63,893 nucleotides of DNA, filler included, from Asterionella formosa (GCA_002256025.1; 24 parts of 24 records of this genome joined end to end with filler, not necessarily neighbours in it), one strand, 5' to 3'; shown: positions 1 to 63,893, counted from the first letter of the whole stretch. The notes: generated by a model from the letters alone, not told the origin. Made by a program: numbers and translations.

Positions 1-2
1 TT

Positions 3-1007
3 TTTTTTCAGAACACACCATTTTGTCTGAAGAAGACCAAATGCCATTTCTATTCTTATCCTTAGCTGTGAAAGGAAAAAGTTAAATGTATCCTGTGTTG
101 GATCATCACGTTGTGAGCCAACAAAGGGAACAAGCATTACATCAGACAATGTGTAAGCTGCATCGCCGACCAGATAAAAACCTGTGTTGAATGCTGCAAC
201 TCGATCGAAAATGGAAGTTCGTTCAAAAGCTACTTGGTCACTGCATTTTCCCGGTGCAATTACACCAAAATAAATAAATCTTGAGTCAGCATCACAAACA
301 GCCTGGACATTGATTCCATAAGTCATGTAGTGACCGGAAAAAAATGAACCAGGGTTGTTGCCACTTTCAACTATAGTCGGGCGGTTGATGGTGGCTAGGA
401 AGCCGTCAATAGCACCAACACATCCTCTCATCATGCCCTCTGAGCTTTTGCATTCAAAGCTGGAAGCCAATTTGATAAATTCTTCTTTTTCTTTTGGAAA
501 AACAATTTCGAGTTCTCCACAGTTTAGTACAGCATCAATGAACAAATCACGACATCGATAAAGTGAAGCAATGCTACAACCGTAGGCATGACAAATGTCG
601 ATGTAACTGCCACCAGCCAGCCATCGCAAACCAATGGCTACCACAATTTCGGGAATTATGGGCTCAGAAGTGCCACATTTGGAATAATTCCCTGCAATCT
701 GAATTTCCAGCATGGAGGTGAGTTTTTTGAATGCTCTGTGTGACATTCTGTATGTCTTCTCGAAAGCAATCTCGTGATTGAGTTTCTTGACATGTGATTG
801 CCAGGAGATTCTTTCGTGGTGCCACTTGTGCCTTCGTTGTCGTCGTCGTTCAGATGACTGAAGCTGCCGTTTACAGCGTCGCCTTTGTCGTTTGGATGAG
901 TGTTCTTTTTCCTCTGCTTCCTTAGCTAAATGACAGAGGAAGAAGAAATCAAAATCACTAGTACTGTCATCATCATTATCATCAAGTAAATCAAATGGCG
1001 ACGACAT
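3..1007 (-). mobile_element. PIF/Harbinger DDE transposase, 3'-truncated at window edge
   Basis: Manual translation from ATG at 1007: MSSPFDLL...SWQSHVKKL...YRMS...LRWLAGGSYIDI...GCVGAIDG...GHYMTYGINVQAVCD...YLVGDAAY...FNFFLSQLRIRIEMAFGLLQTKW, i.e. DDE_Tnp_4-type motifs. Missing from the ORF track because it has no stop. Confidence 0.92.
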
Positions 1008-1289
1008 GATTCATGCAAATGTGTGTTTTTAATATAATATTTAGTTTCCCGGTAATAATATTTTATGTTGTTGCTTGATATCAAGACCATCATTATATTC
1101 CGGAGGGATATACACATGATCTTCGCCAGCCAGTTGCCGTTGAAGATCCATGTTACTCCATGATACAATGTCATCACAAATTAGTGATACAGTGACACTT
1201 TTGGAATGAATGAAATTCAGTTCAAATCGAGTTACCGTTGCTGATACATTTTCAAAAAAATTCAAATTCTGTGATACACGAAAAAAAAT

Positions 1290-1306
1290 GATAAGAACGG
1301 CCCTAA
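1290..1306 (-). mobile_element. Probable Harbinger terminal inverted repeat with TAA target site
   Basis: Minus strand reads TTA|GGGCCGTTCTTATC about 300 bp upstream of the transposase ATG; TGATACA recurs subterminally (about 1161, 1185, 1242, 1272). Confidence 0.65.
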
Positions 1307-1338
1307 TCTTCTCATGTCACAGCACACATGTTGCGGTG

Positions 1339-1425
1339 GCGGGTTCAATTCCTGCATTCTCCACCTGTCTTTTTCATGTAGTCCCTAGGGTTCTGGGGGT
1401 GCGTGCGGCTGACGAAAAGACAGGT
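1339..1425 (+). other. tRNA-like 3' half (T-arm/B box) with T-run and long hairpin; possible SINE or tRNA pseudogene
   Basis: GCGGG-TTCAATT-CCTGC stem-loop, then ATTCTCCA, TTTTT at 1370-1374, and inverted repeat ACCTGTCTTTT/AAAAGACAGGT. Confidence 0.35.
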
Positions 1426-1568
1426 CCCGTTGTACTGTACAGATGAATGAAACCTAATTGTGTCCATTTATTCATTTATTTGGGCACGAGTGCAATTATT
1501 GGATAGCTCTAACATACAATAAGACTTGATTGATAATTTCATGAATCTTCGTATGTCGTCATATTTGA

Positions 1569-1668
1569 NNNNNNNNNNNNNNNNNNNNNNNNNNNNNNNN
1601 NNNNNNNNNNNNTTAATTAATTAANNNNNNNNNNNNNNNNNNNNNNNNNNNNNNNNNNNNNNNNNNNN
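1569..1668. other. Artificial contig spacer (first of 23)
   Basis: N44-TTAATTAATTAA-N44, with stops in all six frames, repeated between all contigs. Confidence 0.98.
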
Positions 1669-1973
1669 TGAGACCAAAGAATGAACGAAATCGTCAAAGT
1701 TTCGTTGCATCGCAAGTTCTTTCATTCCTTTTTTCATCAAATCCTGCATGAAGAAGGCCCAGATCAAGAAAATCGAAACCAGAGAGAGGAAGCATGGTGT
1801 GTTGGAAGGAAAGGACAGGCGATTTTGTTTCGTTCAAATTGTTCATGGAATCACTGATGCATTATGGGTTTGCTTGAAAATTTTATTTTGTTTGACTATC
1901 ATATCACTGTTACCTGTCTTGTGTTTGCCGGTATATTATGATTATATTATGACAGGTACCAGTAGTAGGTGGG

Positions 1974-2272
1974 TGTGATGGCAGTGAAAAGTTGAAATGG
2001 TGACATCACACATTAAGCAAAATTGCTACTTTAAGCAAAACTACTTTAAGCAAAATCAATGGAAGCAAATGGCAGAAAAAGCAAACAGATTGGTGTCATT
2101 ATTTTAGGCTTAAACTAAGATTAATCTAAATATAATTTGGAACAACAAGCCGGCCGGTTGATTAATATAACGGCCGTCACAGAGATACACATGTATCAAC
2201 TTGCCAGTGGAATCACCATGTTGCAAGGACAACGATGAACGTAGCACCATAGGCAAAATTACTGCAACTTGC
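1974..2272 (+). repeat. Dispersed repeat, related to 62964-63299, ending in the GCAAAATT..GCAACTTGC terminus of the small MITE family
   Basis: Shared blocks GTGATGGCA..GTTGAAAT..TGACATCACACATTAAG, AGATACACATG..TGGAATCAC and the terminus. Confidence 0.6.
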
Positions 2273-2865
2273 AGGTGCCGCACATGGTGGTACCAGGTGG
2301 TACCATGAAAGGTCTGGTAATCAAGATATATATATTAATCGTTTTTGAAGTACAAACCGCATTTTACCGGACCTTCCACAGGTACCTGTACTCCGAGTAC
2401 CTGGTACTGATTATACGACACAGTAGGCTACATACCAGGAAGGTCCGGTGATCGAGATATTTAGCTTAGTCTTTTTTAAGTACCAAACGTGTTTACTGGA
2501 CCTTCCACACCAGTAGATGATACTTCACTTGTTTACTGTATACTGGTACCAGGAACGTCTGTTACCGCACATTTTATGTGCACCTTTTCAGTTACAATTC
2601 ACTCCCAATGATTTGTCCCATGCCTGCTGGACGAGAGGATAGGCCAGCTTTCTTTGAAAATAATATTCCATAAGTAATTTAGGATATGTTACTCTTATTG
2701 ACCGATGACGATTTGCAGAATCAAACTCTGAAAATGAAACGGATTTGCTGCCTGATCAAAAAAAAACCAGTTCAGCAAACCGTCTTCTTGCTTCGAAATA
2801 CAAATAGGAATCATTCTATGTTTAGAACTTGCTGACTACGAACATCTAAGACGCGAAATACGCCA

Positions 2866-3232
2866 CTTTTCGAAATTTCGTCTACGTATGAGTGTTAATT
2901 ATGTGGTACTTCACATGCATTAATGCCACTCTTCACGTAAAAAAGATTACTTTTAACTGTTTCATGTGAAGTTTTCACAATGAATTTTGAACGCGAGACT
3001 GAATTAGTTGATGTTTCAAATAATTCATTTGACTTTTCGAAATTTCGTCTACGTACGAGTGTTAATTATGTGGTACTTCACATGCATTAATGCCACTCTT
3101 CACGTAAAAAGGTTACTTTTAACGGTTTCATGTGAAGTTTTAACGGTTTCATGTGAAGTTTTAACGGTTTCATGTGAAGTTTTAACAGTTTCATGTGAAG
3201 TTTTCACAATGAATTTTGAACGCGAGACTGAA
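2866..3232 (+). repeat. Direct repeat (~140 bp, twice); the second copy contains a 21-bp unit four times
   Basis: CTTTTCGAAATTTCGTCTACGTA...CGCGAGACTGAA occurs twice; TTTTAACGGTTTCATGTGAAG is tandem at about 3117-3200. Confidence 0.85.
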
Positions 3233-3332
3233 NNNNNNNNNNNNNNNNNNNNNNNNNNNNNNNNNNNNNNNNNNNNTTAATTAATTAANNNNNNNNNNNN
3301 NNNNNNNNNNNNNNNNNNNNNNNNNNNNNNNN

Positions 3333-4252
3333 GGCGTAATCATCTTGGTTATCAGCATCAAGTCAGTGCCTTCCAGGATAGCTGCATCAGAGCTTATTCC
3401 AAAGTGAGTGAAATTTGTGTCTGTGCGATTGAGCATCTGTAGGATTACTTTCCCACTATTGGTACCCACAAAGGATGAAAGGGTATTTCCTGCCTCGTTG
3501 GCCCAAAAGATGGAAATCTCTGCAATCGTCCAATTCAAATATTCGTTACTCGGCAATGCTCCTGTCGCGTTCATTGTAGTCTCATTTTCATTGAAAAGTC
3601 CAGAGTCGTTATGAGGGGCAGCTGATGGCGGCGGAGGTACCGCAAGGAGCCTACTAGCGATCATGGCAGCTCCTACAGCAATAACTGAAGCAAGAACAAT
3701 GCATCCCGCTAGTATAGATATTAGTCGGCACATACGATTGATTGTTTTCACTCCTTCAATTATAATTTCATCACCGTTTGCTAATTCCGCATGGAAAATG
3801 TCCTCTGTCATTCTTGTTTCGGAAAAGTGACAAATGTCAGCATCTAGTACAACATGTAGCTCCCCAGCAGCACTACCGGTACTACTAGTATTGCGGCTTA
3901 CAAAACTCTCGTAACCCCTTGATATTGACTGATCGTCAGGTCTCATAAAGTCCTCGTGCTCGGATCTCAACGACTGTGTAGTGGGTCGTTGATGTACTAC
4001 TGTTTGTGCAGTTGGAGGTTCATTGTGTGGTGCTCCTGCCATATGCTCTGCCCTTTCGTGTTGTTTCAACAACCAGTCCTCGATATCCAAATCATTCATG
4101 CTACAATCATCCAACTCGCAAGGCGCCTCGTCATCGTGATCTCTCGGGGAATTTTTCATGTTTTCTTTTCTTATTTTATGAGTAAAATTCCGGTAATATT
4201 TAGATATCCTATTTTTGTTTTGCTTGTGCATTACGGTATTACCGGTAGTCAT
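3333..4252 (-). CDS. Single-pass membrane protein, possibly with a fasciclin (FAS1)-like ectodomain; 3'-truncated, true start may be downstream
   Basis: ORF >300 aa: disordered N-terminus, TM helix LISILAGCIVLASVIAVGAAMIA, Pro-rich linker, several N-x-S/T sites, and FTHFGISSDAA resembling FAS1 FTxFAPxxxA. Confidence 0.5.
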
Positions 4253-4998
4253 CGTCCATACACCATATATATGATTGCAGAAAATTGTTTGGTCGGGCCT
4301 TTAACATAAAAAAGTTTGCTTCAACTTTGTGATCGTGCGTGCCGAAAGATTTATATGGGAGGAATAGTGTGAATGAACCACTTCTGGTATGTCTCATATC
4401 ATAAACAGCTGCTCCGTACATGAGCGAATTAATCACATCATGATGTACATACTGATATGGATACCTGCGGCCGCACTCCGGACTAATTTAAGTTCAGTTG
4501 TTGTCCAACTCACGTTACAACGTTCGTAAACGAAGAAACAAATAATCGCGAACCTACAGTCGGAAGAAAGGATGCATTAGTACACCAGTCATGGAGAAAC
4601 AATTGGTCGTTTGGTTTCCAGAAGATTATGATTTGGCCGTGTGGTCTATTTTTCCTGAACAAAAATACCGGTAGTTCGTACACAAGTTCGCACATGGGTG
4701 TACTTATGAAGCACTCGTTGAGACATACGAATAGGATTCGGACGCCAGGGCAATATAAAATGGTGGTTCTTTTAATGGGTGTACTTTTATGTATGCTATG
4801 CTTCGTTGTCTACGACCCCCAAAATGTACACTATCGTGACTGAATTTGACTCATACTACTGGGTCTTGGACTATGATAAGATTTCCCTTATATTTCNNNN
4901 NNNNNNNNNNNNNNNNNNNNNNNNNNNNNNNNNNNNNNNNTTAATTAATTAANNNNNNNNNNNNNNNNNNNNNNNNNNNNNNNNNNNNNNNNNNNNGT

Positions 4999-5157
4999 GT
5001 TACAGATGGATTTGATTTGCTGAACAAAGCTGGCATCCAAGAACAGCAAATTTTGGTCAAGAATCCCCGATGGAGACTTGCCTGCAAGGCTATCGTAGGC
5101 TTTGGTATGAAAGAGGGTTCCGTGACCCTCCGAGTAAATCCTAGGCAATGGGAGTAA
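4999..5157 (+). CDS. C-terminus of a 2Fe-2S ferredoxin-like protein (allele 1)
   Basis: Manual translation VTDGFDLLNKAGIQEQQILVKNPRWRLACKAIVGFGMKEGSVTLRVNPRQWE*; WRLAC is the final-Cys motif. Confidence 0.7.
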   Translation, partial: VTDGFDLLNKAGIQEQQILVKNPRWRLACKAIVGFGMKEGSVTLRVNPRQWE

Positions 5158-5354
5158 TTCATAAGCTAGAAATTGCATAAGTTATCGTATACCTGATTGC
5201 TCAAGAAGATCTGGTACAGATTTTGCTGCATGGGTCGACAAGCTCCACACCTCAGATTGAAGTATTGCACTGCTCAGCCATGCAAGTTATGTAGAGTGTA
5301 GTAAGCAGTCTGAAAGTATGATGTTCAAAATTTGTACTACAGAACTGCTATTAG

Positions 5355-6560
5355 TTAGCTACCAGTACCCCCAAAGGCTCGTCTCCCAAACACGCCTTGA
5401 CTAGCAGCACTGCATTGTTTCATGCGATCGATTGTGACCTTCAATTCTCCTATACTTTTCTGTTTTTCCCGGATCATCATATCTTTTTCAGCACTGATCG
5501 ACTGTAACCTTTGTATTTCTAAGTCCTTGCTCTCGATCTCATCCTTGGCATCCAATAGGAGCTGGTCTTTCTCACGAATGAGACTCTTTATCCTGTTGAA
5601 CTCTTCGTCCTTGCTGATTCGTATTCGATCAATTCCCGCCTTGAGCTCGACTAGTGCTTTTTGTTTCTCAGCAATGATCACGTCTTTTTCCTGTCCTGCG
5701 TCTGAGAGTCTCCGCAGGTCATTCTCTTTTTTCTGGAGACCACATGTGAGTATGTTAATCTTGTCGTCCTTCTCCTTGAGTTTGTTCCGAAGCTGTATAA
5801 TTTCGTCATCTCTTTCCGCGACCACTTTTTCCGATGCCTTCTCAACTTCTATCAAATCACATTGAGCTCGGTCCACTGCTGATGCCAATAAACTAACAAG
5901 AACTAACGACGATGTCCTCGACTCTTTCTTCCATAACTGTATATATTCGTCCTGTAGGTCTAATGGCAACATGGATCGCCATTCCAGTGCCAAAACTTTC
6001 GCACAGCGGAGTGACAGCGACTTGGTGTCATGCCGATTGGTGTCATCGTTGTTCTTCATATGCTTTTCTTCCTTTTCAAGCCTGCGAATGGCATTCAAAA
6101 AGACTCTCGCCGAGTAGGGGTCCACTTCTGTCATGATGCGCTCACTAGTCAAGGCATACAAGAATTTCTCTGATAGAGTTTCCGGATTTTTGAAGAGATA
6201 ATTGGATACTGTGAGACTCACGTCAAATGGATTTTTTGCAACAAGGTCTTTGGAACATATAATGGCCTCAAAGAGAGCGGGGGGCAAATTGGCAAAGGCT
6301 GGTTTCTCGATTTTGGAAAAGAGTTTGCAACATGCCATTCTGGCTCCAGTGATGAGTCGAATGTCTTGTATTTTGGAGGCTTCCAAAATGTAATCAATTG
6401 CCGTATATCGATTAAGGTCGATTTTAATGAATGCATTTGCTTCGGCCATGAGTGACCGACATGAAAGGTAGTTGGCGAGGTACCTCAATGCCACGGCGTT
6501 TCCCGAGTTGATCTCCAATGTTCCCATGTACATAAAGTCTAGAACCAATGGGAAGTATTC
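5355..6560 (-). CDS. BTB/POZ (C-terminal part) + BACK-like + coiled-coil protein, 5'-truncated (allele 1)
   Basis: FPLVLDFMYMGTLEINSGNAVALRYLANYL is a typical BTB end; long heptad-rich C-terminus. Confidence 0.8.
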   Translation of the reverse strand, partial: EYFPLVLDFMYMGTLEINSGNAVALRYLANYLSCRSLMAEANAFIKIDLNRYTAIDYILEASKIQDIRLITGARMACCKLFSKIEKPAFANLPPALFEAIICSKDLVAKNPFDVSLTVSNYLFKNPETLSEKFLYALTSERIMTEVDPYSARVFLNAIRRLEKEEKHMKNNDDTNRHDTKSLSLRCAKVLALEWRSMLPLDLQDEYIQLWKKESRTSSLVLVSLLASAVDRAQCDLIEVEKASEKVVAERDDEIIQLRNKLKEKDDKINILTCGLQKKENDLRRLSDAGQEKDVIIAEKQKALVELKAGIDRIRISKDEEFNRIKSLIREKDQLLLDAKDEIESKDLEIQRLQSISAEKDMMIREKQKSIGELKVTIDRMKQCSAASQGVFGRRAFGGTGS

Positions 6561-6662
6561 NNNNNNNNNNNNNNNNNNNNNNNNNNNNNNNNNNNNNNNN
6601 NNNNTTAATTAATTAANNNNNNNNNNNNNNNNNNNNNNNNNNNNNNNNNNNNNNNNNNNNGT

Positions 6663-6821
6663 GTTACAGATGGATTTGATTTGCTGAACAAAGCTGGCAT
6701 CCAAGAACAGCAAATTTTGGTCAAGAATCCCCGATGGAGACTTGCCTGCAAGGCTATCGTAGGCTTTGGTATGAAAGAGGGTTCCGTAACCCTCCGAGTA
6801 AATCCTAGGCAATGGGAGTAA
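6663..6821 (+). CDS. C-terminus of a 2Fe-2S ferredoxin-like protein (allele 2)
   Basis: Near-identical to 4999-5157. Confidence 0.7.
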   Translation, partial: VTDGFDLLNKAGIQEQQILVKNPRWRLACKAIVGFGMKEGSVTLRVNPRQWE

Positions 6822-7018
6822 TTCATAAGCTAGAAATTGCATAAGTTATCGTATACCTGATTGCTCAAGAACATCTGGTACAGATTTTGCTGCATGGGTC
6901 GAAAAGCTCCACACCTGAGATTGAAGTATTGCACTGCTCAGCCATGCAAGTTATGTAGAGTGTAGTAAGCAGTCTGAAAGTATGTTGTTCAAAATTTGTA
7001 CGACAGAACTGCTATTAG

Positions 7019-8224
7019 TTAGCTACCAGTACCCCCAAAGGCTCGTCTCCCAAACACGCCTTGACTAGCAGCACTGCATTGTTTCATGCGATCGATTGTG
7101 ACCTTCAATTCTCCTATACTTTTCTGCTTTTCCCGGATCATCATATCTTTTTCAGCACTGATCGACTGTAACCTTTGTATTTCTAAGTCCTTGCTTTCGA
7201 TCTCATCCTTGGCATCCAATAGAAGCTGGTCTTTCTCACGAATGAGATTCTTTATCCTGTTGAACTCTTCGTCCTTGCTGATTCGTATTCGATCAATTCC
7301 CGCTTTGAGCTCGACTAGTGCTTTTTGTCTCTCAGCAATGATCACGTCTTTCTCCTGTCCAGCGTCTGAGAGTCTCCGCAGGTCATTCTCTTTTTTCTGG
7401 AGACCACATGTGAGTATGTTAATCTTGTCTTCCATCTCCTTGACTTGGTTCCGAAGCTGTATAATTTCGTCATCTCTTTCCGCGACCACTTTTTCCGATG
7501 CCTTCTCAACTTCTATCAAATCACATTGAGCTCGGTCAACTGCTGATGCCAATAAACTAACAAGAACTAACGACGATGTCCTCGACTCTTTCTTCCATAA
7601 CTGTATATATTCTTCCTGTAGGTCTAATGGCAACATGGATCGCCATTCCAGTGCCAAAACTTTCGCACAGCGGAGTGACAACGATTTGGTGTCATGCCGA
7701 TTGGTGTCGGCGTTGTTCTTAATATGCTTCTCTTCCTTTTCAAGCCTGCGAATGGCATTCAAAAAGACTCTCGCCGAGTAGGGGTCCACTTCTGTCATGA
7801 CGCGCTCACTAGTCAAGGCATACAAGAATTTCTCTGATAGAGTTTCCGGTTTTTTGAAGAGATAATTGGATACTGTGAGACTCACGTCAAATGGATTTTT
7901 CGCAACAAGGTCTTTGGAACATATAATGGCCTCAAAGAGAGCGGGTGGCAAATTGGCAAAGGCTGGTTTCTCGATTTTGGAAAAGAGTTTGCAACATGCC
8001 ATTCTTGCTCCAGTGATGAGTCGAATGTCGTGTATTTTGGAGGCTTCCAAAATGTAATCAATTGCCGTATATCGATTGAGGTCGGTTTTAATGAATTCAT
8101 TTGCTTCGGCCATGAGTGACCGACATGAAAGGTAGTTGGCGAGGTACCTCAATGCCACGGCGTTTCCCGAGTTGATCTCCAATGTTCCCATGTACATAAA
8201 GTCTAGAACCAATGGGAAGTATTC
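7019..8224 (-). CDS. BTB/POZ + coiled-coil protein, 5'-truncated (allele 2)
   Basis: Same length and contig endpoints as 5355-6560, with scattered substitutions. Confidence 0.8.
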   Translation of the reverse strand, partial: EYFPLVLDFMYMGTLEINSGNAVALRYLANYLSCRSLMAEANEFIKTDLNRYTAIDYILEASKIHDIRLITGARMACCKLFSKIEKPAFANLPPALFEAIICSKDLVAKNPFDVSLTVSNYLFKKPETLSEKFLYALTSERVMTEVDPYSARVFLNAIRRLEKEEKHIKNNADTNRHDTKSLSLRCAKVLALEWRSMLPLDLQEEYIQLWKKESRTSSLVLVSLLASAVDRAQCDLIEVEKASEKVVAERDDEIIQLRNQVKEMEDKINILTCGLQKKENDLRRLSDAGQEKDVIIAERQKALVELKAGIDRIRISKDEEFNRIKNLIREKDQLLLDAKDEIESKDLEIQRLQSISAEKDMMIREKQKSIGELKVTIDRMKQCSAASQGVFGRRAFGGTGS

Positions 8225-8863
8225 NNNNNNNNNNNNNNNNNNNNNNNNNNNNNNNNNNNNNNNNNNNNTTAATTAATTAANNNNNNNNNNNNNNNNNNNN
8301 NNNNNNNNNNNNNNNNNNNNNNNNGACGCCAATTGATTCAGCAAGCTTATTGCTTGTGCTGCTTCCTCCTGTCAGTAGAGGAACAGATGATGGAATGGTG
8401 GGCAAGGACATGCAACATTTGGAGAAGAGGCAACTCAGTGAAATGAAGCAAGCAACAATCAGAAGAGGCAACTCAGTGAAATGAAGCAACAATCATGAAT
8501 GCAACAGCAACAGCAGCAGATTCAACAACAAATTTTGTAATAAAGTACTGGTAAGGGTAGCAACTATACTGCATACATTTATATACATCACGCAGCAACA
8601 CAACAGTTCTACTACCGGTAGTCATGTTAGTCTAAAACTATAATCGAATATTCTATTTGATTCTTGTATGGCCACACCGAAAACAGTGGAGGACACGCAG
8701 AAACAGGGTTTCAGGTTTTTGTGTGTTCTCCAATTTTTTGGTGTGGCAACACAAGAAATTTGTTCGTTTGTGCCATTTATTTTGTATTGGATAAGATGAC
8801 GCACACAATGAAGTTTGATGCACAGACACACAAAAAGCACGCATGTGTCTGTATTTGTTCAAC

Positions 8864-8880
8864 GATAAGAAATAGCCTTA
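8864..8880 (-). mobile_element. Possible Harbinger-type terminus
   Basis: Minus strand TAA|GGCTATTTCTTATC resembles TTA|GGGCCGTTCTTATC at 1290-1306; the adjacent 8325-8860 region is non-coding and repeat-like. Confidence 0.35.
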
Positions 8881-9202
8881 CATAGTCATTTGTACCGCTC
8901 ATGTACCTGATACCTGGTACCGACCCTTCTTGTGTAGCTACAGTGAACCGCCGAAAACTCGAGACAAGTCCCAAGCAAAGGATGGTACCTGTAAGAAACG
9001 ATGACACGAAGACATTTCAGCTTCTTAGTCCATAATCGACCTCGCATCAAGATGTTCAGAATGACCACGATCGAAAACAAACAAACAAGCTACATACCGG
9101 TGCGTATGTGAGAACACAAAGAATTACCCAGGTGGTCATGCCGGTATCTACCGTACTCACAGGTTCGATTGTGCAGTCTAGAGTACCAGGGATACCAGGT
9201 GA

Positions 9203-9333
9203 TGTGCAAGTTACTGTAATTTTGCATAAACAATACCAGAGCAAGTTGCGGTCAGTTTGCTTAAAGTAACATTTTGATCTGGGATAAAGATAGCTAAATC
9301 TTTAGCCAAGTCAAAATTTCAGTAACTTGCACA
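9203..9333. mobile_element. Small MITE-like element with an extra internal terminus
   Basis: TGTGCAAGTTACTGTAATTTTG...CAAAATTTCAGTAACTTGCACA; inner GCAAGTTGCGGTCA at 9241; core AAAGATAGCTAAATCTTTAG shared with 26777-26870. Confidence 0.65.
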
Positions 9334-10263
9334 AGTTTGTCCGGAAATAGTTGCATCGATTCGCCGGCACCACCAGTGACCTGGTACTGTTAATTATGAC
9401 CTTAATGACTTTAGGTAAATACTAATTAGAATATTAGTGGGATAAGGTACATCATGTAGCACCATGTTCCAGGTACCAGGGTACCTGGTACCCTGGTACG
9501 TAACATAAAATATTCAAGACGTACCAACACGTCCTTTCATTACCACAGTTCATATTTGCAAATGTCTACATGTCGCCATTATTTTATTATTAGGGATGCT
9601 CTGTTGGCCAAAAGAAAATGTATCTGGTGCGTGCTGGTACCTGGTACCAGAAAAGTAGGTAGCGATGTCCGAGCTCTATATGCATCATGTGTCGTCAGCA
9701 GTGGTGAACTTTTGGTCCAAAGCTGCGGACGAGCGAGAGGAACTTTCTACGGTATGTGTGTTACGAGTAATAGTATACTCTAGAGATAAATGGTCGGCCG
9801 CCTTTGTCTTTTTTGGCTTTATATATATTTCTACATAAAGAATATGTATATGAATTTTTGTTTTTAGTACATGCATACCGGTGCTGGTACCGGTAACTGG
9901 TACCAGGTAACCTGTATATAAATGTTGTACATCATCATACATAGTCTGTAACTACCGGTACATCTGCAATCCATTGCATTATGACTCTCGAATGATAAAA
10001 TGATTTTCTGAACGTTCCTCCGATTATTTTTATTCCGATATCGCTCTATAAGCAAAGAATAGGAAGTAGCTGAAAAAATAATATAGTACTCACTCAGCTC
10101 ACACAAATTCCATATGTACGAATAAATTTCATGATAAAAATTACTGGCACATACCGGTACATAAAGATTATTTAAGTGACGAGAATCTCGCACGATTATC
10201 ACTGCTCATCAAAAATTTATAAGATAAATTTATCAGGAACGATCATTATTAAAAACGAAGCAA

Positions 10264-13200
10264 ATGAAACTCCTTTCGCCGTTCGCGTTTGTATTATTCC
10301 TGATATCTACAACTGCTAAAGAATGGTGTGGACCAACCGCTGCTACTCTTAATATTAGGGGGTCCTCCATTGCCTTTAACTTGGTCAAAGCCTGGTCTCT
10401 TGCCTATCAAGAATGTCCTGGAATCGGATTTTCTCTCGGAGCCGGCAAATCGGATTATGGAGCCGAGTATGTTTGTACTAACGATGATGCCGATATTGGC
10501 ACCATGTCACGAGATTGGACCGAACAAGAAGCCACCACCACCAATAATTGGAAATATGACTGCACTATAGGAGTCAGCGGCAACCATTCCGTCATTCAAA
10601 TTGATGTTGCGACCGTGGGAATTGTGGTCGTTGCCAAAAAGGGAGGCTCTGCGAATGATTGTATTGACGCCCTTGGCGGGCTCACTATCCACCAGCTACG
10701 TTGGATCTATTCAAGTTACACGGAAGCAGAGCTGACAAGTACTGGTTGGGACCCGAGCTCTGTTCCTAATAGTGATTATGACGACGGGACACATTTATGG
10801 AACGAGCTCCTTGCTGACGTGTCGTGCCCTGCTACTGAAATCAAAATATCTGGTGCGGATGGATCCTCGGATTCTCATGATTTCTTTCGAACGGTTGTTC
10901 TAACTGACAAGATGCATGGGGAGACGTTTGCTACCAGCCGCGCATACGCCTACAACACCAATACTACAGAGTATGATCTGGTCCGATTTCTTGTCGCCGA
11001 CGAGATAGACCTTTCCTTCCTAGGGTTCGACGTTTACCATGGAAATAGCAGCCAATACTTATACGCAGCTGCGATACAGAACAACCAAAGTCGTTTGGTT
11101 GCTCCTAGTCTCGATACTATTGCAGACGGTAGCTACAGTCCCCTTTCTCGTAGAATTTACATGAACTTGTATGATTCTGAGGCTTCGCTTCGTAATACTA
11201 TTCCGTTTATAAATTTCATTCTCTCAGACAAAGGGTCTCGCATTGCCTCCAGTAATGGATTTTTTCCAATACTTGATTACGAAAAGAAAATTATGCTCGC
11301 CAGGCTTGGTTTGGTGAACTTGACGGACATTCAATGCAATCAAGACGACAATGGTGGAGTCGTAACTATGGCTGGATCGGTGCAACCCGTGGCAAAATTT
11401 TGGGCTGGTATGTACAGTGCTGCTTGTGATGTGCGTATTACAATGGATGGAGGCGGGTCAAGTGTAGGTGCTGGACGGGTATGTGCCAACCCTACGTATG
11501 GAGATGCTGTCACGATTGGAGACATGTCGCGTCAATGGCAGGATGATGAAGCAGCTACACCATCGAATGGATACATCTTTCATTGTGTCTCACCTGGTGA
11601 CGTGAATCGTTCGGTCATTCAGATTGATATTGCGATCGATGTCCTTGCCATTGTTGTTAAGGCAGGAGGCGAAGCAGCGGCATGTATTCAGGCACTTGGC
11701 GGTCTAACGATTGACCAACTTCGCTGGATTTACAGCAATTACACACTGGCTGAGCTCGCCATGTCTGTTGGGTGGAATTCTTCAACTGTTCCCAACAGCG
11801 ACGGCAATGACACTACACATTTGTGGAGCGAGCTAAAGAACACTAGTGCTTGTCCACAGAGTGAAATCCAAATATCTGGCGCCGACAGCTCCTCTGGAGC
11901 TTACGAATTTTTTGTTCAGACCGTTCTCACTGATTTCAACGAGGGTGAAACAGTGCGTTTTGATGATTACCTAGGCAGTCCAAACAATATCGATCTTAAG
12001 GACTACGTCAATTCAACAACGGATGCCATTTCCTACATAGGGTATCCTACCTTCCTGAGAAACACCGGATCACTCACTGCCGCTGCCATCAAGAATACTG
12101 CTGGTGTGCATGTCAAGCCTACTCCTGTCACTGTTGAGGATGGAACATACAATCCCTTTTCAACTCGCATTTTCATGAATCTTCTAAATGATGAGATCGC
12201 CTTGAAACCAATTCGGCCTTTTCTAACGTTCGCCATGAGCGATACTGGTACTTCACTTGTCGAATCTATTGGTTATTCGGCAATACCATCATATGAACGG
12301 GCTGTGATGCTGTCCCGTGCTAAAGCCGTTGGTGGCATCGATATCGAAACTGTCATTTGTGGCCCTCCTGGTGAAAAAATCAAGATTGCAGGGTCCTCAG
12401 CTGTATTCCCTATAGCCCAAATCTGGGCTGGCATCTACGAGATCGCTTGTGATGTTAGCTTCGTGATCGAGGGTGGAGGCTCAAGTGTCGGAGCAGGTCG
12501 TGTCTGTAACAACTCCGCATTTCAGAGTTCTGTAGATATCGGAGATATGTCTCGTCAATGGTCGACTGAGGAAGGGTCAACTATAAATGGTCATGTGTTC
12601 AATTGTAAATCGCCGGGAGATACGTCAAGAGTCACAATTCAAATCGAGGTTGCCATAGACGGCCTATCCGTTGCGACACAAGCGGGTGGTAATGCATATA
12701 ACTGCATTACAGCTCTTGGCGGTCTAACGACTGACCAACTTCGATGGATGTACAGCAGCTACAATGAGACAATGCTTGCTACAACGGGCTGGAGCAGTGC
12801 TGCCGTCCCGAACAGTGATGGCAACCCTGATACGTACCTTTGGAGCGAACTGCTGGATTCGCCAAGTTGTTCTGAGACAGAGATCAAAATAGCAGGAGTC
12901 GACATTGCATCTGGAATGTACGACTATTTCCTTCGGACCATTCTCCTTGACTATGAGAACGGTGAGGTATTCGACACTAGTCGTCCCGGTGGCTATAAAC
13001 CCGGCGATGCAGCGGACGAAACTCTAGTGTATTACCTTCATCAGTACGAAGATGCCATAGCTTACTTTGGATATGCGTATTACTACTCCAATCAAGACAT
13101 GATTTCGGCTGTGGCTATAAGAAACGACCGGGGCCAGTTCATTTTTCCTTCTCAAGACACCGTAGAAAACGGATCGTACAACCCTCTTTCACGGCGGATC

Positions 13201-13647
13201 TATATGAACCTTGCGTCGTCATCTCTCAACAACACCCGTCCATTTATCGAGTTTGGTCTCAACAACGACGATCTGGTGTTCACCACTGGATATGTTCCGA
13301 TACCAATTGTTGACAAAAATGAAATGTTTTCTCGTTTGGCAGGCGCTGGTCCCGTCACCGCTTCTACCACTGGCAACGGGGTTGTCCTCGATGATGGAAG
13401 TGTCTCATTATCTCCCACGGAAGCACCAGTCGATGTCAGTGTCTCTTTATCTCCCACGGAAGCACCAATAGTAACATCATCACAAAAAGAACCAAAAAAA
13501 TCTGGTGCCATTGTTGGAGGATTCATCTGTGGCATTTTTGTTGCTGGTCTTTTGATAGTGTGGCGGAGGAGGGCAATATTCGATGAAACGTTTGAATCGT
13601 ATCACCGAGACAATGACTTATTACTAACAGAGGAAACTCTCGTTTAA
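10264..13647 (+). CDS. Type I membrane protein with three tandem PstS-like (phosphate-binding protein fold) domains
   Basis: 1127 aa, no intron evident. Signal peptide; three ~330-aa repeats with GSS, GGGSSVG, DIGDMSR, AIDGL and GSYNPLSRRIYM motifs; SPTEAP stalk; TM AIVGGFICGIFVAGLLIVW followed by RRR and a short tail. Confidence 0.88.
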   Translation: MKLLSPFAFVLFLISTTAKEWCGPTAATLNIRGSSIAFNLVKAWSLAYQECPGIGFSLGAGKSDYGAEYVCTNDDADIGTMSRDWTEQEATTTNNWKYDCTIGVSGNHSVIQIDVATVGIVVVAKKGGSANDCIDALGGLTIHQLRWIYSSYTEAELTSTGWDPSSVPNSDYDDGTHLWNELLADVSCPATEIKISGADGSSDSHDFFRTVVLTDKMHGETFATSRAYAYNTNTTEYDLVRFLVADEIDLSFLGFDVYHGNSSQYLYAAAIQNNQSRLVAPSLDTIADGSYSPLSRRIYMNLYDSEASLRNTIPFINFILSDKGSRIASSNGFFPILDYEKKIMLARLGLVNLTDIQCNQDDNGGVVTMAGSVQPVAKFWAGMYSAACDVRITMDGGGSSVGAGRVCANPTYGDAVTIGDMSRQWQDDEAATPSNGYIFHCVSPGDVNRSVIQIDIAIDVLAIVVKAGGEAAACIQALGGLTIDQLRWIYSNYTLAELAMSVGWNSSTVPNSDGNDTTHLWSELKNTSACPQSEIQISGADSSSGAYEFFVQTVLTDFNEGETVRFDDYLGSPNNIDLKDYVNSTTDAISYIGYPTFLRNTGSLTAAAIKNTAGVHVKPTPVTVEDGTYNPFSTRIFMNLLNDEIALKPIRPFLTFAMSDTGTSLVESIGYSAIPSYERAVMLSRAKAVGGIDIETVICGPPGEKIKIAGSSAVFPIAQIWAGIYEIACDVSFVIEGGGSSVGAGRVCNNSAFQSSVDIGDMSRQWSTEEGSTINGHVFNCKSPGDTSRVTIQIEVAIDGLSVATQAGGNAYNCITALGGLTTDQLRWMYSSYNETMLATTGWSSAAVPNSDGNPDTYLWSELLDSPSCSETEIKIAGVDIASGMYDYFLRTILLDYENGEVFDTSRPGGYKPGDAADETLVYYLHQYEDAIAYFGYAYYYSNQDMISAVAIRNDRGQFIFPSQDTVENGSYNPLSRRIYMNLASSSLNNTRPFIEFGLNNDDLVFTTGYVPIPIVDKNEMFSRLAGAGPVTASTTGNGVVLDDGSVSLSPTEAPVDVSVSLSPTEAPIVTSSQKEPKKSGAIVGGFICGIFVAGLLIVWRRRAIFDETFESYHRDNDLLLTEETLV

Positions 13648-14177
13648 GCCGTGGTTCTCCTAGTTTGCTTACTTTGCAAACATTATTCAACTTGATTGTT
13701 GCCTGCATCCTGCAGAGTTCGCCTTGAAGCATACCGTTTTATGGACCTCTCAAAGATCTATACCGGTATGTTAAAATAAATATATTGAAATATAAATGTA
13801 GTAAATTTAAAATTGCCAACTACTACCGTACCGGTACTGGTATAGGGATTGCACAACCACGAAAGTGGCGATGATGGGAAGGAAGAAAACGACACATACA
13901 ACCTATTGTGCTTCAAATGTTTGTTGATAAAATGGAGAATAGAAAGTCATGGTGAAAAGAATCCTAATCAGTCCTGTGTTTTCTTAGCTAAATTAATATT
14001 GTTACTTGATGCCGATTGGCTGAAGCGAAACAAAAAGGGGTCCATCGCAATCATTTCGATTTTCAACTCCTTCTTCATCGCTCAGAATATCATTCTTTTG
14101 TTTTGTCAATTTGAATAGAAAGTAAGCGCCTATACCATACTGCAGTGTACAACGGTCTACAAACGGAAAGAAAACTT

Positions 14178-16635
14178 TCACTTTACATTACTGTATCGTC
14201 GATCCTCGGTAACGGTAGAGTCATGGTTATTGGCGAAGGCCTTGTCAAAATTAGGTGGGGGTAATCCAAAGGCAGCTCGAAGACCTCGACTCAACATCCG
14301 TTCACCAATACGTGCTATTATCTCACTTGTCAGTCGTTGAACTCTTGGCTCTTGAGCCAGTTTGCGTACAATAGGAACAAATTTTGCTGGATCTGTTTGC
14401 CCATTTCCAAGAAGGGATGCAATTCTGTTGAATCGCCTCATAGTGGGTGTAGCTTCTGGTAATACCTCTTGCAACTCCTTCGTAACTTCTTGCGTAATAC
14501 CTTTGACCGCATCTTCGCCCTGGGCACGTCCCACTACTGCTTGAAATGCGCGGAGTGCCTTGACTGCAGCTACTTCGTCATTAATTGAAAGTGCCTTGGA
14601 CGCTTGTAACAAGTACAACATGGACTCTGTTCCAAATTTATCGGTTGCATCAACAATCTGACCTGACAAGTCTGATAAGAGCGTTTCTCCATCATCTGAA
14701 ATCAAATAATCGGTCAACAGGTCAAGCGCTGCCGTAACATCGTATCCACTGTTCTCCTTCGCTTCAGCCAAGAGCCCCTCCAAACGTTCCCATCGGACAC
14801 TCCCGTCATTGTTCAACGCCAAACGTCTCAATGCTTCTTGTAATTCTGGTTGCGAATCAGTCAACACCCGACTTGCCACATAGGGATAAGCTTCACTAAT
14901 GATTCGAGCCTGAGGATCGACTTGAATGGCCAAACCTTCCAATACTCCCAAACATCGAATAATGGCAATATAAAAAGGCGGCAAAGAGAATGGATATGTG
15001 TACATAATGTCTCCCAGTTTTCCAACGACGTTTTTGAAATTGAGTTCTGAAATATCCGCACTCAAGACATCTGGTAACGCTTTTTCCAAAGCCACTTCAA
15101 TAGGACGTAGATCGGTTCCTTCTGGAATAAAGCCTAACCGTTGGTACAATAGTACCAGTTCGCCCCAATCTCGATTGACAATATGTACCACCGCCAATAG
15201 AAATCCATTTCTTTGCGATGCTGCGGCGTACGACATCATACCAAAATCCAAATAACAAAGCCGACCATCAGGACAGGCAAGTAGGTTACCTTTGGAAAAA
15301 AGAACCAAAAGCGAAGAACGGAAAAGGGTGAATTGTGTTAGTTGTGTGATTGGTACCGAAGTAATGAATGAATAGGTAGTAGAGAACGGCTTCCTTACCT
15401 GCATGTGGATCAGCATGAAAGAATCCATTTTCCAATATTTGTTTCAAGGAACATTGAACCAACGTGTCGACTAATTTTTTTCGATTCAGTCCATTTAATG
15501 TCAAGGCAGCACTGTCCGTTAAACGGAATCCATCGACCCATTCCATGGTCAATACTTTGGATGTGGTTAACTCTGAATAAACCTTGGGAACAAAGACATC
15601 TTTAATATCCCGTGCATATAGTTCATTGAATCGTTGTGCATTGGCAGCTTCAGCAACATAATCAATTTCTCGATAAATCAATTCCCCAAAGTCATCAATA
15701 ATGGATTGTACATTAATATCTCTATTCAATACTTTGAATATTTGATTGTACACCCCCGACCACCATCGTAGGACATATAGGTCAAGGGCAATAATTTCTT
15801 CGCAATTGGGTCGTTGGATTTTCAAAGCCACGACATCTCCATTGGACAACAGCCTAGCCTTGTATACTTGTCCAATGGACGCTGCCGCTACGGGTTCATC
15901 TTGTAGCAGCTCAAAGACATTGGCAAAGTCAATGTCCAGTTCTTGTTCCACCGTCTTGAATGCCTTGTCATTGGAAAATCTTGGAACATCATCTTGTAAT
16001 TTTTGCAATTCTTCCAAGTATTCACTTGGCAACAAATCAGGCCGACTTGCCAATGCTTGTCCACCTTTAATGATAGCAGGCCCTAATCCCGAGATGGCCT
16101 GCAGCAATTGTTTGGCACGCACGGGTCTATTTTTCTGTGATGTTCCAGCAATCGTATCAATAACTACACATGCGGCCCACCATCCAATAGGGAGTGCAAT
16201 TTGTATATTCCGAATGACCCATTTGGTCGGTTGCCGAAACAGCAATCGCTCTGCAGCAATTGGATCATATTTGACTAATGGTTCTGCCACCTTGACACCA
16301 TGAGCCCATCGAGTGACAGTGGTGGCAGATGTTGTTGTTGTTGTTGTCGTCACTTGTTCCAAATTTCCGTTTGGTTGTTGTTCCTGTTGAAGCCATGGGA
16401 CCGGAAGGGCTTGACCATAATTGTCAGAAGCAACATCTTGTAGCAATTGTTTAGCCTTGATGAGACGAGGGGATTCTTGTTGTGCAGTAGTAGTTGTCGT
16501 CATGGAACGATGCGTGTGCGCTGTTCGCTGTGCCAGAGAACCATGGGACATGGAAGATTTCAGCAGTGTTGATGACAGTCGGAAAGTAGACACTACTGGA
16601 ACGACAACGAGTAATATCCAGAGCTTTGTCATCAT
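14178..16635 (-). CDS. Plastid-targeted ABC1/AarF/UbiB atypical kinase; 2 exons (16635-15399, 15289-14178)
   Basis: IKGGQALASRPDLL, PVAAASIGQVY, VALKIQRP, FFHADPHA|GNLL, YLDFGMM; GTAAGG...AAG intron 15398-15290 restores HADPHAGN; signal peptide ending VST-F. Confidence 0.93.
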
Positions 16636-17509
16636 GATGGCCCCTCTTTTTGGTATTGTGTGCGTTTGTTGATCAGATATGTGTATTATTGATATTTAGT
16701 AAGGGCTTTGCAGTCGCGAATGTATGATGTAGACTGAATAACTACCGGTAGAGGAGGGAGGAGGGAGAGAGGTTGTGAACACGAATGGATGCCTAAATGT
16801 GTACCGGTATGTCATACACATTATTTTGCTTAATGGATGTTATGAGATCTTGCAGGGAGCAAGAATGTAAATAAATTAGCCAGCAGAGAAAAGGGACCAA
16901 GCGTCAAGCAAAAAAGGGCAAAACAAGATATGATCAAGATGATAGAACGAATTTGAGAGACAAGCAGGCGGCACGAAGAAATAACCAGCTGGTGCATGAC
17001 ATTCGCGCGATGTGCACACTCAATATCGTCACTACTACCTACCAGGGTACCAGGTACCAGGTACTGGTGCTGGTACCTGGTCTACCGGCATCATGAGAAG
17101 ATGGGCTGTCCATCATCCATGATGTCGTTGTCTGGCTCCGCGCAATACATAATACTACTTAGACTGACTACCGGTATCATGCCAGTACCGTAATACCTGG
17201 TGCCGGTAATTAATAGAGTACGATATTCTTCCCATGCGCAGGCATTTGGTTCCATCTAAACAAGTACCTCGCACATTCCTTGGAACCGTGTTCAAACCGT
17301 TTGTCCGTCCACCACGCTGAGTAAAAATCAATGTTGATCTACAGTGCCGTATATTTACATGCAATGATCATTGGAACGAGCCGGCGATTTGTTGTCGTTG
17401 GCGAAAGCCATTTTCCCGTCATTGTTTGTTTTTCAATTGAATTGCAGTTAGCGACCACTCGCCTGAATTCGCTCCGGCTATATACAACGTTCTGTGCTAG
17501 AAGTTGACC

Positions 17510-18260
17510 ATGGTAGACGCCGCATATTACGAGCCCGGAAATGTATCAAGTCCTTGCCCCTCATGGGCCCCTATTCTAGGCTTTCTGGGATGCGCCTTTG
17601 CCGTCGTTTTTGCCAGTAAGTAGAAGCGAAGAGTGTCAAGCCGAAACTGATATTTGCCTTGTCAGATTTAATGTCAGACCGGCCGCTAGCTAGCAGCTCC
17701 CAGTAGCCAGGATTCTCAGCAACAACTCACCTCCATCCCTTGTTTCCTTGATAACAGATATGGGCGGTGCATACGGAACAGCCAAGGCTGGTCAGGGTCT
17801 CATGGCCATGGGCGTGCGATCTCCGGAATTGCTGATGCAAAATATCATTCCTATTGTCATGGCAGGAGTTTTAGGAATTTACGGCCTTATTGTGTCTGTA
17901 ATTCTCAATGGAAAATTCACAACACCCCTTGCTGGAACTGGAGTTAGTACGTATTCTCAATATTCGGCATTTGCGCATTTGGCCGCTGGACTATGCTGCG
18001 GGCTATGCTCTTTGGCAAGTGGCCTTGCCATTGGTATTGCAGCTGATGCCGGAACCAGAGCTGTCGGTGCTCAATCAGCCATGGCAGCCTCGTGGAAAAA
18101 GATGGGATTCACAGGAGATGCTGGTGGACAAGCTACTAGTGCTGGTGATGCCTTGTTCGTTGGAACTGTCTTGATTCAAGTCTTTGCTGGAAACTTGGGC
18201 CTGTATGGATTGATTGCTGCCTTGATTTTGAGTCAGATGAACTATTCTTGTGGTGTGTAG
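17510..18260 (+). CDS. V-ATPase proteolipid subunit c-like protein; 2 exons (17510-17615, 17758-18260)
   Basis: MVDAAYY...[71 protein letters not shown]...CTCAC...CAG intron. Confidence 0.92.
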
Positions 18261-18512
18261 TAAATGCGTAAAATCTCGTGTAGAATCTACATTTCTACTT
18301 TCAAGCCGACAATTGGTTCTGAACATTATGAAATTAAACTTAGACCTGCTGGAACAGCATGTTGAATGTTGAATACGGTAGTCTACTAGTATGTTATGTG
18401 TACTCGGTGTTTGAATATTAACAGGTCTTCTGTTGATGCTTTCATAAAGTATGCATAGAATACCTTCAGTTTTATTTCTATGCATCCCAATATATATATA
18501 AAATCATGATCT

Positions 18513-19652
18513 TTACAACATCCCTCCAGGCATGGTTCCATCATTCAATAACATACCCATCATTGTCATGGCCATTGTCAAAATGGCTCGCCCACCTTGG
18601 TCCATACTGGTACCAGTAGTCCCAAAGATTCCACTCAAAATAATTTCATCCAATTCATCTGTCACTTGTGCTCCACGTTCCTTGATGCCACCAAAGGCAT
18701 AGGATACATAAAATGTCCCCCCCACAATGACAAAGGCAATAGGGAATGTAATGGAAGGTCGTAGGAACCATGGAGCTTGTTCTCCAGTTTCTCCTTCAAA
18801 GAATCCAAAGAAATAATAATTTCTCACCTTGTCCAACCATCCATCCAATCCTTCACGTTCAGGGACCATTTGTTGACGACGAATGTCATAGGCATTGGCA
18901 ATGGCAGATGCTGTTCTCTACAGGAATATAAAATACATTATTTTTGTCATGGGGGGCAATGTGTATGCATGTGTGTATGTGAGAGAGAGTGTGTGTGTGT
19001 GAGAGAGAGAGTATCGATCATTCGTACATTGACAAAATACAAATACAAAAAAACGTACTGGTGTATTGGGTTCAGCATATCCCAAGGCATCAAAGTCTAA
19101 TTGGACAGGAGGATTTGAGTCTAAAATTTCCAAATCCAAAAGTATTGTTGCATGAGGAGAAATAAATGGGGCTACTCCCATTTCACCATAGGCCAATGTA
19201 GATGGGATAGTAATCAGAGCACGTTCACCAACTTTCATGGTACAAATCGCCATTTCCCATCCATCAATCATGTTGGAATCTGCCACAATGACTTTTTGAA
19301 AGGTTGATTTTGCGAATGGAGGAGAAGTACTAGTAGTGTTGTTGTTTGTGTCAAGCACCGAACAAGTGTACTTGACAGAAGCAACATCTCCACGACGTAC
19401 CAATGGACCTGTTCCTGGAGTAGATATTGTCTTGACAAGACCATCGGGGAGTGTAGTAGCAGTAGTAGTTGCAGTAGTTGCAACTTGGAGGGGTTGATGA
19501 CGATACTGATGTCGACCCTTTGTCATCAAGTGTGGTGGATGTTGTTTTTGGTGGTGGTGGTGGTGTTGCACAAAAGATGGCGCAACAATAAAGGCATTAA
19601 CGACTATTAATGGAGACAAGAGGCTGGAAAATAACAACACTAACTGCATCAT
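18513..19652 (-). CDS. Plastid-targeted FKBP-type peptidyl-prolyl isomerase with C-terminal TM extension; 2 exons (19652-19059, 18917-18513)
   Basis: Signal peptide VNA-FIVAP; MIDGWEMAICTMKVGERALITIPSTLAYGEMG...ISPHATILLDLEIL; GTACGT...TAG intron 19058-18918 (contains a dinucleotide microsatellite) joins in frame to the 118-aa ORF. Confidence 0.88.
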
Positions 19653-20309
19653 TATAAAGTTTCACAAGCCGTTGAGAGGTAGATGTGTCGGATGGAGGAG
19701 TTAGCAATAGCAGCAGTGACAGCAGTGGCAGCAGGAGGAGGACGGAACAACCACAAGGACAGAGATGTTGTCCAGGTACCGCAATTGCTTTATTAGATCT
19801 CTCCTTCTCCCGTGTCGGGAGGGAATCAGACTGTGGTTGTAAGATAGATACATTTTTATTTATATATGTATCTATACATATATTTATACATAGATCCTGA
19901 GATGCAGTCTACCGGTATATCACAGGTATTTATTAGGCTACTGCAATCAAGCAGTATATACCGGTATTGTACACAGGTACTCTGCATGGTGAATGCTGAC
20001 GTCGAATTTTAAGCCTCCAAGTGGATGCCTTGTAGCCTTGATCTGTCGGTTTGACACACTATAATACATATAAAAGTATGTATCGCCATACTACCCGGTA
20101 TAGTGGCAGGTACCGGTACATACCGGTAACAAACACGCTCGTTTGGCTTGCTTCGACATGACGTTTGTTCTCCGCTCCTTGTTGCTTCGCTCAATTTAAT
20201 GAAAATATATAATTCTCATGTAAAGAATATAAGTAGACTAGTGCAATCATCACAGCGACAGCATCGTTGTCATTGACTACTTTTGCTATAAATTGCATAC
20301 CCTGGTGCC

Positions 20310-21212
20310 ATGCTACAACAGCAACAACCAGTTTGTTGTAGTAGTCAACACATTATGAAGTCTTCGTTCGCACAACTACGACAACAATCATTCCTAGTTC
20401 TTTACTTTCTTCTTGTCCTTTATGCTGAAATCATCATCCACCCGTGCACTGCCTTTGTATTGTTTCCACCACCACCACCAACAACAACAACCAATCATCT
20501 TCATCCGTACAATAACAAACACTCTATCATCACTTCATTATATGCAGTTGGTCCACTCCAACCTGCTGCTATACTATTAATGGATTCTGGAAAAGCATTG
20601 GCACGGAGTGGTGAAGTATTGATTGACCTTACCTCGGATCTTGACATGTATGGGAGTGCTCTATCATCCTCTGGTGCATTTATACGAAATGCTGGGGATT
20701 GTATTGCACAAGCAGCAGCATCGTGTAGATTCAAAACTGCACTAGAATTAATATGTGATGAATTACGTGAAGCTGCGACATGTCTTTTGGAGGGATCTAT
20801 ACAAATGAATCAACAAGTTACGAGTAGTGCAAGTAGTAGTAGTAGTACTACTACTACTAGTGCAAGTACTACTACTACTTCTACTCTTGACACTTCAGCA
20901 CTTGCCAATTGTGTGATTCCACTTTCAAAAGCAAGTGTAGCACTTGAAGGGGCAGGACGAAGTATTATGCAAGGAGCAACAGTGAAAATCATTGGAGAAT
21001 ACTTTGTAGAAGCAGCAAATGAATTGAAGGATTTAAGTTGTCAAGTAACGGCATTGGTTCCAACATCACAAACGTGTGCTTTGGCAGGGCAGCGCATGGC
21101 ATTTGGTGCAGACCGAATGAAAGAAGCAGGATATGCATTGATTGGAAAAAATGATGTGGATGATACAACTACAAAAGGAAAACAGTGGATCAAGCAACAA
21201 GGTTTGAAATGA
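20310..21212 (+). CDS. Uncharacterised Ala-rich helical protein, probably plastid-targeted (copy 1)
   Basis: 300-aa ORF; hydrophobic signal ending CTA-FVL followed by a P/T-rich transit-like segment; conserved in the duplicate. Confidence 0.75.
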   Translation: MLQQQQPVCCSSQHIMKSSFAQLRQQSFLVLYFLLVLYAEIIIHPCTAFVLFPPPPPTTTTNHLHPYNNKHSIITSLYAVGPLQPAAILLMDSGKALARSGEVLIDLTSDLDMYGSALSSSGAFIRNAGDCIAQAAASCRFKTALELICDELREAATCLLEGSIQMNQQVTSSASSSSSTTTTSASTTTTSTLDTSALANCVIPLSKASVALEGAGRSIMQGATVKIIGEYFVEAANELKDLSCQVTALVPTSQTCALAGQRMAFGADRMKEAGYALIGKNDVDDTTTKGKQWIKQQGLK

Positions 21213-22112
21213 TGTACTTATATATTTATAGACATTTATATCTTATACATATAATACTGAGAGTAGCACTTTTCTCATGTACATTTTATTCTACATAACA
21301 TCTGAAGGTTTTGTTGTTTGTTATTGCCGGTCCTGACATGGAGGAGCTAGGCCTGATTCCATATAGCCAATACAGCTATAATAGGTATGCAAGCAAGATT
21401 TCGCGAAATTCCTTCCTTTGCTGTGCCAGAAAATGCTGTTGAATGCATACTGCATTTTTTCTGGGTTCTCATTTAGCATATTTAGTGCATATTGGTTGCT
21501 GTTGGGTAGAGCATTGTGGTGGATTTAAAGGCAAAACCACGAAGAAATGTCAAAATTGTGTTTGTTGATGCAAGGACTTCTTGTCAAATACCGGTAACTG
21601 GTTCAGCATGATGATTTCTAGGAATTTTTTTCAAAATGTCTTTGGAGGGGGGGAGGGGGGGCTTGAGGTATGGTATTCATATTTAATTCATTAAACATTT
21701 GTCAAAAACATTCTGGTAGTTGAAGAAAAGGTGACAAAGTCAATGACTTCCCAATCGTCTTTGCTATGCATCAGAGAAACTGATGTGATAATGCTTGGGT
21801 GGTCGACTTGTATCATGCGAGGAAGAAATGCACGATTCCTGCAGTACAAACATGGGCATTAGACGACTTCATCATAGCCTAGTACATAGTAAGTTGAAGT
21901 GCTTACCGGACTTGAAAGAGAAGTCATAGATTAACCTGAAAGGAGTTTGATTTATTGAAGAATAGTATATATATATCGTGATAGATATACTCAGCAACGT
22001 AGGTGCTAGGCAGTGGATCGAAGGATCACGGTGAATTTATGAGAATGTTGTAGGATAGATCTGACTCTATTGGTATTTCCAAATAAAGCGATCTTCTAGA
22101 ATTAACTTTTAG

Positions 22113-22150
22113 CAAAACAAAACAAAACAAAACAAAACAAAACAAAAAAC
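22113..22150 (+). repeat. (AAAAC)n microsatellite inside a ~400-bp segment present only in duplication unit 1
   Basis: About 21910-22315 is absent from unit 2, which reads CTTACCGGTAGTCTTCCGATGG straight through. Confidence 0.8.
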
Positions 22151-22885
22151 TAAGTTATATATGAGTAAATCGACTCATTTTCATGACAAGACTCAAAGAT
22201 TGATTCATGTATGAGTCAAGATTGACTCATGTTCATGAGTAGACCCAAAAAGTCATGACTGCACTAATTTGGAGACACAAACAAGATTCATTTGACTTGT
22301 CTGTTTCAACCACTGGTAGTCTTCCGATGGGCTTGACAACGATGAATCAGTATGTGTGTTTTAAGTAAATTTTTTCTTTCTCCGCTAGGTGCCTCCAGTA
22401 AGACATTCTATACAGAAGCAATCTAAACATGTGCTACACATATAAGGTAGAAGGCCTGCCGCATCCTTCAGTAATAATCTGCGTTCGCATTTAGTATGTA
22501 GTTATGAGCAATGTCCCTGCAGTCGTAACCGCAATTGGATTTTACTTGAGCGTGAAGTCAAGCGATTCGTTAGATATCTCTAATAATGTCGCTCCGGCTC
22601 GATTTATGACCAAAATTTAAGTATATACATAAACAGTTCTTAATACATTTTTAATGATCAAGTCTCGCATCAAAAAAGCGGTATTCAGCGGACGGAGGGA
22701 AAAATTATCATTGCTTTAACTGTGGAATCGTTCATTGCTTCAAAAGCCGGTACCTGAAAGGGTGTCCGTTTTGACGGTAAACATGAGAACTCTACGATCT
22801 TGTACACTTGTATCAACCCTTTTGATATTTGTCTCAAAATTTCTAACATTTCTGCTTCGGATCATACTGCATCAGTGGAGTCAAT

Positions 22886-23212
22886 ATGATGCTTCGTCTT
22901 CTCCTTGTTGCACTCCTTTCCGTTGGTGCAGTCGCACAATGTCAGATTTGTGTTTATGGTGGGCTTCCGACAAAATTGAACGCTTTGCTTCCCGATGGTA
23001 TTTACTGTGGGTTTTACATTGATAACCCTGCTTCACCGCAAAGTTGCGCCTTGATTCGGCAACCTGCCAATCAAATTTTGTGCGGATGCCCACGAGGACC
23101 ATCTACAAAGGCGCCTACCCGCAAACCCACATTCAGGACTCCTACTCGTAAACCCACATTCAGGACTCCTACTCGTAAACCCACAATCAAGGCTCTTACT
23201 CATTTTTTATAA
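22886..23212 (+). CDS. Secreted Cys-rich/PTRKPT protein truncated at the duplication junction
   Basis: Signal peptide, one Cys domain, three PTRKPT repeats; lacks the second Cys domain found in its paralogs. Confidence 0.75.
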   Translation: MMLRLLLVALLSVGAVAQCQICVYGGLPTKLNALLPDGIYCGFYIDNPASPQSCALIRQPANQILCGCPRGPSTKAPTRKPTFRTPTRKPTFRTPTRKPTIKALTHFL

Positions 23213-23230
23213 ATTACATACCCTGGTGCC

Positions 23231-24115
23231 ATGCTACATCAGCAACAACCAGTATGTTGTAGTAGTCAACACATTATGAAGTCTTCGTTCGCACAACTAC
23301 GACAACAATCATTCCTAGTTCTATACTTTCTTCTTGTCCTTTATGCTGAAATCATCATCCACCCGTGCACTGCCTTTGTATTGTTTCCACCACCACCACC
23401 ACCAACAACAACAAACAATCATCTTCATCCGTACAATAACATACACTCTATCATCACTTCATTATATGCTTTTGGTCCACTCCAACCTGCTGCTATACTA
23501 TTAATGGATTCTGGAAAAGCATTGGCACGGAGTGTTGAAGTATTGATTGACCTTACCTCGGATCTTGACATGTATGGGAGTGCTCTATCATCCTCTGGTG
23601 CATTTATTCGAAATGCTGGGGATTGTATTGCACAAGCAGCAGCATCGTGTAGATTCAAAACTGCACTAGAATTAATATGTGATGAATTACGTGAAGCTGC
23701 GACATGTCTTTTGGAGGGATCTATACAAATGAATCAACAAGTTACGAGTAGTGCAAGTAGTAGTAGTAGTACTACTACTACTTCTACTCTTGACACTTCA
23801 GCACTTGCCAATTGTGTGATTCCACTTTCAAAAGCAAGTGTAGCACTTGAAGGGGCAGGACGAAGTATTATGCAAGGAGCAACAGTGAAAATCATTGGAG
23901 AATACTTTGTAGAAGCAGCAAATGAATTGAAGGATTTAAGTTGTCAAGTAACGGCATTGGTTCCAACATCACAAACGTGTGCTTTGGCAGGGCAGCGCAT
24001 GGCATTTGGTGCAGACCGAATGAAAGAAGCAGGATATGCATTGATTGGAAAAAATGATGTGGATGATACAACTACAAAAGGAAAACAGTGGATCAAGCAA
24101 CAAGGTTTGAAATGA
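23231..24115 (+). CDS. Uncharacterised Ala-rich protein (copy 2)
   Basis: Near-identical to 20310-21212, with indels in the P/T/S tracts. Confidence 0.75.
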   Translation: MLHQQQPVCCSSQHIMKSSFAQLRQQSFLVLYFLLVLYAEIIIHPCTAFVLFPPPPPPTTTNNHLHPYNNIHSIITSLYAFGPLQPAAILLMDSGKALARSVEVLIDLTSDLDMYGSALSSSGAFIRNAGDCIAQAAASCRFKTALELICDELREAATCLLEGSIQMNQQVTSSASSSSSTTTTSTLDTSALANCVIPLSKASVALEGAGRSIMQGATVKIIGEYFVEAANELKDLSCQVTALVPTSQTCALAGQRMAFGADRMKEAGYALIGKNDVDDTTTKGKQWIKQQGLK

Positions 24116-24613
24116 TGTACTTATATATAAATAGACATTTATATCTTATACATATAATACTGAGAGTAGCACATTTCTCATGTACATTTTATTCTACATA
24201 ACTTCTGAAGGTTTTGTTGTTATTGCCGGTCCTGACATGGAGGAGCTAGGCCTGATTCCATATAGCCAATACAGCTATAATAGGTATGCAAGCAAGATTT
24301 CGTGAAATTCCTTCCTTTGCTTTGCCAGAAAATGCTGTTGAATGTATACTGCATTTTTTCTGGGTTCTCATTTAGCATATTTAGTGCATATTGGTTGCTG
24401 TTGGGTAGAGCATTGTGGTGGATTTAAAGGCAAAACCAAGAAGAAATGTCAAAATTGTGTTTGTTGATGCAAGGACTTCTTGTCAAATACTGGTAACTGG
24501 GTCAGCATGATGATTTCTAGGAATATTCTGGTAACTGGGTCAGCATGATGATTTCTAGGAATATTTTTCAAAATTTCTTCGGGGGGGGGGGGGGGNNNNN
24601 NNNNNCCCCCCCG

Positions 24614-24660
<47 letters not shown>

Positions 24661-25469
24661 TGAGGTATGGTATTCATATTTAATTCATTATGCATTTGTC
24701 AAAATCATTCTGGTAGTTGAAGAAAAGGTGTGACGAAGTCAATGTCTTCCCAATCGTTTTTGCCATGCATCATGGAAACTGATGTGATAATGCTCGGGTG
24801 GTCGATTCGTATCATGAGAGGAAGAAATGGACGATTCCTGCAGTACAAACATGGGCATTAGACGAATTCATATCCTTGTAAGTAGAAGTGCTTACCGGTA
24901 GTCTTCCGATGGAATTGAAAACGATGAGTCAGTATGTATGTTTTAAGTGAATTTTTCCTTTCTCCGCCAGGTGCCTTCAGTAAGACATTCTACACAGCAG
25001 CAAATTTAACATGTGTTACACATATAATGTACAAGGCCTGCCGCCTCCCTCATTGATCATCTGCGTTCGCATTTCGTGTGTGGCTGTGAGCAATGGTACC
25101 CAAGCAGTCGTAAACCGGTATTGGTTTTTACTTAAGCGTGAAGTCAAGCGATTCGTTAAATATCCCTAATAATGTCGCTCCGGCTCGATTTATGACCAAA
25201 ATTTAAGTATATACATAACCACTTCTGTATACATTCTCTATGATCATGTCCCGCATCAAAAAAACGGTATTCAGCGGACAGAGGGAAAAATATCATTACT
25301 TTAACTGTGGAATCGTTCATTGCTTCAAAGGCCGGTACCTGAATGGGTGTCCGTTTTGACGGTAAACATGAGAACTCTACGATCTTGTTCACTCGTATCA
25401 ATCCTTCGATAACTGTCGCAAAATTTCTAACATTTCTGCTTCGGATCATACTGCATCAGTGGAGTAAAT

Positions 25470-26093
25470 ATGATGCTTCGTCTTCTCCTTGTTGCACTCC
25501 TTTCCGTTGGTGCAGTCGCACAATGTGAGATTTGTGTTTATGGTGGGCTTCCAACAAATTTAAACGCTTTGCTTCCCGATGGTATTTACTGTGGGTTTTA
25601 CATTGATAACGCTCCTACAGGTCAAAGTTGCGCCTTGATTCGGCAACCTGCCAATCAAATTTTGTGCGGATGCCCACGAGGACCATCTACAAAGGCGCCT
25701 ACCCGCAAACCAACAACCAGAGCTCCTGCCGGAAGTTCGCCTACCCGCAAACCCACCACCAGGACTCCTACTCGTAAACCCACCACCAGGACTCCTACTC
25801 GTAAACCCACATTCAGGACTCCTACTCGTAAACCCACCACCAGGACTCCTACTCGTAAACCCACCACCAGGACTCCTACTCGTAAGCCCACAACCAGGGC
25901 TCCTACCCGAAACGTCGGTTGTCAGATGTGTGTCAACGGTGGAACTCCATCTAAGCTTACAAACATTGTGGATCCTCCCAACGGTCTTCTTTGTTCCTAC
26001 TACTTTTTCAATCAAGCATTACTTTCATCTTCCACATGCGCTTACATTCGCTTGCCTATGAATCAAAAACAATGCGGATGTGCTGGCTTTTGA
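25470..26093 (+). CDS. Secreted protein: Cys domain, cationic (TRTPTRKPT)n linker, second Cys domain
   Basis: Signal peptide AVA-Q; CxxC..GG.P...C...C...CGC domain at both ends; 27-nt coding repeats. Confidence 0.85.
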   Translation: MMLRLLLVALLSVGAVAQCEICVYGGLPTNLNALLPDGIYCGFYIDNAPTGQSCALIRQPANQILCGCPRGPSTKAPTRKPTTRAPAGSSPTRKPTTRTPTRKPTTRTPTRKPTFRTPTRKPTTRTPTRKPTTRTPTRKPTTRAPTRNVGCQMCVNGGTPSKLTNIVDPPNGLLCSYYFFNQALLSSSTCAYIRLPMNQKQCGCAGF

Positions 26094-26776
26094 GGTTGAT
26101 TTGAAATATTTGTGTATGGCAGTTTTATCTTTGTGTTTCCTTCTCCGAATGCTTTCTTTGCCGTTGTCAGTTAGTCGCAGGAATGCGGAATGAGATAACT
26201 CGTCCGTATTTGACTATTTTTCTGTCGGGTAAATTCAGACGACATGCATAGCCAGTCTACATAAACCCACTGATTATGATTGCAGCCATTAGCTAGTCTA
26301 CCTTTACATCCACAGTATAGTAGTGTGTTTTGATGGCCTCAACTGTATTCCTCATTTTCCATTGATGTAAGTGGTGCTTCCTCCTCTTCAAGTGAACAAG
26401 AATGGGTCAGTCTAATTTCATATCCTTGTGCCCCTGGTAACATGCCAGTATAGTCAAGCTGGTAGAGTGATGGAATGAATGTGTGCTCCACTGTTCTACT
26501 GTTCTTTCCTGCCTGTGTCTCCTTTGCTGTAAACTCTGAGGACGGAGTTTGCTGGCACCTGGTGGTACCTGGTGGTACCTGGTACCATACCACCAGCTGG
26601 TGGCGACGAACTACCGGTATGTACCAGACTGCCATGTTGATCTTCTCATGACGTGTACTTTTATACGAGTCATGTTCAGGTATCCAGGAGGTTTTGAATC
26701 CTAAGAACTGGACACAGTTGCGTCCCCGTGATCACTCCTTCCGTAAGATCATAGGTAACTGGTACCTGGTACCTGT

Positions 26777-26870
26777 GCAAGTTGCGGTCATTTTGCTTTA
26801 ACTAACATTTTAATAATGGATAAAGAAAGATAGCTAAATCTTTAGTTTCAGCAAAATTACCGCAACTTGC
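26777..26870. mobile_element. 94-bp MITE-like element
   Basis: Termini GCAAGTTGCGGTCATTTTGCT and AGCAAAATTACCGCAACTTGC are complementary at 20 of 21 positions. Confidence 0.75.
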
Positions 26871-27196
26871 TTGGTACCAGGGCAATCTATTCTTACAGAC
26901 TCCATATCGCTACTGCCAGCATGTACATCTATCTACCTGACAGCCACGGACTACACACGATTTCGTTGTATCATTTTATGCATGACAAAAATATTTTTTT
27001 TCACTGGTTCGTATTACCGGTATGCTTGTTTGTACAGGTCCGCCCCACGGAACAAATTAATTTCTTCTCCATCCTCAGCACCCATGTCTTGTATTTTACA
27101 TACCGGTAAGTAGGAGTAGCAGGTACAGAATTGTACAAAGTAGGTAGTACCTGGTACCGTGAATTAAACAGAAACAAATTTCATCACAAATCCAAA

Positions 27197-28708
27197 ATGA
27201 TTGCTTCCTCACTGACAGATACTCCTCGCTTTCCCCAGCGAAGTAGCGACAGTGGCACTGTGGAACATTGCCAAACGCACATCATGGAAGACAACTACCA
27301 ACAACATCAGCAACAACAGTCCAGGAAGAAGCCAAACAGCTTCAACAGCCTCCTCAATAACACTGGCAGTTCCAATTCGTTGAACCGATCCTTGCGCCGA
27401 AACAATTCGGTCAGTTCCGAGAACGCTTTCTCGCCTTCAGTCCATACTCCCCTCCTTTCTTCCGTTCCAACTACCCTAGAGTACTACGACCAGGATCAAT
27501 TCCAGACTTCGCCACGAAGCACCAACAGCAACAACACCATTCGCTTCCAAGTTGTGGTCTGGTACATTGGCAAAATCGATATGATTCAAGGCCGGGTCCC
27601 TGCGACGTTTAGGATTACTATTTTCTGGAATGACACTACGACTATGGAAGCTATTCACAACAACAACGACGATGCTGCTGCTGCTGGATTGAACGACGAC
27701 ATGTCTCAACAAACATCCATGTCTCAACCTATTTGGCAAATGCATGGCCGCCAAATGGCCATTCAGCAACAAGTCAAGGGAGACGATGGGACCACTCCGC
27801 TCCATACGGTTCAAGTACCGGCTGTGTCAATATTGAATGTTGTTACTTTTGATACTATCGGATCTCCAGAAGTTTCGCTATTACGAGAAGATACGAAACT
27901 CATGAGATGGACATGCATGTATCGTGCCACTTTGATACAAGATCATTGGCGTGTCGACAAGTTCCCTCACGATGAACACGACCTTACATTGAAATTGGCC
28001 ATTTTGGCAAATCGACGGCAGGGCGAACCATGGGATCGACATGTATGGAATCTGGCATTGGCCACTGCAGATGACTCCAAAGGCAGCACCAGAATTCCAT
28101 ATGGCCTTGTTGTGAATCAAGTGGCCATTCCGGAATTCAATTACAATCAAAAAGAGGGTTTGATTTTTCGCTTTGTTCCGTTGGAACATGGGCAAGGTTG
28201 TGGGGGTGGGGTGGCAAGCAAAGACAAGTGCTTGGAAATATCATTGAAGGTATTTCGAGATTCATCCTATTATGACAAAAACATTATGCCTCTTTTGGGA
28301 CTTTTGAACTTTGTTGCCATGTCAATCACCGTTTTAGAGGCAGCAGATTTCTTCCAACGTGGACTCCTCACACTTAACATTGCCTTTGTAGAAATTGGTA
28401 TTCGCATGACCACAGACAAGCATCTTCCTTCTGTAAGTTATCAAATCAAGATGCAACGAATCATGAATGAATACTTTTATGGGTTGTTATTTTTGGTTTT
28501 GGAGTCCTTGTTCGTTTACGTATTGGCCGTACGATGGAACATTCCCTGGACAGGATACGTTGATCTATTGGCAGCTTGTACTGCATTGATACACAATGTG
28601 CATACGCAAGTATCATATTTCAATGATGCCAAGCGCATGAAGCAAAAGGTTTTGAAGGTGGCATCTCCAAAGCTACCAAAAACATCATCCATGGAGGAGC
28701 ACTTGTAA
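27197..28708 (+). CDS. Cys-less (Pro-loop) pentameric ligand-gated ion channel homolog
   Basis: beta-rich domain, WRVDKFPHDEHDLTLKL (FPFD-loop equivalent), pre-M1 FRDSSYYDKNIMP, M2-M3 loop LPSVSY, four C-terminal hydrophobic segments. Confidence 0.75.
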   Translation: MIASSLTDTPRFPQRSSDSGTVEHCQTHIMEDNYQQHQQQQSRKKPNSFNSLLNNTGSSNSLNRSLRRNNSVSSENAFSPSVHTPLLSSVPTTLEYYDQDQFQTSPRSTNSNNTIRFQVVVWYIGKIDMIQGRVPATFRITIFWNDTTTMEAIHNNNDDAAAAGLNDDMSQQTSMSQPIWQMHGRQMAIQQQVKGDDGTTPLHTVQVPAVSILNVVTFDTIGSPEVSLLREDTKLMRWTCMYRATLIQDHWRVDKFPHDEHDLTLKLAILANRRQGEPWDRHVWNLALATADDSKGSTRIPYGLVVNQVAIPEFNYNQKEGLIFRFVPLEHGQGCGGGVASKDKCLEISLKVFRDSSYYDKNIMPLLGLLNFVAMSITVLEAADFFQRGLLTLNIAFVEIGIRMTTDKHLPSVSYQIKMQRIMNEYFYGLLFLVLESLFVYVLAVRWNIPWTGYVDLLAACTALIHNVHTQVSYFNDAKRMKQKVLKVASPKLPKTSSMEEHL

Positions 28709-28971
28709 TCTGACTGACATTGTCATGGCATTTCATGACAAATTTTACCTTTTTTTTTGCTGCCACTTATATTGGAATTTTTGCCTTATAATGCCTACAA
28801 ATTTTTTCACATTCACTTTTTTCTCCTGACTATATTATCTTGATGCCCTGACTACTACCGGCATCTAAAGAAGATTTCTTGGTGATAATTAAAACATGTA
28901 ACTTATTTGGTCAACGTGCTTTACATTATGATAGATATGTAGCAAAGCCTTTCCTGATACATACCTGCGGA

Positions 28972-30381
28972 CTACTCATAAAGGCTTTCTGCATCTGCCG
29001 TCAAGAAATGATTCTTGATATTGTTCCTCTTGTTGCGATCTTTGGTCAATTTCTGGTCTGCATTCTTATACACTTCACTTGTTTTGCTCAACAACAATCG
29101 CTTCTCTAGGTTTGACATGCTAATCATGCCATTCAAGACATTTGCGTCGGCTCCAAACATGGCCTGCAAGAATGGGTTGGTCAACAACTGAATTTGAAAG
29201 CCCCCTTGCAAGCAATTCTTGACAAAATTGAGGGGAATCAATTCTCTCCACGTTGTCAGGGTAATGGAACCACCCCTAAATGAAATAATTTCCTCTGGCG
29301 CATCGTCATCCACAATAGTTGCCCTGTAGTCTCTAAAGGTCGACCGTTGTTCCTTTTTCAATTTCTTGGCCAAATGATTTGCTGATTCTGTTGACAGTTC
29401 CGATATGCGTTGTTGCAATTCCGCAATGATTCCTTCATGTGGCGATCCCTCCCAAGAGCCTTGTGTAAACTTATCATGCCCGACATTCCATCTGGATTCA
29501 TGAATCAGGGATAGACATAGTCCCGCTGCCGACTGTAATTCCATTGACGTGGATTCCGCCAAACACAATTGCAACAATGGTAGTACGAGTATACCTCGTC
29601 CGCCGCCACCACCACCACTATTGTTGTAGTCATCATCACCATCATCATCAGTACTCAAGGTTTCTGCCATGGTCGTTGCCAACAAGGCCCAACACTCCAA
29701 CGCTGCCGCCTTGAGTCCCATTGGAACTACATGATTCCTCCACATGGGTGGGGTTGCCACTTGTTCACACATGTCCAAAAGTTGTTCCACATCATCTGTC
29801 CCACACATAAAGTGCAGAGCGGCCAGTGCCCGAAGTGCAGCAATCCGGACCATGGTTGACCTCGAGCTCGTTACTAGTGTTGTCAGCAATAGTCTCAAGT
29901 CTTCCAGTGCGTTATAGCAGTTTCCTAAAACAATCCCCAAAGCTTCTGCTACACGACATGCTGCATACTGTTCGGCAGGCTCACCTACACGAATACTGTG
30001 CCTCACAGCAGCCACCACCACAACACTATCTGTCGTACTTGATGTTCCATAATGAGTCAAGGCATGAAAAAGAGTCCGGAGTGCTGCTTCGCGTTTGGCA
30101 GATCTCGATTCGGTGCAAATGTCGTGCGCCGAGGACAAGGCATCCATGAGTAATCCATGACGATTCGATGCTGCAGCAGCGGCGTTGGCGACAGATCCTA
30201 GACTTCCAGTGGAAAGCAAGTCGTCGACGTTGTTGTTGTTGTTGTTATCGTCGTCCATGTCGAATGCCGCATCTGTAAAGGAATCAGCAATGGTATGATC
30301 TTCCGACAGTACGTCGACTTGTGAAGATTCTCCATACGATTCGTCCTTCTTCTTCCGACCAGTCTTGCTTTTCTTGGCCAT
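28972..30381 (-). CDS. IFRD: Interferon-related developmental regulator (IFRD) family protein
   Basis: Start MAKKSKTGRKKK; SAKREAAL, AALECWALLAT, KKEQRSTFRD...TW...CLQGGFQIQLLTNPFLQAMF and a basic C-terminal tail. Confidence 0.85.
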   Translation of the reverse strand: MAKKSKTGRKKKDESYGESSQVDVLSEDHTIADSFTDAAFDMDDDNNNNNNVDDLLSTGSLGSVANAAAAASNRHGLLMDALSSAHDICTESRSAKREAALRTLFHALTHYGTSSTTDSVVVVAAVRHSIRVGEPAEQYAACRVAEALGIVLGNCYNALEDLRLLLTTLVTSSRSTMVRIAALRALAALHFMCGTDDVEQLLDMCEQVATPPMWRNHVVPMGLKAAALECWALLATTMAETLSTDDDGDDDYNNSGGGGGGRGILVLPLLQLCLAESTSMELQSAAGLCLSLIHESRWNVGHDKFTQGSWEGSPHEGIIAELQQRISELSTESANHLAKKLKKEQRSTFRDYRATIVDDDAPEEIISFRGGSITLTTWRELIPLNFVKNCLQGGFQIQLLTNPFLQAMFGADANVLNGMISMSNLEKRLLLSKTSEVYKNADQKLTKDRNKRNNIKNHFLTADAESLYE

Positions 30382-31654
30382 TGTTTGGTTTGGAGCGAGG
30401 GGGTACTGGTAGATCAAGTCCAGGACGTATCGATAATGTGTAGTTGTAAATGTATTTATTACCTGTAGTAGTACGATTCCTCCTGACGATGTTGGAGTTT
30501 GGCTAATGATGTCAACAAAACATTTAATTTTTTGTGTGATGATGGAGCCATCAGTTGTAATACCTGGTACCAGGTACTGGTACCGTATATTGGTGAATAT
30601 GTTTTGCTTTGTATGAGTATTACATGCAGTTCGCAGTACTGATAACAGGTAGTATTGCACATGTCTATCATAAGAACCAGGTACCAGGTAATAGCGGCAG
30701 TCTAGGATGATCATACTGCTCCGACCATTACTAACTCCTACGCACGTGGAGTACGTACTACACAGTCCCACCGTAGACCGAATACTACAATGGACACACG
30801 GTGGAAAATCATTTGACCGTGATGGGTATTTTTACAACGGTATACCAGGTACCAGGTAACCAGGTACTGTAATATGTCTTCTACATGGAACATGAAAATG
30901 AGAATGCATGAATATGATGCCGGTGATATAAAACACATTGGAATATCATGGCATATGTATGGCGCCGTGAAGATGATACGGTAATGAGAACAGAAATAAT
31001 GTATAACCGGTAGGCGGCAGAACAAATGAGAACTCTTGTGCTGGCTGCTACTGCTGACGATGAGTGGGGATGATGGTTGCACTGCTGTCGTACCAGGTAC
31101 CAGGTAGTTGTTGTTTTAACTTACCAGGTACCTGGTACCGTAGTAGGTATTAAATAATGGGAGCGTTCTGAAGAAATCACCCTAACAACAATCTTGTGCA
31201 AAACGTGGTTCGATTGCTATTTAAATAACATTAAATATCAATTTAGCTTGATTTATTCATAGTTAAATATTCTTAGCAATGGCTACATACATCCTCTCGT
31301 GTTGCTATGCCTTCAAACTCCAACAATAGATATGTCATGAAAAGAAAGGCACACATATCATGTCAACAGTTCACTCAGAGTTTGTAATAAAACTCCATTA
31401 TGATGTGCAAACACAGTGTCAATTTTGAAGCAAAAAGCTATTCTCTATCTTTTGGTCTACTAAATTGGAATAAACTACCATACCAGCATCACTACTAGTC
31501 AGCAACACACTCTCTGATTCTGCCCTTCAAGAAATTCCAACTTTGTTATAAAATGGCGTCTTGTCTTGCAAATCAATGTAAACGAATGCCTTTTGATAGC
31601 AAGCATGGATAACAAAGGTCACAAACATCGACACACATAATAAAAAAATCAACC

Positions 31655-32287
31655 TCAAAAGCCGGGGCATCCACATGTTGCTTGATTGGCAGGCATTCGA
31701 ATGAAAGCGCACGAAGTAGCAGAGAGTATACCCGAGCTCTGATAAAAGTAGGAACAAGGGAGTCCAACATTGGCACTTAGATATTTGGGAACCCCACCAT
31801 TGACACAGATCTGACAACCACTACCTGGATTGACAGTAGGAGACCTGGTTGTTGGCTTGCGAGTTGGAGACCTGGTTGTTGGTTTACGAGTGGGAGTCCT
31901 AGTTGTTGGTTTGGCACCAGTAGGAGCTCTGGTTGTCGGCTTGCGAGTGGGAGTCCTGGTTGTTGGTTTGGAACCAGTAGGAGCTCTGGTTGTCGGCTTA
32001 CGAGTGGGAGCTTTGGTTGTCGGCTTCGATCCAGGCTGGACAGTGGGTTTGCGGGTAGGCTTCTTGGAAAGTGGTGGCTTCCAGCATCCACACAGAATTT
32101 GATTGACAGGTTGCCGAATCAACGCGCAACTATCAGCCTCAGGTGGGTTCTCAATGTAATACCCGCAGTAAATGCCATCAGGAAGAATAGCGTAGAAATT
32201 TGTAGGATTCCCGCCATAGAGGCAAATCTGACATTGTGCGACTGCTCCAACGGAAAGGAGTGCAAGGAGAACAAGACGAAGCATCAT
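31655..32287 (-). CDS. Third secreted Cys-rich/PTRKPT paralog (inverted)
   Basis: MMLRLVLLALLSVGAVAQCQIC...CGC, (PTRKPT/GSKPT)n, CQICVNGG...CGCPGF. Confidence 0.85.
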   Translation of the reverse strand: MMLRLVLLALLSVGAVAQCQICLYGGNPTNFYAILPDGIYCGYYIENPPEADSCALIRQPVNQILCGCWKPPLSKKPTRKPTVQPGSKPTTKAPTRKPTTRAPTGSKPTTRTPTRKPTTRAPTGAKPTTRTPTRKPTTRSPTRKPTTRSPTVNPGSGCQICVNGGVPKYLSANVGLPCSYFYQSSGILSATSCAFIRMPANQATCGCPGF

Positions 32288-33257
32288 ATTGACTCCACTG
32301 ATGTTGACTAATTCAGATGGATCCAAACGAACGGGGAGTAAGGGAAAATTCGGGCGATGCGCAAGAGACACACGATCGGATCAGCGCAACGTCCGAATTA
32401 TGAGAGGATGGTGACCTACCGGTAGTATGCCCGGTCGAATATCAAACAGCAATGAAACTGGCACCAGGCACCGGTCGTACTGCATTTAGGCAGCACATAT
32501 ATATATATACATTCCTGACACAGTCATGCATTCGCAAATCCAAGAAGTACACTGGTACCAGGTACCATTATGCATGTGGCCAAAGGTCGAACCGGTAGTA
32601 CTTGGTACCTGGTACCCCTGGTACCAGGAGTACCATGCTCAAATATGAATACTGGTACTGGTATACTCTGTACAATCCTACAAACCAGGGGCTCAATTAA
32701 TTGCGGACAATTCACATATCGGTACTACTACAGGTATCACACTTTAACGTTGCAGACAACGAAAATATTCTTATTTTTTAATTCATTCTTGTAACAAGAC
32801 AATTGAATGAAACGACGCGCTCGGTTGTAAAGGACGTATTCTTCCTATATACATATGTAGTACAACTTCAGGTCCTGTAGGGCGATTAATTTAAAAAAGA
32901 TACTACCACTGTAACTTGCTTTACTACTACTTCTATGTACCGGTAATCGGTTTTGGCGATGGTGTCATGAACGGTTCCAGACATATCAACGTGAACCCGA
33001 AGCATACATAGCCAGCGTGTCGTGTTCACTAGTATTTCATTACTTATTCATTTTCAATGCTGTATATATATTCTATTCACCTGAATCCTGATACGGGACT
33101 TGATCGACAGTCGGTGTTAGCGTTGGAAACAGTACCGGTATGTGTTTCAATACATATGTACCACCGGTGGGTGTGATTGCTCGATTGGCAGGGGGATCCG
33201 GGACATCAAGAAAGCAGGACGCACTGGAATTGGTGTACCAGTTCTTGTGGAACTGTG

Positions 33258-33368
33258 AATCGTGCTTCGATTCAAACACCAAGCCACACCGGCCGAGAAA
33301 ATCTTTCATTTTTCGTTCCCGCTAATCGTGTTTCGATTCAAACATCAACAAGCCACACCGGACGAAAA
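33258..33368 (+). repeat. Short direct repeat (~43 bp, twice)
   Basis: AATCGTG(C/T)TTCGATTCAAACA..CAAGCCACACCGG occurs twice. Confidence 0.7.
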
Positions 33369-34099
33369 TCCAATAATTTTTGTTCCTCCTTCCACCAGGT
33401 ACCATGTACCGGTATGGATCTACTGTATGCTTTCGCGACATAAATATCATAGCTGAGCGAGTTATAGTAATTGTTCTCTATTGATTTATCATACCGGTAC
33501 ACTGTTAGCTGAAAGAGTACATAGAACATTGTACAGGATACTACTGGTACCTGGTACTCCAGGTACCAGGTACCAGTGCCTGGAAACCAGAACGATGCAT
33601 ACCGTACTCTGGTGCACACCTGGAGGATGCAGTGGTAGACAACCTTGTACCAGTACTAGGTACAATCTAGCACATGGTACTAGGAGTGCCTGGTACCTGG
33701 TACCCTGTAGTTTACCAGTACACCTGCAAGTTGGTGTACTTTTGCTGACGTCACAATCACAGCAACGAAAAATCTACCGTAAATACCGGAAGTTAAACTC
33801 CACTGGGAGATAAGCTGCAAGGACGGAATTTTTGGAACATCATATAAACACAAACTGCTGGGAGTCAAGCTCCACGTAACCGAAATACTATGTATTGCGT
33901 AAGAGAAAGTATAGTGCGCATGATCGTGAAATGAACTTCTCTGGTTGTGAATTGGTGATACGTGCTGCTNNNNNNNNNNNNNNNNNNNNNNNNNNNNNNN
34001 NNNNNNNNNNNNNTTAATTAATTAANNNNNNNNNNNNNNNNNNNNNNNNNNNNNNNNNNNNNNNNNNNNCCCCCCCGCGGCCCCCCACCAACTGCGGCA

Positions 34100-35130
34100 G
34101 TTCCGCATGCAACATGTTGTGCTTCACATCAGATGCGACTAATGGCGAAGGATAACAAGGAAGTATATACCAAGACTGTAATGAAAGAGTTTTTCGACTT
34201 TGTGTGTTTGGTGGGGAAATCCGGGATACCAGAATCTACAATGGAACCTTCATTATCACGATTTATTGTCTTATCCTCACAATATCTGAGCTCCCTGTGG
34301 AAATCGCTTGGTGTTGGTGTGTCATCCTCCCATACAAATCATTTCTGTGTATGGTTTACGTGTCACAGAGACTGTAGAGGTATCGGGTGTCTAGCTAAAT
34401 GATAACCGATGTAGCAGGTGTATCCGTCGTGGTATACCATGGTGCTTTGACTATGCTGTTGTGGATAGCCAGCATCTCAAAGCATTGCAGGCTGAGCTTG
34501 CCTACCAGCTCTCTTCAACCTTGTACAGCATACAGCACTATGTGAAGTTTGATACCATCAAGCTTGCTTCTAATTTGCGATTAGACGACAACCAATAGGG
34601 AAAGGAAGGCGACCCCTGCTACCATATACTTTCAATCTGAAGGGAAGCCAGCCTCTCTTGTGATCCTACACATGAATTTCCTACGCAGCGAGCTTGTCAT
34701 CCGGTATCCTACTCGAAAAGCGGATTTTGCCCTTTGTTCCCTACAGGAGTGTCGGGAACAGCACCTACTACCGGTAGTAGAGATAGAGCTGGAATCTAAA
34801 GTTCAACGCATACAAACGGCCTTGTCTCGAGGAGAACGAACAAAAGAAGTTGGACAGATACTAATGGAGCAGGCCATCCTGTGTATACTCCATCTACAGA
34901 ATCATGTAAGCGAAAAAGTTCTATATTTTCTTTTATAGGCTATACTGACAAGGTATGGTGAAGCTGCTACAGCCAAGCACTTGGATTGTGTCAACGCCAT
35001 CACTCAGGTGGTTAAGACACGAGTCCTTGGAACTATTCTTGCATCACCATCACAATGGAAATTTCCATTTGATGACTCTGGTAAAGCTGTTGACCCAAGA
35101 ACAGTGACTAATGCAGCCATCCTACTAAAA
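34100..35130 (+). pseudogene. Decayed transposase-like sequence (RAG1/Transib-like motifs)
   Basis: Broken frames with LSSLWKSLGVG...FCVWFTC and AILCILHLQNHVSEK, resembling G..C.WC and LHxxxRxxE motifs. Confidence 0.35.
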
Positions 35131-35733
35131 TGGTTGGTTGTCGTCTAGGGAGCAAAACTGAACAAATGGAGAAACCACATAATTGACACCATCAACATCA
35201 CAGAAACGAAGCCTGATCAACAGTGGATGAGGACGTTGCCTGCCATATCAAAAATCAACGCCTCTATCATCAATTCGAGTCTTGAATTTACCTCCCAAGT
35301 CGTATGTGGCGGGATGAGCAGGGCATGCCAAAAGCCTAACAACGTCTGCTTGTAAAAGAGGCAGCACTTGCTGTGCGTCCTCTTTTTGGGGGGCAGGCTT
35401 CTTGTGCCAACTCCAAAATTCCAACCAAACAATCACCATAGACTATTTAGCTCACCAGTAGACACTATTTGAATCCAGTGCTTATCAGTAGACGTAACCT
35501 TCCCAATAGTAGCAAGTGAAGGTACAAACATTTTAACACGTTGCTGGCTTTTCTTGGTTGCCACAACCAAAAAATCATCATCCCCACCATTACGTCGTCG
35601 TTTTTGCTCATCAATCATCCATTTGTGGAAAAGNNNNNNNNNNNNNNNNNNNNNNNNNNNNNNNNNNNNNNNNNNNNTTAATTAATTAANNNNNNNNNNN
35701 NNNNNNNNNNNNNNNNNNNNNNNNNNNNNNNNN

Positions 35734-37297
35734 AGTATTTCCGCCACAGTCATTCTTCCTCTCCGCTGCCCACCAAACAAGCAACCCTGATCATTCCATT
35801 CTGAGCAAGCGTGATCGCCACGCTGCTCCAGAACTATTGACTCTCTCTAGCTGAGTATTCGTCATGTAGCTTCTGATACGAACTCGCAGTAGAAATGTAG
35901 CAAAGCGCGTTAGTACAAGAAATGCATTGCTTGGTGGCAGTATTGACATCATTGTCAACGACTATACAAATCAACAAATACGATCAACAACGGCACAATA
36001 CCACATCTTCAATGAGTAGTCATTGATAAATGCATTGGTTCTTATGTAGATATGTACAATCAAAACAAAACGACAGTGCGTAACAACAAACAACGATGGA
36101 AGCGATCAAAACAAACCACAGAAGCAATGAAATCGGAAAGTCGATAAATACGATCTACAACCCACATTCAGTGTTTCACTGTTGTACTTACCGATCCGCT
36201 TCAACTAGCATAACAAGCAGCAGACGATGGGATCAAAGAAAGACGAACATTGCCTATTGCAAGGCCGAATAGAGCAAAGGCAGGCAAGATAGAGTGAGAA
36301 CTATATTTGTGAGGACGAAATCGGGCATATGGTATGTAAAATCAATGAATATGTGAACGATATAATTCAACATTTCAGGTCTCGTAAAAATAATACCGAG
36401 TCTACAGAGATAATATTATAACGTGTTCAAAGTAAGCGTTAAAGCATGCATGGTTGTTTTTAGTACCACGGGCGCTGCAAGAAGGTCACCCTACTCGCGC
36501 CACCCAGCCTCGAACACATGTATACTCGCAAGCAAGAGACCACCTCGGGCATGTATACTTGCAGGCAAGAGCCCACCTCGGGCATGTATACTCACAGGCA
36601 AGAGACCACCTCGGGCATGTATTGCCTTCAGCAATTCCCGCTACAGCTATCGTCTTGCCATTCGAGTACTTCTAAGTAATTTTTAGGCTCTAAGTAATTT
36701 CTTAAGTAAATTTTATTTAAGGGCAATATGGGGCACATCGAATTTTTCGGCAATAAAATTGCCGATTTTAGCATGACAACCAGAATATCGGTAATATGCA
36801 TAGAGATGGTACAACAAGCGTAAAACACACGAGAATGATTGTAACATGCAACATCAATGAAAATTGAACATGATGTTTGAAGCAACCAAAGTATGAAATG
36901 CGTTGTAATAATTAGCATCAAATGAGAAATAGAAAAAAAAAATTTGGGTTAGAAATGATGGAAAAAATAAGAGTTCCAATGGAGACGTATGCATTGTGAA
37001 TCATTGTAGTACTTACACACCAGGCAACATTCACTTTCCATCACCACACAATTGAAGACCAAAATAAGAAGGGAAAAGCTGAACCCAATCTTGACCTACA
37101 CCGTTATTTAGCGTAAATGGTCTGGTTTCTGCAACCATGCGCATCGCTGTAGTAGCCTGACACCAGTAGCAGTATTTCCGCCACAGTCATTCTTCCTCTC
37201 CGCTGCCCACCAAACAAGCAACCCTGATCATTCCATTCTGAGCAAGCGTGATCGCCACGCTGCTCCAGAACTATTGACTCTCTCTAGCTGAGTATTC
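35734..37297. repeat. 1437-bp tandem or circular unit (self-overlapping contig) with an internal 33-bp repeat
   Basis: 35734-35860 is repeated at 37171-37297 (127 bp); CCACCTCGGGCATGTAT occurs three times at about 36540-36625. Confidence 0.88.
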
Positions 37298-37397
37298 NNN
37301 NNNNNNNNNNNNNNNNNNNNNNNNNNNNNNNNNNNNNNNNNTTAATTAATTAANNNNNNNNNNNNNNNNNNNNNNNNNNNNNNNNNNNNNNNNNNNN

Positions 37398-38961
37398 GTC
37401 AAGGCTGTTGAATTCTAGTCGGAATTGGAGGGATGTGAAGCATGCATCATCTGTGAATGCTGCGATCCTGAATGTCAGTGTTGATGGTATGAAGTCGAAG
37501 AGTTGGTGGAGAAGTTTTGGAAGATGATTTCATTCTCACTAGAATGAAGGATGAAGACATCACGCCATCAAGAGCACGCAAATTTGTCTTCAAGTTTTTG
37601 ATCAGAACTTTTTGTGGACCATTGGGAAAAGTTGTTCGGCAGGATTTCCCTGACTGTTGTTTGAAAGGGGTTCGACCCTTCTTGAAAAACAAAGACCAAA
37701 CGAAGCGTACACTGGTTGTTAACCAACTTCCAAACGTTCTGAATGTTCTAGATCTAGTAGTGATTAGCGTTTTTTTAAGATCTTCATTTACTTCATTAGT
37801 AAATCAAGAACTTCAATCCACCTACAAACAATTTCTAAAATAAGTTCTAGAAGTGAGGTGACATGAAATGACAAATCTTTTTTTGGCAATGTTCTAACAA
37901 AGCAACAACAAAAAACTATCTTAAGACAAAATCATGTCATGTTCCAGTGGTGGCTGTCTCATTCCCGAAATTGGAGTTGGTTGTCAAGGAGGATGAAATA
38001 TAGCAGTCGATGGAAATCAAAATTGGTGGACCACTAAAATGTCTTTTCTTCCCCCTACAACAATCACATCACCAATTGAACAAATCACATTGTCAACAAT
38101 TGAAACAACCTCTCAACTGAACAGGAATTATATTAGCGACTATAATACATGGTCAAAATTCCTGCAGGAATATATGTATTACAAAAATTGTGTTATTAAA
38201 TTCGTTAAAGAATAATGCAAACATTCACGACTTTGTGATTTCGTAAATTACTTTTTATTAAAAAGAAAACGAAAGCTGTACATCAAACATGAATGCAAAG
38301 CCTTTCTAGACCAGGATGTTTCGCCTTTCCGATTTCAACAATGAAACAACTCTTAATTGTTTTCTCTGCTTAAAATTACGGCTTGGCAAGCAAATTCAAT
38401 GTCTCCTCCTGTTTGACCTGTCAGAAACTGGTTTCTAAACTCGATTCTGCAAGAAGCAACAGCAATGGAGACAGAAATGATGAGATTAAAAATAACACAG
38501 TAGAAGCAAAAACAATTTCAATAAACAAACAGTTTATTTTAGGTTGTCACAAAATCTGAATGGGACCGGCTGATGCAGATATCATCTGTTCCTCAATGAA
38601 CCTAGTACCACTTACCTTTGGATTATGGTGCACAAAAGGTAAATTCAGTGTTGTAGAGGAACTGGTTGTAAAGGCTGCAGTTGCTGAAACCGCTCTTGCA
38701 ATGATGAAATAGGCGTGTCAGGAAAGAAATATATATCAGTTACTCAATGTGTATGAACGAGGAGACTGCTGGTGTGCTGACAAAGGATGTGATTTTTAGT
38801 GGCGGAGCAGTCTTACTGGTATGTGTACCGCTTCTCTGTACTGAATATGGTGCAACTCACCGTTTGTTATGATAACTGCTGGCAGCAGTGGTCCAGCAGG
38901 AATAAGTACAACTCCGTAAGTGGACATGCTTTTTGTATTGGTGGCTACATGAAAAGATACT
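37398..38961 (+). pseudogene. Decayed Kolobok-like DNA transposon (accessory ORF + DDE N-terminus)
   Basis: RKFVFKFLIRTFCGPLGKVVRQDFPDCCLKGVR (P2X7-ballast/KolX-like) and VCYDNCWQQWSSRNKYNSVSGHAFCIG (DxxWxxR..Y.S.SG motif); many stops. Confidence 0.5.
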
Positions 38962-39061
38962 NNNNNNNNNNNNNNNNNNNNNNNNNNNNNNNNNNNNNNN
39001 NNNNNTTAATTAATTAANNNNNNNNNNNNNNNNNNNNNNNNNNNNNNNNNNNNNNNNNNNN

Positions 39062-39751
39062 AAAGTACTGCTGACACATGAAGATGCCGTTGTGAGACTG
39101 CCTACTGCAGACGAAGCCACCTTGTTTGCAACCATGATCAATCAGAAATACCCACTTATAACAAATTGTTGGGGAGCAATGGATGGTCTGAAACTGACCC
39201 TGCAACGGGCTGGAAATGAAACACAGCAGAACAACTTCTACAATGGATGGACCCATGAACACTATGTGACAAACTTGTTTCTTTTTTCGCCTGATGGAAA
39301 AATTCGCTGCTCATATTTCAATGCACCTGGTGTTCTACATGACTCCACCATGGCAATTTGGTCATCGATCTATGATCAGATTGAAACAGTTTACAGGGAT
39401 ACAGGCAAAAAAGTAGTTGTGGATTCAGCATTTGCATCTAAGAAATCAAATGCAATGTTGAAATCGCATCAAAACAATGTTGATGCAAATGGTAATCCTC
39501 GACAAAGATTTGGTATGAATCGCCAAGCCACCTCCATCCGACAGCTGTCGGAATGGGGAATGCGATGCCTTCAGGGATCATTTCCGAGAATCAAAGACAA
39601 ATTTCGTTATGAAGAAAAAGGTGAGAGAAAATTAATTCTCCAAATGATTGTATTGCTCTACAACTTTCGTGCTAGCAAAGTTGGTCAGAACCAAATTGCT
39701 TCAGTGTATATGCCCTATTTGCATAGGAATGCAAATAGATATGCCATGTAA
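39062..39751 (+). mobile_element. Harbinger DDE transposase, C-terminal part
   Basis: CWGAMDGLKL, FYNGWTHEH, NAPGVLHDS, VVVDSAF, TSIRQLSEWGMRCLQGSFPR. Confidence 0.92.
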
Positions 39752-39828
39752 TGGTGCTAAATTATTCCTTCATGATTATTTAGCACCACTTCTTTCACAT
39801 TAAATTAGAATGAATTAATTTAAGGTTG

Positions 39829-40625
39829 TTATTCATCATCACTACTACTGCTACCACTGTTGTTTTTTGGTGTTTGACATTGAGTTGAGGCAGACAAAGT
39901 TTGTTGTGCATTGGCACCTGCTGTCGAGGTTGGATTTTGGCTTTGCATTGTTTGCTGCATTGAAATCATGTTTGAAGCAATAATTGAATTCATAATTGCC
40001 TGAGTGGGATTGGCACTGTCAGTGGAGGTGGTTGTTTGAGATACCCCATGCTGATTCAACAATGATGCCATGATTGACATCATCATCATGTTCATCATGT
40101 TCTGTTGCTGCAGTTGTTGCTGCTGTTGTTGTTGCTGCTGCAGGTTATCAGTATCAGTTCGAGTAGCCTTGTGAAGCAACTGTGTCGAAAGAAGAGAAAG
40201 CACTTTTTCAACAGGCCCAGTATTGTTTGACACTGCCTTATCTCTAAATCGAGGGGACACCATAGGTCGAGGAAATCTTGAACCAGAAAAATTAGCATAA
40301 GCGGCAGATGTTGCTCCACCATTGTCTTCACTCTCCCCACCAGAAATCGCTATAAAATCATCATCAACATTTGGCTCATCAATATTGGGCTCATTGGGCT
40401 CTCTCTCTATTCCAAGATCATTGGAATCAATCTCAGCACTTGCATCTGCTCGTTGCTCGATTCCTCGAAAAATTTGTTTGGCATATCTCACCTCAGCAGG
40501 GCATGTTGGGTCCCCAGTTGGTTTCTTAACTTTGTGCAGTTGTGAAAACTTTCGGCGAAGTGAAGGTCCTGTCCGTTCTTTGTCTGGGAAATTCTCGTTG
40601 TGCTGTGATGCAACAACTTCCCATT
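39829..40625 (-). mobile_element. Harbinger accessory ORF (Myb/trihelix-like domain with Q/M-rich tail), convergent with the transposase, 5'-truncated
   Basis: WEVVASQHNENFPDKERTGPSLRRKFSQLHKVKKPTGDPTCPAEVRYAK followed by a low-complexity tail. Confidence 0.75.
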
Positions 40626-40725
40626 NNNNNNNNNNNNNNNNNNNNNNNNNNNNNNNNNNNNNNNNNNNNTTAATTAATTAANNNNNNNNNNNNNNNNNNN
40701 NNNNNNNNNNNNNNNNNNNNNNNNN

Positions 40726-42288
40726 ATGGTTGCGTAAGCAGACTTGGGATGGAACCCGTGTTGATACCGATCAATCGCAAGGCAACGGCGCCCAAGGAGA
40801 GAAGATAATCCGTGAAGCCGAATTTAAGCGCGTGACCTTAAATGCTTTGGCTAAAGCTTTGACAGCTGAACAGATTCTGGCTTTAATCACCGAGTTCAGT
40901 GGAAAACAGACATCAATGACATATCCTGAATTCATGAATTGTTTGAAACAGCAAGGCTTGAACCAGGTGGTAGAGGAAGTGTCGAAGGAGAGTTCATACT
41001 TTTGCGAGAGTGGGGATATTAATGCTGTTGGCTTTCTGTATGCAATCCTTGCAGCTCGCGGTCAAGTTCTAGAGGACGTCTTCATTGATGATTTCCGTAG
41101 CAATCACCCTGAGGGGGAGGCATATATTACAACTGACAATCTCACTACAATGCTCCATAAGATGACTCCGATTTCAGCTGTTCACATCTTCGAAGCTGCT
41201 AATCTTCCCCTTGATACGGACAGAGTGGCATTCGAAGACTTCTTAAAGATCTACCGTGAAATGCACATGAGTTTTGTTAGATCGAAAATGTCTCAACAAT
41301 CTAAGTACCGCTTGTCAATAACAGCAGCCGTCTCTGGCGATCCTCTTATAGATGAGGACAAGCCCTCACCCACCGTATACGCAACGTACGAACTTGTCGA
41401 GCGATTGGGGGGAGACAACGCAGTCCTCCTCGGAGTCATGGCGAAGCAACCACCGTTCCTTGGGACTACTTTGGACTCCTCAACGGGAAAAACTTCACGT
41501 CTTACTGCGAGCTTATCAAGTCCCTTGTTGCACTCAACAATGTCACATGAAAGTGAGCGAGAAATCGAAAGGGCGTCGTCATTGTCGGTGATGAAGACGA
41601 GCTCCTTCACACAACAAGGGCATAGTAACTATGTTCTGAAAGTCTTCCGGCTCTGCAAGTTTGATCCATCAATTTCGAAGAGCGTTTCGCTTCAACTTAG
41701 GCATGAAATCAATCAAATAAAGCAGGTAATTCATCCGAATATTGCCCGTGTGTTGCATATGTCTCAGCATTTTGATCATATTCATGTGGTGCAAGAGCTA
41801 TGCTGTGGCGGGAATCTCGGGGATAAGCTACCAAACAAGGAGTCGGAGATAATTGACATTGTTAAGAATATCCTTGAGGGCCTTCAGAGTTTTCATGATC
41901 GCAATCTTGTTTTTCGGAATTTGAATCTGGAGACTGTGGTGTTTGCTGATGATCGAAAAGTCAAGCTCACCAATTATGGCCTGTCACGGAAAATTTTCAA
42001 AAATGAACTGCAGTTGATCAATGAAGACCACTGGGAAACCTTATACGCTTCATCTCCTGAATCTTTATCTGGATCCCCTACACAAATGAGTGACATGTGG
42101 AGTCTTGGTGTGATTACCTTTGCCATGCTTGCTGGCCATAAGCCATTCCGTGGTCAAGGGAAAGATCTGCAGAGGCAGATTGAATCTGTTGAATTCAACT
42201 TTTCGCATCCAGTTTGGTGTAAGCGATCCAAGGAAGCACAGAATTTCGTATCGTCGTTGCTACGAAGAGAACCATCCAAGCGACCAGA
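40726..42288 (+). CDS. EF-hand-like region + CAMK/CDPK-type kinase domain, probably a pseudokinase; partial at both ends
   Basis: MTYPEF, GDINAVGF and VAFEDF EF-hand-like ends; HPNI, ELCCGG, FRNLNLET, TNYGLS, SPE, SDMWSLGVI. Confidence 0.8.
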
Positions 42289-42388
42289 NNNNNNNNNNNN
42301 NNNNNNNNNNNNNNNNNNNNNNNNNNNNNNNNTTAATTAATTAANNNNNNNNNNNNNNNNNNNNNNNNNNNNNNNNNNNNNNNNNNNN

Positions 42389-43951
42389 CGACATGCATTG
42401 GCACAAATTGGAGATATCTTCTTTACAAAGTATAAGATTTTTCCAACCATGGATCTGTATTCACTATGTAGAACAGTGTGGGCATCATTCTTGGACAAAC
42501 TTGTACCTGGCAATCCGGGAGTTGGTGCAATTGCGGGATAAAGTCCAAAGAGATTCTTATAGTCTTCAAACATTCCTTCAAAGAAATCCTCCATAGTAGA
42601 TTCAAGAAATCTTCCATCAGCATCCTCTCCCCAGTCATACCAAACTCCTAAATGTTTCTTGATTGGTCCGAGTTCCTTTATGGTGAAATGCTTCTTGGCT
42701 TAAGCCTTAAGCCAGTCAACATCGGCTTGTTCTCCTGCAACAATGCAGTCATCAACATAGATACAAACAATTAGAAGCAATTTCAAATCACGTTTCAAGA
42801 AGAAAATGCATGGATCCACTTTGCTCTGTTTCATTCCAATGAGAATCAGACGCTCCACAAGTTTCTTGTACCACTGTCGCGCAGCCTGCACCGTTCCATA
42901 CATGGCTTTACTTAGAAGAATACAATTTTCTGAGACAACCTTGTTGTCTCAAAGCCAAACTCAACAACGCCTTCAGGCCATTCAAGGTAGATGTCTTCCT
43001 CTAAATCTCCTTCAAGAAAGGATGCTTCGACGTCAATGACCTCCTCAAAGTCCATGTCTTCTTGTGCATGGTGATTGCAAAGACAACTCTGATACTTGTA
43101 TCCATAGCCACAGGTGCAAACGAGTCGGTAAAATCAACACCGGGGATTTGAACATATCCCTTGATGACCACACGTGCCTTATAGCGTGTAGTCAAGTCTT
43201 GTTCCTTCTTTTTCTTGAAGACCCATTGACTCCCAAGCGGCTTGCGTCCATGCAATTCTGATCTTGGGAATTTTGACCAGAATTTTCGTTTTATAAAATT
43301 ATTAATTTCACTTTTGATTGCTGGAATCCATATTTCTCTGTCATCTGCTTTCAGTGCCGCACTGTAGGTCTTGGGTTCACCTGGATCTGATGCAAGTGTA
43401 GAGCTGTAGATGTAATGAACCTCCATGGATGAAGTAGGCTTAGAATCCAGATCATCATCATCATCTACAATAGTATGCAATCTTCCAGAACGTAGTGTAA
43501 ACATCGTTGGAGCAGTTTCATGACCAAGTTTCTTGAGCTCTCGTTCAGCTCTTGTAATAGCAGGTTTTGAAGTATTTGAAGCTTCATTCCTCCCTGCTTC
43601 AGAGACCTGCAAGTCATTAAGAGTCGAAAGTGATCCAGTCTCATCATCTGGGATGACAGTCGGAGTTGGTGCAACAGGTTGGTCAAGTTCCTCCTCAAAC
43701 TCAATTTCATTAATCCCAGTCTTGAACATGGTCAGATCATTAGTAGGTTTCGTTTCTCCATGCCATTCAATCCATTTTACATCACGGCTCTGAATCACCT
43801 TCTTGGTTATAGGGTTAAAGAGTCGGTAGGTATCACCTGGGTGGTTTTCAGAGTATCCAATCATGACACATTTAATTGCTTTATCATCAAGCTTATTCAC
43901 AGGAGTTCTTATGGTGACATATCCAGTTTGTCCAAATTGGATCAAGTGTTC
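42389..43951 (-). mobile_element. Copia pol fragment (integrase end + RT), disrupted copy
   Basis: YKARVVIKG, YGTVQAARQW, YVDD; two frameshifts and a GAA>TAA stop relative to the other copies. Confidence 0.95.
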
Positions 43952-44051
43952 NNNNNNNNNNNNNNNNNNNNNNNNNNNNNNNNNNNNNNNNNNNNTTAAT
44001 TAATTAANNNNNNNNNNNNNNNNNNNNNNNNNNNNNNNNNNNNNNNNNNNN

Positions 44052-44656
44052 AGTTAACACAGTCACCAATTTACCAGAAATTTCACATATCAATAATAAG
44101 ACATCAGAATATATTGCGATGAAATTTAAAAAATGATTGGTTGGACGGATATCTCCATCCAGAAGGTTGTATACATGACAATGGAGGTCAATTTACTGGT
44201 ATTCCTTTCATACACATTAAAAGCCTATGTACAAGTCATGTTAAAGGCTCATCCTCCAATCAAGGAATTTCAAGTTCAGAATATTGTGGATACCAGTTTG
44301 CTGCATCATATGCAGCTCGAGCTACTATTTATAGTACATTGTGTATTTTCACCAGGAACATGGGTTTTACAACATGATTTGATTATAGATATGTAATTGA
44401 TATTGGGATATCAATGTTGATAAGTGATAATTGACAAATGACTACGTCGTGATACTTTCCGTCGTCGTTCTTGCGATTACAAGGTTGTTGATGAGGTTTT
44501 AATCCTATCGGATAATCCTACTACCTTGGATAACCATGGACGAGGTCCTTATTCTATTTATTCAAGTATATGCCAATGGTCCAGTTACTTTTCAACAAAC
44601 TATGCATACTACGGACTGAATTAATATCCATTACATCAAACCTTTTCAAAGGTAAA
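44052..44656 (+). pseudogene. Decayed Gypsy integrase 3' end
   Basis: VTNLPEI, CIHDNGGQFTG, SPG, GPY and INIHYIKPF in broken frames, directly before a PPT and LTR. Confidence 0.75.
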
Positions 44657-44680
44657 AGGTTTTCCCTTGGTGTGGGAGAG

Positions 44681-44877
44681 TGAGCGATCTTGCGCATCAA
44701 TACAGATGTATATAGGGTTAGTGTTATATCATGTATGTATAAGAACTCAATAATGAGAGAACTCGACTAACCCTCATTGTATACTTTGGTGTCGACTTGG
44801 AGAACGAGTTACACACAAGGATTAACAAATAAGCTCATATATTCAACAAATACTACTACTTCTAGTTAGATACTTCA
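44681..44877 (+). mobile_element. Gypsy 3' LTR (197 bp)
   Basis: PPT GGGAGAG then TGAG...TTCA; near-identical to 59446-59642; followed by CCAGG. Confidence 0.88.
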
Positions 44878-45715
44878 CCAGGTACCAGGTACCAACCAGG
44901 GTACTCAACCTAGTATTTAGTTAAATAGATAGTGTCCTTACAAGCTTTTGTCAACACATTATTCGCTCGATTGGTTTAGGTAGCCGTACGGAATTCAAAA
45001 TTCTCCAACCGTTATACATCATATGCATATTATAACGACGGTCGAAGAAGAAAAACAGCAACCAAGGCGGCCGGCGATGTAACAGGCAAGCACATTCATG
45101 CAGTATATACAACCCAGCCTCATGATAACCAAACAAACCCGTGCACCAAATCTGTATCACATGTAATCTCATATTTTACATAAATGAATGCCATATACCG
45201 GTATATATTTCATAGAAAGTGACGAGACATCATCACGGAAAGCATTCTCGAAGCAAGCGGAAATGGTCAATGGATTCATAATGACTTCAGAACGAGGAAG
45301 ATGCCACTTTTATCAGTAAATTGCCTTTGTTCTCCTCGTTGGATTGACACTAGATTACAATCTCAACGACAGCAGAGCTTATCAACTAATGACATCGATA
45401 CAAAATAAAGCGGGTCCCAAGATTCTACTGGTCCAAGCAAAGGCCGATGAAGAAGTCGTGGTGACATCCTTGATTAATAGAACTTCTGCCGAGGAAAATG
45501 CCATCCCAGTGAACAATCAATCCTTGTCCATTGAGGAAATGGCAACACTGTTACCCAAACCACAAACATCGGTCGGCAACTGTGTCCCGCTTCTGACATC
45601 ACAAGGAGGTTGGGTNNNNNNNNNNNNNNNNNNNNNNNNNNNNNNNNNNNNNNNNNNNNTTAATTAATTAANNNNNNNNNNNNNNNNNNNNNNNNNNNNN
45701 NNNNNNNNNNNNNNN

Positions 45716-47280
45716 GAACACTTGATCCAATTTGGACGAATTGGATATGTCACCATAAGAACTCCTGTGAATAAGCTTGATGATAAAGCAATTAAATGTG
45801 TCATGATTGGATACTCTGAAAACCACTCAGGTGATACCTACCGACTCTTTAACCCTATAACCAAGAAGGTGATTCAGAGCCGTGATGTAAAATGGATTGA
45901 ATGGCATGGAGAAACGAAACCTACTAATGATCTGACCATGTTCAAGACTGGGATTGATGAAATTGAGTTTGAGGAGGAACTTGACCAACCTGTTGCACCA
46001 ACTCCGACTGTCATCCCAGATGATGAGACTGGATCACTTTCGACTCTTAATGACTTGCAGGTCTCTGAAGCAGGGAGTAATGAAGCTTCAAATACTTCAA
46101 AACCTGCTATTACAAGAGCTGAACGAGAGCTCAAGAAACTTGGTCATGAAACTGCTCCAACGATGTCTACACTACGTTCTGGAAGATATCATAACATTGT
46201 AGATGATGATGATGATCATCTGGATTCTAAGCCTATTTCATCCATGGAGGCTCATTACATCTACAGCTCTACGCTTGCATCAGATCCAGGTGAACCCAAG
46301 ACCTACAGTGCGGCACTGAAAGCAGATGACAGAGAAAAATGGATTCCAGCAATCAAAAGTGAAATTAATAATTTTATAAAACGAAAATTCTGGTCAAAAT
46401 TCCCAAGATCAGAATTGCATGGACGCAAGCCGCTTGGGAGTCGATGGGTCTTCAAGAAAAAGAAGGAACAAGACTTGACTACACGCTATAAGGCACGTGT
46501 GGTCGTCAAGGGATATATTCAAATCCCCGGTGTTGATTTTACCGACTCGTTTGCACCTGTGGCTACGGATACAAGTATCAGAGTTGTCTTTGCAATCACC
46601 ATGCACAAAAAGACATGGACTTTGGAGGTCATTGACGTCGAAGCATCCTTTCTTGAAGGAGACTTAGAGGAAGACATCTACCTTGAATGGCCTGAAGGCG
46701 TTGTTGAGTTTGGCTTTGAAGACAACAAGGTTGTCTCAGAAAATTGTATTCTTCTAAGTAAAGCCATGTATGGAACGGTGCAGGCTGCGCGACAGTGGTA
46801 CAAGAAACTTGTGGAGCGTCTGATTCTCATTGGAATGAAACAGAGCAAAGTGGATCCATGCATTTTCTTCTTGAAACGTGATTTGAAATTGGTTCTAATT
46901 GTTTGTATCTATGTTGATGACTGCATTGTTTCAGGAGAACAAGCCGATGTTGACTGGCTTAAGGCTGAATCCAAGAAGCATTTCACCATAAAGGAACTCG
47001 GACCAATCAAGAAACATTTAGGAGTTTGGTATGACTGGGGCGAGGATGCTGATGGAAGATTTCTTGAATCTACTATGGAGGATTTCGTTGAAGGAATGTT
47101 TGAAGACTATAAGAATCTCTTTGGACGTTATCCCGCAATTGCACCAACTCCCGGATTGCCAGGTACAAGTTTGTCCAAGAATGATGCCCACACTGTTCTA
47201 CATAGTGAATACAGATCCATGGTTGGAAAAATCTTATACTTTGTAAAGAAGATATCTCCAATTTGTGCCAATGCATGTCG
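45716..47280 (+). mobile_element. Copia pol fragment (RT), open frame
   Basis: RVT_2-type motifs WVFKKK, YKARVV, DVEASFL, YVDD. Confidence 0.95.
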
Positions 47281-47380
47281 NNNNNNNNNNNNNNNNNNNN
47301 NNNNNNNNNNNNNNNNNNNNNNNNTTAATTAATTAANNNNNNNNNNNNNNNNNNNNNNNNNNNNNNNNNNNNNNNNNNNN

Positions 47381-48942
47381 GAACACTTGATCCAATTTGG
47401 ACGAATTGGATATGTCACCATAAGAACTCCTGTGAATAAGCTTGATGATAAAGCAATTAAATGTGTCATGATTGGATACTCTGAAAACCACTCAGGTGAT
47501 ACCTACCGACTCTTTAACCCTATAACCAAGAAGGTGATTCAGAGCCGTGATGTAAAATGGATTGAATGGCATGGAGAAACGAAACCTACTGATGATCTGA
47601 CCATGTTCAAGACTGGGATTGATGAAATTGAGTTTGAGGAGGAACTTGACCAACCTGTTGCGCCAACTCTGACTGTCATCCCAGATGATGAGACTGGATC
47701 ACTTTCGACTCTTAATGACTTGCAGGTCTCTGAAGCAGGGAGGAATGAAGCTTCAAATACTTCAAAACCTGCTATTACAAGAGCTGAACGAGAGCTCAAG
47801 AAACTTGGTCATGAAACTGCTCCAACGATGTCTACACTACGTTCTGGAAGATTGCATACTATTGTAGATGACGATGATGATCTGGATTCTAAGCCTACTT
47901 CATCCATGGAGGTTCATTACATCTACAGCTCTACACTTGCATCAGATCCAGGTGAACCCAAGACCTACAGTGCGGCACTGAAAGCAGATGACAGAGAAAA
48001 ATGGATTCCAGCAATCAAAAGTGAAATTAATAATTTTATAAAACGAAAAGTCTGGTCAAAATTCCCAAGATCAGAATTGCATGGACGCAAGCCGCTTGGG
48101 AGTCGATGGGTCTTCAAGAAAAAGAAGGAACAAGACTTGACTACACGCTATAAGGCACGTGTGGTTGTCAAGGGATATGTTCAAATCCCCGGTGTTGATT
48201 TTACCGACTCGTTTGCACCCGTGGCTACGGATACAAGTATCAGAGTTGTCTTTGCAATCACCATGCACAAGAAGACATGGACTTTGGAGGTCATTGATGT
48301 CGAAGCATCCTTTCTTGAAGGAGACTTAGAGGAAGACATCTACCTTGAATGGCCTGAAGGCGTTGTTGAGTTTGGCTTTGAAGACAACAAGGTTGTCTCA
48401 GAAAATTGTATTCTTCTAAGTAAAGCCATGTATGGAACGGTGCAGGCTGCGCGACAGTGGTACAAGAAACTTGTGGAGCGTCTGATTCTCATTGGAATGA
48501 AACAGAGCAAAGTGGATCCATGCATTTTCTTCTTGAAACGTGATTTGAAATTGGTTCTAATTGTTTGTATCTATGTTGATGACTGCATTGTTGCAGGAGA
48601 ACAAGCCGATGTTGACTGGCTTAAGGCTGAAGCCAAGAAGCATTTCACCATAAAGGAACTCGGACCAATCAAGAAACATTTAGGAGTTTGGTATGACTGG
48701 GGAGAGGATGCTGATGGAAGATTTCTTGAATCTACTATGGAGGATTTCGTTGAAGGAATGTTTGAAGACTATAAGAATCTCTTTGGACGTTATCCCGCAA
48801 TTGCACCAACTCCCGGATTGCCAGGTACAAGTTTGTCCAAGAATGATGCCCACACTGTTCTACATAGTGAATACAGATCCATGGTTGGAAAAATCTTATA
48901 CTTTGTAAAGAAGATATCTCCAATTTGTGCCAATGCATGTCG
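47381..48942 (+). mobile_element. Copia pol fragment (RT), open frame
   Basis: Same motifs and endpoints as 45716-47280. Confidence 0.95.
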
Positions 48943-49042
48943 NNNNNNNNNNNNNNNNNNNNNNNNNNNNNNNNNNNNNNNNNNNNTTAATTAATTAANN
49001 NNNNNNNNNNNNNNNNNNNNNNNNNNNNNNNNNNNNNNNNNN

Positions 49043-50604
49043 GAACACTTGATCCAATTTGGACGAATTGGATATGTCACCATAAGAACTCCTGTGAATA
49101 AGCTTGATGATAAAGCAATTAAATGTGTCATGATTGGATACTCTGAAAACCACTCAGGTGATACCTACCGACTCTTTAACCCTATAACCAAGAAGGTGAT
49201 TCAGAGCCGTGATGTAAAATGGATTGAATGGCATGGAGAAACGAAACCTACTGATGATCTGACCATGTTCAAGACTGGGATTGATGAAATTGAGTTTGAG
49301 GAGGAACTTGACCAACCTGTTGCGCCAACTCTGACTGTCATCCCAGATGATGAGACTGGATCACTTTCGACTCTTAATGACTTGCAGGTCTCTGAAGCAG
49401 GGAGGAATGAAGCTTCAAATACTTCAAAACCTGCTATTACAAGAGCTGAACGAGAGCTCAAGAAACTTGGTCATGAAACTGCTCCAACGATGTCTACACT
49501 ACGTTCTGGAAGATTGCATACTATTGTAGATGACGATGATGATCTGGATTCTAAGCCTACTTCATCCATGGAGGTTCATTACATCTACAGCTCTACACTT
49601 GCATCAGATCCAGGTGAACCCAAGACCTACAGTGCGGCACTGAAAGCAGATGACAGAGAAAAATGGATTCCAGCAATCAAAAGTGAAATTAATAATTTTA
49701 TAAAACGAAAAGTCTGGTCAAAATTCCCAAGATCAGAATTGCATGGACGCAAGCCGCTTGGGAGTCGATGGGTCTTCAAGAAAAAGAAGGAACAAGACTT
49801 GACTACACGCTATAAGGCACGTGTGGTTGTCAAGGGATATGTTCAAATCCCCGGTGTTGATTTTACCGACTCGTTTGCACCTGTGGCTACAGATACAAGT
49901 ATCAGAGTTGTCTTTGCAATCACCATGCACAAGAAGACATGGACTTTGGAGGTCATTGACGTCGAAGCATCCTTTCTTGAAGGAGACTTAGAGGAAGACA
50001 TCTACCTTGAATGGCCTGAAGGCGTTGTTGAGTTTGGCTTTGAAGACAACAAGGTTGTCTCAGAAAATTGTATTCTTCTAAGTAAAGCCATGTACGGAAC
50101 GGTGCAGGCTGCGCGACAGTGGTACAAGAAACTTGTGGAGCGTCTGATTCTCATTGGAATGAAACAGAGCAAAGTGGATCCATGCATTTTCTTCTTGAAA
50201 CGTGATTTGAAATTGGTTCTAATTGTTTGTATCTATGTTGATGACTGCATTGTTGCAGGAGAACAAGCCGATGTTGACTGGCTTAAGGCTGAAGCCAAGA
50301 AGCATTTCACCATAAAGGAACTCGGACCAATCAAGAAACATTTAGGAGTTTGGTATGACTGGGGAGAGGATGCTGATGGAAGATTTCTTGAATCTACTAT
50401 GGAGGATTTCGTTGAAGGAATGTTTGAAGACTATAAGAATCTCTTTGGACGTTATCCCGCAATTGCACCAACTCCCGGATTGCCAGGTACAAGTTTGTCC
50501 AAGAATGTTGCCCACACTGTTCTACATAGTGAATACAGATCCATGGTTGGAAAAATCTTATACTTTGTAAAGAAGATATCTCCAATTTGTGCCAATGCAT
50601 GTCG
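49043..50604 (+). mobile_element. Copia pol fragment (RT), open frame
   Basis: Differs from 47381-48942 by a few SNPs. Confidence 0.95.
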
Positions 50605-50704
50605 NNNNNNNNNNNNNNNNNNNNNNNNNNNNNNNNNNNNNNNNNNNNTTAATTAATTAANNNNNNNNNNNNNNNNNNNNNNNNNNNNNNNNNNNNNNNN
50701 NNNN

Positions 50705-52266
50705 GAACACTTGATCCAATTTGGACGAATTGGATATGTCACCATAAGAACTCCTGTGAATAAGCTTGATGATAAAGCAATTAAATGTGTCATGATTGGA
50801 TACTCTGAAAACCACTCAGGTGATACCTACCGACTCTTTAACCCTATAACCAAGAAGGTGATTCAGAGCCGTGATGTAAAATGGATTGAATGGCATGGAG
50901 AAACGAAACCTAATAATGATCTGACCATGTTCAAGACTGGGATTGATGAAATTGAGTTTGAGGAGGAACTTGACCAACCTGCTGCACCAACTCCGACTGT
51001 CATCCCAGATGATGAGACTGGATCACTTTCGACTCTTAATGACTTGCAGGTCTCTGAAGCAGGGAGGAATGAAGCTTCAAATACTTCAAAACCTGCTATT
51101 ACGAGAGCTGAACGAGAGCTCAAGAAACTTGGTCATGAAACTGCTCCAACGATGTCTACACTACATTCTGGAAGATTGCATAATGTAGATGATGATGATG
51201 ATCTGGATTCTAAGCCTACTTCATCCATGGAGGTTCATTACATCTATAGCTCTACACTTGCATCAGATCCAGGTGAACCCAAGACCTACAGTGCGGCACT
51301 GAAAGCAGATGACAGAGAAAAATGGATTCCAGCAATCAAAAGTGAAATTAATAATTTTATAAAACGAAAAGTCTGGTCAAAATTCCCAAGATCAGAATTG
51401 CATGGACGCAAGCCGCTTGGGAGTCGATGGGTCTTCAAGAAAAAGAAGGAACAAGACTTGACTACACGCTATAAGGCACGTGTGGTCGTCAAGGGATAGT
51501 ATGTTCAAATCCCCGGTGTTGATTTTACCGACTCGTTTGCACCTGTGGCTACGGATACAAGTATCAGAGTTGTCTTTGCAATCACCATGCACAAGAAGAC
51601 ATGGACTTTGGAGGTCATTGACGTCGAAGCATCCTTTCTTGAAGGAGACTTAGAGGAAGACATCTACCTTGAATGGCCTGAAGGCGTTGTTGAGTTTGGC
51701 TTTGAAGACAACAAGGTTGTCTCAGAAAATTGTATTCTTCTAAGTAAAGCCATGTATGGAACGGTGCAGGCTGCGCGACAGTGGTACAAGAAACTTGTGG
51801 AGCGTCTGATTCTCATTGGAATGAAACAGAGCAAAGTGGATCCATGCATTTTCTTCTTGAAACGTGATTTGAAATTGGTTCTAATTGTTTGTATCTATGT
51901 TGATGACTGCATTGTTGCAGGAGAACAAGCCGATGTTGACTGGCTTAAGGCTGAAGCCAAGAAGCATTTCACCATAAAGGAACTCGGACCAATCAAGAAA
52001 CATTTAGGAGTTTGGTATGACTGGGGAGAGGATGCTGATGGAAGATTTCTTGAATCTACTATGGAGGATTTCGTTGAAGGAATGTTTGAAGACTATAAGA
52101 ATCTCTTTGGACGTTATCCCGCAATTGCACCAACTCCCGGATTGCCAGGTACAAGTTTGTCCAAGAATGATGCCCACACTGTTCTACATAGTGAATACAG
52201 ATCCATGGTTGGAAAAATCTTATACTTTGTAAAGAAGATATCTCCAATTTGTGCCAATGCATGTCG
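50705..52266 (+). mobile_element. Copia pol fragment (RT) with an in-frame stop
   Basis: A 3-nt insertion gives GGA-TAG-TAT at about 51494-51502. Confidence 0.95.
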
Positions 52267-52366
52267 NNNNNNNNNNNNNNNNNNNNNNNNNNNNNNNNNN
52301 NNNNNNNNNNTTAATTAATTAANNNNNNNNNNNNNNNNNNNNNNNNNNNNNNNNNNNNNNNNNNNN

Positions 52367-53270
52367 CTTCAACGATACAATGCAGTCTCTTGCTACAGAT
52401 ACTGAAGTCGATCGATTTGTTGACTCCCTCATACTTCCTGATGACTTTGTGCTTGATAGTGAAAGGACAAAGGTGATTTTCATCAAAGGTGTTGCAATGA
52501 AGCAGATCTCGGTCAAGGTTCTCCGAAAAATTTGCGTCAGATACAAAGTTTCTGGATACAAAAATGCGAAGAAGGCTTTCACTGTTGCTTTGATTGCTCG
52601 ACTTTTGAAGAGAGAAAGCTTGTCACAGAGGATATACCCTAGATCTTTCATTGTCAATGAATCAGACATTGAATTGGATAGTGATAATGATAATCACGAA
52701 GATTCATCAATTAATGATGAGGAATTCAAAGTCGATGAAGATTGCGAAGATGATAATGATGAAATGAACGAAAAAGTTCAAGAGGCAACAGCAGTGCAGC
52801 CACATGAGTCTTTGGTCGATCCTCAGTCTGAACAAGAGGAAGTGAACCCTCCTGTGAAAAAGGCAAAAAAGAATAAGGCACAGGCAAAGTCAACCCCTCC
52901 AGATGCTGTGACCTGCATAAACACATACTTCCGTGTCATTAATGTCTACATGTGCAACAAGCATCGCAGTGATGTTTTGCGTCTAGGTCAGCCACCAACT
53001 CTGGCTGAACTTGATGCAAGAAGATTTCGACACAAGTTCATTTTCGATCGACTTGTTGTCACATATAATGATGATGAGGATGACGACTGCATCATTCTAG
53101 CATTTCCCGAAGATGAATACTGGGACCAAGTTGGAATTGATGCTGAATACGCAAAAAAATATGATGTCCTCACTTCCAAAGACTTTTCATTGGTAATGGG
53201 ATACATTAATCATCATTATCAAGTTGCCTATCGAAAAAACAAACAATCAGGCAATCATGATGATTTTGTC
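52367..53270 (+). mobile_element. Harbinger accessory ORF, cut by an internal deletion
   Basis: Long acidic/basic ORF convergent with the transposase; after KQSGNHDDF it reads into antisense transposase sequence. Confidence 0.6.
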
Positions 53271-53928
53271 ACATCACTGCATCGTCCAGGAGCAATCACC
53301 CCAAAAAATATAAATCTACTCTCAACATCACAGATAGCCTGAACATTGATACCATAAGTCATGTAATGTCCAGAATAAAAAGCTCCTGGATTGTTTCCAC
53401 AGTCACGTAGCGTGGGGCGACTAATTGTGGCTAAAAAACCATCAATAGCACCAACACACCCTCTGATCAACCCTTCTGTGCTCTTTTGTTCAAAGGCTAT
53501 AGCCAATTTCACCAAATCACTCCTTGTTTTAGGAAATATAATTTTCAGATAATCACAGTTAAGCACGGCTTCAAGAAATAAATCTCGGCATCTATAGATT
53601 GAAGCTATGCTACATCCATAGGCATGACGAATGTCAATGTAGCTGCCTCCAGCCAACCATCGAATGCCAATGGCCAGCACAATTTCTGGGTAAATGGGAG
53701 TAGCTGTACCGCACTTGAAGAAATTTCCAATGACATCACTCTCCAGTAAGTAAACCAACTTCTTAAAGGCTCGAAGGGACATTCTATAAGTCTTTTCAAA
53801 TGCGTCCTCATGACACAGCTTCTTGACATGAGAATGCCATGACATTCTCTCATGCTCCCATTTCGCCTTCCTCTTTTTAACTTTCGTTTCAGCCTCCAGA
53901 GCCAGATGACAAAGGATAAAGAATTGAT
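53255..53928 (-). mobile_element. Harbinger transposase, C-terminally deleted
   Basis: Close paralog of 3-1007 (RWLAGGSYIDI, GCVGAIDG, YGINVQAICD); homology stops at PGRCSD. Confidence 0.9.
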
Positions 53929-54525
53929 NNNNNNNNNNNNNNNNNNNNNNNNNNNNNNNNNNNNNNNNNNNNTTAATTAATTAANNNNNNNNNNNNNNNN
54001 NNNNNNNNNNNNNNNNNNNNNNNNNNNNCATTAAAATATATTTTATATATTTCATATGTTCGCATTTTGGCAAGACAACAGACACCAATTGCCCCTCGGT
54101 TTTCCAGCCCTGGGATTGCCGAAATCGGCAAGGGGTCTACTTAAGGAAACCATTTTATATACTATTCAGATTCTAATAATTTATATCTAGAATTCACCTC
54201 GTTTTTGTTCGTCTCCTGAAAAGTGGACTCCGGCAATTCACCTTTCACCATGCCAATCGTCGTCCATCATGACCGGTTTGAAGCGAAATCAGTTCCGCGA
54301 TGACGCCAGTAGCGATTCTTTGCCTAACAGATGCGGTTGATTGTTGGATTGCTTGTCTTCTCGAGGTATTCATGTAGTCGCATCGTCCATATTTCGTCGG
54401 ACGAACGATGATATCGATACATCTGATGTTGCTTGGTAGCAAGTTTTTGCTCCGGTCATGTATGTATGTAATGATGCTTAACGGATATTCTACCGGTACC
54501 GGCAGTCATCTAGTCAACATACGTA

Positions 54526-55590
54526 CGTGGTACTAAAAACAACCATGCATGGTTTCAGCTATGCTTTAACGCTTACTTTGAGCACGTTATAATATTATCT
54601 CTGTAGACTCGCTATTATTTTTACGAGACCTGAAATGTTGAAATATATCGTTCACATATTCATTGATTTTACGTACCGTATGCCCGATTTCGTCCTCAGA
54701 AATATAGCTAGTTCTCACTCTATCTTGCCTGCCTTTGCTCTATTTGGGCTTGCAATAGGCAACGTTCGTCTTTCTTTTATCCCATAGTCTGCTGCTTGTT
54801 ATGCTAGTTGAAGCGGATCGGTGAGTACAACAGTGAAATACTGAATGTGGATTGTAGATCGTATTTATCGACTTTCCGATTTGATTGCTTCCGTGGTTTG
54901 TTTTGATTGCTTCCATCGTTGTTTGTCGTTACGCACTGTCGTTTTGTTTCGATTGTACATATCTACATGAGAACCAATGCATTTATCAATGACTACTCAT
55001 TGAAGATGTGGTATTGTGCCGTTGTTGATCGTATTTGTTGATTTGTATAGTCGTTGACAATGATGTCAATATTGCCGCCACGCAATGCATTTCTTGTACT
55101 AACGCGCTTTGCTACAATTCTACTACGAGCTCGTATCAGAAGCTACATGAATACTCAGCTAGAGAGAGTCAATAGTTCTGGAGCAGCGTGGCGATCACGC
55201 TTGCTTGCTCAGAATGGAATGATCAGGGTTGCTTGTTTGGTGGGCAGCGGAGAGGAATGACTGTGGCGGAAATACTGCTACTGGTGTCAGGCCACTACAG
55301 CGATGCGCATGGTTGCAGAAACCAGAACATTTACGCTACATAACGATGTAGGTCAAGATTGGGTTCAGCTTTTCCCTTCTTATTTCGGTCTTCGATTGTG
55401 TGGTGATGGAAAGTCAATGTTGCCTGGTGTGTAAGTACTACTACAATGATTCACAATGCATACGTCTCCATTGGAACTCTTATTTTTTATTTCATTTCTA
55501 ACCCAAAACAATTTTTTCTATTTCTCATTTGATGCTACTTATTACACCGCATTTCATACTTTGGTTGCTCCAAACATCATGTTCAATTTT
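54526..55590 (-). repeat. Diverged copy of the 1437-bp unit with a unique flank
   Basis: Reverse complement of about 36470-35734 continuing into 37170-36860; homology ends at ...TAGTACCACG. Confidence 0.85.
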
Positions 55591-56539
55591 NNNNNNNNNN
55601 NNNNNNNNNNNNNNNNNNNNNNNNNNNNNNNNNNTTAATTAATTAANNNNNNNNNNNNNNNNNNNNNNNNNNNNNNNNNNNNNNNNNNNNGGTGTGCTTG
55701 TCAGCAGCTTGAAACGCAGCAAAGCTACATAACGTTGGCAGTAATGATAATTGCAACCCAGAGTTTTGATGGTTACAAGAATGTGTCAGATCGTTGGGAT
55801 ACATAGACACAACACAATACCTCGATAAGGGCAATTTCGAGATACTTGTGCCAGCTCCTTTTTCAGTGACAGGATATTTGCAGATAAACGGAACAATCTT
55901 TCAAAAAAGGCTGAAGCGACCGGCGATCCTTCCAGTTTCGTCACTTCTCTCCTGGGATACTCTCAAAAATCATCTTGTCTTACCTTCGACGAGGAGCGAT
56001 GCGCGTACGAGCAGCGAGAGCTAAATTGTTTCGGCAAACAGCAAACATCATGGTGTGGAGGGAAAATTTGTAATTGCAGATGAGCTGAGGGTCTACAGGT
56101 ATAGCATATCTACACTACAGGTATAATATTATATTATATACATGCAACAAATCCTTGCTTCCGCCCACCAACCTTTTTGCTCACTTCTGCTCTCCCCCGA
56201 CGACGACCGTCCAAGTTTTGTCGGCATTTCTTCTTGCGCACAGCCATTCTGCCTACAAATGATACGTGCGTGGTGTGTCCCAGTATGTTACATCTTCTGT
56301 TGTTGCAATTTATTTTTAAAGCACCAGGTACCTAGGTGCTGTTTCTGAATACTACCGGTATTGTATATATAAATACTGCTGCAAGAATACTTCCAATTTT
56401 GAAGAAAAAAATCATATTTTATAGAACTTACAGCAACAGCACGGTATATACAGGTAAGGTATACTGCTATTTTTCTCCGTGTCATGTAAATTGCTGTATT
56501 TACGAGTGACGTCGTGGTATTTTCGTTTTGGCTTCTTAC

Positions 56540-56705
56540 TGTTAATATCTGCATATATGCTCCATACATGCGCCGTACGAACCATACCGGCGCAGCCACC
56601 AGATTAGGTACATGCGTGAGTCCTAACAACGATGTACTTGGAACAGCAATAGAATAGTCATAATATTGTAGTTCACCTTTATTCACGATAAGGTTCCCCT
56701 CAACA
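56540..56705 (+). mobile_element. Copia LTR (166 bp), second Copia family
   Basis: TGTTAATA...CCTCAACA; reverse complement of 58197-58363. Confidence 0.88.
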
Positions 56706-57251
56706 GAACTACAACATATAAAGCATTACATCAACGTTTGTGCAAAGCTGGCCTACGTCCCAAACTTCAACGCCTTGACAATGAGTGTTCTACACTCCTC
56801 AAAGAATTCTTGGACAAAGAAGCTATTGACTTTCAGTTGGTCCCGCCGGCTGTCCATCGTTGCAATGCCGCTGAACGTGCAATTCGCACCTTTCAAAATC
56901 ATTTCATTGCCAGTCTATGCAGTGTCGACAAACACTTTCCTCTCCATTTGTGGGACCAACTATAAGTTCAAGCTGAACTTACTCTTAACCTCCTCCGTGG
57001 CTCACGCATCAACCCCAAACTGTCTGCTTGGGCACAGGTCAATGGAACCTATGATTACAACCGTGTCCCCCTTGCTCCACCTAGCTGTTGGGTCCTTGTT
57101 CATGCCAAGCCCCAACACCGCACCACATGGGCTCCGCATGCTCTCGATGGTTGGTATGTCGGCCCTGCTGTGGATTCCTATCGCTGCTACCGCATCTGGA
57201 TGTGGGACACACATTCAATCAGAATCTGCGATACTGTCTCGTGGTTTCCAA
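56706..57251 (+). mobile_element. Copia integrase core, frameshifted
   Basis: PKLQRLDNECS, QLVPPAVHRCNAAERAIRTFQNHF, FPLHLWDQL, then QAELTLNLLR...GWYVGPAVDSYRCY. Confidence 0.9.
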
Positions 57252-57351
57252 NNNNNNNNNNNNNNNNNNNNNNNNNNNNNNNNNNNNNNNNNNNNTTAAT
57301 TAATTAANNNNNNNNNNNNNNNNNNNNNNNNNNNNNNNNNNNNNNNNNNNN

Positions 57352-57803
57352 GAGCTGTGGGAGTGGGAGGAAGGGCCGGAAAGGGCAGACCAGGCAGAGG
57401 CATGGTCAGAAAGGTGTAGATAGGATGCCGGGGAAGCCGAAGGCAGAGCCCGGGGTGAAATATGGGGTGGTGGGTAGGGACTCATAGAATACGGGGCTGA
57501 ATAGCGAAGAGGAGGCGCAGACGTGCGGGGGTCCATAGCGAACTCGGATGATGAGGGCGGGACAAAATGCGGAAGTTGAGCATTAGTGGAGAACTGGTGA
57601 TGGCAGGTAGGGTTAGGGTTCTGGTTAGGGTTCTGGTTAGGGTTCTGGTTAGGGTTAGGGTTAGGGTTAAGCGGTGCCACCAAAAGTTCACCATGGGGAT
57701 GGGGAAATAATGCACCAGCATTGTGTTGTTGCCATGCAGCCAATTCGCCACTGAATGCAGCTGCATCAGTGTCATTGGCATCATGAGGCGATGGAGATCG
57801 CAT
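57352..57803 (-). CDS. Pro/Ser-rich ORF start with an NP/NPNQ repeat; function unknown
   Basis: Open for about 150 codons to the contig end; the repeat reads TTAGGG on the + strand. Confidence 0.35.
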
Positions 57804-58196
57804 GATGGAGGGAAGTCTGGTAAGGGATCAGTAACCTGTGTGTGTTGAGAGGGAGAAACGCTTGCAACGGATGCCAGCGGCAGCTACATTAACAAGGAAC
57901 TGAGATTCTAAAGTAGTATTTAACTAGCTGTAGAGGGACCAGTACTCACGGGAATTAAGCACTTACAGGAATCTTGGTAGGATATACGGAGTAACCGGTA
58001 TATGGTACCAACAATATGCATTACGCTATTTATAGAGTAATAGGTGCAGTACCAGTACCAGGTACCTGGTACTACCAATGCTACCACCAGCTACCTGGTA
58101 ACTGGTACCGGTACCTGGTGTAGTGCTTACGTATTAACGGTACTGGGGAGACAAGCATCCAAGTGCCGGTTGTGACGATACTGACTCAGAACAAAA

Positions 58197-58363
58197 TGTT
58201 GAGGGGAACCTTATCGTGAATAAAGGTGAACTACAATATTATGACTATTCTATTGCTGTTCCAAGTACATCGTTGTCAGCACTCACGCATGTACCTAATC
58301 TGGTGGCTGCGCCGGTATGGTTCGTACGGCGCATGTATGGAGCATCATATGCAGATATTAACA
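58197..58363 (-). mobile_element. Copia 3' LTR (167 bp)
   Basis: Follows PPT-like GGTGAGGGTG at the end of RNase H; TG...CA ends. Confidence 0.88.
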
Positions 58364-58912
58364 CACCCTCACCAACAGATGCAGGCAGGAGAACAGGAGC
58401 GGGGAGGGAGATGCTATCAGCATCGGAAGCCAAGCACGCATAATAGTTAGGAGGACTAGGGAGGGATGGAGGGCAATGGAGGTAGTGCGGGCGCATCAAC
58501 ATATGATGGGAAGCGGGATGATGTTTAGTGAAATAATCAGCACGATTCAAACTACCTTTTTTCCAGTATACAAGAAATTGGCCTTGGCGAACCCGATCGC
58601 GTACCCAGTAATAACGCATATCCATAGCTTTGGAACGTTTTTGTCGGACAGTATCATTGGCGATGCCACTGGCAGTGCTATTATCGGTGACAATACGGGT
58701 AGAAGGTTGGGGATGACCAAGCTCAGCAAGAATGGTGCGAATAGCATATGCCTCTTTGCCATTGTGGAATAAAGCAGCTAATTCGGCCTCAGCAGCACTT
58801 GATACAACCTCCTTAAGAATTTGACAGTGGACGTAAATAGCACCGTTAAGAGGAGGGATGGATGTAGTGAGGCTAGGTGGAGACACGGGTTTACAGCTGA
58901 GAAAGTGAATGC
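58364..58912 (-). mobile_element. Copia RNase H domain
   Basis: VSSAAEAELAALF, IVTDNSTA, KRSKAMDMRYYW, NRADYFTKHH. Confidence 0.93.
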
Positions 58913-59012
58913 NNNNNNNNNNNNNNNNNNNNNNNNNNNNNNNNNNNNNNNNNNNNTTAATTAATTAANNNNNNNNNNNNNNNNNNNNNNNNNNNNNNNN
59001 NNNNNNNNNNNN

Positions 59013-59642
59013 ATATTGGACCGAAATCTTCAGCATCAACATCCATTTCTACTTTCTCAATTGAAGTAGATGATGAACCTTTGTTTACCTGTTCCCTCAA
59101 TCATCCAATTTTGGCAGACAATATTCAATATCCTCTGGAATATTACTCAATACATGATAGACAATTGCTGGATATACAATTGATTCTCAATCAAACAACT
59201 CATCTCATTCTCAATCAACAAACCAAACACATCTGTTAAATTTTCCCTCTATCAATTTTCATCATATACATTTCATGTATTTTGTAAAGAATCCAGGAGA
59301 TACTTGACGTATTGTTATTCCTACATCACTATCGAATCCTATGGTACAGTTACTTTTCAACAAACTATGCATACAACGGAACGAATTAATATCCATTACA
59401 TCAAACCTTTTCAAAGGTAAAAGGTTTTCCCTTGGTGTGGGAGAGTGAGCGATCTTGCGCATCAATACAGATGTATATAGGGTTAGTGTTATATCATATA
59501 TGTATCAGAACTCAATAATGAGAGAACTCGACTAACCCTCATTGTATACTTTGGTGTCGACTTGGAGAACGAGTTACACACAAGGATTAACAAATAAGCT
59601 CATATATTCAACAAATACTACTACTTCTAGTTAGATACTTCA
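59013..59642 (+). mobile_element. Internally deleted Gypsy remnant + PPT + 3' LTR (59446-59642)
   Basis: Same TERINIHYIKPFQR end, PPT and LTR as 44600-44877; followed by CCAGG. Confidence 0.85.
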
Positions 59643-59649
59643 CCAGGTA

Positions 59650-59976
59650 CCCCTGGTAGAATTTCTTGGACAATACCATGGCATACTGCAGGGTTCCATC
59701 GGTCCGTTGGTAGAATATTCTACCAAAATGTGAAAAAAAAATTCTACCCCCAGTACTACTGGGTAGAATTTTTGCCTGTCTCTATACCATATTTTCACCA
59801 CGGTCAAGCAAGGGAGGGGTACCGGACAGTACTGACCTGTCCAGAGTAGAACACTACAGGAGCCCTACAGAAAAATATTACTTTGGTAGAATTTCGTCAA
59901 TAATGTCAAGGTACCATCATGTCCCGAGTAGGACAATACCAGGGGTCTTGGGTTGAATTTTAAGTGGTACCAGGGG
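59650..59976. repeat. MITE-like segment with GGTAGAATT motifs in both orientations
   Basis: CCCCTGGTA...TACCAGGGG ends; repeated GGTAGAATT/ATTCTACC and GGACAATACCA. Confidence 0.4.
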
Positions 59977-60673
59977 AGTACCAGGTAACAACTGGTACCG
60001 GTAGTACCTGGTACCTGCAGTGGGATGAAAGAGTGATGTAGAAGCACCAGTACTTGTGGACTACAGTTGCAGGAACCCCTAGCTCGAGGGAGAGTACCGG
60101 TATCAGGTACCAGGTACCTTGGTAGTCAACGCATGTTGGTACACTTCATACGAGTAAAACATACATGTTTACTGCACGTAACACGAGCTCAATGAGAGGA
60201 CAGGATCCAACAGCACAGAGGGCAAGCTAAACTACTGGTATTTTTGGTTGTGAAAAAAGTGATCGTTAGTTACATACCAAGATATGTAATTGTATGTTAT
60301 AGTTCTCCACAACAAACAATGGCCAAATGGATGCCCATGCGACATAATAGCAGGTCAGTGTCTATTTTACACAAATAACTGGCAATCATGAGTTCGGTCT
60401 CAATATGTGATTCCAAGAGATTTAAAAAATTGCTTTCCATCACCGAAGGGTGTGGTTTGCTTTGTGTCCAAGAAAACGTTACATGTACAATACAACAACT
60501 ATTACTATATACAATTTGATCAAGTAAGGATGCTAGTTCAATTTACACGACATGTTGTACACTGCACACCAATNNNNNNNNNNNNNNNNNNNNNNNNNNN
60601 NNNNNNNNNNNNNNNNNTTAATTAATTAANNNNNNNNNNNNNNNNNNNNNNNNNNNNNNNNNNNNNNNNNNNN

Positions 60674-60772
60674 TCGCTGTTCAAAGTCTTCGGCAGGAGA
60701 AGATGGAGGAGATCCATCGTCCATGTCTTCTTCATTCGTCTCGGCAGGCGACAAAGCCCGATGATCCATCAT
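60674..60772 (-). CDS. Probable 5' end of a host gene
   Basis: MMDHRALSPAETNEEDMDDGSPPSSPAEDFEQR, open to the contig end, with a CAAC-rich start context. Confidence 0.35.
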
Positions 60773-61229
60773 GTTGTTAGAGTGTTGCTGTTGGCTGCGA
60801 TACTCTGTCGGAGTATTTCGTAAGGACAACGCGATGATATTGTTATCAAAAAAATCTGTTTGTTTTCGTACGGATGCTGATATTCGAATCAAAGGATGTT
60901 TGTTTAGGAGCCAAGTCTATGATGGAACAAAATCAAGACTTTATGAAAATACGGAAGATGGCGGAAATGGCGGAAAGGAGGATTTAGCACTTGTTGTTCG
61001 TTCCTCAATTCGGCGAGAATGACAAGGAAATGCATCCAGCTACCGGGGAGTTCCGTGTAAGTCCGAATATGGCGAATATTTGTCCGTAAATATTTTATCA
61101 AACCAGCCATACGTGAGCAAACCTTAAAAATGGCTTACCGTTATGTTCATTATGTAGCAGTACGGCGTAGTTGTACCGGTAGGTAACTTTTGTTCAAATT
61201 GTGTACATACCATCATACTGGGTACCAGG

Positions 61230-61424
61230 TGAGCAATCCTGCACATCGATACAGATGTATTTAGGGTTAGGGTTATATCAAATATATCGGAATTGTATAA
61301 TGAGAGAACTCGACTAACACCCATTCTATACTTTGATGTCAGTTCAGGAAATGAGTTGTACATAAGGATTAATTAATAAACTCATATATTCAACAAATAC
61401 TACTACTTCTAGTTAGATACTTCA
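61230..61424 (+). mobile_element. Gypsy 5' LTR (related subfamily)
   Basis: TGAGCAATC...GATACTTCA, homologous to the two 3' LTRs; preceded by GGTACCAGG. Confidence 0.85.
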
Positions 61425-61463
61425 CTTTGAATTCAAAAAGAGTCGAATTAGAAGACAACAAAC

Positions 61464-62233
61464 ATGGCAATGTATTCAAGGGTTCCTGTGATTCCTTTGA
61501 TCAAAGACTACAATGTATTGACTATCAAAACTAAAACGTTCAGAGTTGCTTTAACCGGTGGAAGGTTTGAATCGTTTGATCAAGATATGATCGATGGAAG
61601 CTCAGTGGAAGCATTGTTAATTGGAGTTAGTCAATTTCGTGATATGGCTAACACATGTGACTTTAGCCCTGCAGATACCTTTTCCTATTTTAAAAGGTGT
61701 TTGACAGACATTGCCTTATCGGATTGGTTGAATGTGGAAGTACACCCAGAAGATCAATCTTACGATAGTTTCGAAGAAGCGATGGCTTTATGGTTAGACG
61801 ATCGTTTGCCAAATGAGAGTTTTCAACATCAACGACAATGGATGCTACGTTATTTATCTAAACCCTTTTCCATGTTGGTAATGGATTACGGAGCTCGTAT
61901 TAAAACTTTAAACAGGCTACTTCAACTAATGCCTCATCCAGAAGATCAAGTTGGATTGTCAAAAGAAGATATACGGATTATCATTATCCGTTCTATGCCC
62001 GATGAGTGGCAACAAGAGTTTGAATTAAATCATGCAAAGACTTCAGACCAATCGATTCGCTCGGTTCTCGCTTACTTCGAGAGTCAACAATCGTTTAAGG
62101 ATCGAAACAAGCATCTTCCCAAGAACAGTTTTCAAACAATCACACAGAACCGTCTTCGCATTGCTGAAGGCAATCGTGTGATGCATCAAGAAAACGAGCG
62201 TGTCAGACGTCAATTCTACAAGGATAATTTTAC
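61464..62233 (+). mobile_element. Gypsy gag, 3'-truncated
   Basis: ORF starts 39 nt after the LTR; FKRCL...W, LSKPFSM, RIKTLNRLLQLMP and SMPDEWQQEF capsid-like motifs. Confidence 0.8.
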
Positions 62234-62963
62234 NNNNNNNNNNNNNNNNNNNNNNNNNNNNNNNNNNNNNNNNNNNNTTAATTAATTAANNNNNNNNNNN
62301 NNNNNNNNNNNNNNNNNNNNNNNNNNNNNNNNNACATTTGTCAGCTTTCACCACTATACAACTTGCCAATTCGTAATCAATCAATTCTCAGTAGATAAAT
62401 AGCTTATTTAACATCTGTTGCTCCAATTATTCATGTTATCGACGTAGTCATAGTCTTATTTGTTGTGTAATTACTGTAAAAGTGTCAAAGCTCCCCGTAA
62501 CATGTCATTTTTAAAATGGTGCATCACTGATTTACATGAAAAAATGTGCCATCAGCGCCTTCAATTTTCGTTGTCAATATCAGTGTAATTAGCATAATTG
62601 TTTTGATGGTATTGTCGATGATGTCGTTATTGTACATACCAAATAGCAAAGCGTCGTTCTAATTTTCATTAAGTTATTTGTTATCTTTGTCATGGTCAAT
62701 GCTGAGACAACATTATGCAATATTCGCTCTCCAGCCATTCAGAATGACTACACTGTAGTATATTACTAAATATAGAAAAAGCATAATCTAATGTAAATAA
62801 TTACATTCTAGTGCCTATGTGGGCTACCTCAGGTACCCTGTACATGAATCCATCAAAAGGTGTATGATATATTGCATGTTTCATGGGCAAAACATTGCTT
62901 ACTTCACCTAATGTTTACCGGTATGTTGTATCATTAACTACAGTGTTATGTTGGTATGCGGCT

Positions 62964-63299
62964 GTGATGGCATTTGGGTTGAAATGATGACATCACACAT
63001 TAAGGGAAATTGATACTTGAATCAAAACGGTCAAACATTAAGCAAATCCTAGCTACTACTAGTATGGTACCAACTGGCAGAATAAGTAAAAAGATACTAT
63101 GTCTCAATATTGAAGGCTAAATCAGATTTAAGTTACAGTCAATTCCAAACAACCAGGTGGTCAGGTGGTTTATTAAATGAAAAATCAAAAAAGATACACA
63201 TGAATCAATTTGGAATTGGAATCACTATTGCCAGCACGATGACATATGTAGCACTAAAGTTTGGATACTGCTCGTTTAGCAAAATTATCGCAACTTGCC
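62964..63299 (+). repeat. Dispersed repeat related to 1974-2272
   Basis: Shared blocks and terminus AGCAAAATTATCGCAACTTGC. Confidence 0.55.
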
Positions 63300-63893
63300 G
63301 GTAAGCGGAGCACCAAGTACCTGGTACCTGGTACCAGGTACCATCATCTTGCTTCATGTGCATATTTTTATGCATCATCACGCACATCCCGGACTTTCTA
63401 CGACTAATCAGAGTTGATTTTTCAACCAAAAAGGGAGTACAAAATCAACCGTCGATGCAACCGGGTTGATTTTTTCTTTGTTGTACAATGCTGTATTTTC
63501 TCGTGATCAAGTACGGAAAAATACCGTCAAGGTATTTTACCATCCGCAGTAGAACGATACTTGAGGCCTACAGAAAAATACAACCTGGTTTGATTTTTAC
63601 AAGTAATACCCCGGTAAACAAAACCAGCAGTCATGTGACTGATACCAATACATATAATGCATTGGCCCCTGTTGGAAAGCTCAGGTTGAACATTTCACTA
63701 CCGGTACCCCGGTAGGTAGTACTTCCTGACAACAATTGAAGGTGCTGTTTAACTGCTCTATTCAGCAAGTGAATTTGTCTCAAGCGTTGCAAGGGTCTAG
63801 TCGAAAACTATTATTGGGAGAACTTGCAAATAATGGAGCCCAAGAATTGCAAAAAAATCCATGGTTGGCTTGTGATTTGTTGAATCTTCCGAT

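Follow-up and report, generated by a model that had tools for sequence, protein, structure and literature searches.

A V-ATPase c-type proteolipid without the proton-carrying glutamate is conserved in diatoms and appears to have a separately evolved counterpart in haptophytes

The proton-carrying glutamate of the V-ATPase proteolipids is essential according to Hirata et al. 1997, as cited in a passage of PMC8804929. In the diatom Asterionella formosa (GCA_002256025.1), a gene at 17510-18260 (+) of the window, by which we mean the whole stretch of 63,893 nt that was analysed, encodes a c-type proteolipid in which this residue is missing. The locus raises the question of whether the gene is a decaying or misread copy, or whether the protein is retained for a role, inside or outside the proton pump, that does not need the carboxylate.

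The gene has two exons, and the intact frame and intron originally read from the DNA were borne out by RNA (Table 1). Exon 1 codes for Met1-Ala35 and the first base of Asn36, which cover the N-terminal tail, where an N-V-S sequon and Cys16 lie, together with most of TM1, and exon 2 codes for the remainder of TM1 followed by TM2, TM3, a loop insert, TM4, and the C-terminal tail. The spliced product of 202 aa agreed with the database protein P0003 at every residue. Position 17615 was joined to 17758 in Logan RNA contigs of 4/4 runs from 3 studies, confirming that the gene is expressed and spliced. The RNA contigs of these four runs contained no alternative letter at the Gly codon 18189-18191 and agreed there with the DNA, so the absence of a Glu codon stands. 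The sole differences between RNA and DNA listed were at 17928-17929 in one run, where a contig of run X7 (depth 7) had GC instead of CT, changing Leu to Ala in the TM2-TM3 loop; this variant probably represents a related strain. RNA contigs of the gene were also contained in metatranscriptomes from many studies, which suggests that it is broadly expressed, with the limits that the contigs give no ranking of expression level and that their depth is no measure of the ratio of Glu-less to canonical c expression.

Table 1. Positions of the proteolipid gene, its distinctive parts, and the neighbouring genes in the window.
Feature	Position	Strand	Basis or relation
1139-aa ORF, PBP_like_2 domain	10228-13647	+	upstream
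ABC1 atypical kinase, split over two ORFs	14178-16695	-	upstream
5' untranslated region, minimum extent	17438..17509	+	RNA contig starts: run X7 17438, run X3 17487
Exon 1	17510..17615	+	translation; N-terminus of P0003 identical; RNA contig cover
Sequon N11-V12-S13	17540-17548	+	Glu-less protein N-terminal tail
Intron, GT..AG, 142 nt	17616..17757	+	17615-17758 junction in RNA contigs, 4/4 runs
Exon 2 (P0001)	17758..18260	+	translation; PF00137 3.2e-21; stop TAG 18258-18260
24-aa insert S142-G165, cytoplasmic TM3-TM4 loop	18075..18146	+	gap vs 22 canonical diatom c
TM4 polar stripe Thr172, Gln176, Gly180, Asn181	18165..18194	+	differences from canonical c
Gly codon GGA (Gly180), place of the proton-carrying Glu of c	18189..18191	+	alignment to solved c
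ORF	18513-18917	-	convergent with the proteolipid gene
FKBP-type isomerase	18918-19661	-	convergent with the proteolipid gene

No functional link to the proteolipid was seen among the PBP-like, ABC1 kinase, and FKBP neighbours, and tblastn with Glu-less and canonical c queries found no second proteolipid gene in the window. RNA contigs of the gene continued for about 980 bases beyond 18450 into the convergent minus-strand genes, and the neighbouring transcripts may overlap at their 3' ends.

By fold and descent, the protein is a c-type proteolipid without the TM4 Glu that defines the function of this family. Its assignment in the original prediction was confirmed by a match to PF00137 (3.2e-21, in two stretches), by four helices, and by best sequence matches to c subunits. 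When phmmer was run against the PDB, the nearest solved relative was c (7.8e-30), followed by c' (1.7e-24), with c'' far weaker (7.1e-13). Identity to solved c chains was 40-48%, and exon 2 was 55% identical to P0380, a canonical c of a stramenopile. An AF2 model built from 79 homologues (mean pLDDT 79.8) contained helices at residues 20-53, 58-87, 103-150, and 163-194. The top Foldseek matches of this model in the PDB were yeast, human, and citrus c (E about 1e-10, TM-score by target 0.82-0.91 for ranks 1-19), and c'' chains (about 2e-7), Acetobacterium woodii c1, and Enterococcus hirae NtpK came lower. The extra N-terminal helix of c'' was absent, the tail before TM1 being 19 residues long with pLDDT below 50 at residues 1-11, and the TM4 Glu by which a fungal c' (Vma11) is recognised, E145 in the yeast protein according to a passage of PMC8804929, was lacking as well. 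ESM Atlas look-ups returned generic proteolipid clusters only.

Gly180 aligned with the Glu of LILIFAE[AV]L[GA]LYGLI in TM4 of solved c subunits, and the predicted loss of this Glu extended to the relatives, since 0/120 of the best 120 of 3896 homologues carried the Glu motif. The only acidic residues inside predicted helices were E59, D132, and D166, which lie at cytoplasmic helix ends or in an extension of TM3, leaving the helix cores without Asp or Glu. In TM2, the sole acidic residue is E59 at the cytoplasmic start of the helix; since the core of TM2 is thus without Glu, the c''-type site is missing as well, as had also been predicted. Comparison at both sites supports a c-type proteolipid that would be unable to carry protons by the canonical route.

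The surroundings of the lost Glu differ from canonical c in a consistent way. Within TM4, the fixed differences between Glu-less and canonical c, given in this order, were T172/M, Q176/L, V177/I, and N181/A, and Q176 and N181 were invariant among 79 sequences, including the divergent type from Aulacoseira. T172, Q176, and position 180 are spaced by four residues, so by helix geometry they would share the helix face on which Glu sits in c, and this polar stripe is accompanied by Ser120 on TM3. The insertion of about 20 aa noticed between TM3 and TM4 measured 24 aa when aligned against 22 canonical diatom c sequences. Its residues W148, K149, K150, M151, G152, F153, T154, G155, and D156 were invariant or at least 90% conserved in the 79 sequences. 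In the AF2 model, the TM3 helix extended to K150, about three extra turns, and residues 151-162 were disordered (pLDDT about 50). That the insert arose when the GDAG loop was duplicated in tandem is a weak idea; HMMER aligned part of the Glu-less protein to the canonical loop, but a second GDAG is absent from the Aulacoseira insert.

Homologues numbered 3896 at E <=1e-10, and the best 120 of them were 80-100% identical over exon 2. Glu was missing in all 120 (65 with Gly-Asn and 55 with Ser-Asn at the site), and all 120 contained the W[KR][KR]MGF insert. Named sources were the diatoms Fistulifera, Seminavis, Epithemia, Craspedostauros, Cylindrotheca, Attheya, Odontella, Leptocylindrus, Grammatophora, and Eucampia, among which are pennates with and without a raphe and centrics of both the polar and the radial type. 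Aulacoseira had a divergent Glu-less form, 55% identical, which shared the LIQVFAGN motif and had a different, Lys/Gly-rich insert. A conserved Glu-less, insert-bearing clade of diatoms, for which the original prediction had proposed a phylogenetic search, is therefore present.

Selection on exon 2 was estimated by NG86 from the window and those 47 of 80 metagenome loci that had one uninterrupted match. The loci excluded were L042-L044 and L046 (intron or stop codons in the match), L053 (stop codon), L052 and L054-L056 (partial or split), and L057-L080 (other paralogues and weak matches). The 42 unique coding sequences formed 861 pairs, of which 596 were synonymously saturated and 262 were usable (finite dS >0.05). 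Among the usable pairs, dN/dS had a median of 0.061 and a maximum of 0.134, and the Glu-less gene is under strong purifying selection. The codons at the lost-Glu site in the orthologous loci listed were GGT/GGA/GGG/GGC or TCC/TCA/TCT and never GAR. A change from Gly to a Ser (TCN) codon takes two base changes, and the one-step change of GGA to GAA was absent from the same loci. As only Gly and Ser codons were found and never GAR, a small residue is evidently required at this position. Some of the orthologues (L042-L044, L046) were interrupted again after IYGL in TM2.

Since the residue is considered essential, its absence would ordinarily point to lost function, that is, a decaying or neutral duplicate, or an error of assembly or annotation. 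For this gene we regard that as scarcely credible, and it was refuted by the intact frame and spliced mRNA in 4/4 RNA runs, the sharing of the Glu-less state by the homologues, the dN/dS of 0.06, and the synonymous variation in the codon at the lost-Glu site. The substitution, then, is neither private to one species nor under relaxed selection.

Another possibility is that the protein still carries an ion, at a non-carboxylate site composed of Thr172, Gln176, Ser/Gly180, Asn181, and Ser120. The polar residues do lie on one face of TM4 (i, i+4, i+8) and are invariant or nearly so. We nevertheless consider this highly improbable, because Gly stands at the centre of the putative site in half of the clade and the membrane core contains no Glu or Asp, whereas no rotor ion site is known that does without one of these residues.

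The Glu-less protein does not take the place of c. Epithemia clementina possessed canonical P0539 and Glu-less P0078, and Aulacoseira subarctica canonical P0422 and Glu-less P0129, and from these two relatives of the source organism it is an additional copy and no replacement. Canonical diatom c, with LILIFAEALGLYGLI, was nearly invariant, its mean pairwise identity being 95% (22 sequences) against 77% for the Glu-less paralogue (81 sequences), which is thus the faster-evolving of the two. The TM2 consensus was the same in both. Fixed differences were concentrated in TM4 and in all three loops, the two cytoplasmic ones and the lumenal one, and were few in TM1 and TM3: A46, M51, A52, R56, and S57 in the first cytoplasmic loop; L85, N86, and K88 in the lumenal loop; S120, S123, A131, T135, and A140 in TM3 and its cytoplasmic end; and T172, Q176, V177, Gly/Ser180, and N181 in TM4. 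The intron also differed in position, being located in TM1 in the Glu-less gene and right after LGLYG in TM4 in canonical diatom c genes. Many database 'proteins' of about 200 aa (P0433-P0466 and similar) are read-throughs of the canonical c intron.

The two paralogues differed further in the N-terminal tail, where an N-x-S/T sequon was present in 59/81 Glu-less and 0/22 canonical diatom c sequences. The tail is presumably on the lumenal side, as we assume from the topology of c subunits, and its glycosylation is possible if it does face the lumen. The corresponding counts in haptophytes were 0/37 for Glu-less and 0/11 for canonical proteins.

A third c-type paralogue was also found (P0140, P0284), which retains the TM4 Glu (IMLIFSEALALYGLI) and has an unusual TM1 loop, GAAWGTWKSG, and an acidic insert of 30-45 aa in the TM3-TM4 loop. 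Its loci (L057-L071 and L073-L077, e.g. L060:601-1125) were frequent on marine metagenome contigs, and its closest ESM Atlas cluster was mostly Bacillariophyta, which is a lead only. Diatoms may have three c-type subunits in addition to c''.

A search of 1.84 billion cluster representatives, with a follow-up search, revealed a Glu-less clade in haptophytes. It comprised 37 cluster representatives, of which P0138 of Prymnesium parvum was the only named member. In these 37, the TM4 motif was LIQG[TC][AG]SAL, with Ser replacing Glu, and the TM3-TM4 loop contained an insert of the APRHKPAHVTK type, 8 to 11 residues by alignment and unrelated to the diatom insert. Two of the metagenome loci (L072, L075) were of the haptophyte type. 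As in the diatoms, a canonical c (P0354) was present alongside the Glu-less P0138 in P. parvum.

A maximum-likelihood tree was calculated from 58 rows of a short alignment (164 columns), after exclusion of the columns for the insert and the TM4 traits and of 14 rows that were long or truncated. In this tree, whose bootstrap values are not entirely settled, the haptophyte Glu-less clade joined haptophyte canonical c (96/80), and a 100/99 split grouped the diatom Glu-less proteins with canonical stramenopile c, including that of Ectocarpus and Chattonella. The AU test spoke against one origin for all Glu-less proteins, which was rejected at p 0.0185 with a cost of 30.6 log-likelihood units, where the p value is somewhat generous because the constraint group was chosen after a quick tree. 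The haptophyte Glu-less copy thus appears, from this phylogeny, to have evolved separately from the diatom one. Compared with their own canonical sisters, both clades had Gln in place of Leu at 176 and Ser in place of Gly at 120, and gain of a loop insert and loss of Glu to Ser or Gly were also common to both. Gln176 lies one turn ahead of the lost Glu in TM4. The parallel evolution of the Gln and Ser changes in haptophytes argues that the polar replacement is functional. Lone Glu-less c-type representatives occurred elsewhere (P0257, P0151, P0265), one of them from the nematode Acrobeloides nanus with LIQAFASV, no insert, and a very long branch; these may be genuine paralogues or may stem from errors in gene prediction.

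The haptophyte clade also bears on the suggested relevance to the silica deposition vesicle. P. parvum is not known to make a silica wall, and since the Glu-less state occurs in this species too, the trait is not tied to silica; this part of the original prediction found no support. In the literature, the algal V-ATPase has been connected with the formation of silica, with calcification, and with the concentration of carbon.

What, then, would a c subunit without its carboxylate do? The balance tips slightly towards a conserved paralogue of V0 c that acts as a minority, proton-blind ring subunit beside canonical c. The fold and the helix surfaces that pack against c are retained and the TM4 Glu is replaced, and V0 rings would take up the protein as a minority subunit adjoining canonical c, with no proton bound. 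Its uncharged polar stripe would slip past the stator arginine with no salt bridge formed, much as a site that is always 'protonated' would. With one subunit of this kind in the ring, each turn would move one proton fewer and the carriers would be separated at one point by a gap of double width, resulting in a steeper pH gradient per ATP, a defined resting position of the ring, or both. The insert and the altered first cytoplasmic loop would provide a contact of its own on the cytoplasmic face, near subunit d.

Placement in the V0 ring next to canonical c is suggested by the packing helices, which have been kept. In a complex model, the Epithemia Glu-less protein with three canonical c chains obtained a score of 0.68 against 0.00 for the best of three controls, possibly because c-rings are among the solved structures; the mark applied was reached by 51/78 solved complexes and 2/108 mismatched pairs. 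The model placed the Glu-less subunit between two c copies, with at least 88% contact agreement between runs and partner pLDDT of at least 73. The equivalents of Q176, position 180, and N181 were outside the confident contacts, and so was Glu146 of the canonical chain. The pass may show likeness to solved c-rings and not binding. The non-translocating ring subunit that had been proposed is therefore compatible with the model and with a TM2 consensus equal to that of canonical c; that it belongs to the ring at all, we infer.

Studies on yeast offer a partial guide. In passages of PMC8804929, yeast c'' is described as naturally having Ser192 where TM4 of c carries its Glu, and cells with a c''E108G ring, in which c'' is proton-blind, grew on YPD+Ca and did not grow on the most stringent media (pH 7 + Zn or Ca). 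In yeast, one empty position is harmful without being fully lethal; the growth is a precedent for our main reading, and the failure on stringent media, a sign of a crippled pump, counts against it. It is also argued there that unevenly spaced carriers are important for the match with the three-step motor and in keeping free Vo autoinhibited.

In an alternative reading, the protein would be a brake or parking subunit, leaving rings stalled or sealed to protons, for instance in free V0 after release of V1, and would regulate the pump with no change of gearing. A single proton-blind subunit severely impaired the yeast enzyme (PMC8804929), uneven Glu spacing is proposed in passages of PMC8804929 and PMC9280200 to aid the autoinhibition of free Vo, and the invariant cytoplasmic insert could touch the stator or a regulator. 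We think a brake improbable, since RNA contigs in metatranscriptomes of many studies suggest broad expression and the Gln/Ser/Asn stripe, having arisen twice, looks like eased passage past the arginine and not like a block.

The insert, in turn, could be read in opposite ways. The inner ring is built of helices 1 and 3, which makes TM3 an inner helix (a passage of PMC8804929), and subunit d binds the cytoplasmic loops of c (a passage of PMC9280200). Because of this binding, d is the first candidate to consider, whether as partner or as victim, for the insert, and with TM3 on the inner ring, its lengthened helix could clash with d instead of binding it. A conserved insert on an inner-ring helix that blocks capping by d would suit a protein working outside the pump, in rings of its own or in V0-like assemblies that never pump, as a pore, fusion factor, scaffold, or 'ductin'-type protein. 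The complete loss of the carboxylate and the faster evolution relative to canonical c would agree with such a role, and passages of PMC4838861, PMC10203432, and PMC9280200 report proteolipid rings as large pores and fusion factors. A homomeric ring would, however, be free to drift, whereas the canonical-like TM2 and little-changed TM1 and TM3 fit co-assembly with c, and the model, perhaps through likeness to solved c-rings, sets the protein between canonical c subunits. On these grounds we hold a role outside the pump to be unlikely.

The reading as a minority ring subunit can be extended to both algal groups, such that diatoms and haptophytes would each have evolved, separately, a proton-blind V0 subunit as a natural gear change, one per ring. 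We put this forward as tentative and somewhat doubtful. The Gln/Ser/Asn site would slide past the stator arginine, H+/ATP would fall, and one rotor step would widen, allowing steeper pH gradients in mineralising vesicles or across the membranes around the complex plastid, and the lineage-specific cytoplasmic inserts might set the position of the subunit in the ring.

The protein can be compared with several known systems. With canonical c (Vma3, ATP6V0C, VHA-c; P0539 and P0565 in diatoms) it has in common the four-helix double hairpin of PF00137, a lumenal Cys near each terminus, and a TM-score by target of up to 0.91; it differs in Gly/Ser at the site, Gln at -4 and Asn at +1, the 24-aa insert, both altered cytoplasmic loops, and the intron in TM1. 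The single-copy c'' (Vma16, ATP6V0B) creates uneven carboxylate spacing, as is proposed here for the Glu-less protein, and yeast c'' Ser192 (passages of PMC8804929) resembles the Ser in half of the diatom clade and in the haptophyte clade, but c'' keeps its helix 2 Glu and the extra N-terminal helix, neither of which the Glu-less protein has. A further parallel, described in passages of PMC8804929, is the engineered yeast c''E108G ring called 'Delete' (Khan et al., EMBO J 2021), in which one of the ten proteolipids carries no proton, its mutated site being Gly and its TM4 site Ser. That ring is artificial, whereas the diatom copy occurs naturally in addition to c, has a compensating polar stripe and an insert, and is maintained by selection. 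The F-type c1 of A. woodii (PDB 4bem; Foldseek 4bem_J, E 1.6e-5) is a duplicated hairpin that has lost ion sites. Site-poor rotor subunits such as this one sit in mixed rings and, as far as is known, keep at least one carboxylate each, unlike the Glu-less protein with no carboxylate in its helix cores. The haptophyte Glu-less proteins resemble the diatom ones in Ser, the TM4 Gln, the TM3 Ser, a loop insert, and a canonical c beside them, and differ in the shorter, unrelated insert and the motif LIQG[TC][AG]SAL.

Diatom V-ATPases have reportedly been the subject of work by Bussard and Lopez. In the literature searched, we found no account, for either diatoms or haptophytes, of a V0 c paralogue that lacks the Glu. 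Passages of PMC2784329 note two divergent c/c' paralogues in E. huxleyi and make no comment on their Glu. Judged from the tree, the haptophyte Glu-less clade of its own, grouped with haptophyte canonical c, is new.

The Glu of each proteolipid is regarded as indispensable for the V-ATPase, yet selection keeps a Glu-less paralogue across diatoms. Two major marine algal groups appear to use either rings with an empty position or the proteolipid fold for a non-pumping task. Either outcome would bear on the ways in which rotary ATPases can have their coupling ratio and rotor asymmetry tuned and on the control of pH by algae, and the Glu-less copies point to an unstudied tuning of the vacuolar proton pump.

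Follow-up and report, generated by a model that had tools for sequence, protein, structure and literature searches.

A very abundant diatom Ty3/gypsy family in all likelihood inserts preferentially, and in one fixed phase, at the palindrome (GG)TA-CCWGG-TA(CC). The window, a stretch of 63,893 nucleotides, consists of 24 diatom contigs joined through N..TTAATTAATTAA..N spacers. A BLAST search of the whole window with 44681-44877 as query recovered exactly three LTR copies, the query itself included; the LTR at 59446-59642 is 99.0% identical to the query and that at 61230-61424 is 84.4% identical. The coordinates of the copies, their flanks and the potential target sites are collected in Table 1.

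Table 1. Contigs, element copies, host flanks and unoccupied target sites in the window.
Feature	Position	Strand	Remarks
Ten unoccupied GGTACCWGGTACC sites, 25-kb gene-bearing contig	9480, 9636, 17046, 26574, 26761, 31127, 32554, 32604, 33562, 33692 (range 9480..33704)		Potential targets
Contig 13	44052-45615		
3' internal end, degenerate copy, contig 13	44052..44680	+	Decayed integrase C-terminal coding region; GGGAGAG adjoins the LTR
3' LTR, 197 bp, TG..CA	44681..44877	+	Read directly, BLAST, metagenome loci
Host flank of contig 13 copy	44878..44900	+	CCAGG 44878-44882, putative right TSD copy
Contig 22	59013-60573		
Internally deleted copy, contig 22	59013..59445	+	ORF match to P0001; no similarity to contig 13 before 59338
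3' LTR, 197 bp, 99% identical to 44681-44877	59446..59642	+	Read directly, BLAST
Host flank CCAGGTACC	59643..59651	+	CCAGG 59643-59647, putative TSD copy
Contig 23	60674-62233		
Host flank GGTACCAGG	61221..61229	+	CCAGG 61225-61229, putative left TSD copy
5' LTR, second subfamily, 195 bp, 84% identical	61230..61424	+	Read directly, BLAST, metagenome loci
Leader, expected primer-binding-site position	61425..61463	+	Perfect 12-nt palindrome TTTGAATTCAAA; no TGG
Putative gag ORF	61464..62233	+	ATG at 61464; open to contig end

The three window junctions were read letter by letter (a slash marks the LTR end): ..CTTCA/CCAGGTACCAGGTACC at 44877/44878, ..CTTCA/CCAGGTACCCCTGG at 59642/59643, and GGGTACCAGG/TGAGC at 61229/61230. 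At each of them CCAGG lies directly outside the LTR beside GGTA/TACC, and the two 3' flanks agree for 9 nt before their alignment ends at 44886/59651; both observations had been made in an earlier note on this DNA and are borne out. A metagenome search with the LTR's final 24 nt yielded 17 loci, comprising nine PPT-LTR-leader contigs, three contigs cut inside the LTR and five host junctions, namely GGTACCAGG/ (L014), GTTACCTGG/ (L010), GGTACAAGG/ (L015), TCAACTTGG/ (L003) and /CCAGGTACT (L017). Together with the three from the window these make eight distinct loci, whose flanks differ from one another outside the motif. CCWGG is exact at six of the eight junctions (binomial tail P = 2.3e-15, with a background rate of 129 CCWGG positions in the 61,859 non-N bases of the window). 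The remaining two (L015 and L003) read CAAGG, and CTTGG within a Copia RT gene; the L003 insertion lies off-array yet retains ACYWGG at its junction. All eight loci have G at both -1 and -2, W at -3, C at -5 and also A at -6; seven have T at -7, and GG at -8/-9 is present in six each. The same short sequence is therefore found at the insertion point to within one base at 8/8 junctions, and the larger sample described below agrees, which places the family in the functional class of sequence-specific integrating LTR elements. The specific insertion into GGTA-CCAGG-TACC claimed earlier stands as a strong, nucleotide-precise preference and falls as absolute specificity, two of the eight junctions being one base off. 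Even for an element already inside an array of GGTACCW with its 7-bp period, the correct phase would arise by chance at about 1/7 per junction. Given CCWGG, the background probability of GGTA is 25% against 4/6 observed, and that of TA is 41% against 6/6; genomic context instead of recognition may account for the outer GG/CC of the 13-mer, and the recognised core may be TACCWGGTA only.

The limits of the LTR are given by the element itself. The polypurine end, GGGAGAG, stands directly before both 3' LTRs, CTTTGAATTCAAAAAG and then the gag ORF come after the 5' LTR, and the same PPT-LTR-leader order recurs in metagenome loci. Because these contigs fix the LTR limits, CCAGG lies outside the LTR; an element boundary that included CCAGG, named earlier as a possible refutation, is not what they contain. 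The boundary is ambiguous by one base at each LTR end, since G before TG and C after CA are common to the internal and host contexts. This ambiguity would also permit a 3-bp duplication (CAG), with the empty site unchanged.

A larger sample of junctions came from the sequencing runs X1 and X3. X1 is the best-matching run and probably the window's own source sample, though other loci appear in it. A 5' flank consensus of ..GGTACCCGGTACCAGGTACCTG+G/TGAGC emerges from 55 junction contigs among the X1 matches listed, all with a loose end before 44680; in it, three phased GGTACC units are followed by CCTG+G, ending as CCTGG at the LTR (agreement 0.51). Copies with unrelated flanks, the other outcome that could have overturned the proposal, were not found: the five metagenome junctions and this consensus carry the motif. 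On the other side of the element, 29 X1 contigs (11 in X3) among the matches listed extend through CCAGGTACCAGGTACCA, the X1 ones going on into GGTACC, and the alignment of many other copies reaches 44894. The X1 depth in the bin 44890-44904 was 75,521 against 895 in unique flank, as sums over contigs in bins that mix LTR and flank positions. Two X1 joints run from 44894 to 44680 with 'G' or 'GGGACCAG' in between, which suggests two LTRs in one array with a CCAGGTA repeat of 19 or 26 nt between them, both LTRs abutting CCAGG. X3 carries a variant of the contig 13 locus flank; an empty allele of that locus, for which a search of the reads had been advised, was absent among the matches listed.

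The target is itself a conspicuous repeat. The window contains 14 copies of GGTACCWGGTACC (GGTACC-W-GGTACC), where shuffles predict 0.00, nearly all of them outside long ORFs, and in the 25-kb contig 39 of the 44 GGTACC sites fall outside long ORFs, which cover 52% of it (P = 1.8e-8). The description of the target as an abundant non-coding repeat is thus upheld. The non-coding location bears only in part on the putative safe-harbour role; the genome is compact and the motif is often on the 5' side of ORFs. At the contig 13 copy, CCAGG is followed by TACC-A-GGTACC, that is, by a GGTACCWGGTACC array with the 13-mer at 44881-44893. The footprint CCWGGCCWGG, expected on exact TG..CA loss of elements, has 0 occurrences in the window, and no match to the 13-mer GGTACCAGGTACC was found in the papers searched. 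An origin of the arrays from the element's own duplications was considered and rejected, a 5-bp duplication being incapable of producing a 7-bp period.

Polyprotein matches and domains assign the family to Ty3/gypsy elements of diatom type, in line with the gypsy assignment made at the outset. The intact C-terminal ORF of L002 matches polyproteins from diatoms in which RVT_1, RNase H, H2C2 and rve are present, and its Pol stops three residues after ..ERINIRRIKPF. In P0001 (98% identical) the end of RNase H is followed by H2C2, the core and the CTD; the PR-RT-RH-IN order, with integrase last, is complete in the relative P0022, and the family's own parts in the window are without RT. All three window LTRs are 195-197 bp long with TGAGC..CTTCA ends, the TG..CA form of Ty3/gypsy LTRs. 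The integrase is a canonical NED-NTD-CCD-CTD protein ending at a GPY/F module, and its C-terminus ends about 50 bp before the 3' LTR. Over 384-433 alignment columns its model matches the integrases of the PFV and Ty3 intasomes, with 7q5b among the top fold matches. The earlier note had advised inspecting the integrase C-terminus for a targeting domain; none is present, and no accessory domain lies past GPY/F. The chromodomain PF00385, by which a chromovirus would be recognised, is absent from P0001, P0022 and the precomputed domains of 68 relatives. All relatives that carry a name are elements of diatoms, the nearest being from Nitzschia, Amphora and Chaetoceros. The LTR tail had no match in the viral contigs or the genome contigs scanned, and the P0001 integrase had no relative in the viral contigs.

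The copies in the window are variously decayed. The frames of 44052..44680 still contain 'HDNGGQFTG' and the GPY/F-like 'GPYSI..ERINIHYIKPF', and the stops and frameshifts of this copy are also present in metagenome copies. The deletion in contig 22 has brought sequence that precedes the integrase zinc finger up against the final ~108 bp of the internal region, and the ORF there, 'IGPKSSASTSISTFSIEVDDEPLF..', matches P0001 residues ~64-130. The last ~45 nt of the second-subfamily LTR are identical in the other LTRs, and the leader with its palindrome is kept in all subfamilies (metagenome loci). The putative gag ORF matched no Pfam family. Next to the short purine run at the 3' LTR and the leader without TGG, the search for a primer found no tRNA in the window and no match to Rfam families; the predicted U5-leader stem was no better than shuffles (z = -1.09, 29/200 shuffles folding as well).

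Taken as a whole, the data are probably best explained by preferential fixed-phase integration into the palindrome with a staggered 5-bp strand transfer. Strand transfer staggered by 5 bp and centred on W would duplicate CCWGG, and every LTR would therefore abut CCWGG; such a putative 5-bp TSD fits the CCWGG that adjoins some copies on the 5' side and others on the 3' side, none of the contigs spanning a copy together with both its flanks. The two-fold symmetric intasome may itself read both half-sites, as for ZAM, where direct binding of the integrase to the CGCGCg target is reported (PMC2527525). Direct recognition of the motif by the integrase has an even chance or slightly better. As the motif lies between the genes of a compact genome, the preference would also steer copies away from coding sequence.

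The phase could also be set from outside the integrase, if the GGTACC arrays were occupied by a DNA-binding protein of the host, plausibly as a homodimer, and the intasome docked on it as Ty3 does on TFIIIB. Abundant, non-coding arrays that often lie 5' of ORFs are as expected of protein-binding sites, the integrase has no unusual domain, and tethering is the basis of targeting described in a review for MLV, HIV, Ty1, Ty3 and Ty5 (PMC5408687). We nevertheless consider it unlikely here: the off-array L003 insertion with its ACYWGG is a better fit to sequence read-out at the cut site than to docking on a factor, the invariant positions are inside and beside the putatively duplicated pentamer, and no candidate factor was found.

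DNA shape offers a more general account, in which bent, kinked or cruciform arrays of GGTACC, a self-complementary unit, would be favoured by any retroviral-type intasome without base-specific read-out. Weak palindromic target consensuses are described as general in retroviruses and plant LTR elements and are put down to integrase multimerisation and the deformability of DNA (PMC5408687, PMC6911290), and the present target is a perfect palindrome in arrays. This account is improbable, however, with the phase fixed to one of seven positions in 6/8 junctions and with L015 and L003 (outside any array) still near consensus. Copia LTR junctions, as insertions of another class, were absent from the window.

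That there is no real preference, and that a mis-set LTR boundary, assembly chimeras at a low-complexity repeat, one duplicated locus or survival bias produced the pattern, is very improbable: only eight junctions were read directly, from short contigs and repeat-collapsing assemblies in which 9/17 metagenome loci are PPT-LTR-leader contigs, but PPT and leader set the boundaries independently, chimeric joins are unlikely with no k-mer common to the LTR ends and the repeat, the eight flanks differ beyond the motif, selection would yield a regional bias and not a single-base phase, and the junctions were drawn from several assemblies and runs.

Preferential integration by sequence is rare for the LTR retrotransposon class. 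The targets of retroviral-type integrases are generally thought to be set by tethering factors or by weak palindromic biases. For Ty3 of Saccharomyces cerevisiae, the superfamily prototype, the position is set at Pol III start sites by TFIIIB and not by a DNA motif. Ty3 resembles the present family in position-precise integration and in a related integrase fold (7q5b). A 2017 review describes true sequence specificity as exclusive to insect errantiviruses (PMC5408687).

The closest analogues are these insect errantiviruses (ZAM) and rice Tos17. The ZAM, gypsy and Idefix subgroups of Drosophila errantiviruses are, like the present family, members of the Ty3/gypsy superfamily described as integrating sequence-specifically into short palindromes (CGCG, TATA, ATAT) (PMC2527525, PMC5408687), and ZAM-subgroup elements are reported to favour GC-rich repeats (PMC5408687). 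The present family differs in its diatom host and relatives, in a conserved target of 9-13 bp with a putative 5-bp duplication, against 4-6 bp, and in its ordinary TG..CA ends, whereas the review ties specificity to the distinctive LTR ends of errantiviruses (PMC5408687). In the Ty1/copia element Tos17 a 5-bp TSD lies within a palindromic consensus, ANGTT-TSD-AACNT, for which integrase multimerisation is given as the cause (as cited in PMC6911290). In Tos17, a Copia element, the consensus is degenerate and the TSD is not fixed; for the present gypsy element, CCWGG makes up the pentamer, and a repeat abundant in the genome serves as target. GyDi1/GyDi2 and CoDi are likewise diatom LTR retrotransposons, and a 2009 survey of them describes the target duplications, in the sections available, as heterogeneous, with no preference for any sequence (PMC2806351); the excerpts of the diatom TE literature at hand contained no mention of a target preference. 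Repeat-specific non-LTR retrotransposons (microsatellite, rDNA, snRNA, telomere) are described as landing in multicopy repeats as well (PMC4640811, PMC3706591), but by a different mechanism, an endonuclease with target-primed reverse transcription. Such strict target specificity is stated to have been seen previously only among non-LTR retrotransposons (PMC3706591).

A bolder reading, which we hold only tentatively and somewhat doubt, is that a canonical four-domain diatom integrase evolved an intrinsic, restriction-enzyme-like reading of a 9-13-bp palindrome, the first outside insect errantiviruses and with the longest motif, and that the element and the promoter-proximal GGTACC arrays, as landing pads in a compact genome, shaped each other. 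If true, the preference would be a second, phylogenetically remote case of sequence-specific integration. An ordinary-looking integrase with a longer, sharper palindrome would then provide a comparative handle on how intasomes read target DNA, and a candidate scaffold for site-directed integration. The GGTACCWGGTACC arrays are brought to attention as an abundant non-coding motif, and the family, if its preference is true, would illustrate how a very abundant element persists in a compact diatom genome.

Three copies of the ~197-bp LTR of the Ty3/gypsy element were found by BLAST in the window. Both 3′ LTRs are preceded by a decayed integrase end and then by the short purine run GGGAGAG; after the 5′ LTR come a leader and then a gag-like ORF that is open from ATG 61464. 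Direct reading of the three LTR-host junctions confirmed them as first stated in the earlier note, including the two 3′ flanks, which have nine bases in common and are divergent beyond.

LTR copies and directly read host junctions (a slash marks the LTR edge)
Feature	Position or locus	Identity to 44681-44877 (BLAST)	Junction or flank
LTR copy, 3′ LTR	44681-44877	query against the window	CA/CCAGGTACCAGG
LTR copy, 3′ LTR	59446-59642	99.0%	CA/CCAGGTACCCCT
LTR copy, 5′ LTR	61230-61424	84.4%	GGGTACCAGG/TG
5′ flank	L014		GGTACCAGG/
5′ flank	L010		GTTACCTGG/
5′ flank	L015		GGTACAAGG/
5′ flank	L003		TCAACTTGG/
3′ flank, only one	L017		/CCAGGTACT

The final 24 nt of the LTR, used as query against a metagenome collection, yielded 17 loci. 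Nine run from the internal 3′ end through the LTR into the leader, an order that is the assembler's product of two collapsed LTRs. Because these nine bound the LTR by ..GGGAGAG/TGAGC and CTTCA/CTTTGAATTC, CCAGG lies outside the element, as had been proposed. One base at each LTR end is ambiguous, the G before TG and the C after CA being common to internal and host contexts. Were these bases part of the LTR, the duplication would be CAG instead of CCAGG; the reconstructed empty site, GGTACCAGGTACC, would be identical under either boundary. Over its final ~45 nt the LTR does not vary between subfamilies that are otherwise 84% identical or, in L017, alignable over this stretch only (61380-61460 and all metagenome loci). 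The adjoining leader is near-invariant. At the expected position of the primer-binding site it holds a perfect 12-nt palindrome, TTTGAATTCAAA, and no TGG; L012 has one base different within this palindrome (TTTGAAATCAAA).

Host junctions were present in five of the 17 loci, and three others were cut within the LTR and uninformative for the 5′ side. Adding those of the window gives eight distinct loci; outside the motif, their flanks are not alike. CCWGG is exact at six junctions and differs by one base at the remaining two; with 129 CCWGG among 61,859 window positions as background, the binomial tail for 6/8 is 2.3e-15. In the half-site, positions -1 and -2 (G), -3 (W), -5 (C) and -6 (A) are the same in all eight, T at -7 recurs in seven, and positions -8 and -9 are each G in six. 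Specificity is strong yet not absolute, since the 5′ LTR of L003 is nested in Copia reverse-transcriptase coding sequence, at the off-consensus site TCAACTTGG.

A larger sample came from Logan contigs of four sequencing runs aligned to 44560-45000, which are consensus-level data, unlike the eight directly read junctions. The run X1, probably the source sample, gave 25,706 aligned contigs and displays loci other than those of the window. Its summed depth, which does not equal copy number, is 3-6 million in the LTR versus 895 in unique flank; the family is clearly very abundant. Among the loose ends listed for X1, those of 55 contigs lie before 44680 and represent host sequence beside 5′ LTRs. 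They give the consensus ACGTAACAGGTACCCGGTACCAGGTACCTG (agreement 0.51, median length 15), after which come the aligned G and TGAGC; read together, these spell three GGTACC units in phase and place CCTGG at the LTR edge. A further 99 contigs exit at 44878 into the leader (TTTGAATTCAAAAAGAGTC), which confirms the position counting in the contig table. Contigs that continue through CCAGGTACCAGGTACCA before diverging number 29 in X1, where the consensus goes on with GGTACC, and 11 in X3. Depth in the bin 44890-44904 versus unique flank is 75,521 versus 895 in X1, 132.7 versus 9.49 in X3 and 20.2 versus 4.3 in X2. Two joints lead from 44894 back to 44680, with the insert G (depth 141) or GGGACCAG (depth 27), consistent with two LTRs in one array, CCAGGTACCAGGTACCAGG or a 26-nt variant apart and both abutting CCAGG.

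The target motif was said to be abundant and non-coding, and both attributes hold. The 13-mer GGTACCWGGTACC occurs 14 times in the window versus 0.00 in 100 dinucleotide-preserving shuffles, and GGTACC occurs 76 times versus about 10 expected by base composition, in short arrays with a period of 7 bp. Ten long ORFs cover 52% of the 25.6-kb contig, and of its 44 GGTACC, 39 are outside these ORFs (P = 1.8e-8). The remaining five are located where two ORF pieces of a single gene overlap, presumably in an intron, or within the opening residues of stop-to-stop frames. Arrays 5′ of ORFs are numerous. Between 8900 and 33700 they are found between ORFs, often 5′ of both members of divergent pairs, as with those at 19775/20109 between an FKBP ORF (-) and the ORF at 20292 (+); judged from this placement, the arrays may be candidate promoter-proximal elements. 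None of the ten 13-mers on this contig is occupied by the element. Beside the insertion at 59642, at least four TGGTAGAAT-like words with interspersed GGTAC-like words were seen by eye in 59650-59900.

Among all CCWGG half-sites of the window, TA precedes 41% and GGTA 25%, versus 6/6 and 4/6 at the six exact junctions. These frequencies support a recognised target of at least TACCWGGTA, and the outer GG/CC may merely reflect where such sites occur. The specific targeting of GGTA-CCWGG-TACC proposed in the earlier note stands as a strong preference for its centre, neither absolute nor necessarily extending to the outer bases.

Locus L002 belongs to the subfamily of the 61230 LTR, and its intact C-terminal ORF terminates in ..GPYTIIQVHANGTVTFQRTMYITERINIRRIKPFHR*. 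A search with it returned 68 longer proteins, among them P0001, a 489-aa integrase with 98% identity that represents 189 member sequences, and diatom polyproteins with RVT_1, RNase H, H2C2 and rve from sources including Nitzschia inconspicua, Amphora coffeaeformis and Chaetoceros tenuissimus. In the relative P0022 the domains follow one another as protease, RT, RNase H, H2C2 and core, the arrangement of Ty3/gypsy elements, in agreement with the original assignment. The AlphaFold model of P0001 (mean pLDDT 76; confident at residues 100-210, 231-380 and 437-487) contains a small N-terminal extension domain, a zinc-binding domain, the catalytic core, a long helix and an SH3-like C-terminal domain; its low-confidence first ~95 residues belong to the RNase H-integrase linker. 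The best fold matches were the PFV intasome integrase (E = 1e-17, ~390 columns) and Ty3 integrase (entry 7q5b). A targeting domain at the C-terminus, raised earlier, was not found in the sequence domains or the model of P0001, and no chromodomain was present in P0001, P0022 or the precomputed domains of the 68 matches. With standard domains and folds matching the PFV and Ty3 integrases, the modelled protein carries no added targeting domain, C-terminal or elsewhere.

In the subfamily of the 44681 LTR (44052-44680; L001, L004, L005, L006, L009 and L013), every copy seen has the same in-frame stops and the same paired frameshifts in its integrase C-terminal region; opposite the stops, the intact protein has Q, Q and R/E. 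Its LTRs are ~99% alike and no other type is as frequent among the metagenome loci; the subfamily looks like a non-autonomous lineage trans-mobilised by the intact subfamily of L002 and P0001. The copy at 59013-59445 has an internal deletion that brings coding sequence just upstream of the integrase zinc finger directly against the final ~108 bp that precede the LTR.

Attack by a symmetric intasome on the two strands, at points 5 bp apart and centred on W of GGTA-CCWGG-TACC, would account for the palindrome, for its fixed phase and for the presence of CCWGG at either side of the element, with a putative 5-bp target duplication. The same geometry underlies the palindromic targets of retroviruses, whose consensus is weak (PMC6911290; PMC5408687), of Tos17 (ANGTT-TSD-AACNT; PMC6911290) and of errantiviruses (4-6 bp; PMC5408687), and the integrase of ZAM itself binds its CGCGCg target (PMC2527525). 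On this intasome geometry and the ZAM precedent, direct read-out of the target by the integrase is the most likely mechanism, with even chances or slightly better. Tethering to a protein bound at the arrays comes second and is considerably less probable; a preference for DNA shape is improbable, and an artefact is the least likely of all.

The 63,893 bases of the window consist of 24 contigs with N..TTAATTAATTAA..N spacers between them; the longest has 25.6 kb (8325-33969), and the other 23 have about 1.56 kb each. An ABC1-kinase ORF on the long contig has named relatives in diatoms (Mayamaea, Seminavis, Fistulifera, Cylindrotheca, Skeletonema and Thalassiosira) at roughly 60-80% identity, which places the host among the diatoms. 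The runs containing the contig at 44052-45615 are labelled as algae, freshwater, riverine or lake metagenomes, plus one coded organism. The long contig also holds a tandem duplication (20287-21628 and 23208-24527; 96% identity) with two ~300-aa ORFs for which Pfam gave no family, and nearby repeats of 27-bp period, with CCAGG spaced 27 or 54 bp at 25759-25894. Contig 8 (35734-37297) ends with a direct and exact repeat of its first 127 bp (bases 1-127 = 1438-1564), which fits a circular molecule or a 1,437-bp tandem unit; contig 19 (54029-55590) is ~93% similar in permuted order, and both hold short ORFs only and had no match in Rfam. Contigs 12 and 14-17 (42389-43951, 45716-52266), of near-equal length and 97.9-99.7% identical, span one Ty1/copia stretch (SH3_retrovirus and RVT_2; an internal stop in one) and are copies or haplotypes of a single Copia family. 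Contigs 4 and 5 (4997-8224), 97.8% identical over their full length and each with a 401-aa open frame weakly matching BTB, are alleles or recent duplicates. Fragments of DDE_Tnp_4 (PIF/Harbinger-type) transposase lie on three small contigs (3-1010, 39062-39748 and 53258-53926), one adjoining a DUF6818 ORF at 39832-40623.

A 2017 review describes sequence-specific integration as exclusive to errantiviruses and their two-ORF derivatives (PMC5408687), and a 2013 paper describes strict target specificity as seen only in non-LTR elements (PMC3706591). The main text of a 2009 survey of diatom LTR elements reports heterogeneous duplications (PMC2806351); target choice is not treated in the consulted passages of a 2025 preprint on diatom transposable elements, and the 13-mer was not found in the literature searched. 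Sequence-specific integration is known for other Ty3/gypsy elements; the case here comes from a remote lineage. In contrast to errantiviruses, the diatom element has ordinary TG..CA ends, an inferred 5-bp duplication and a longer target. That target is itself an abundant genomic repeat.
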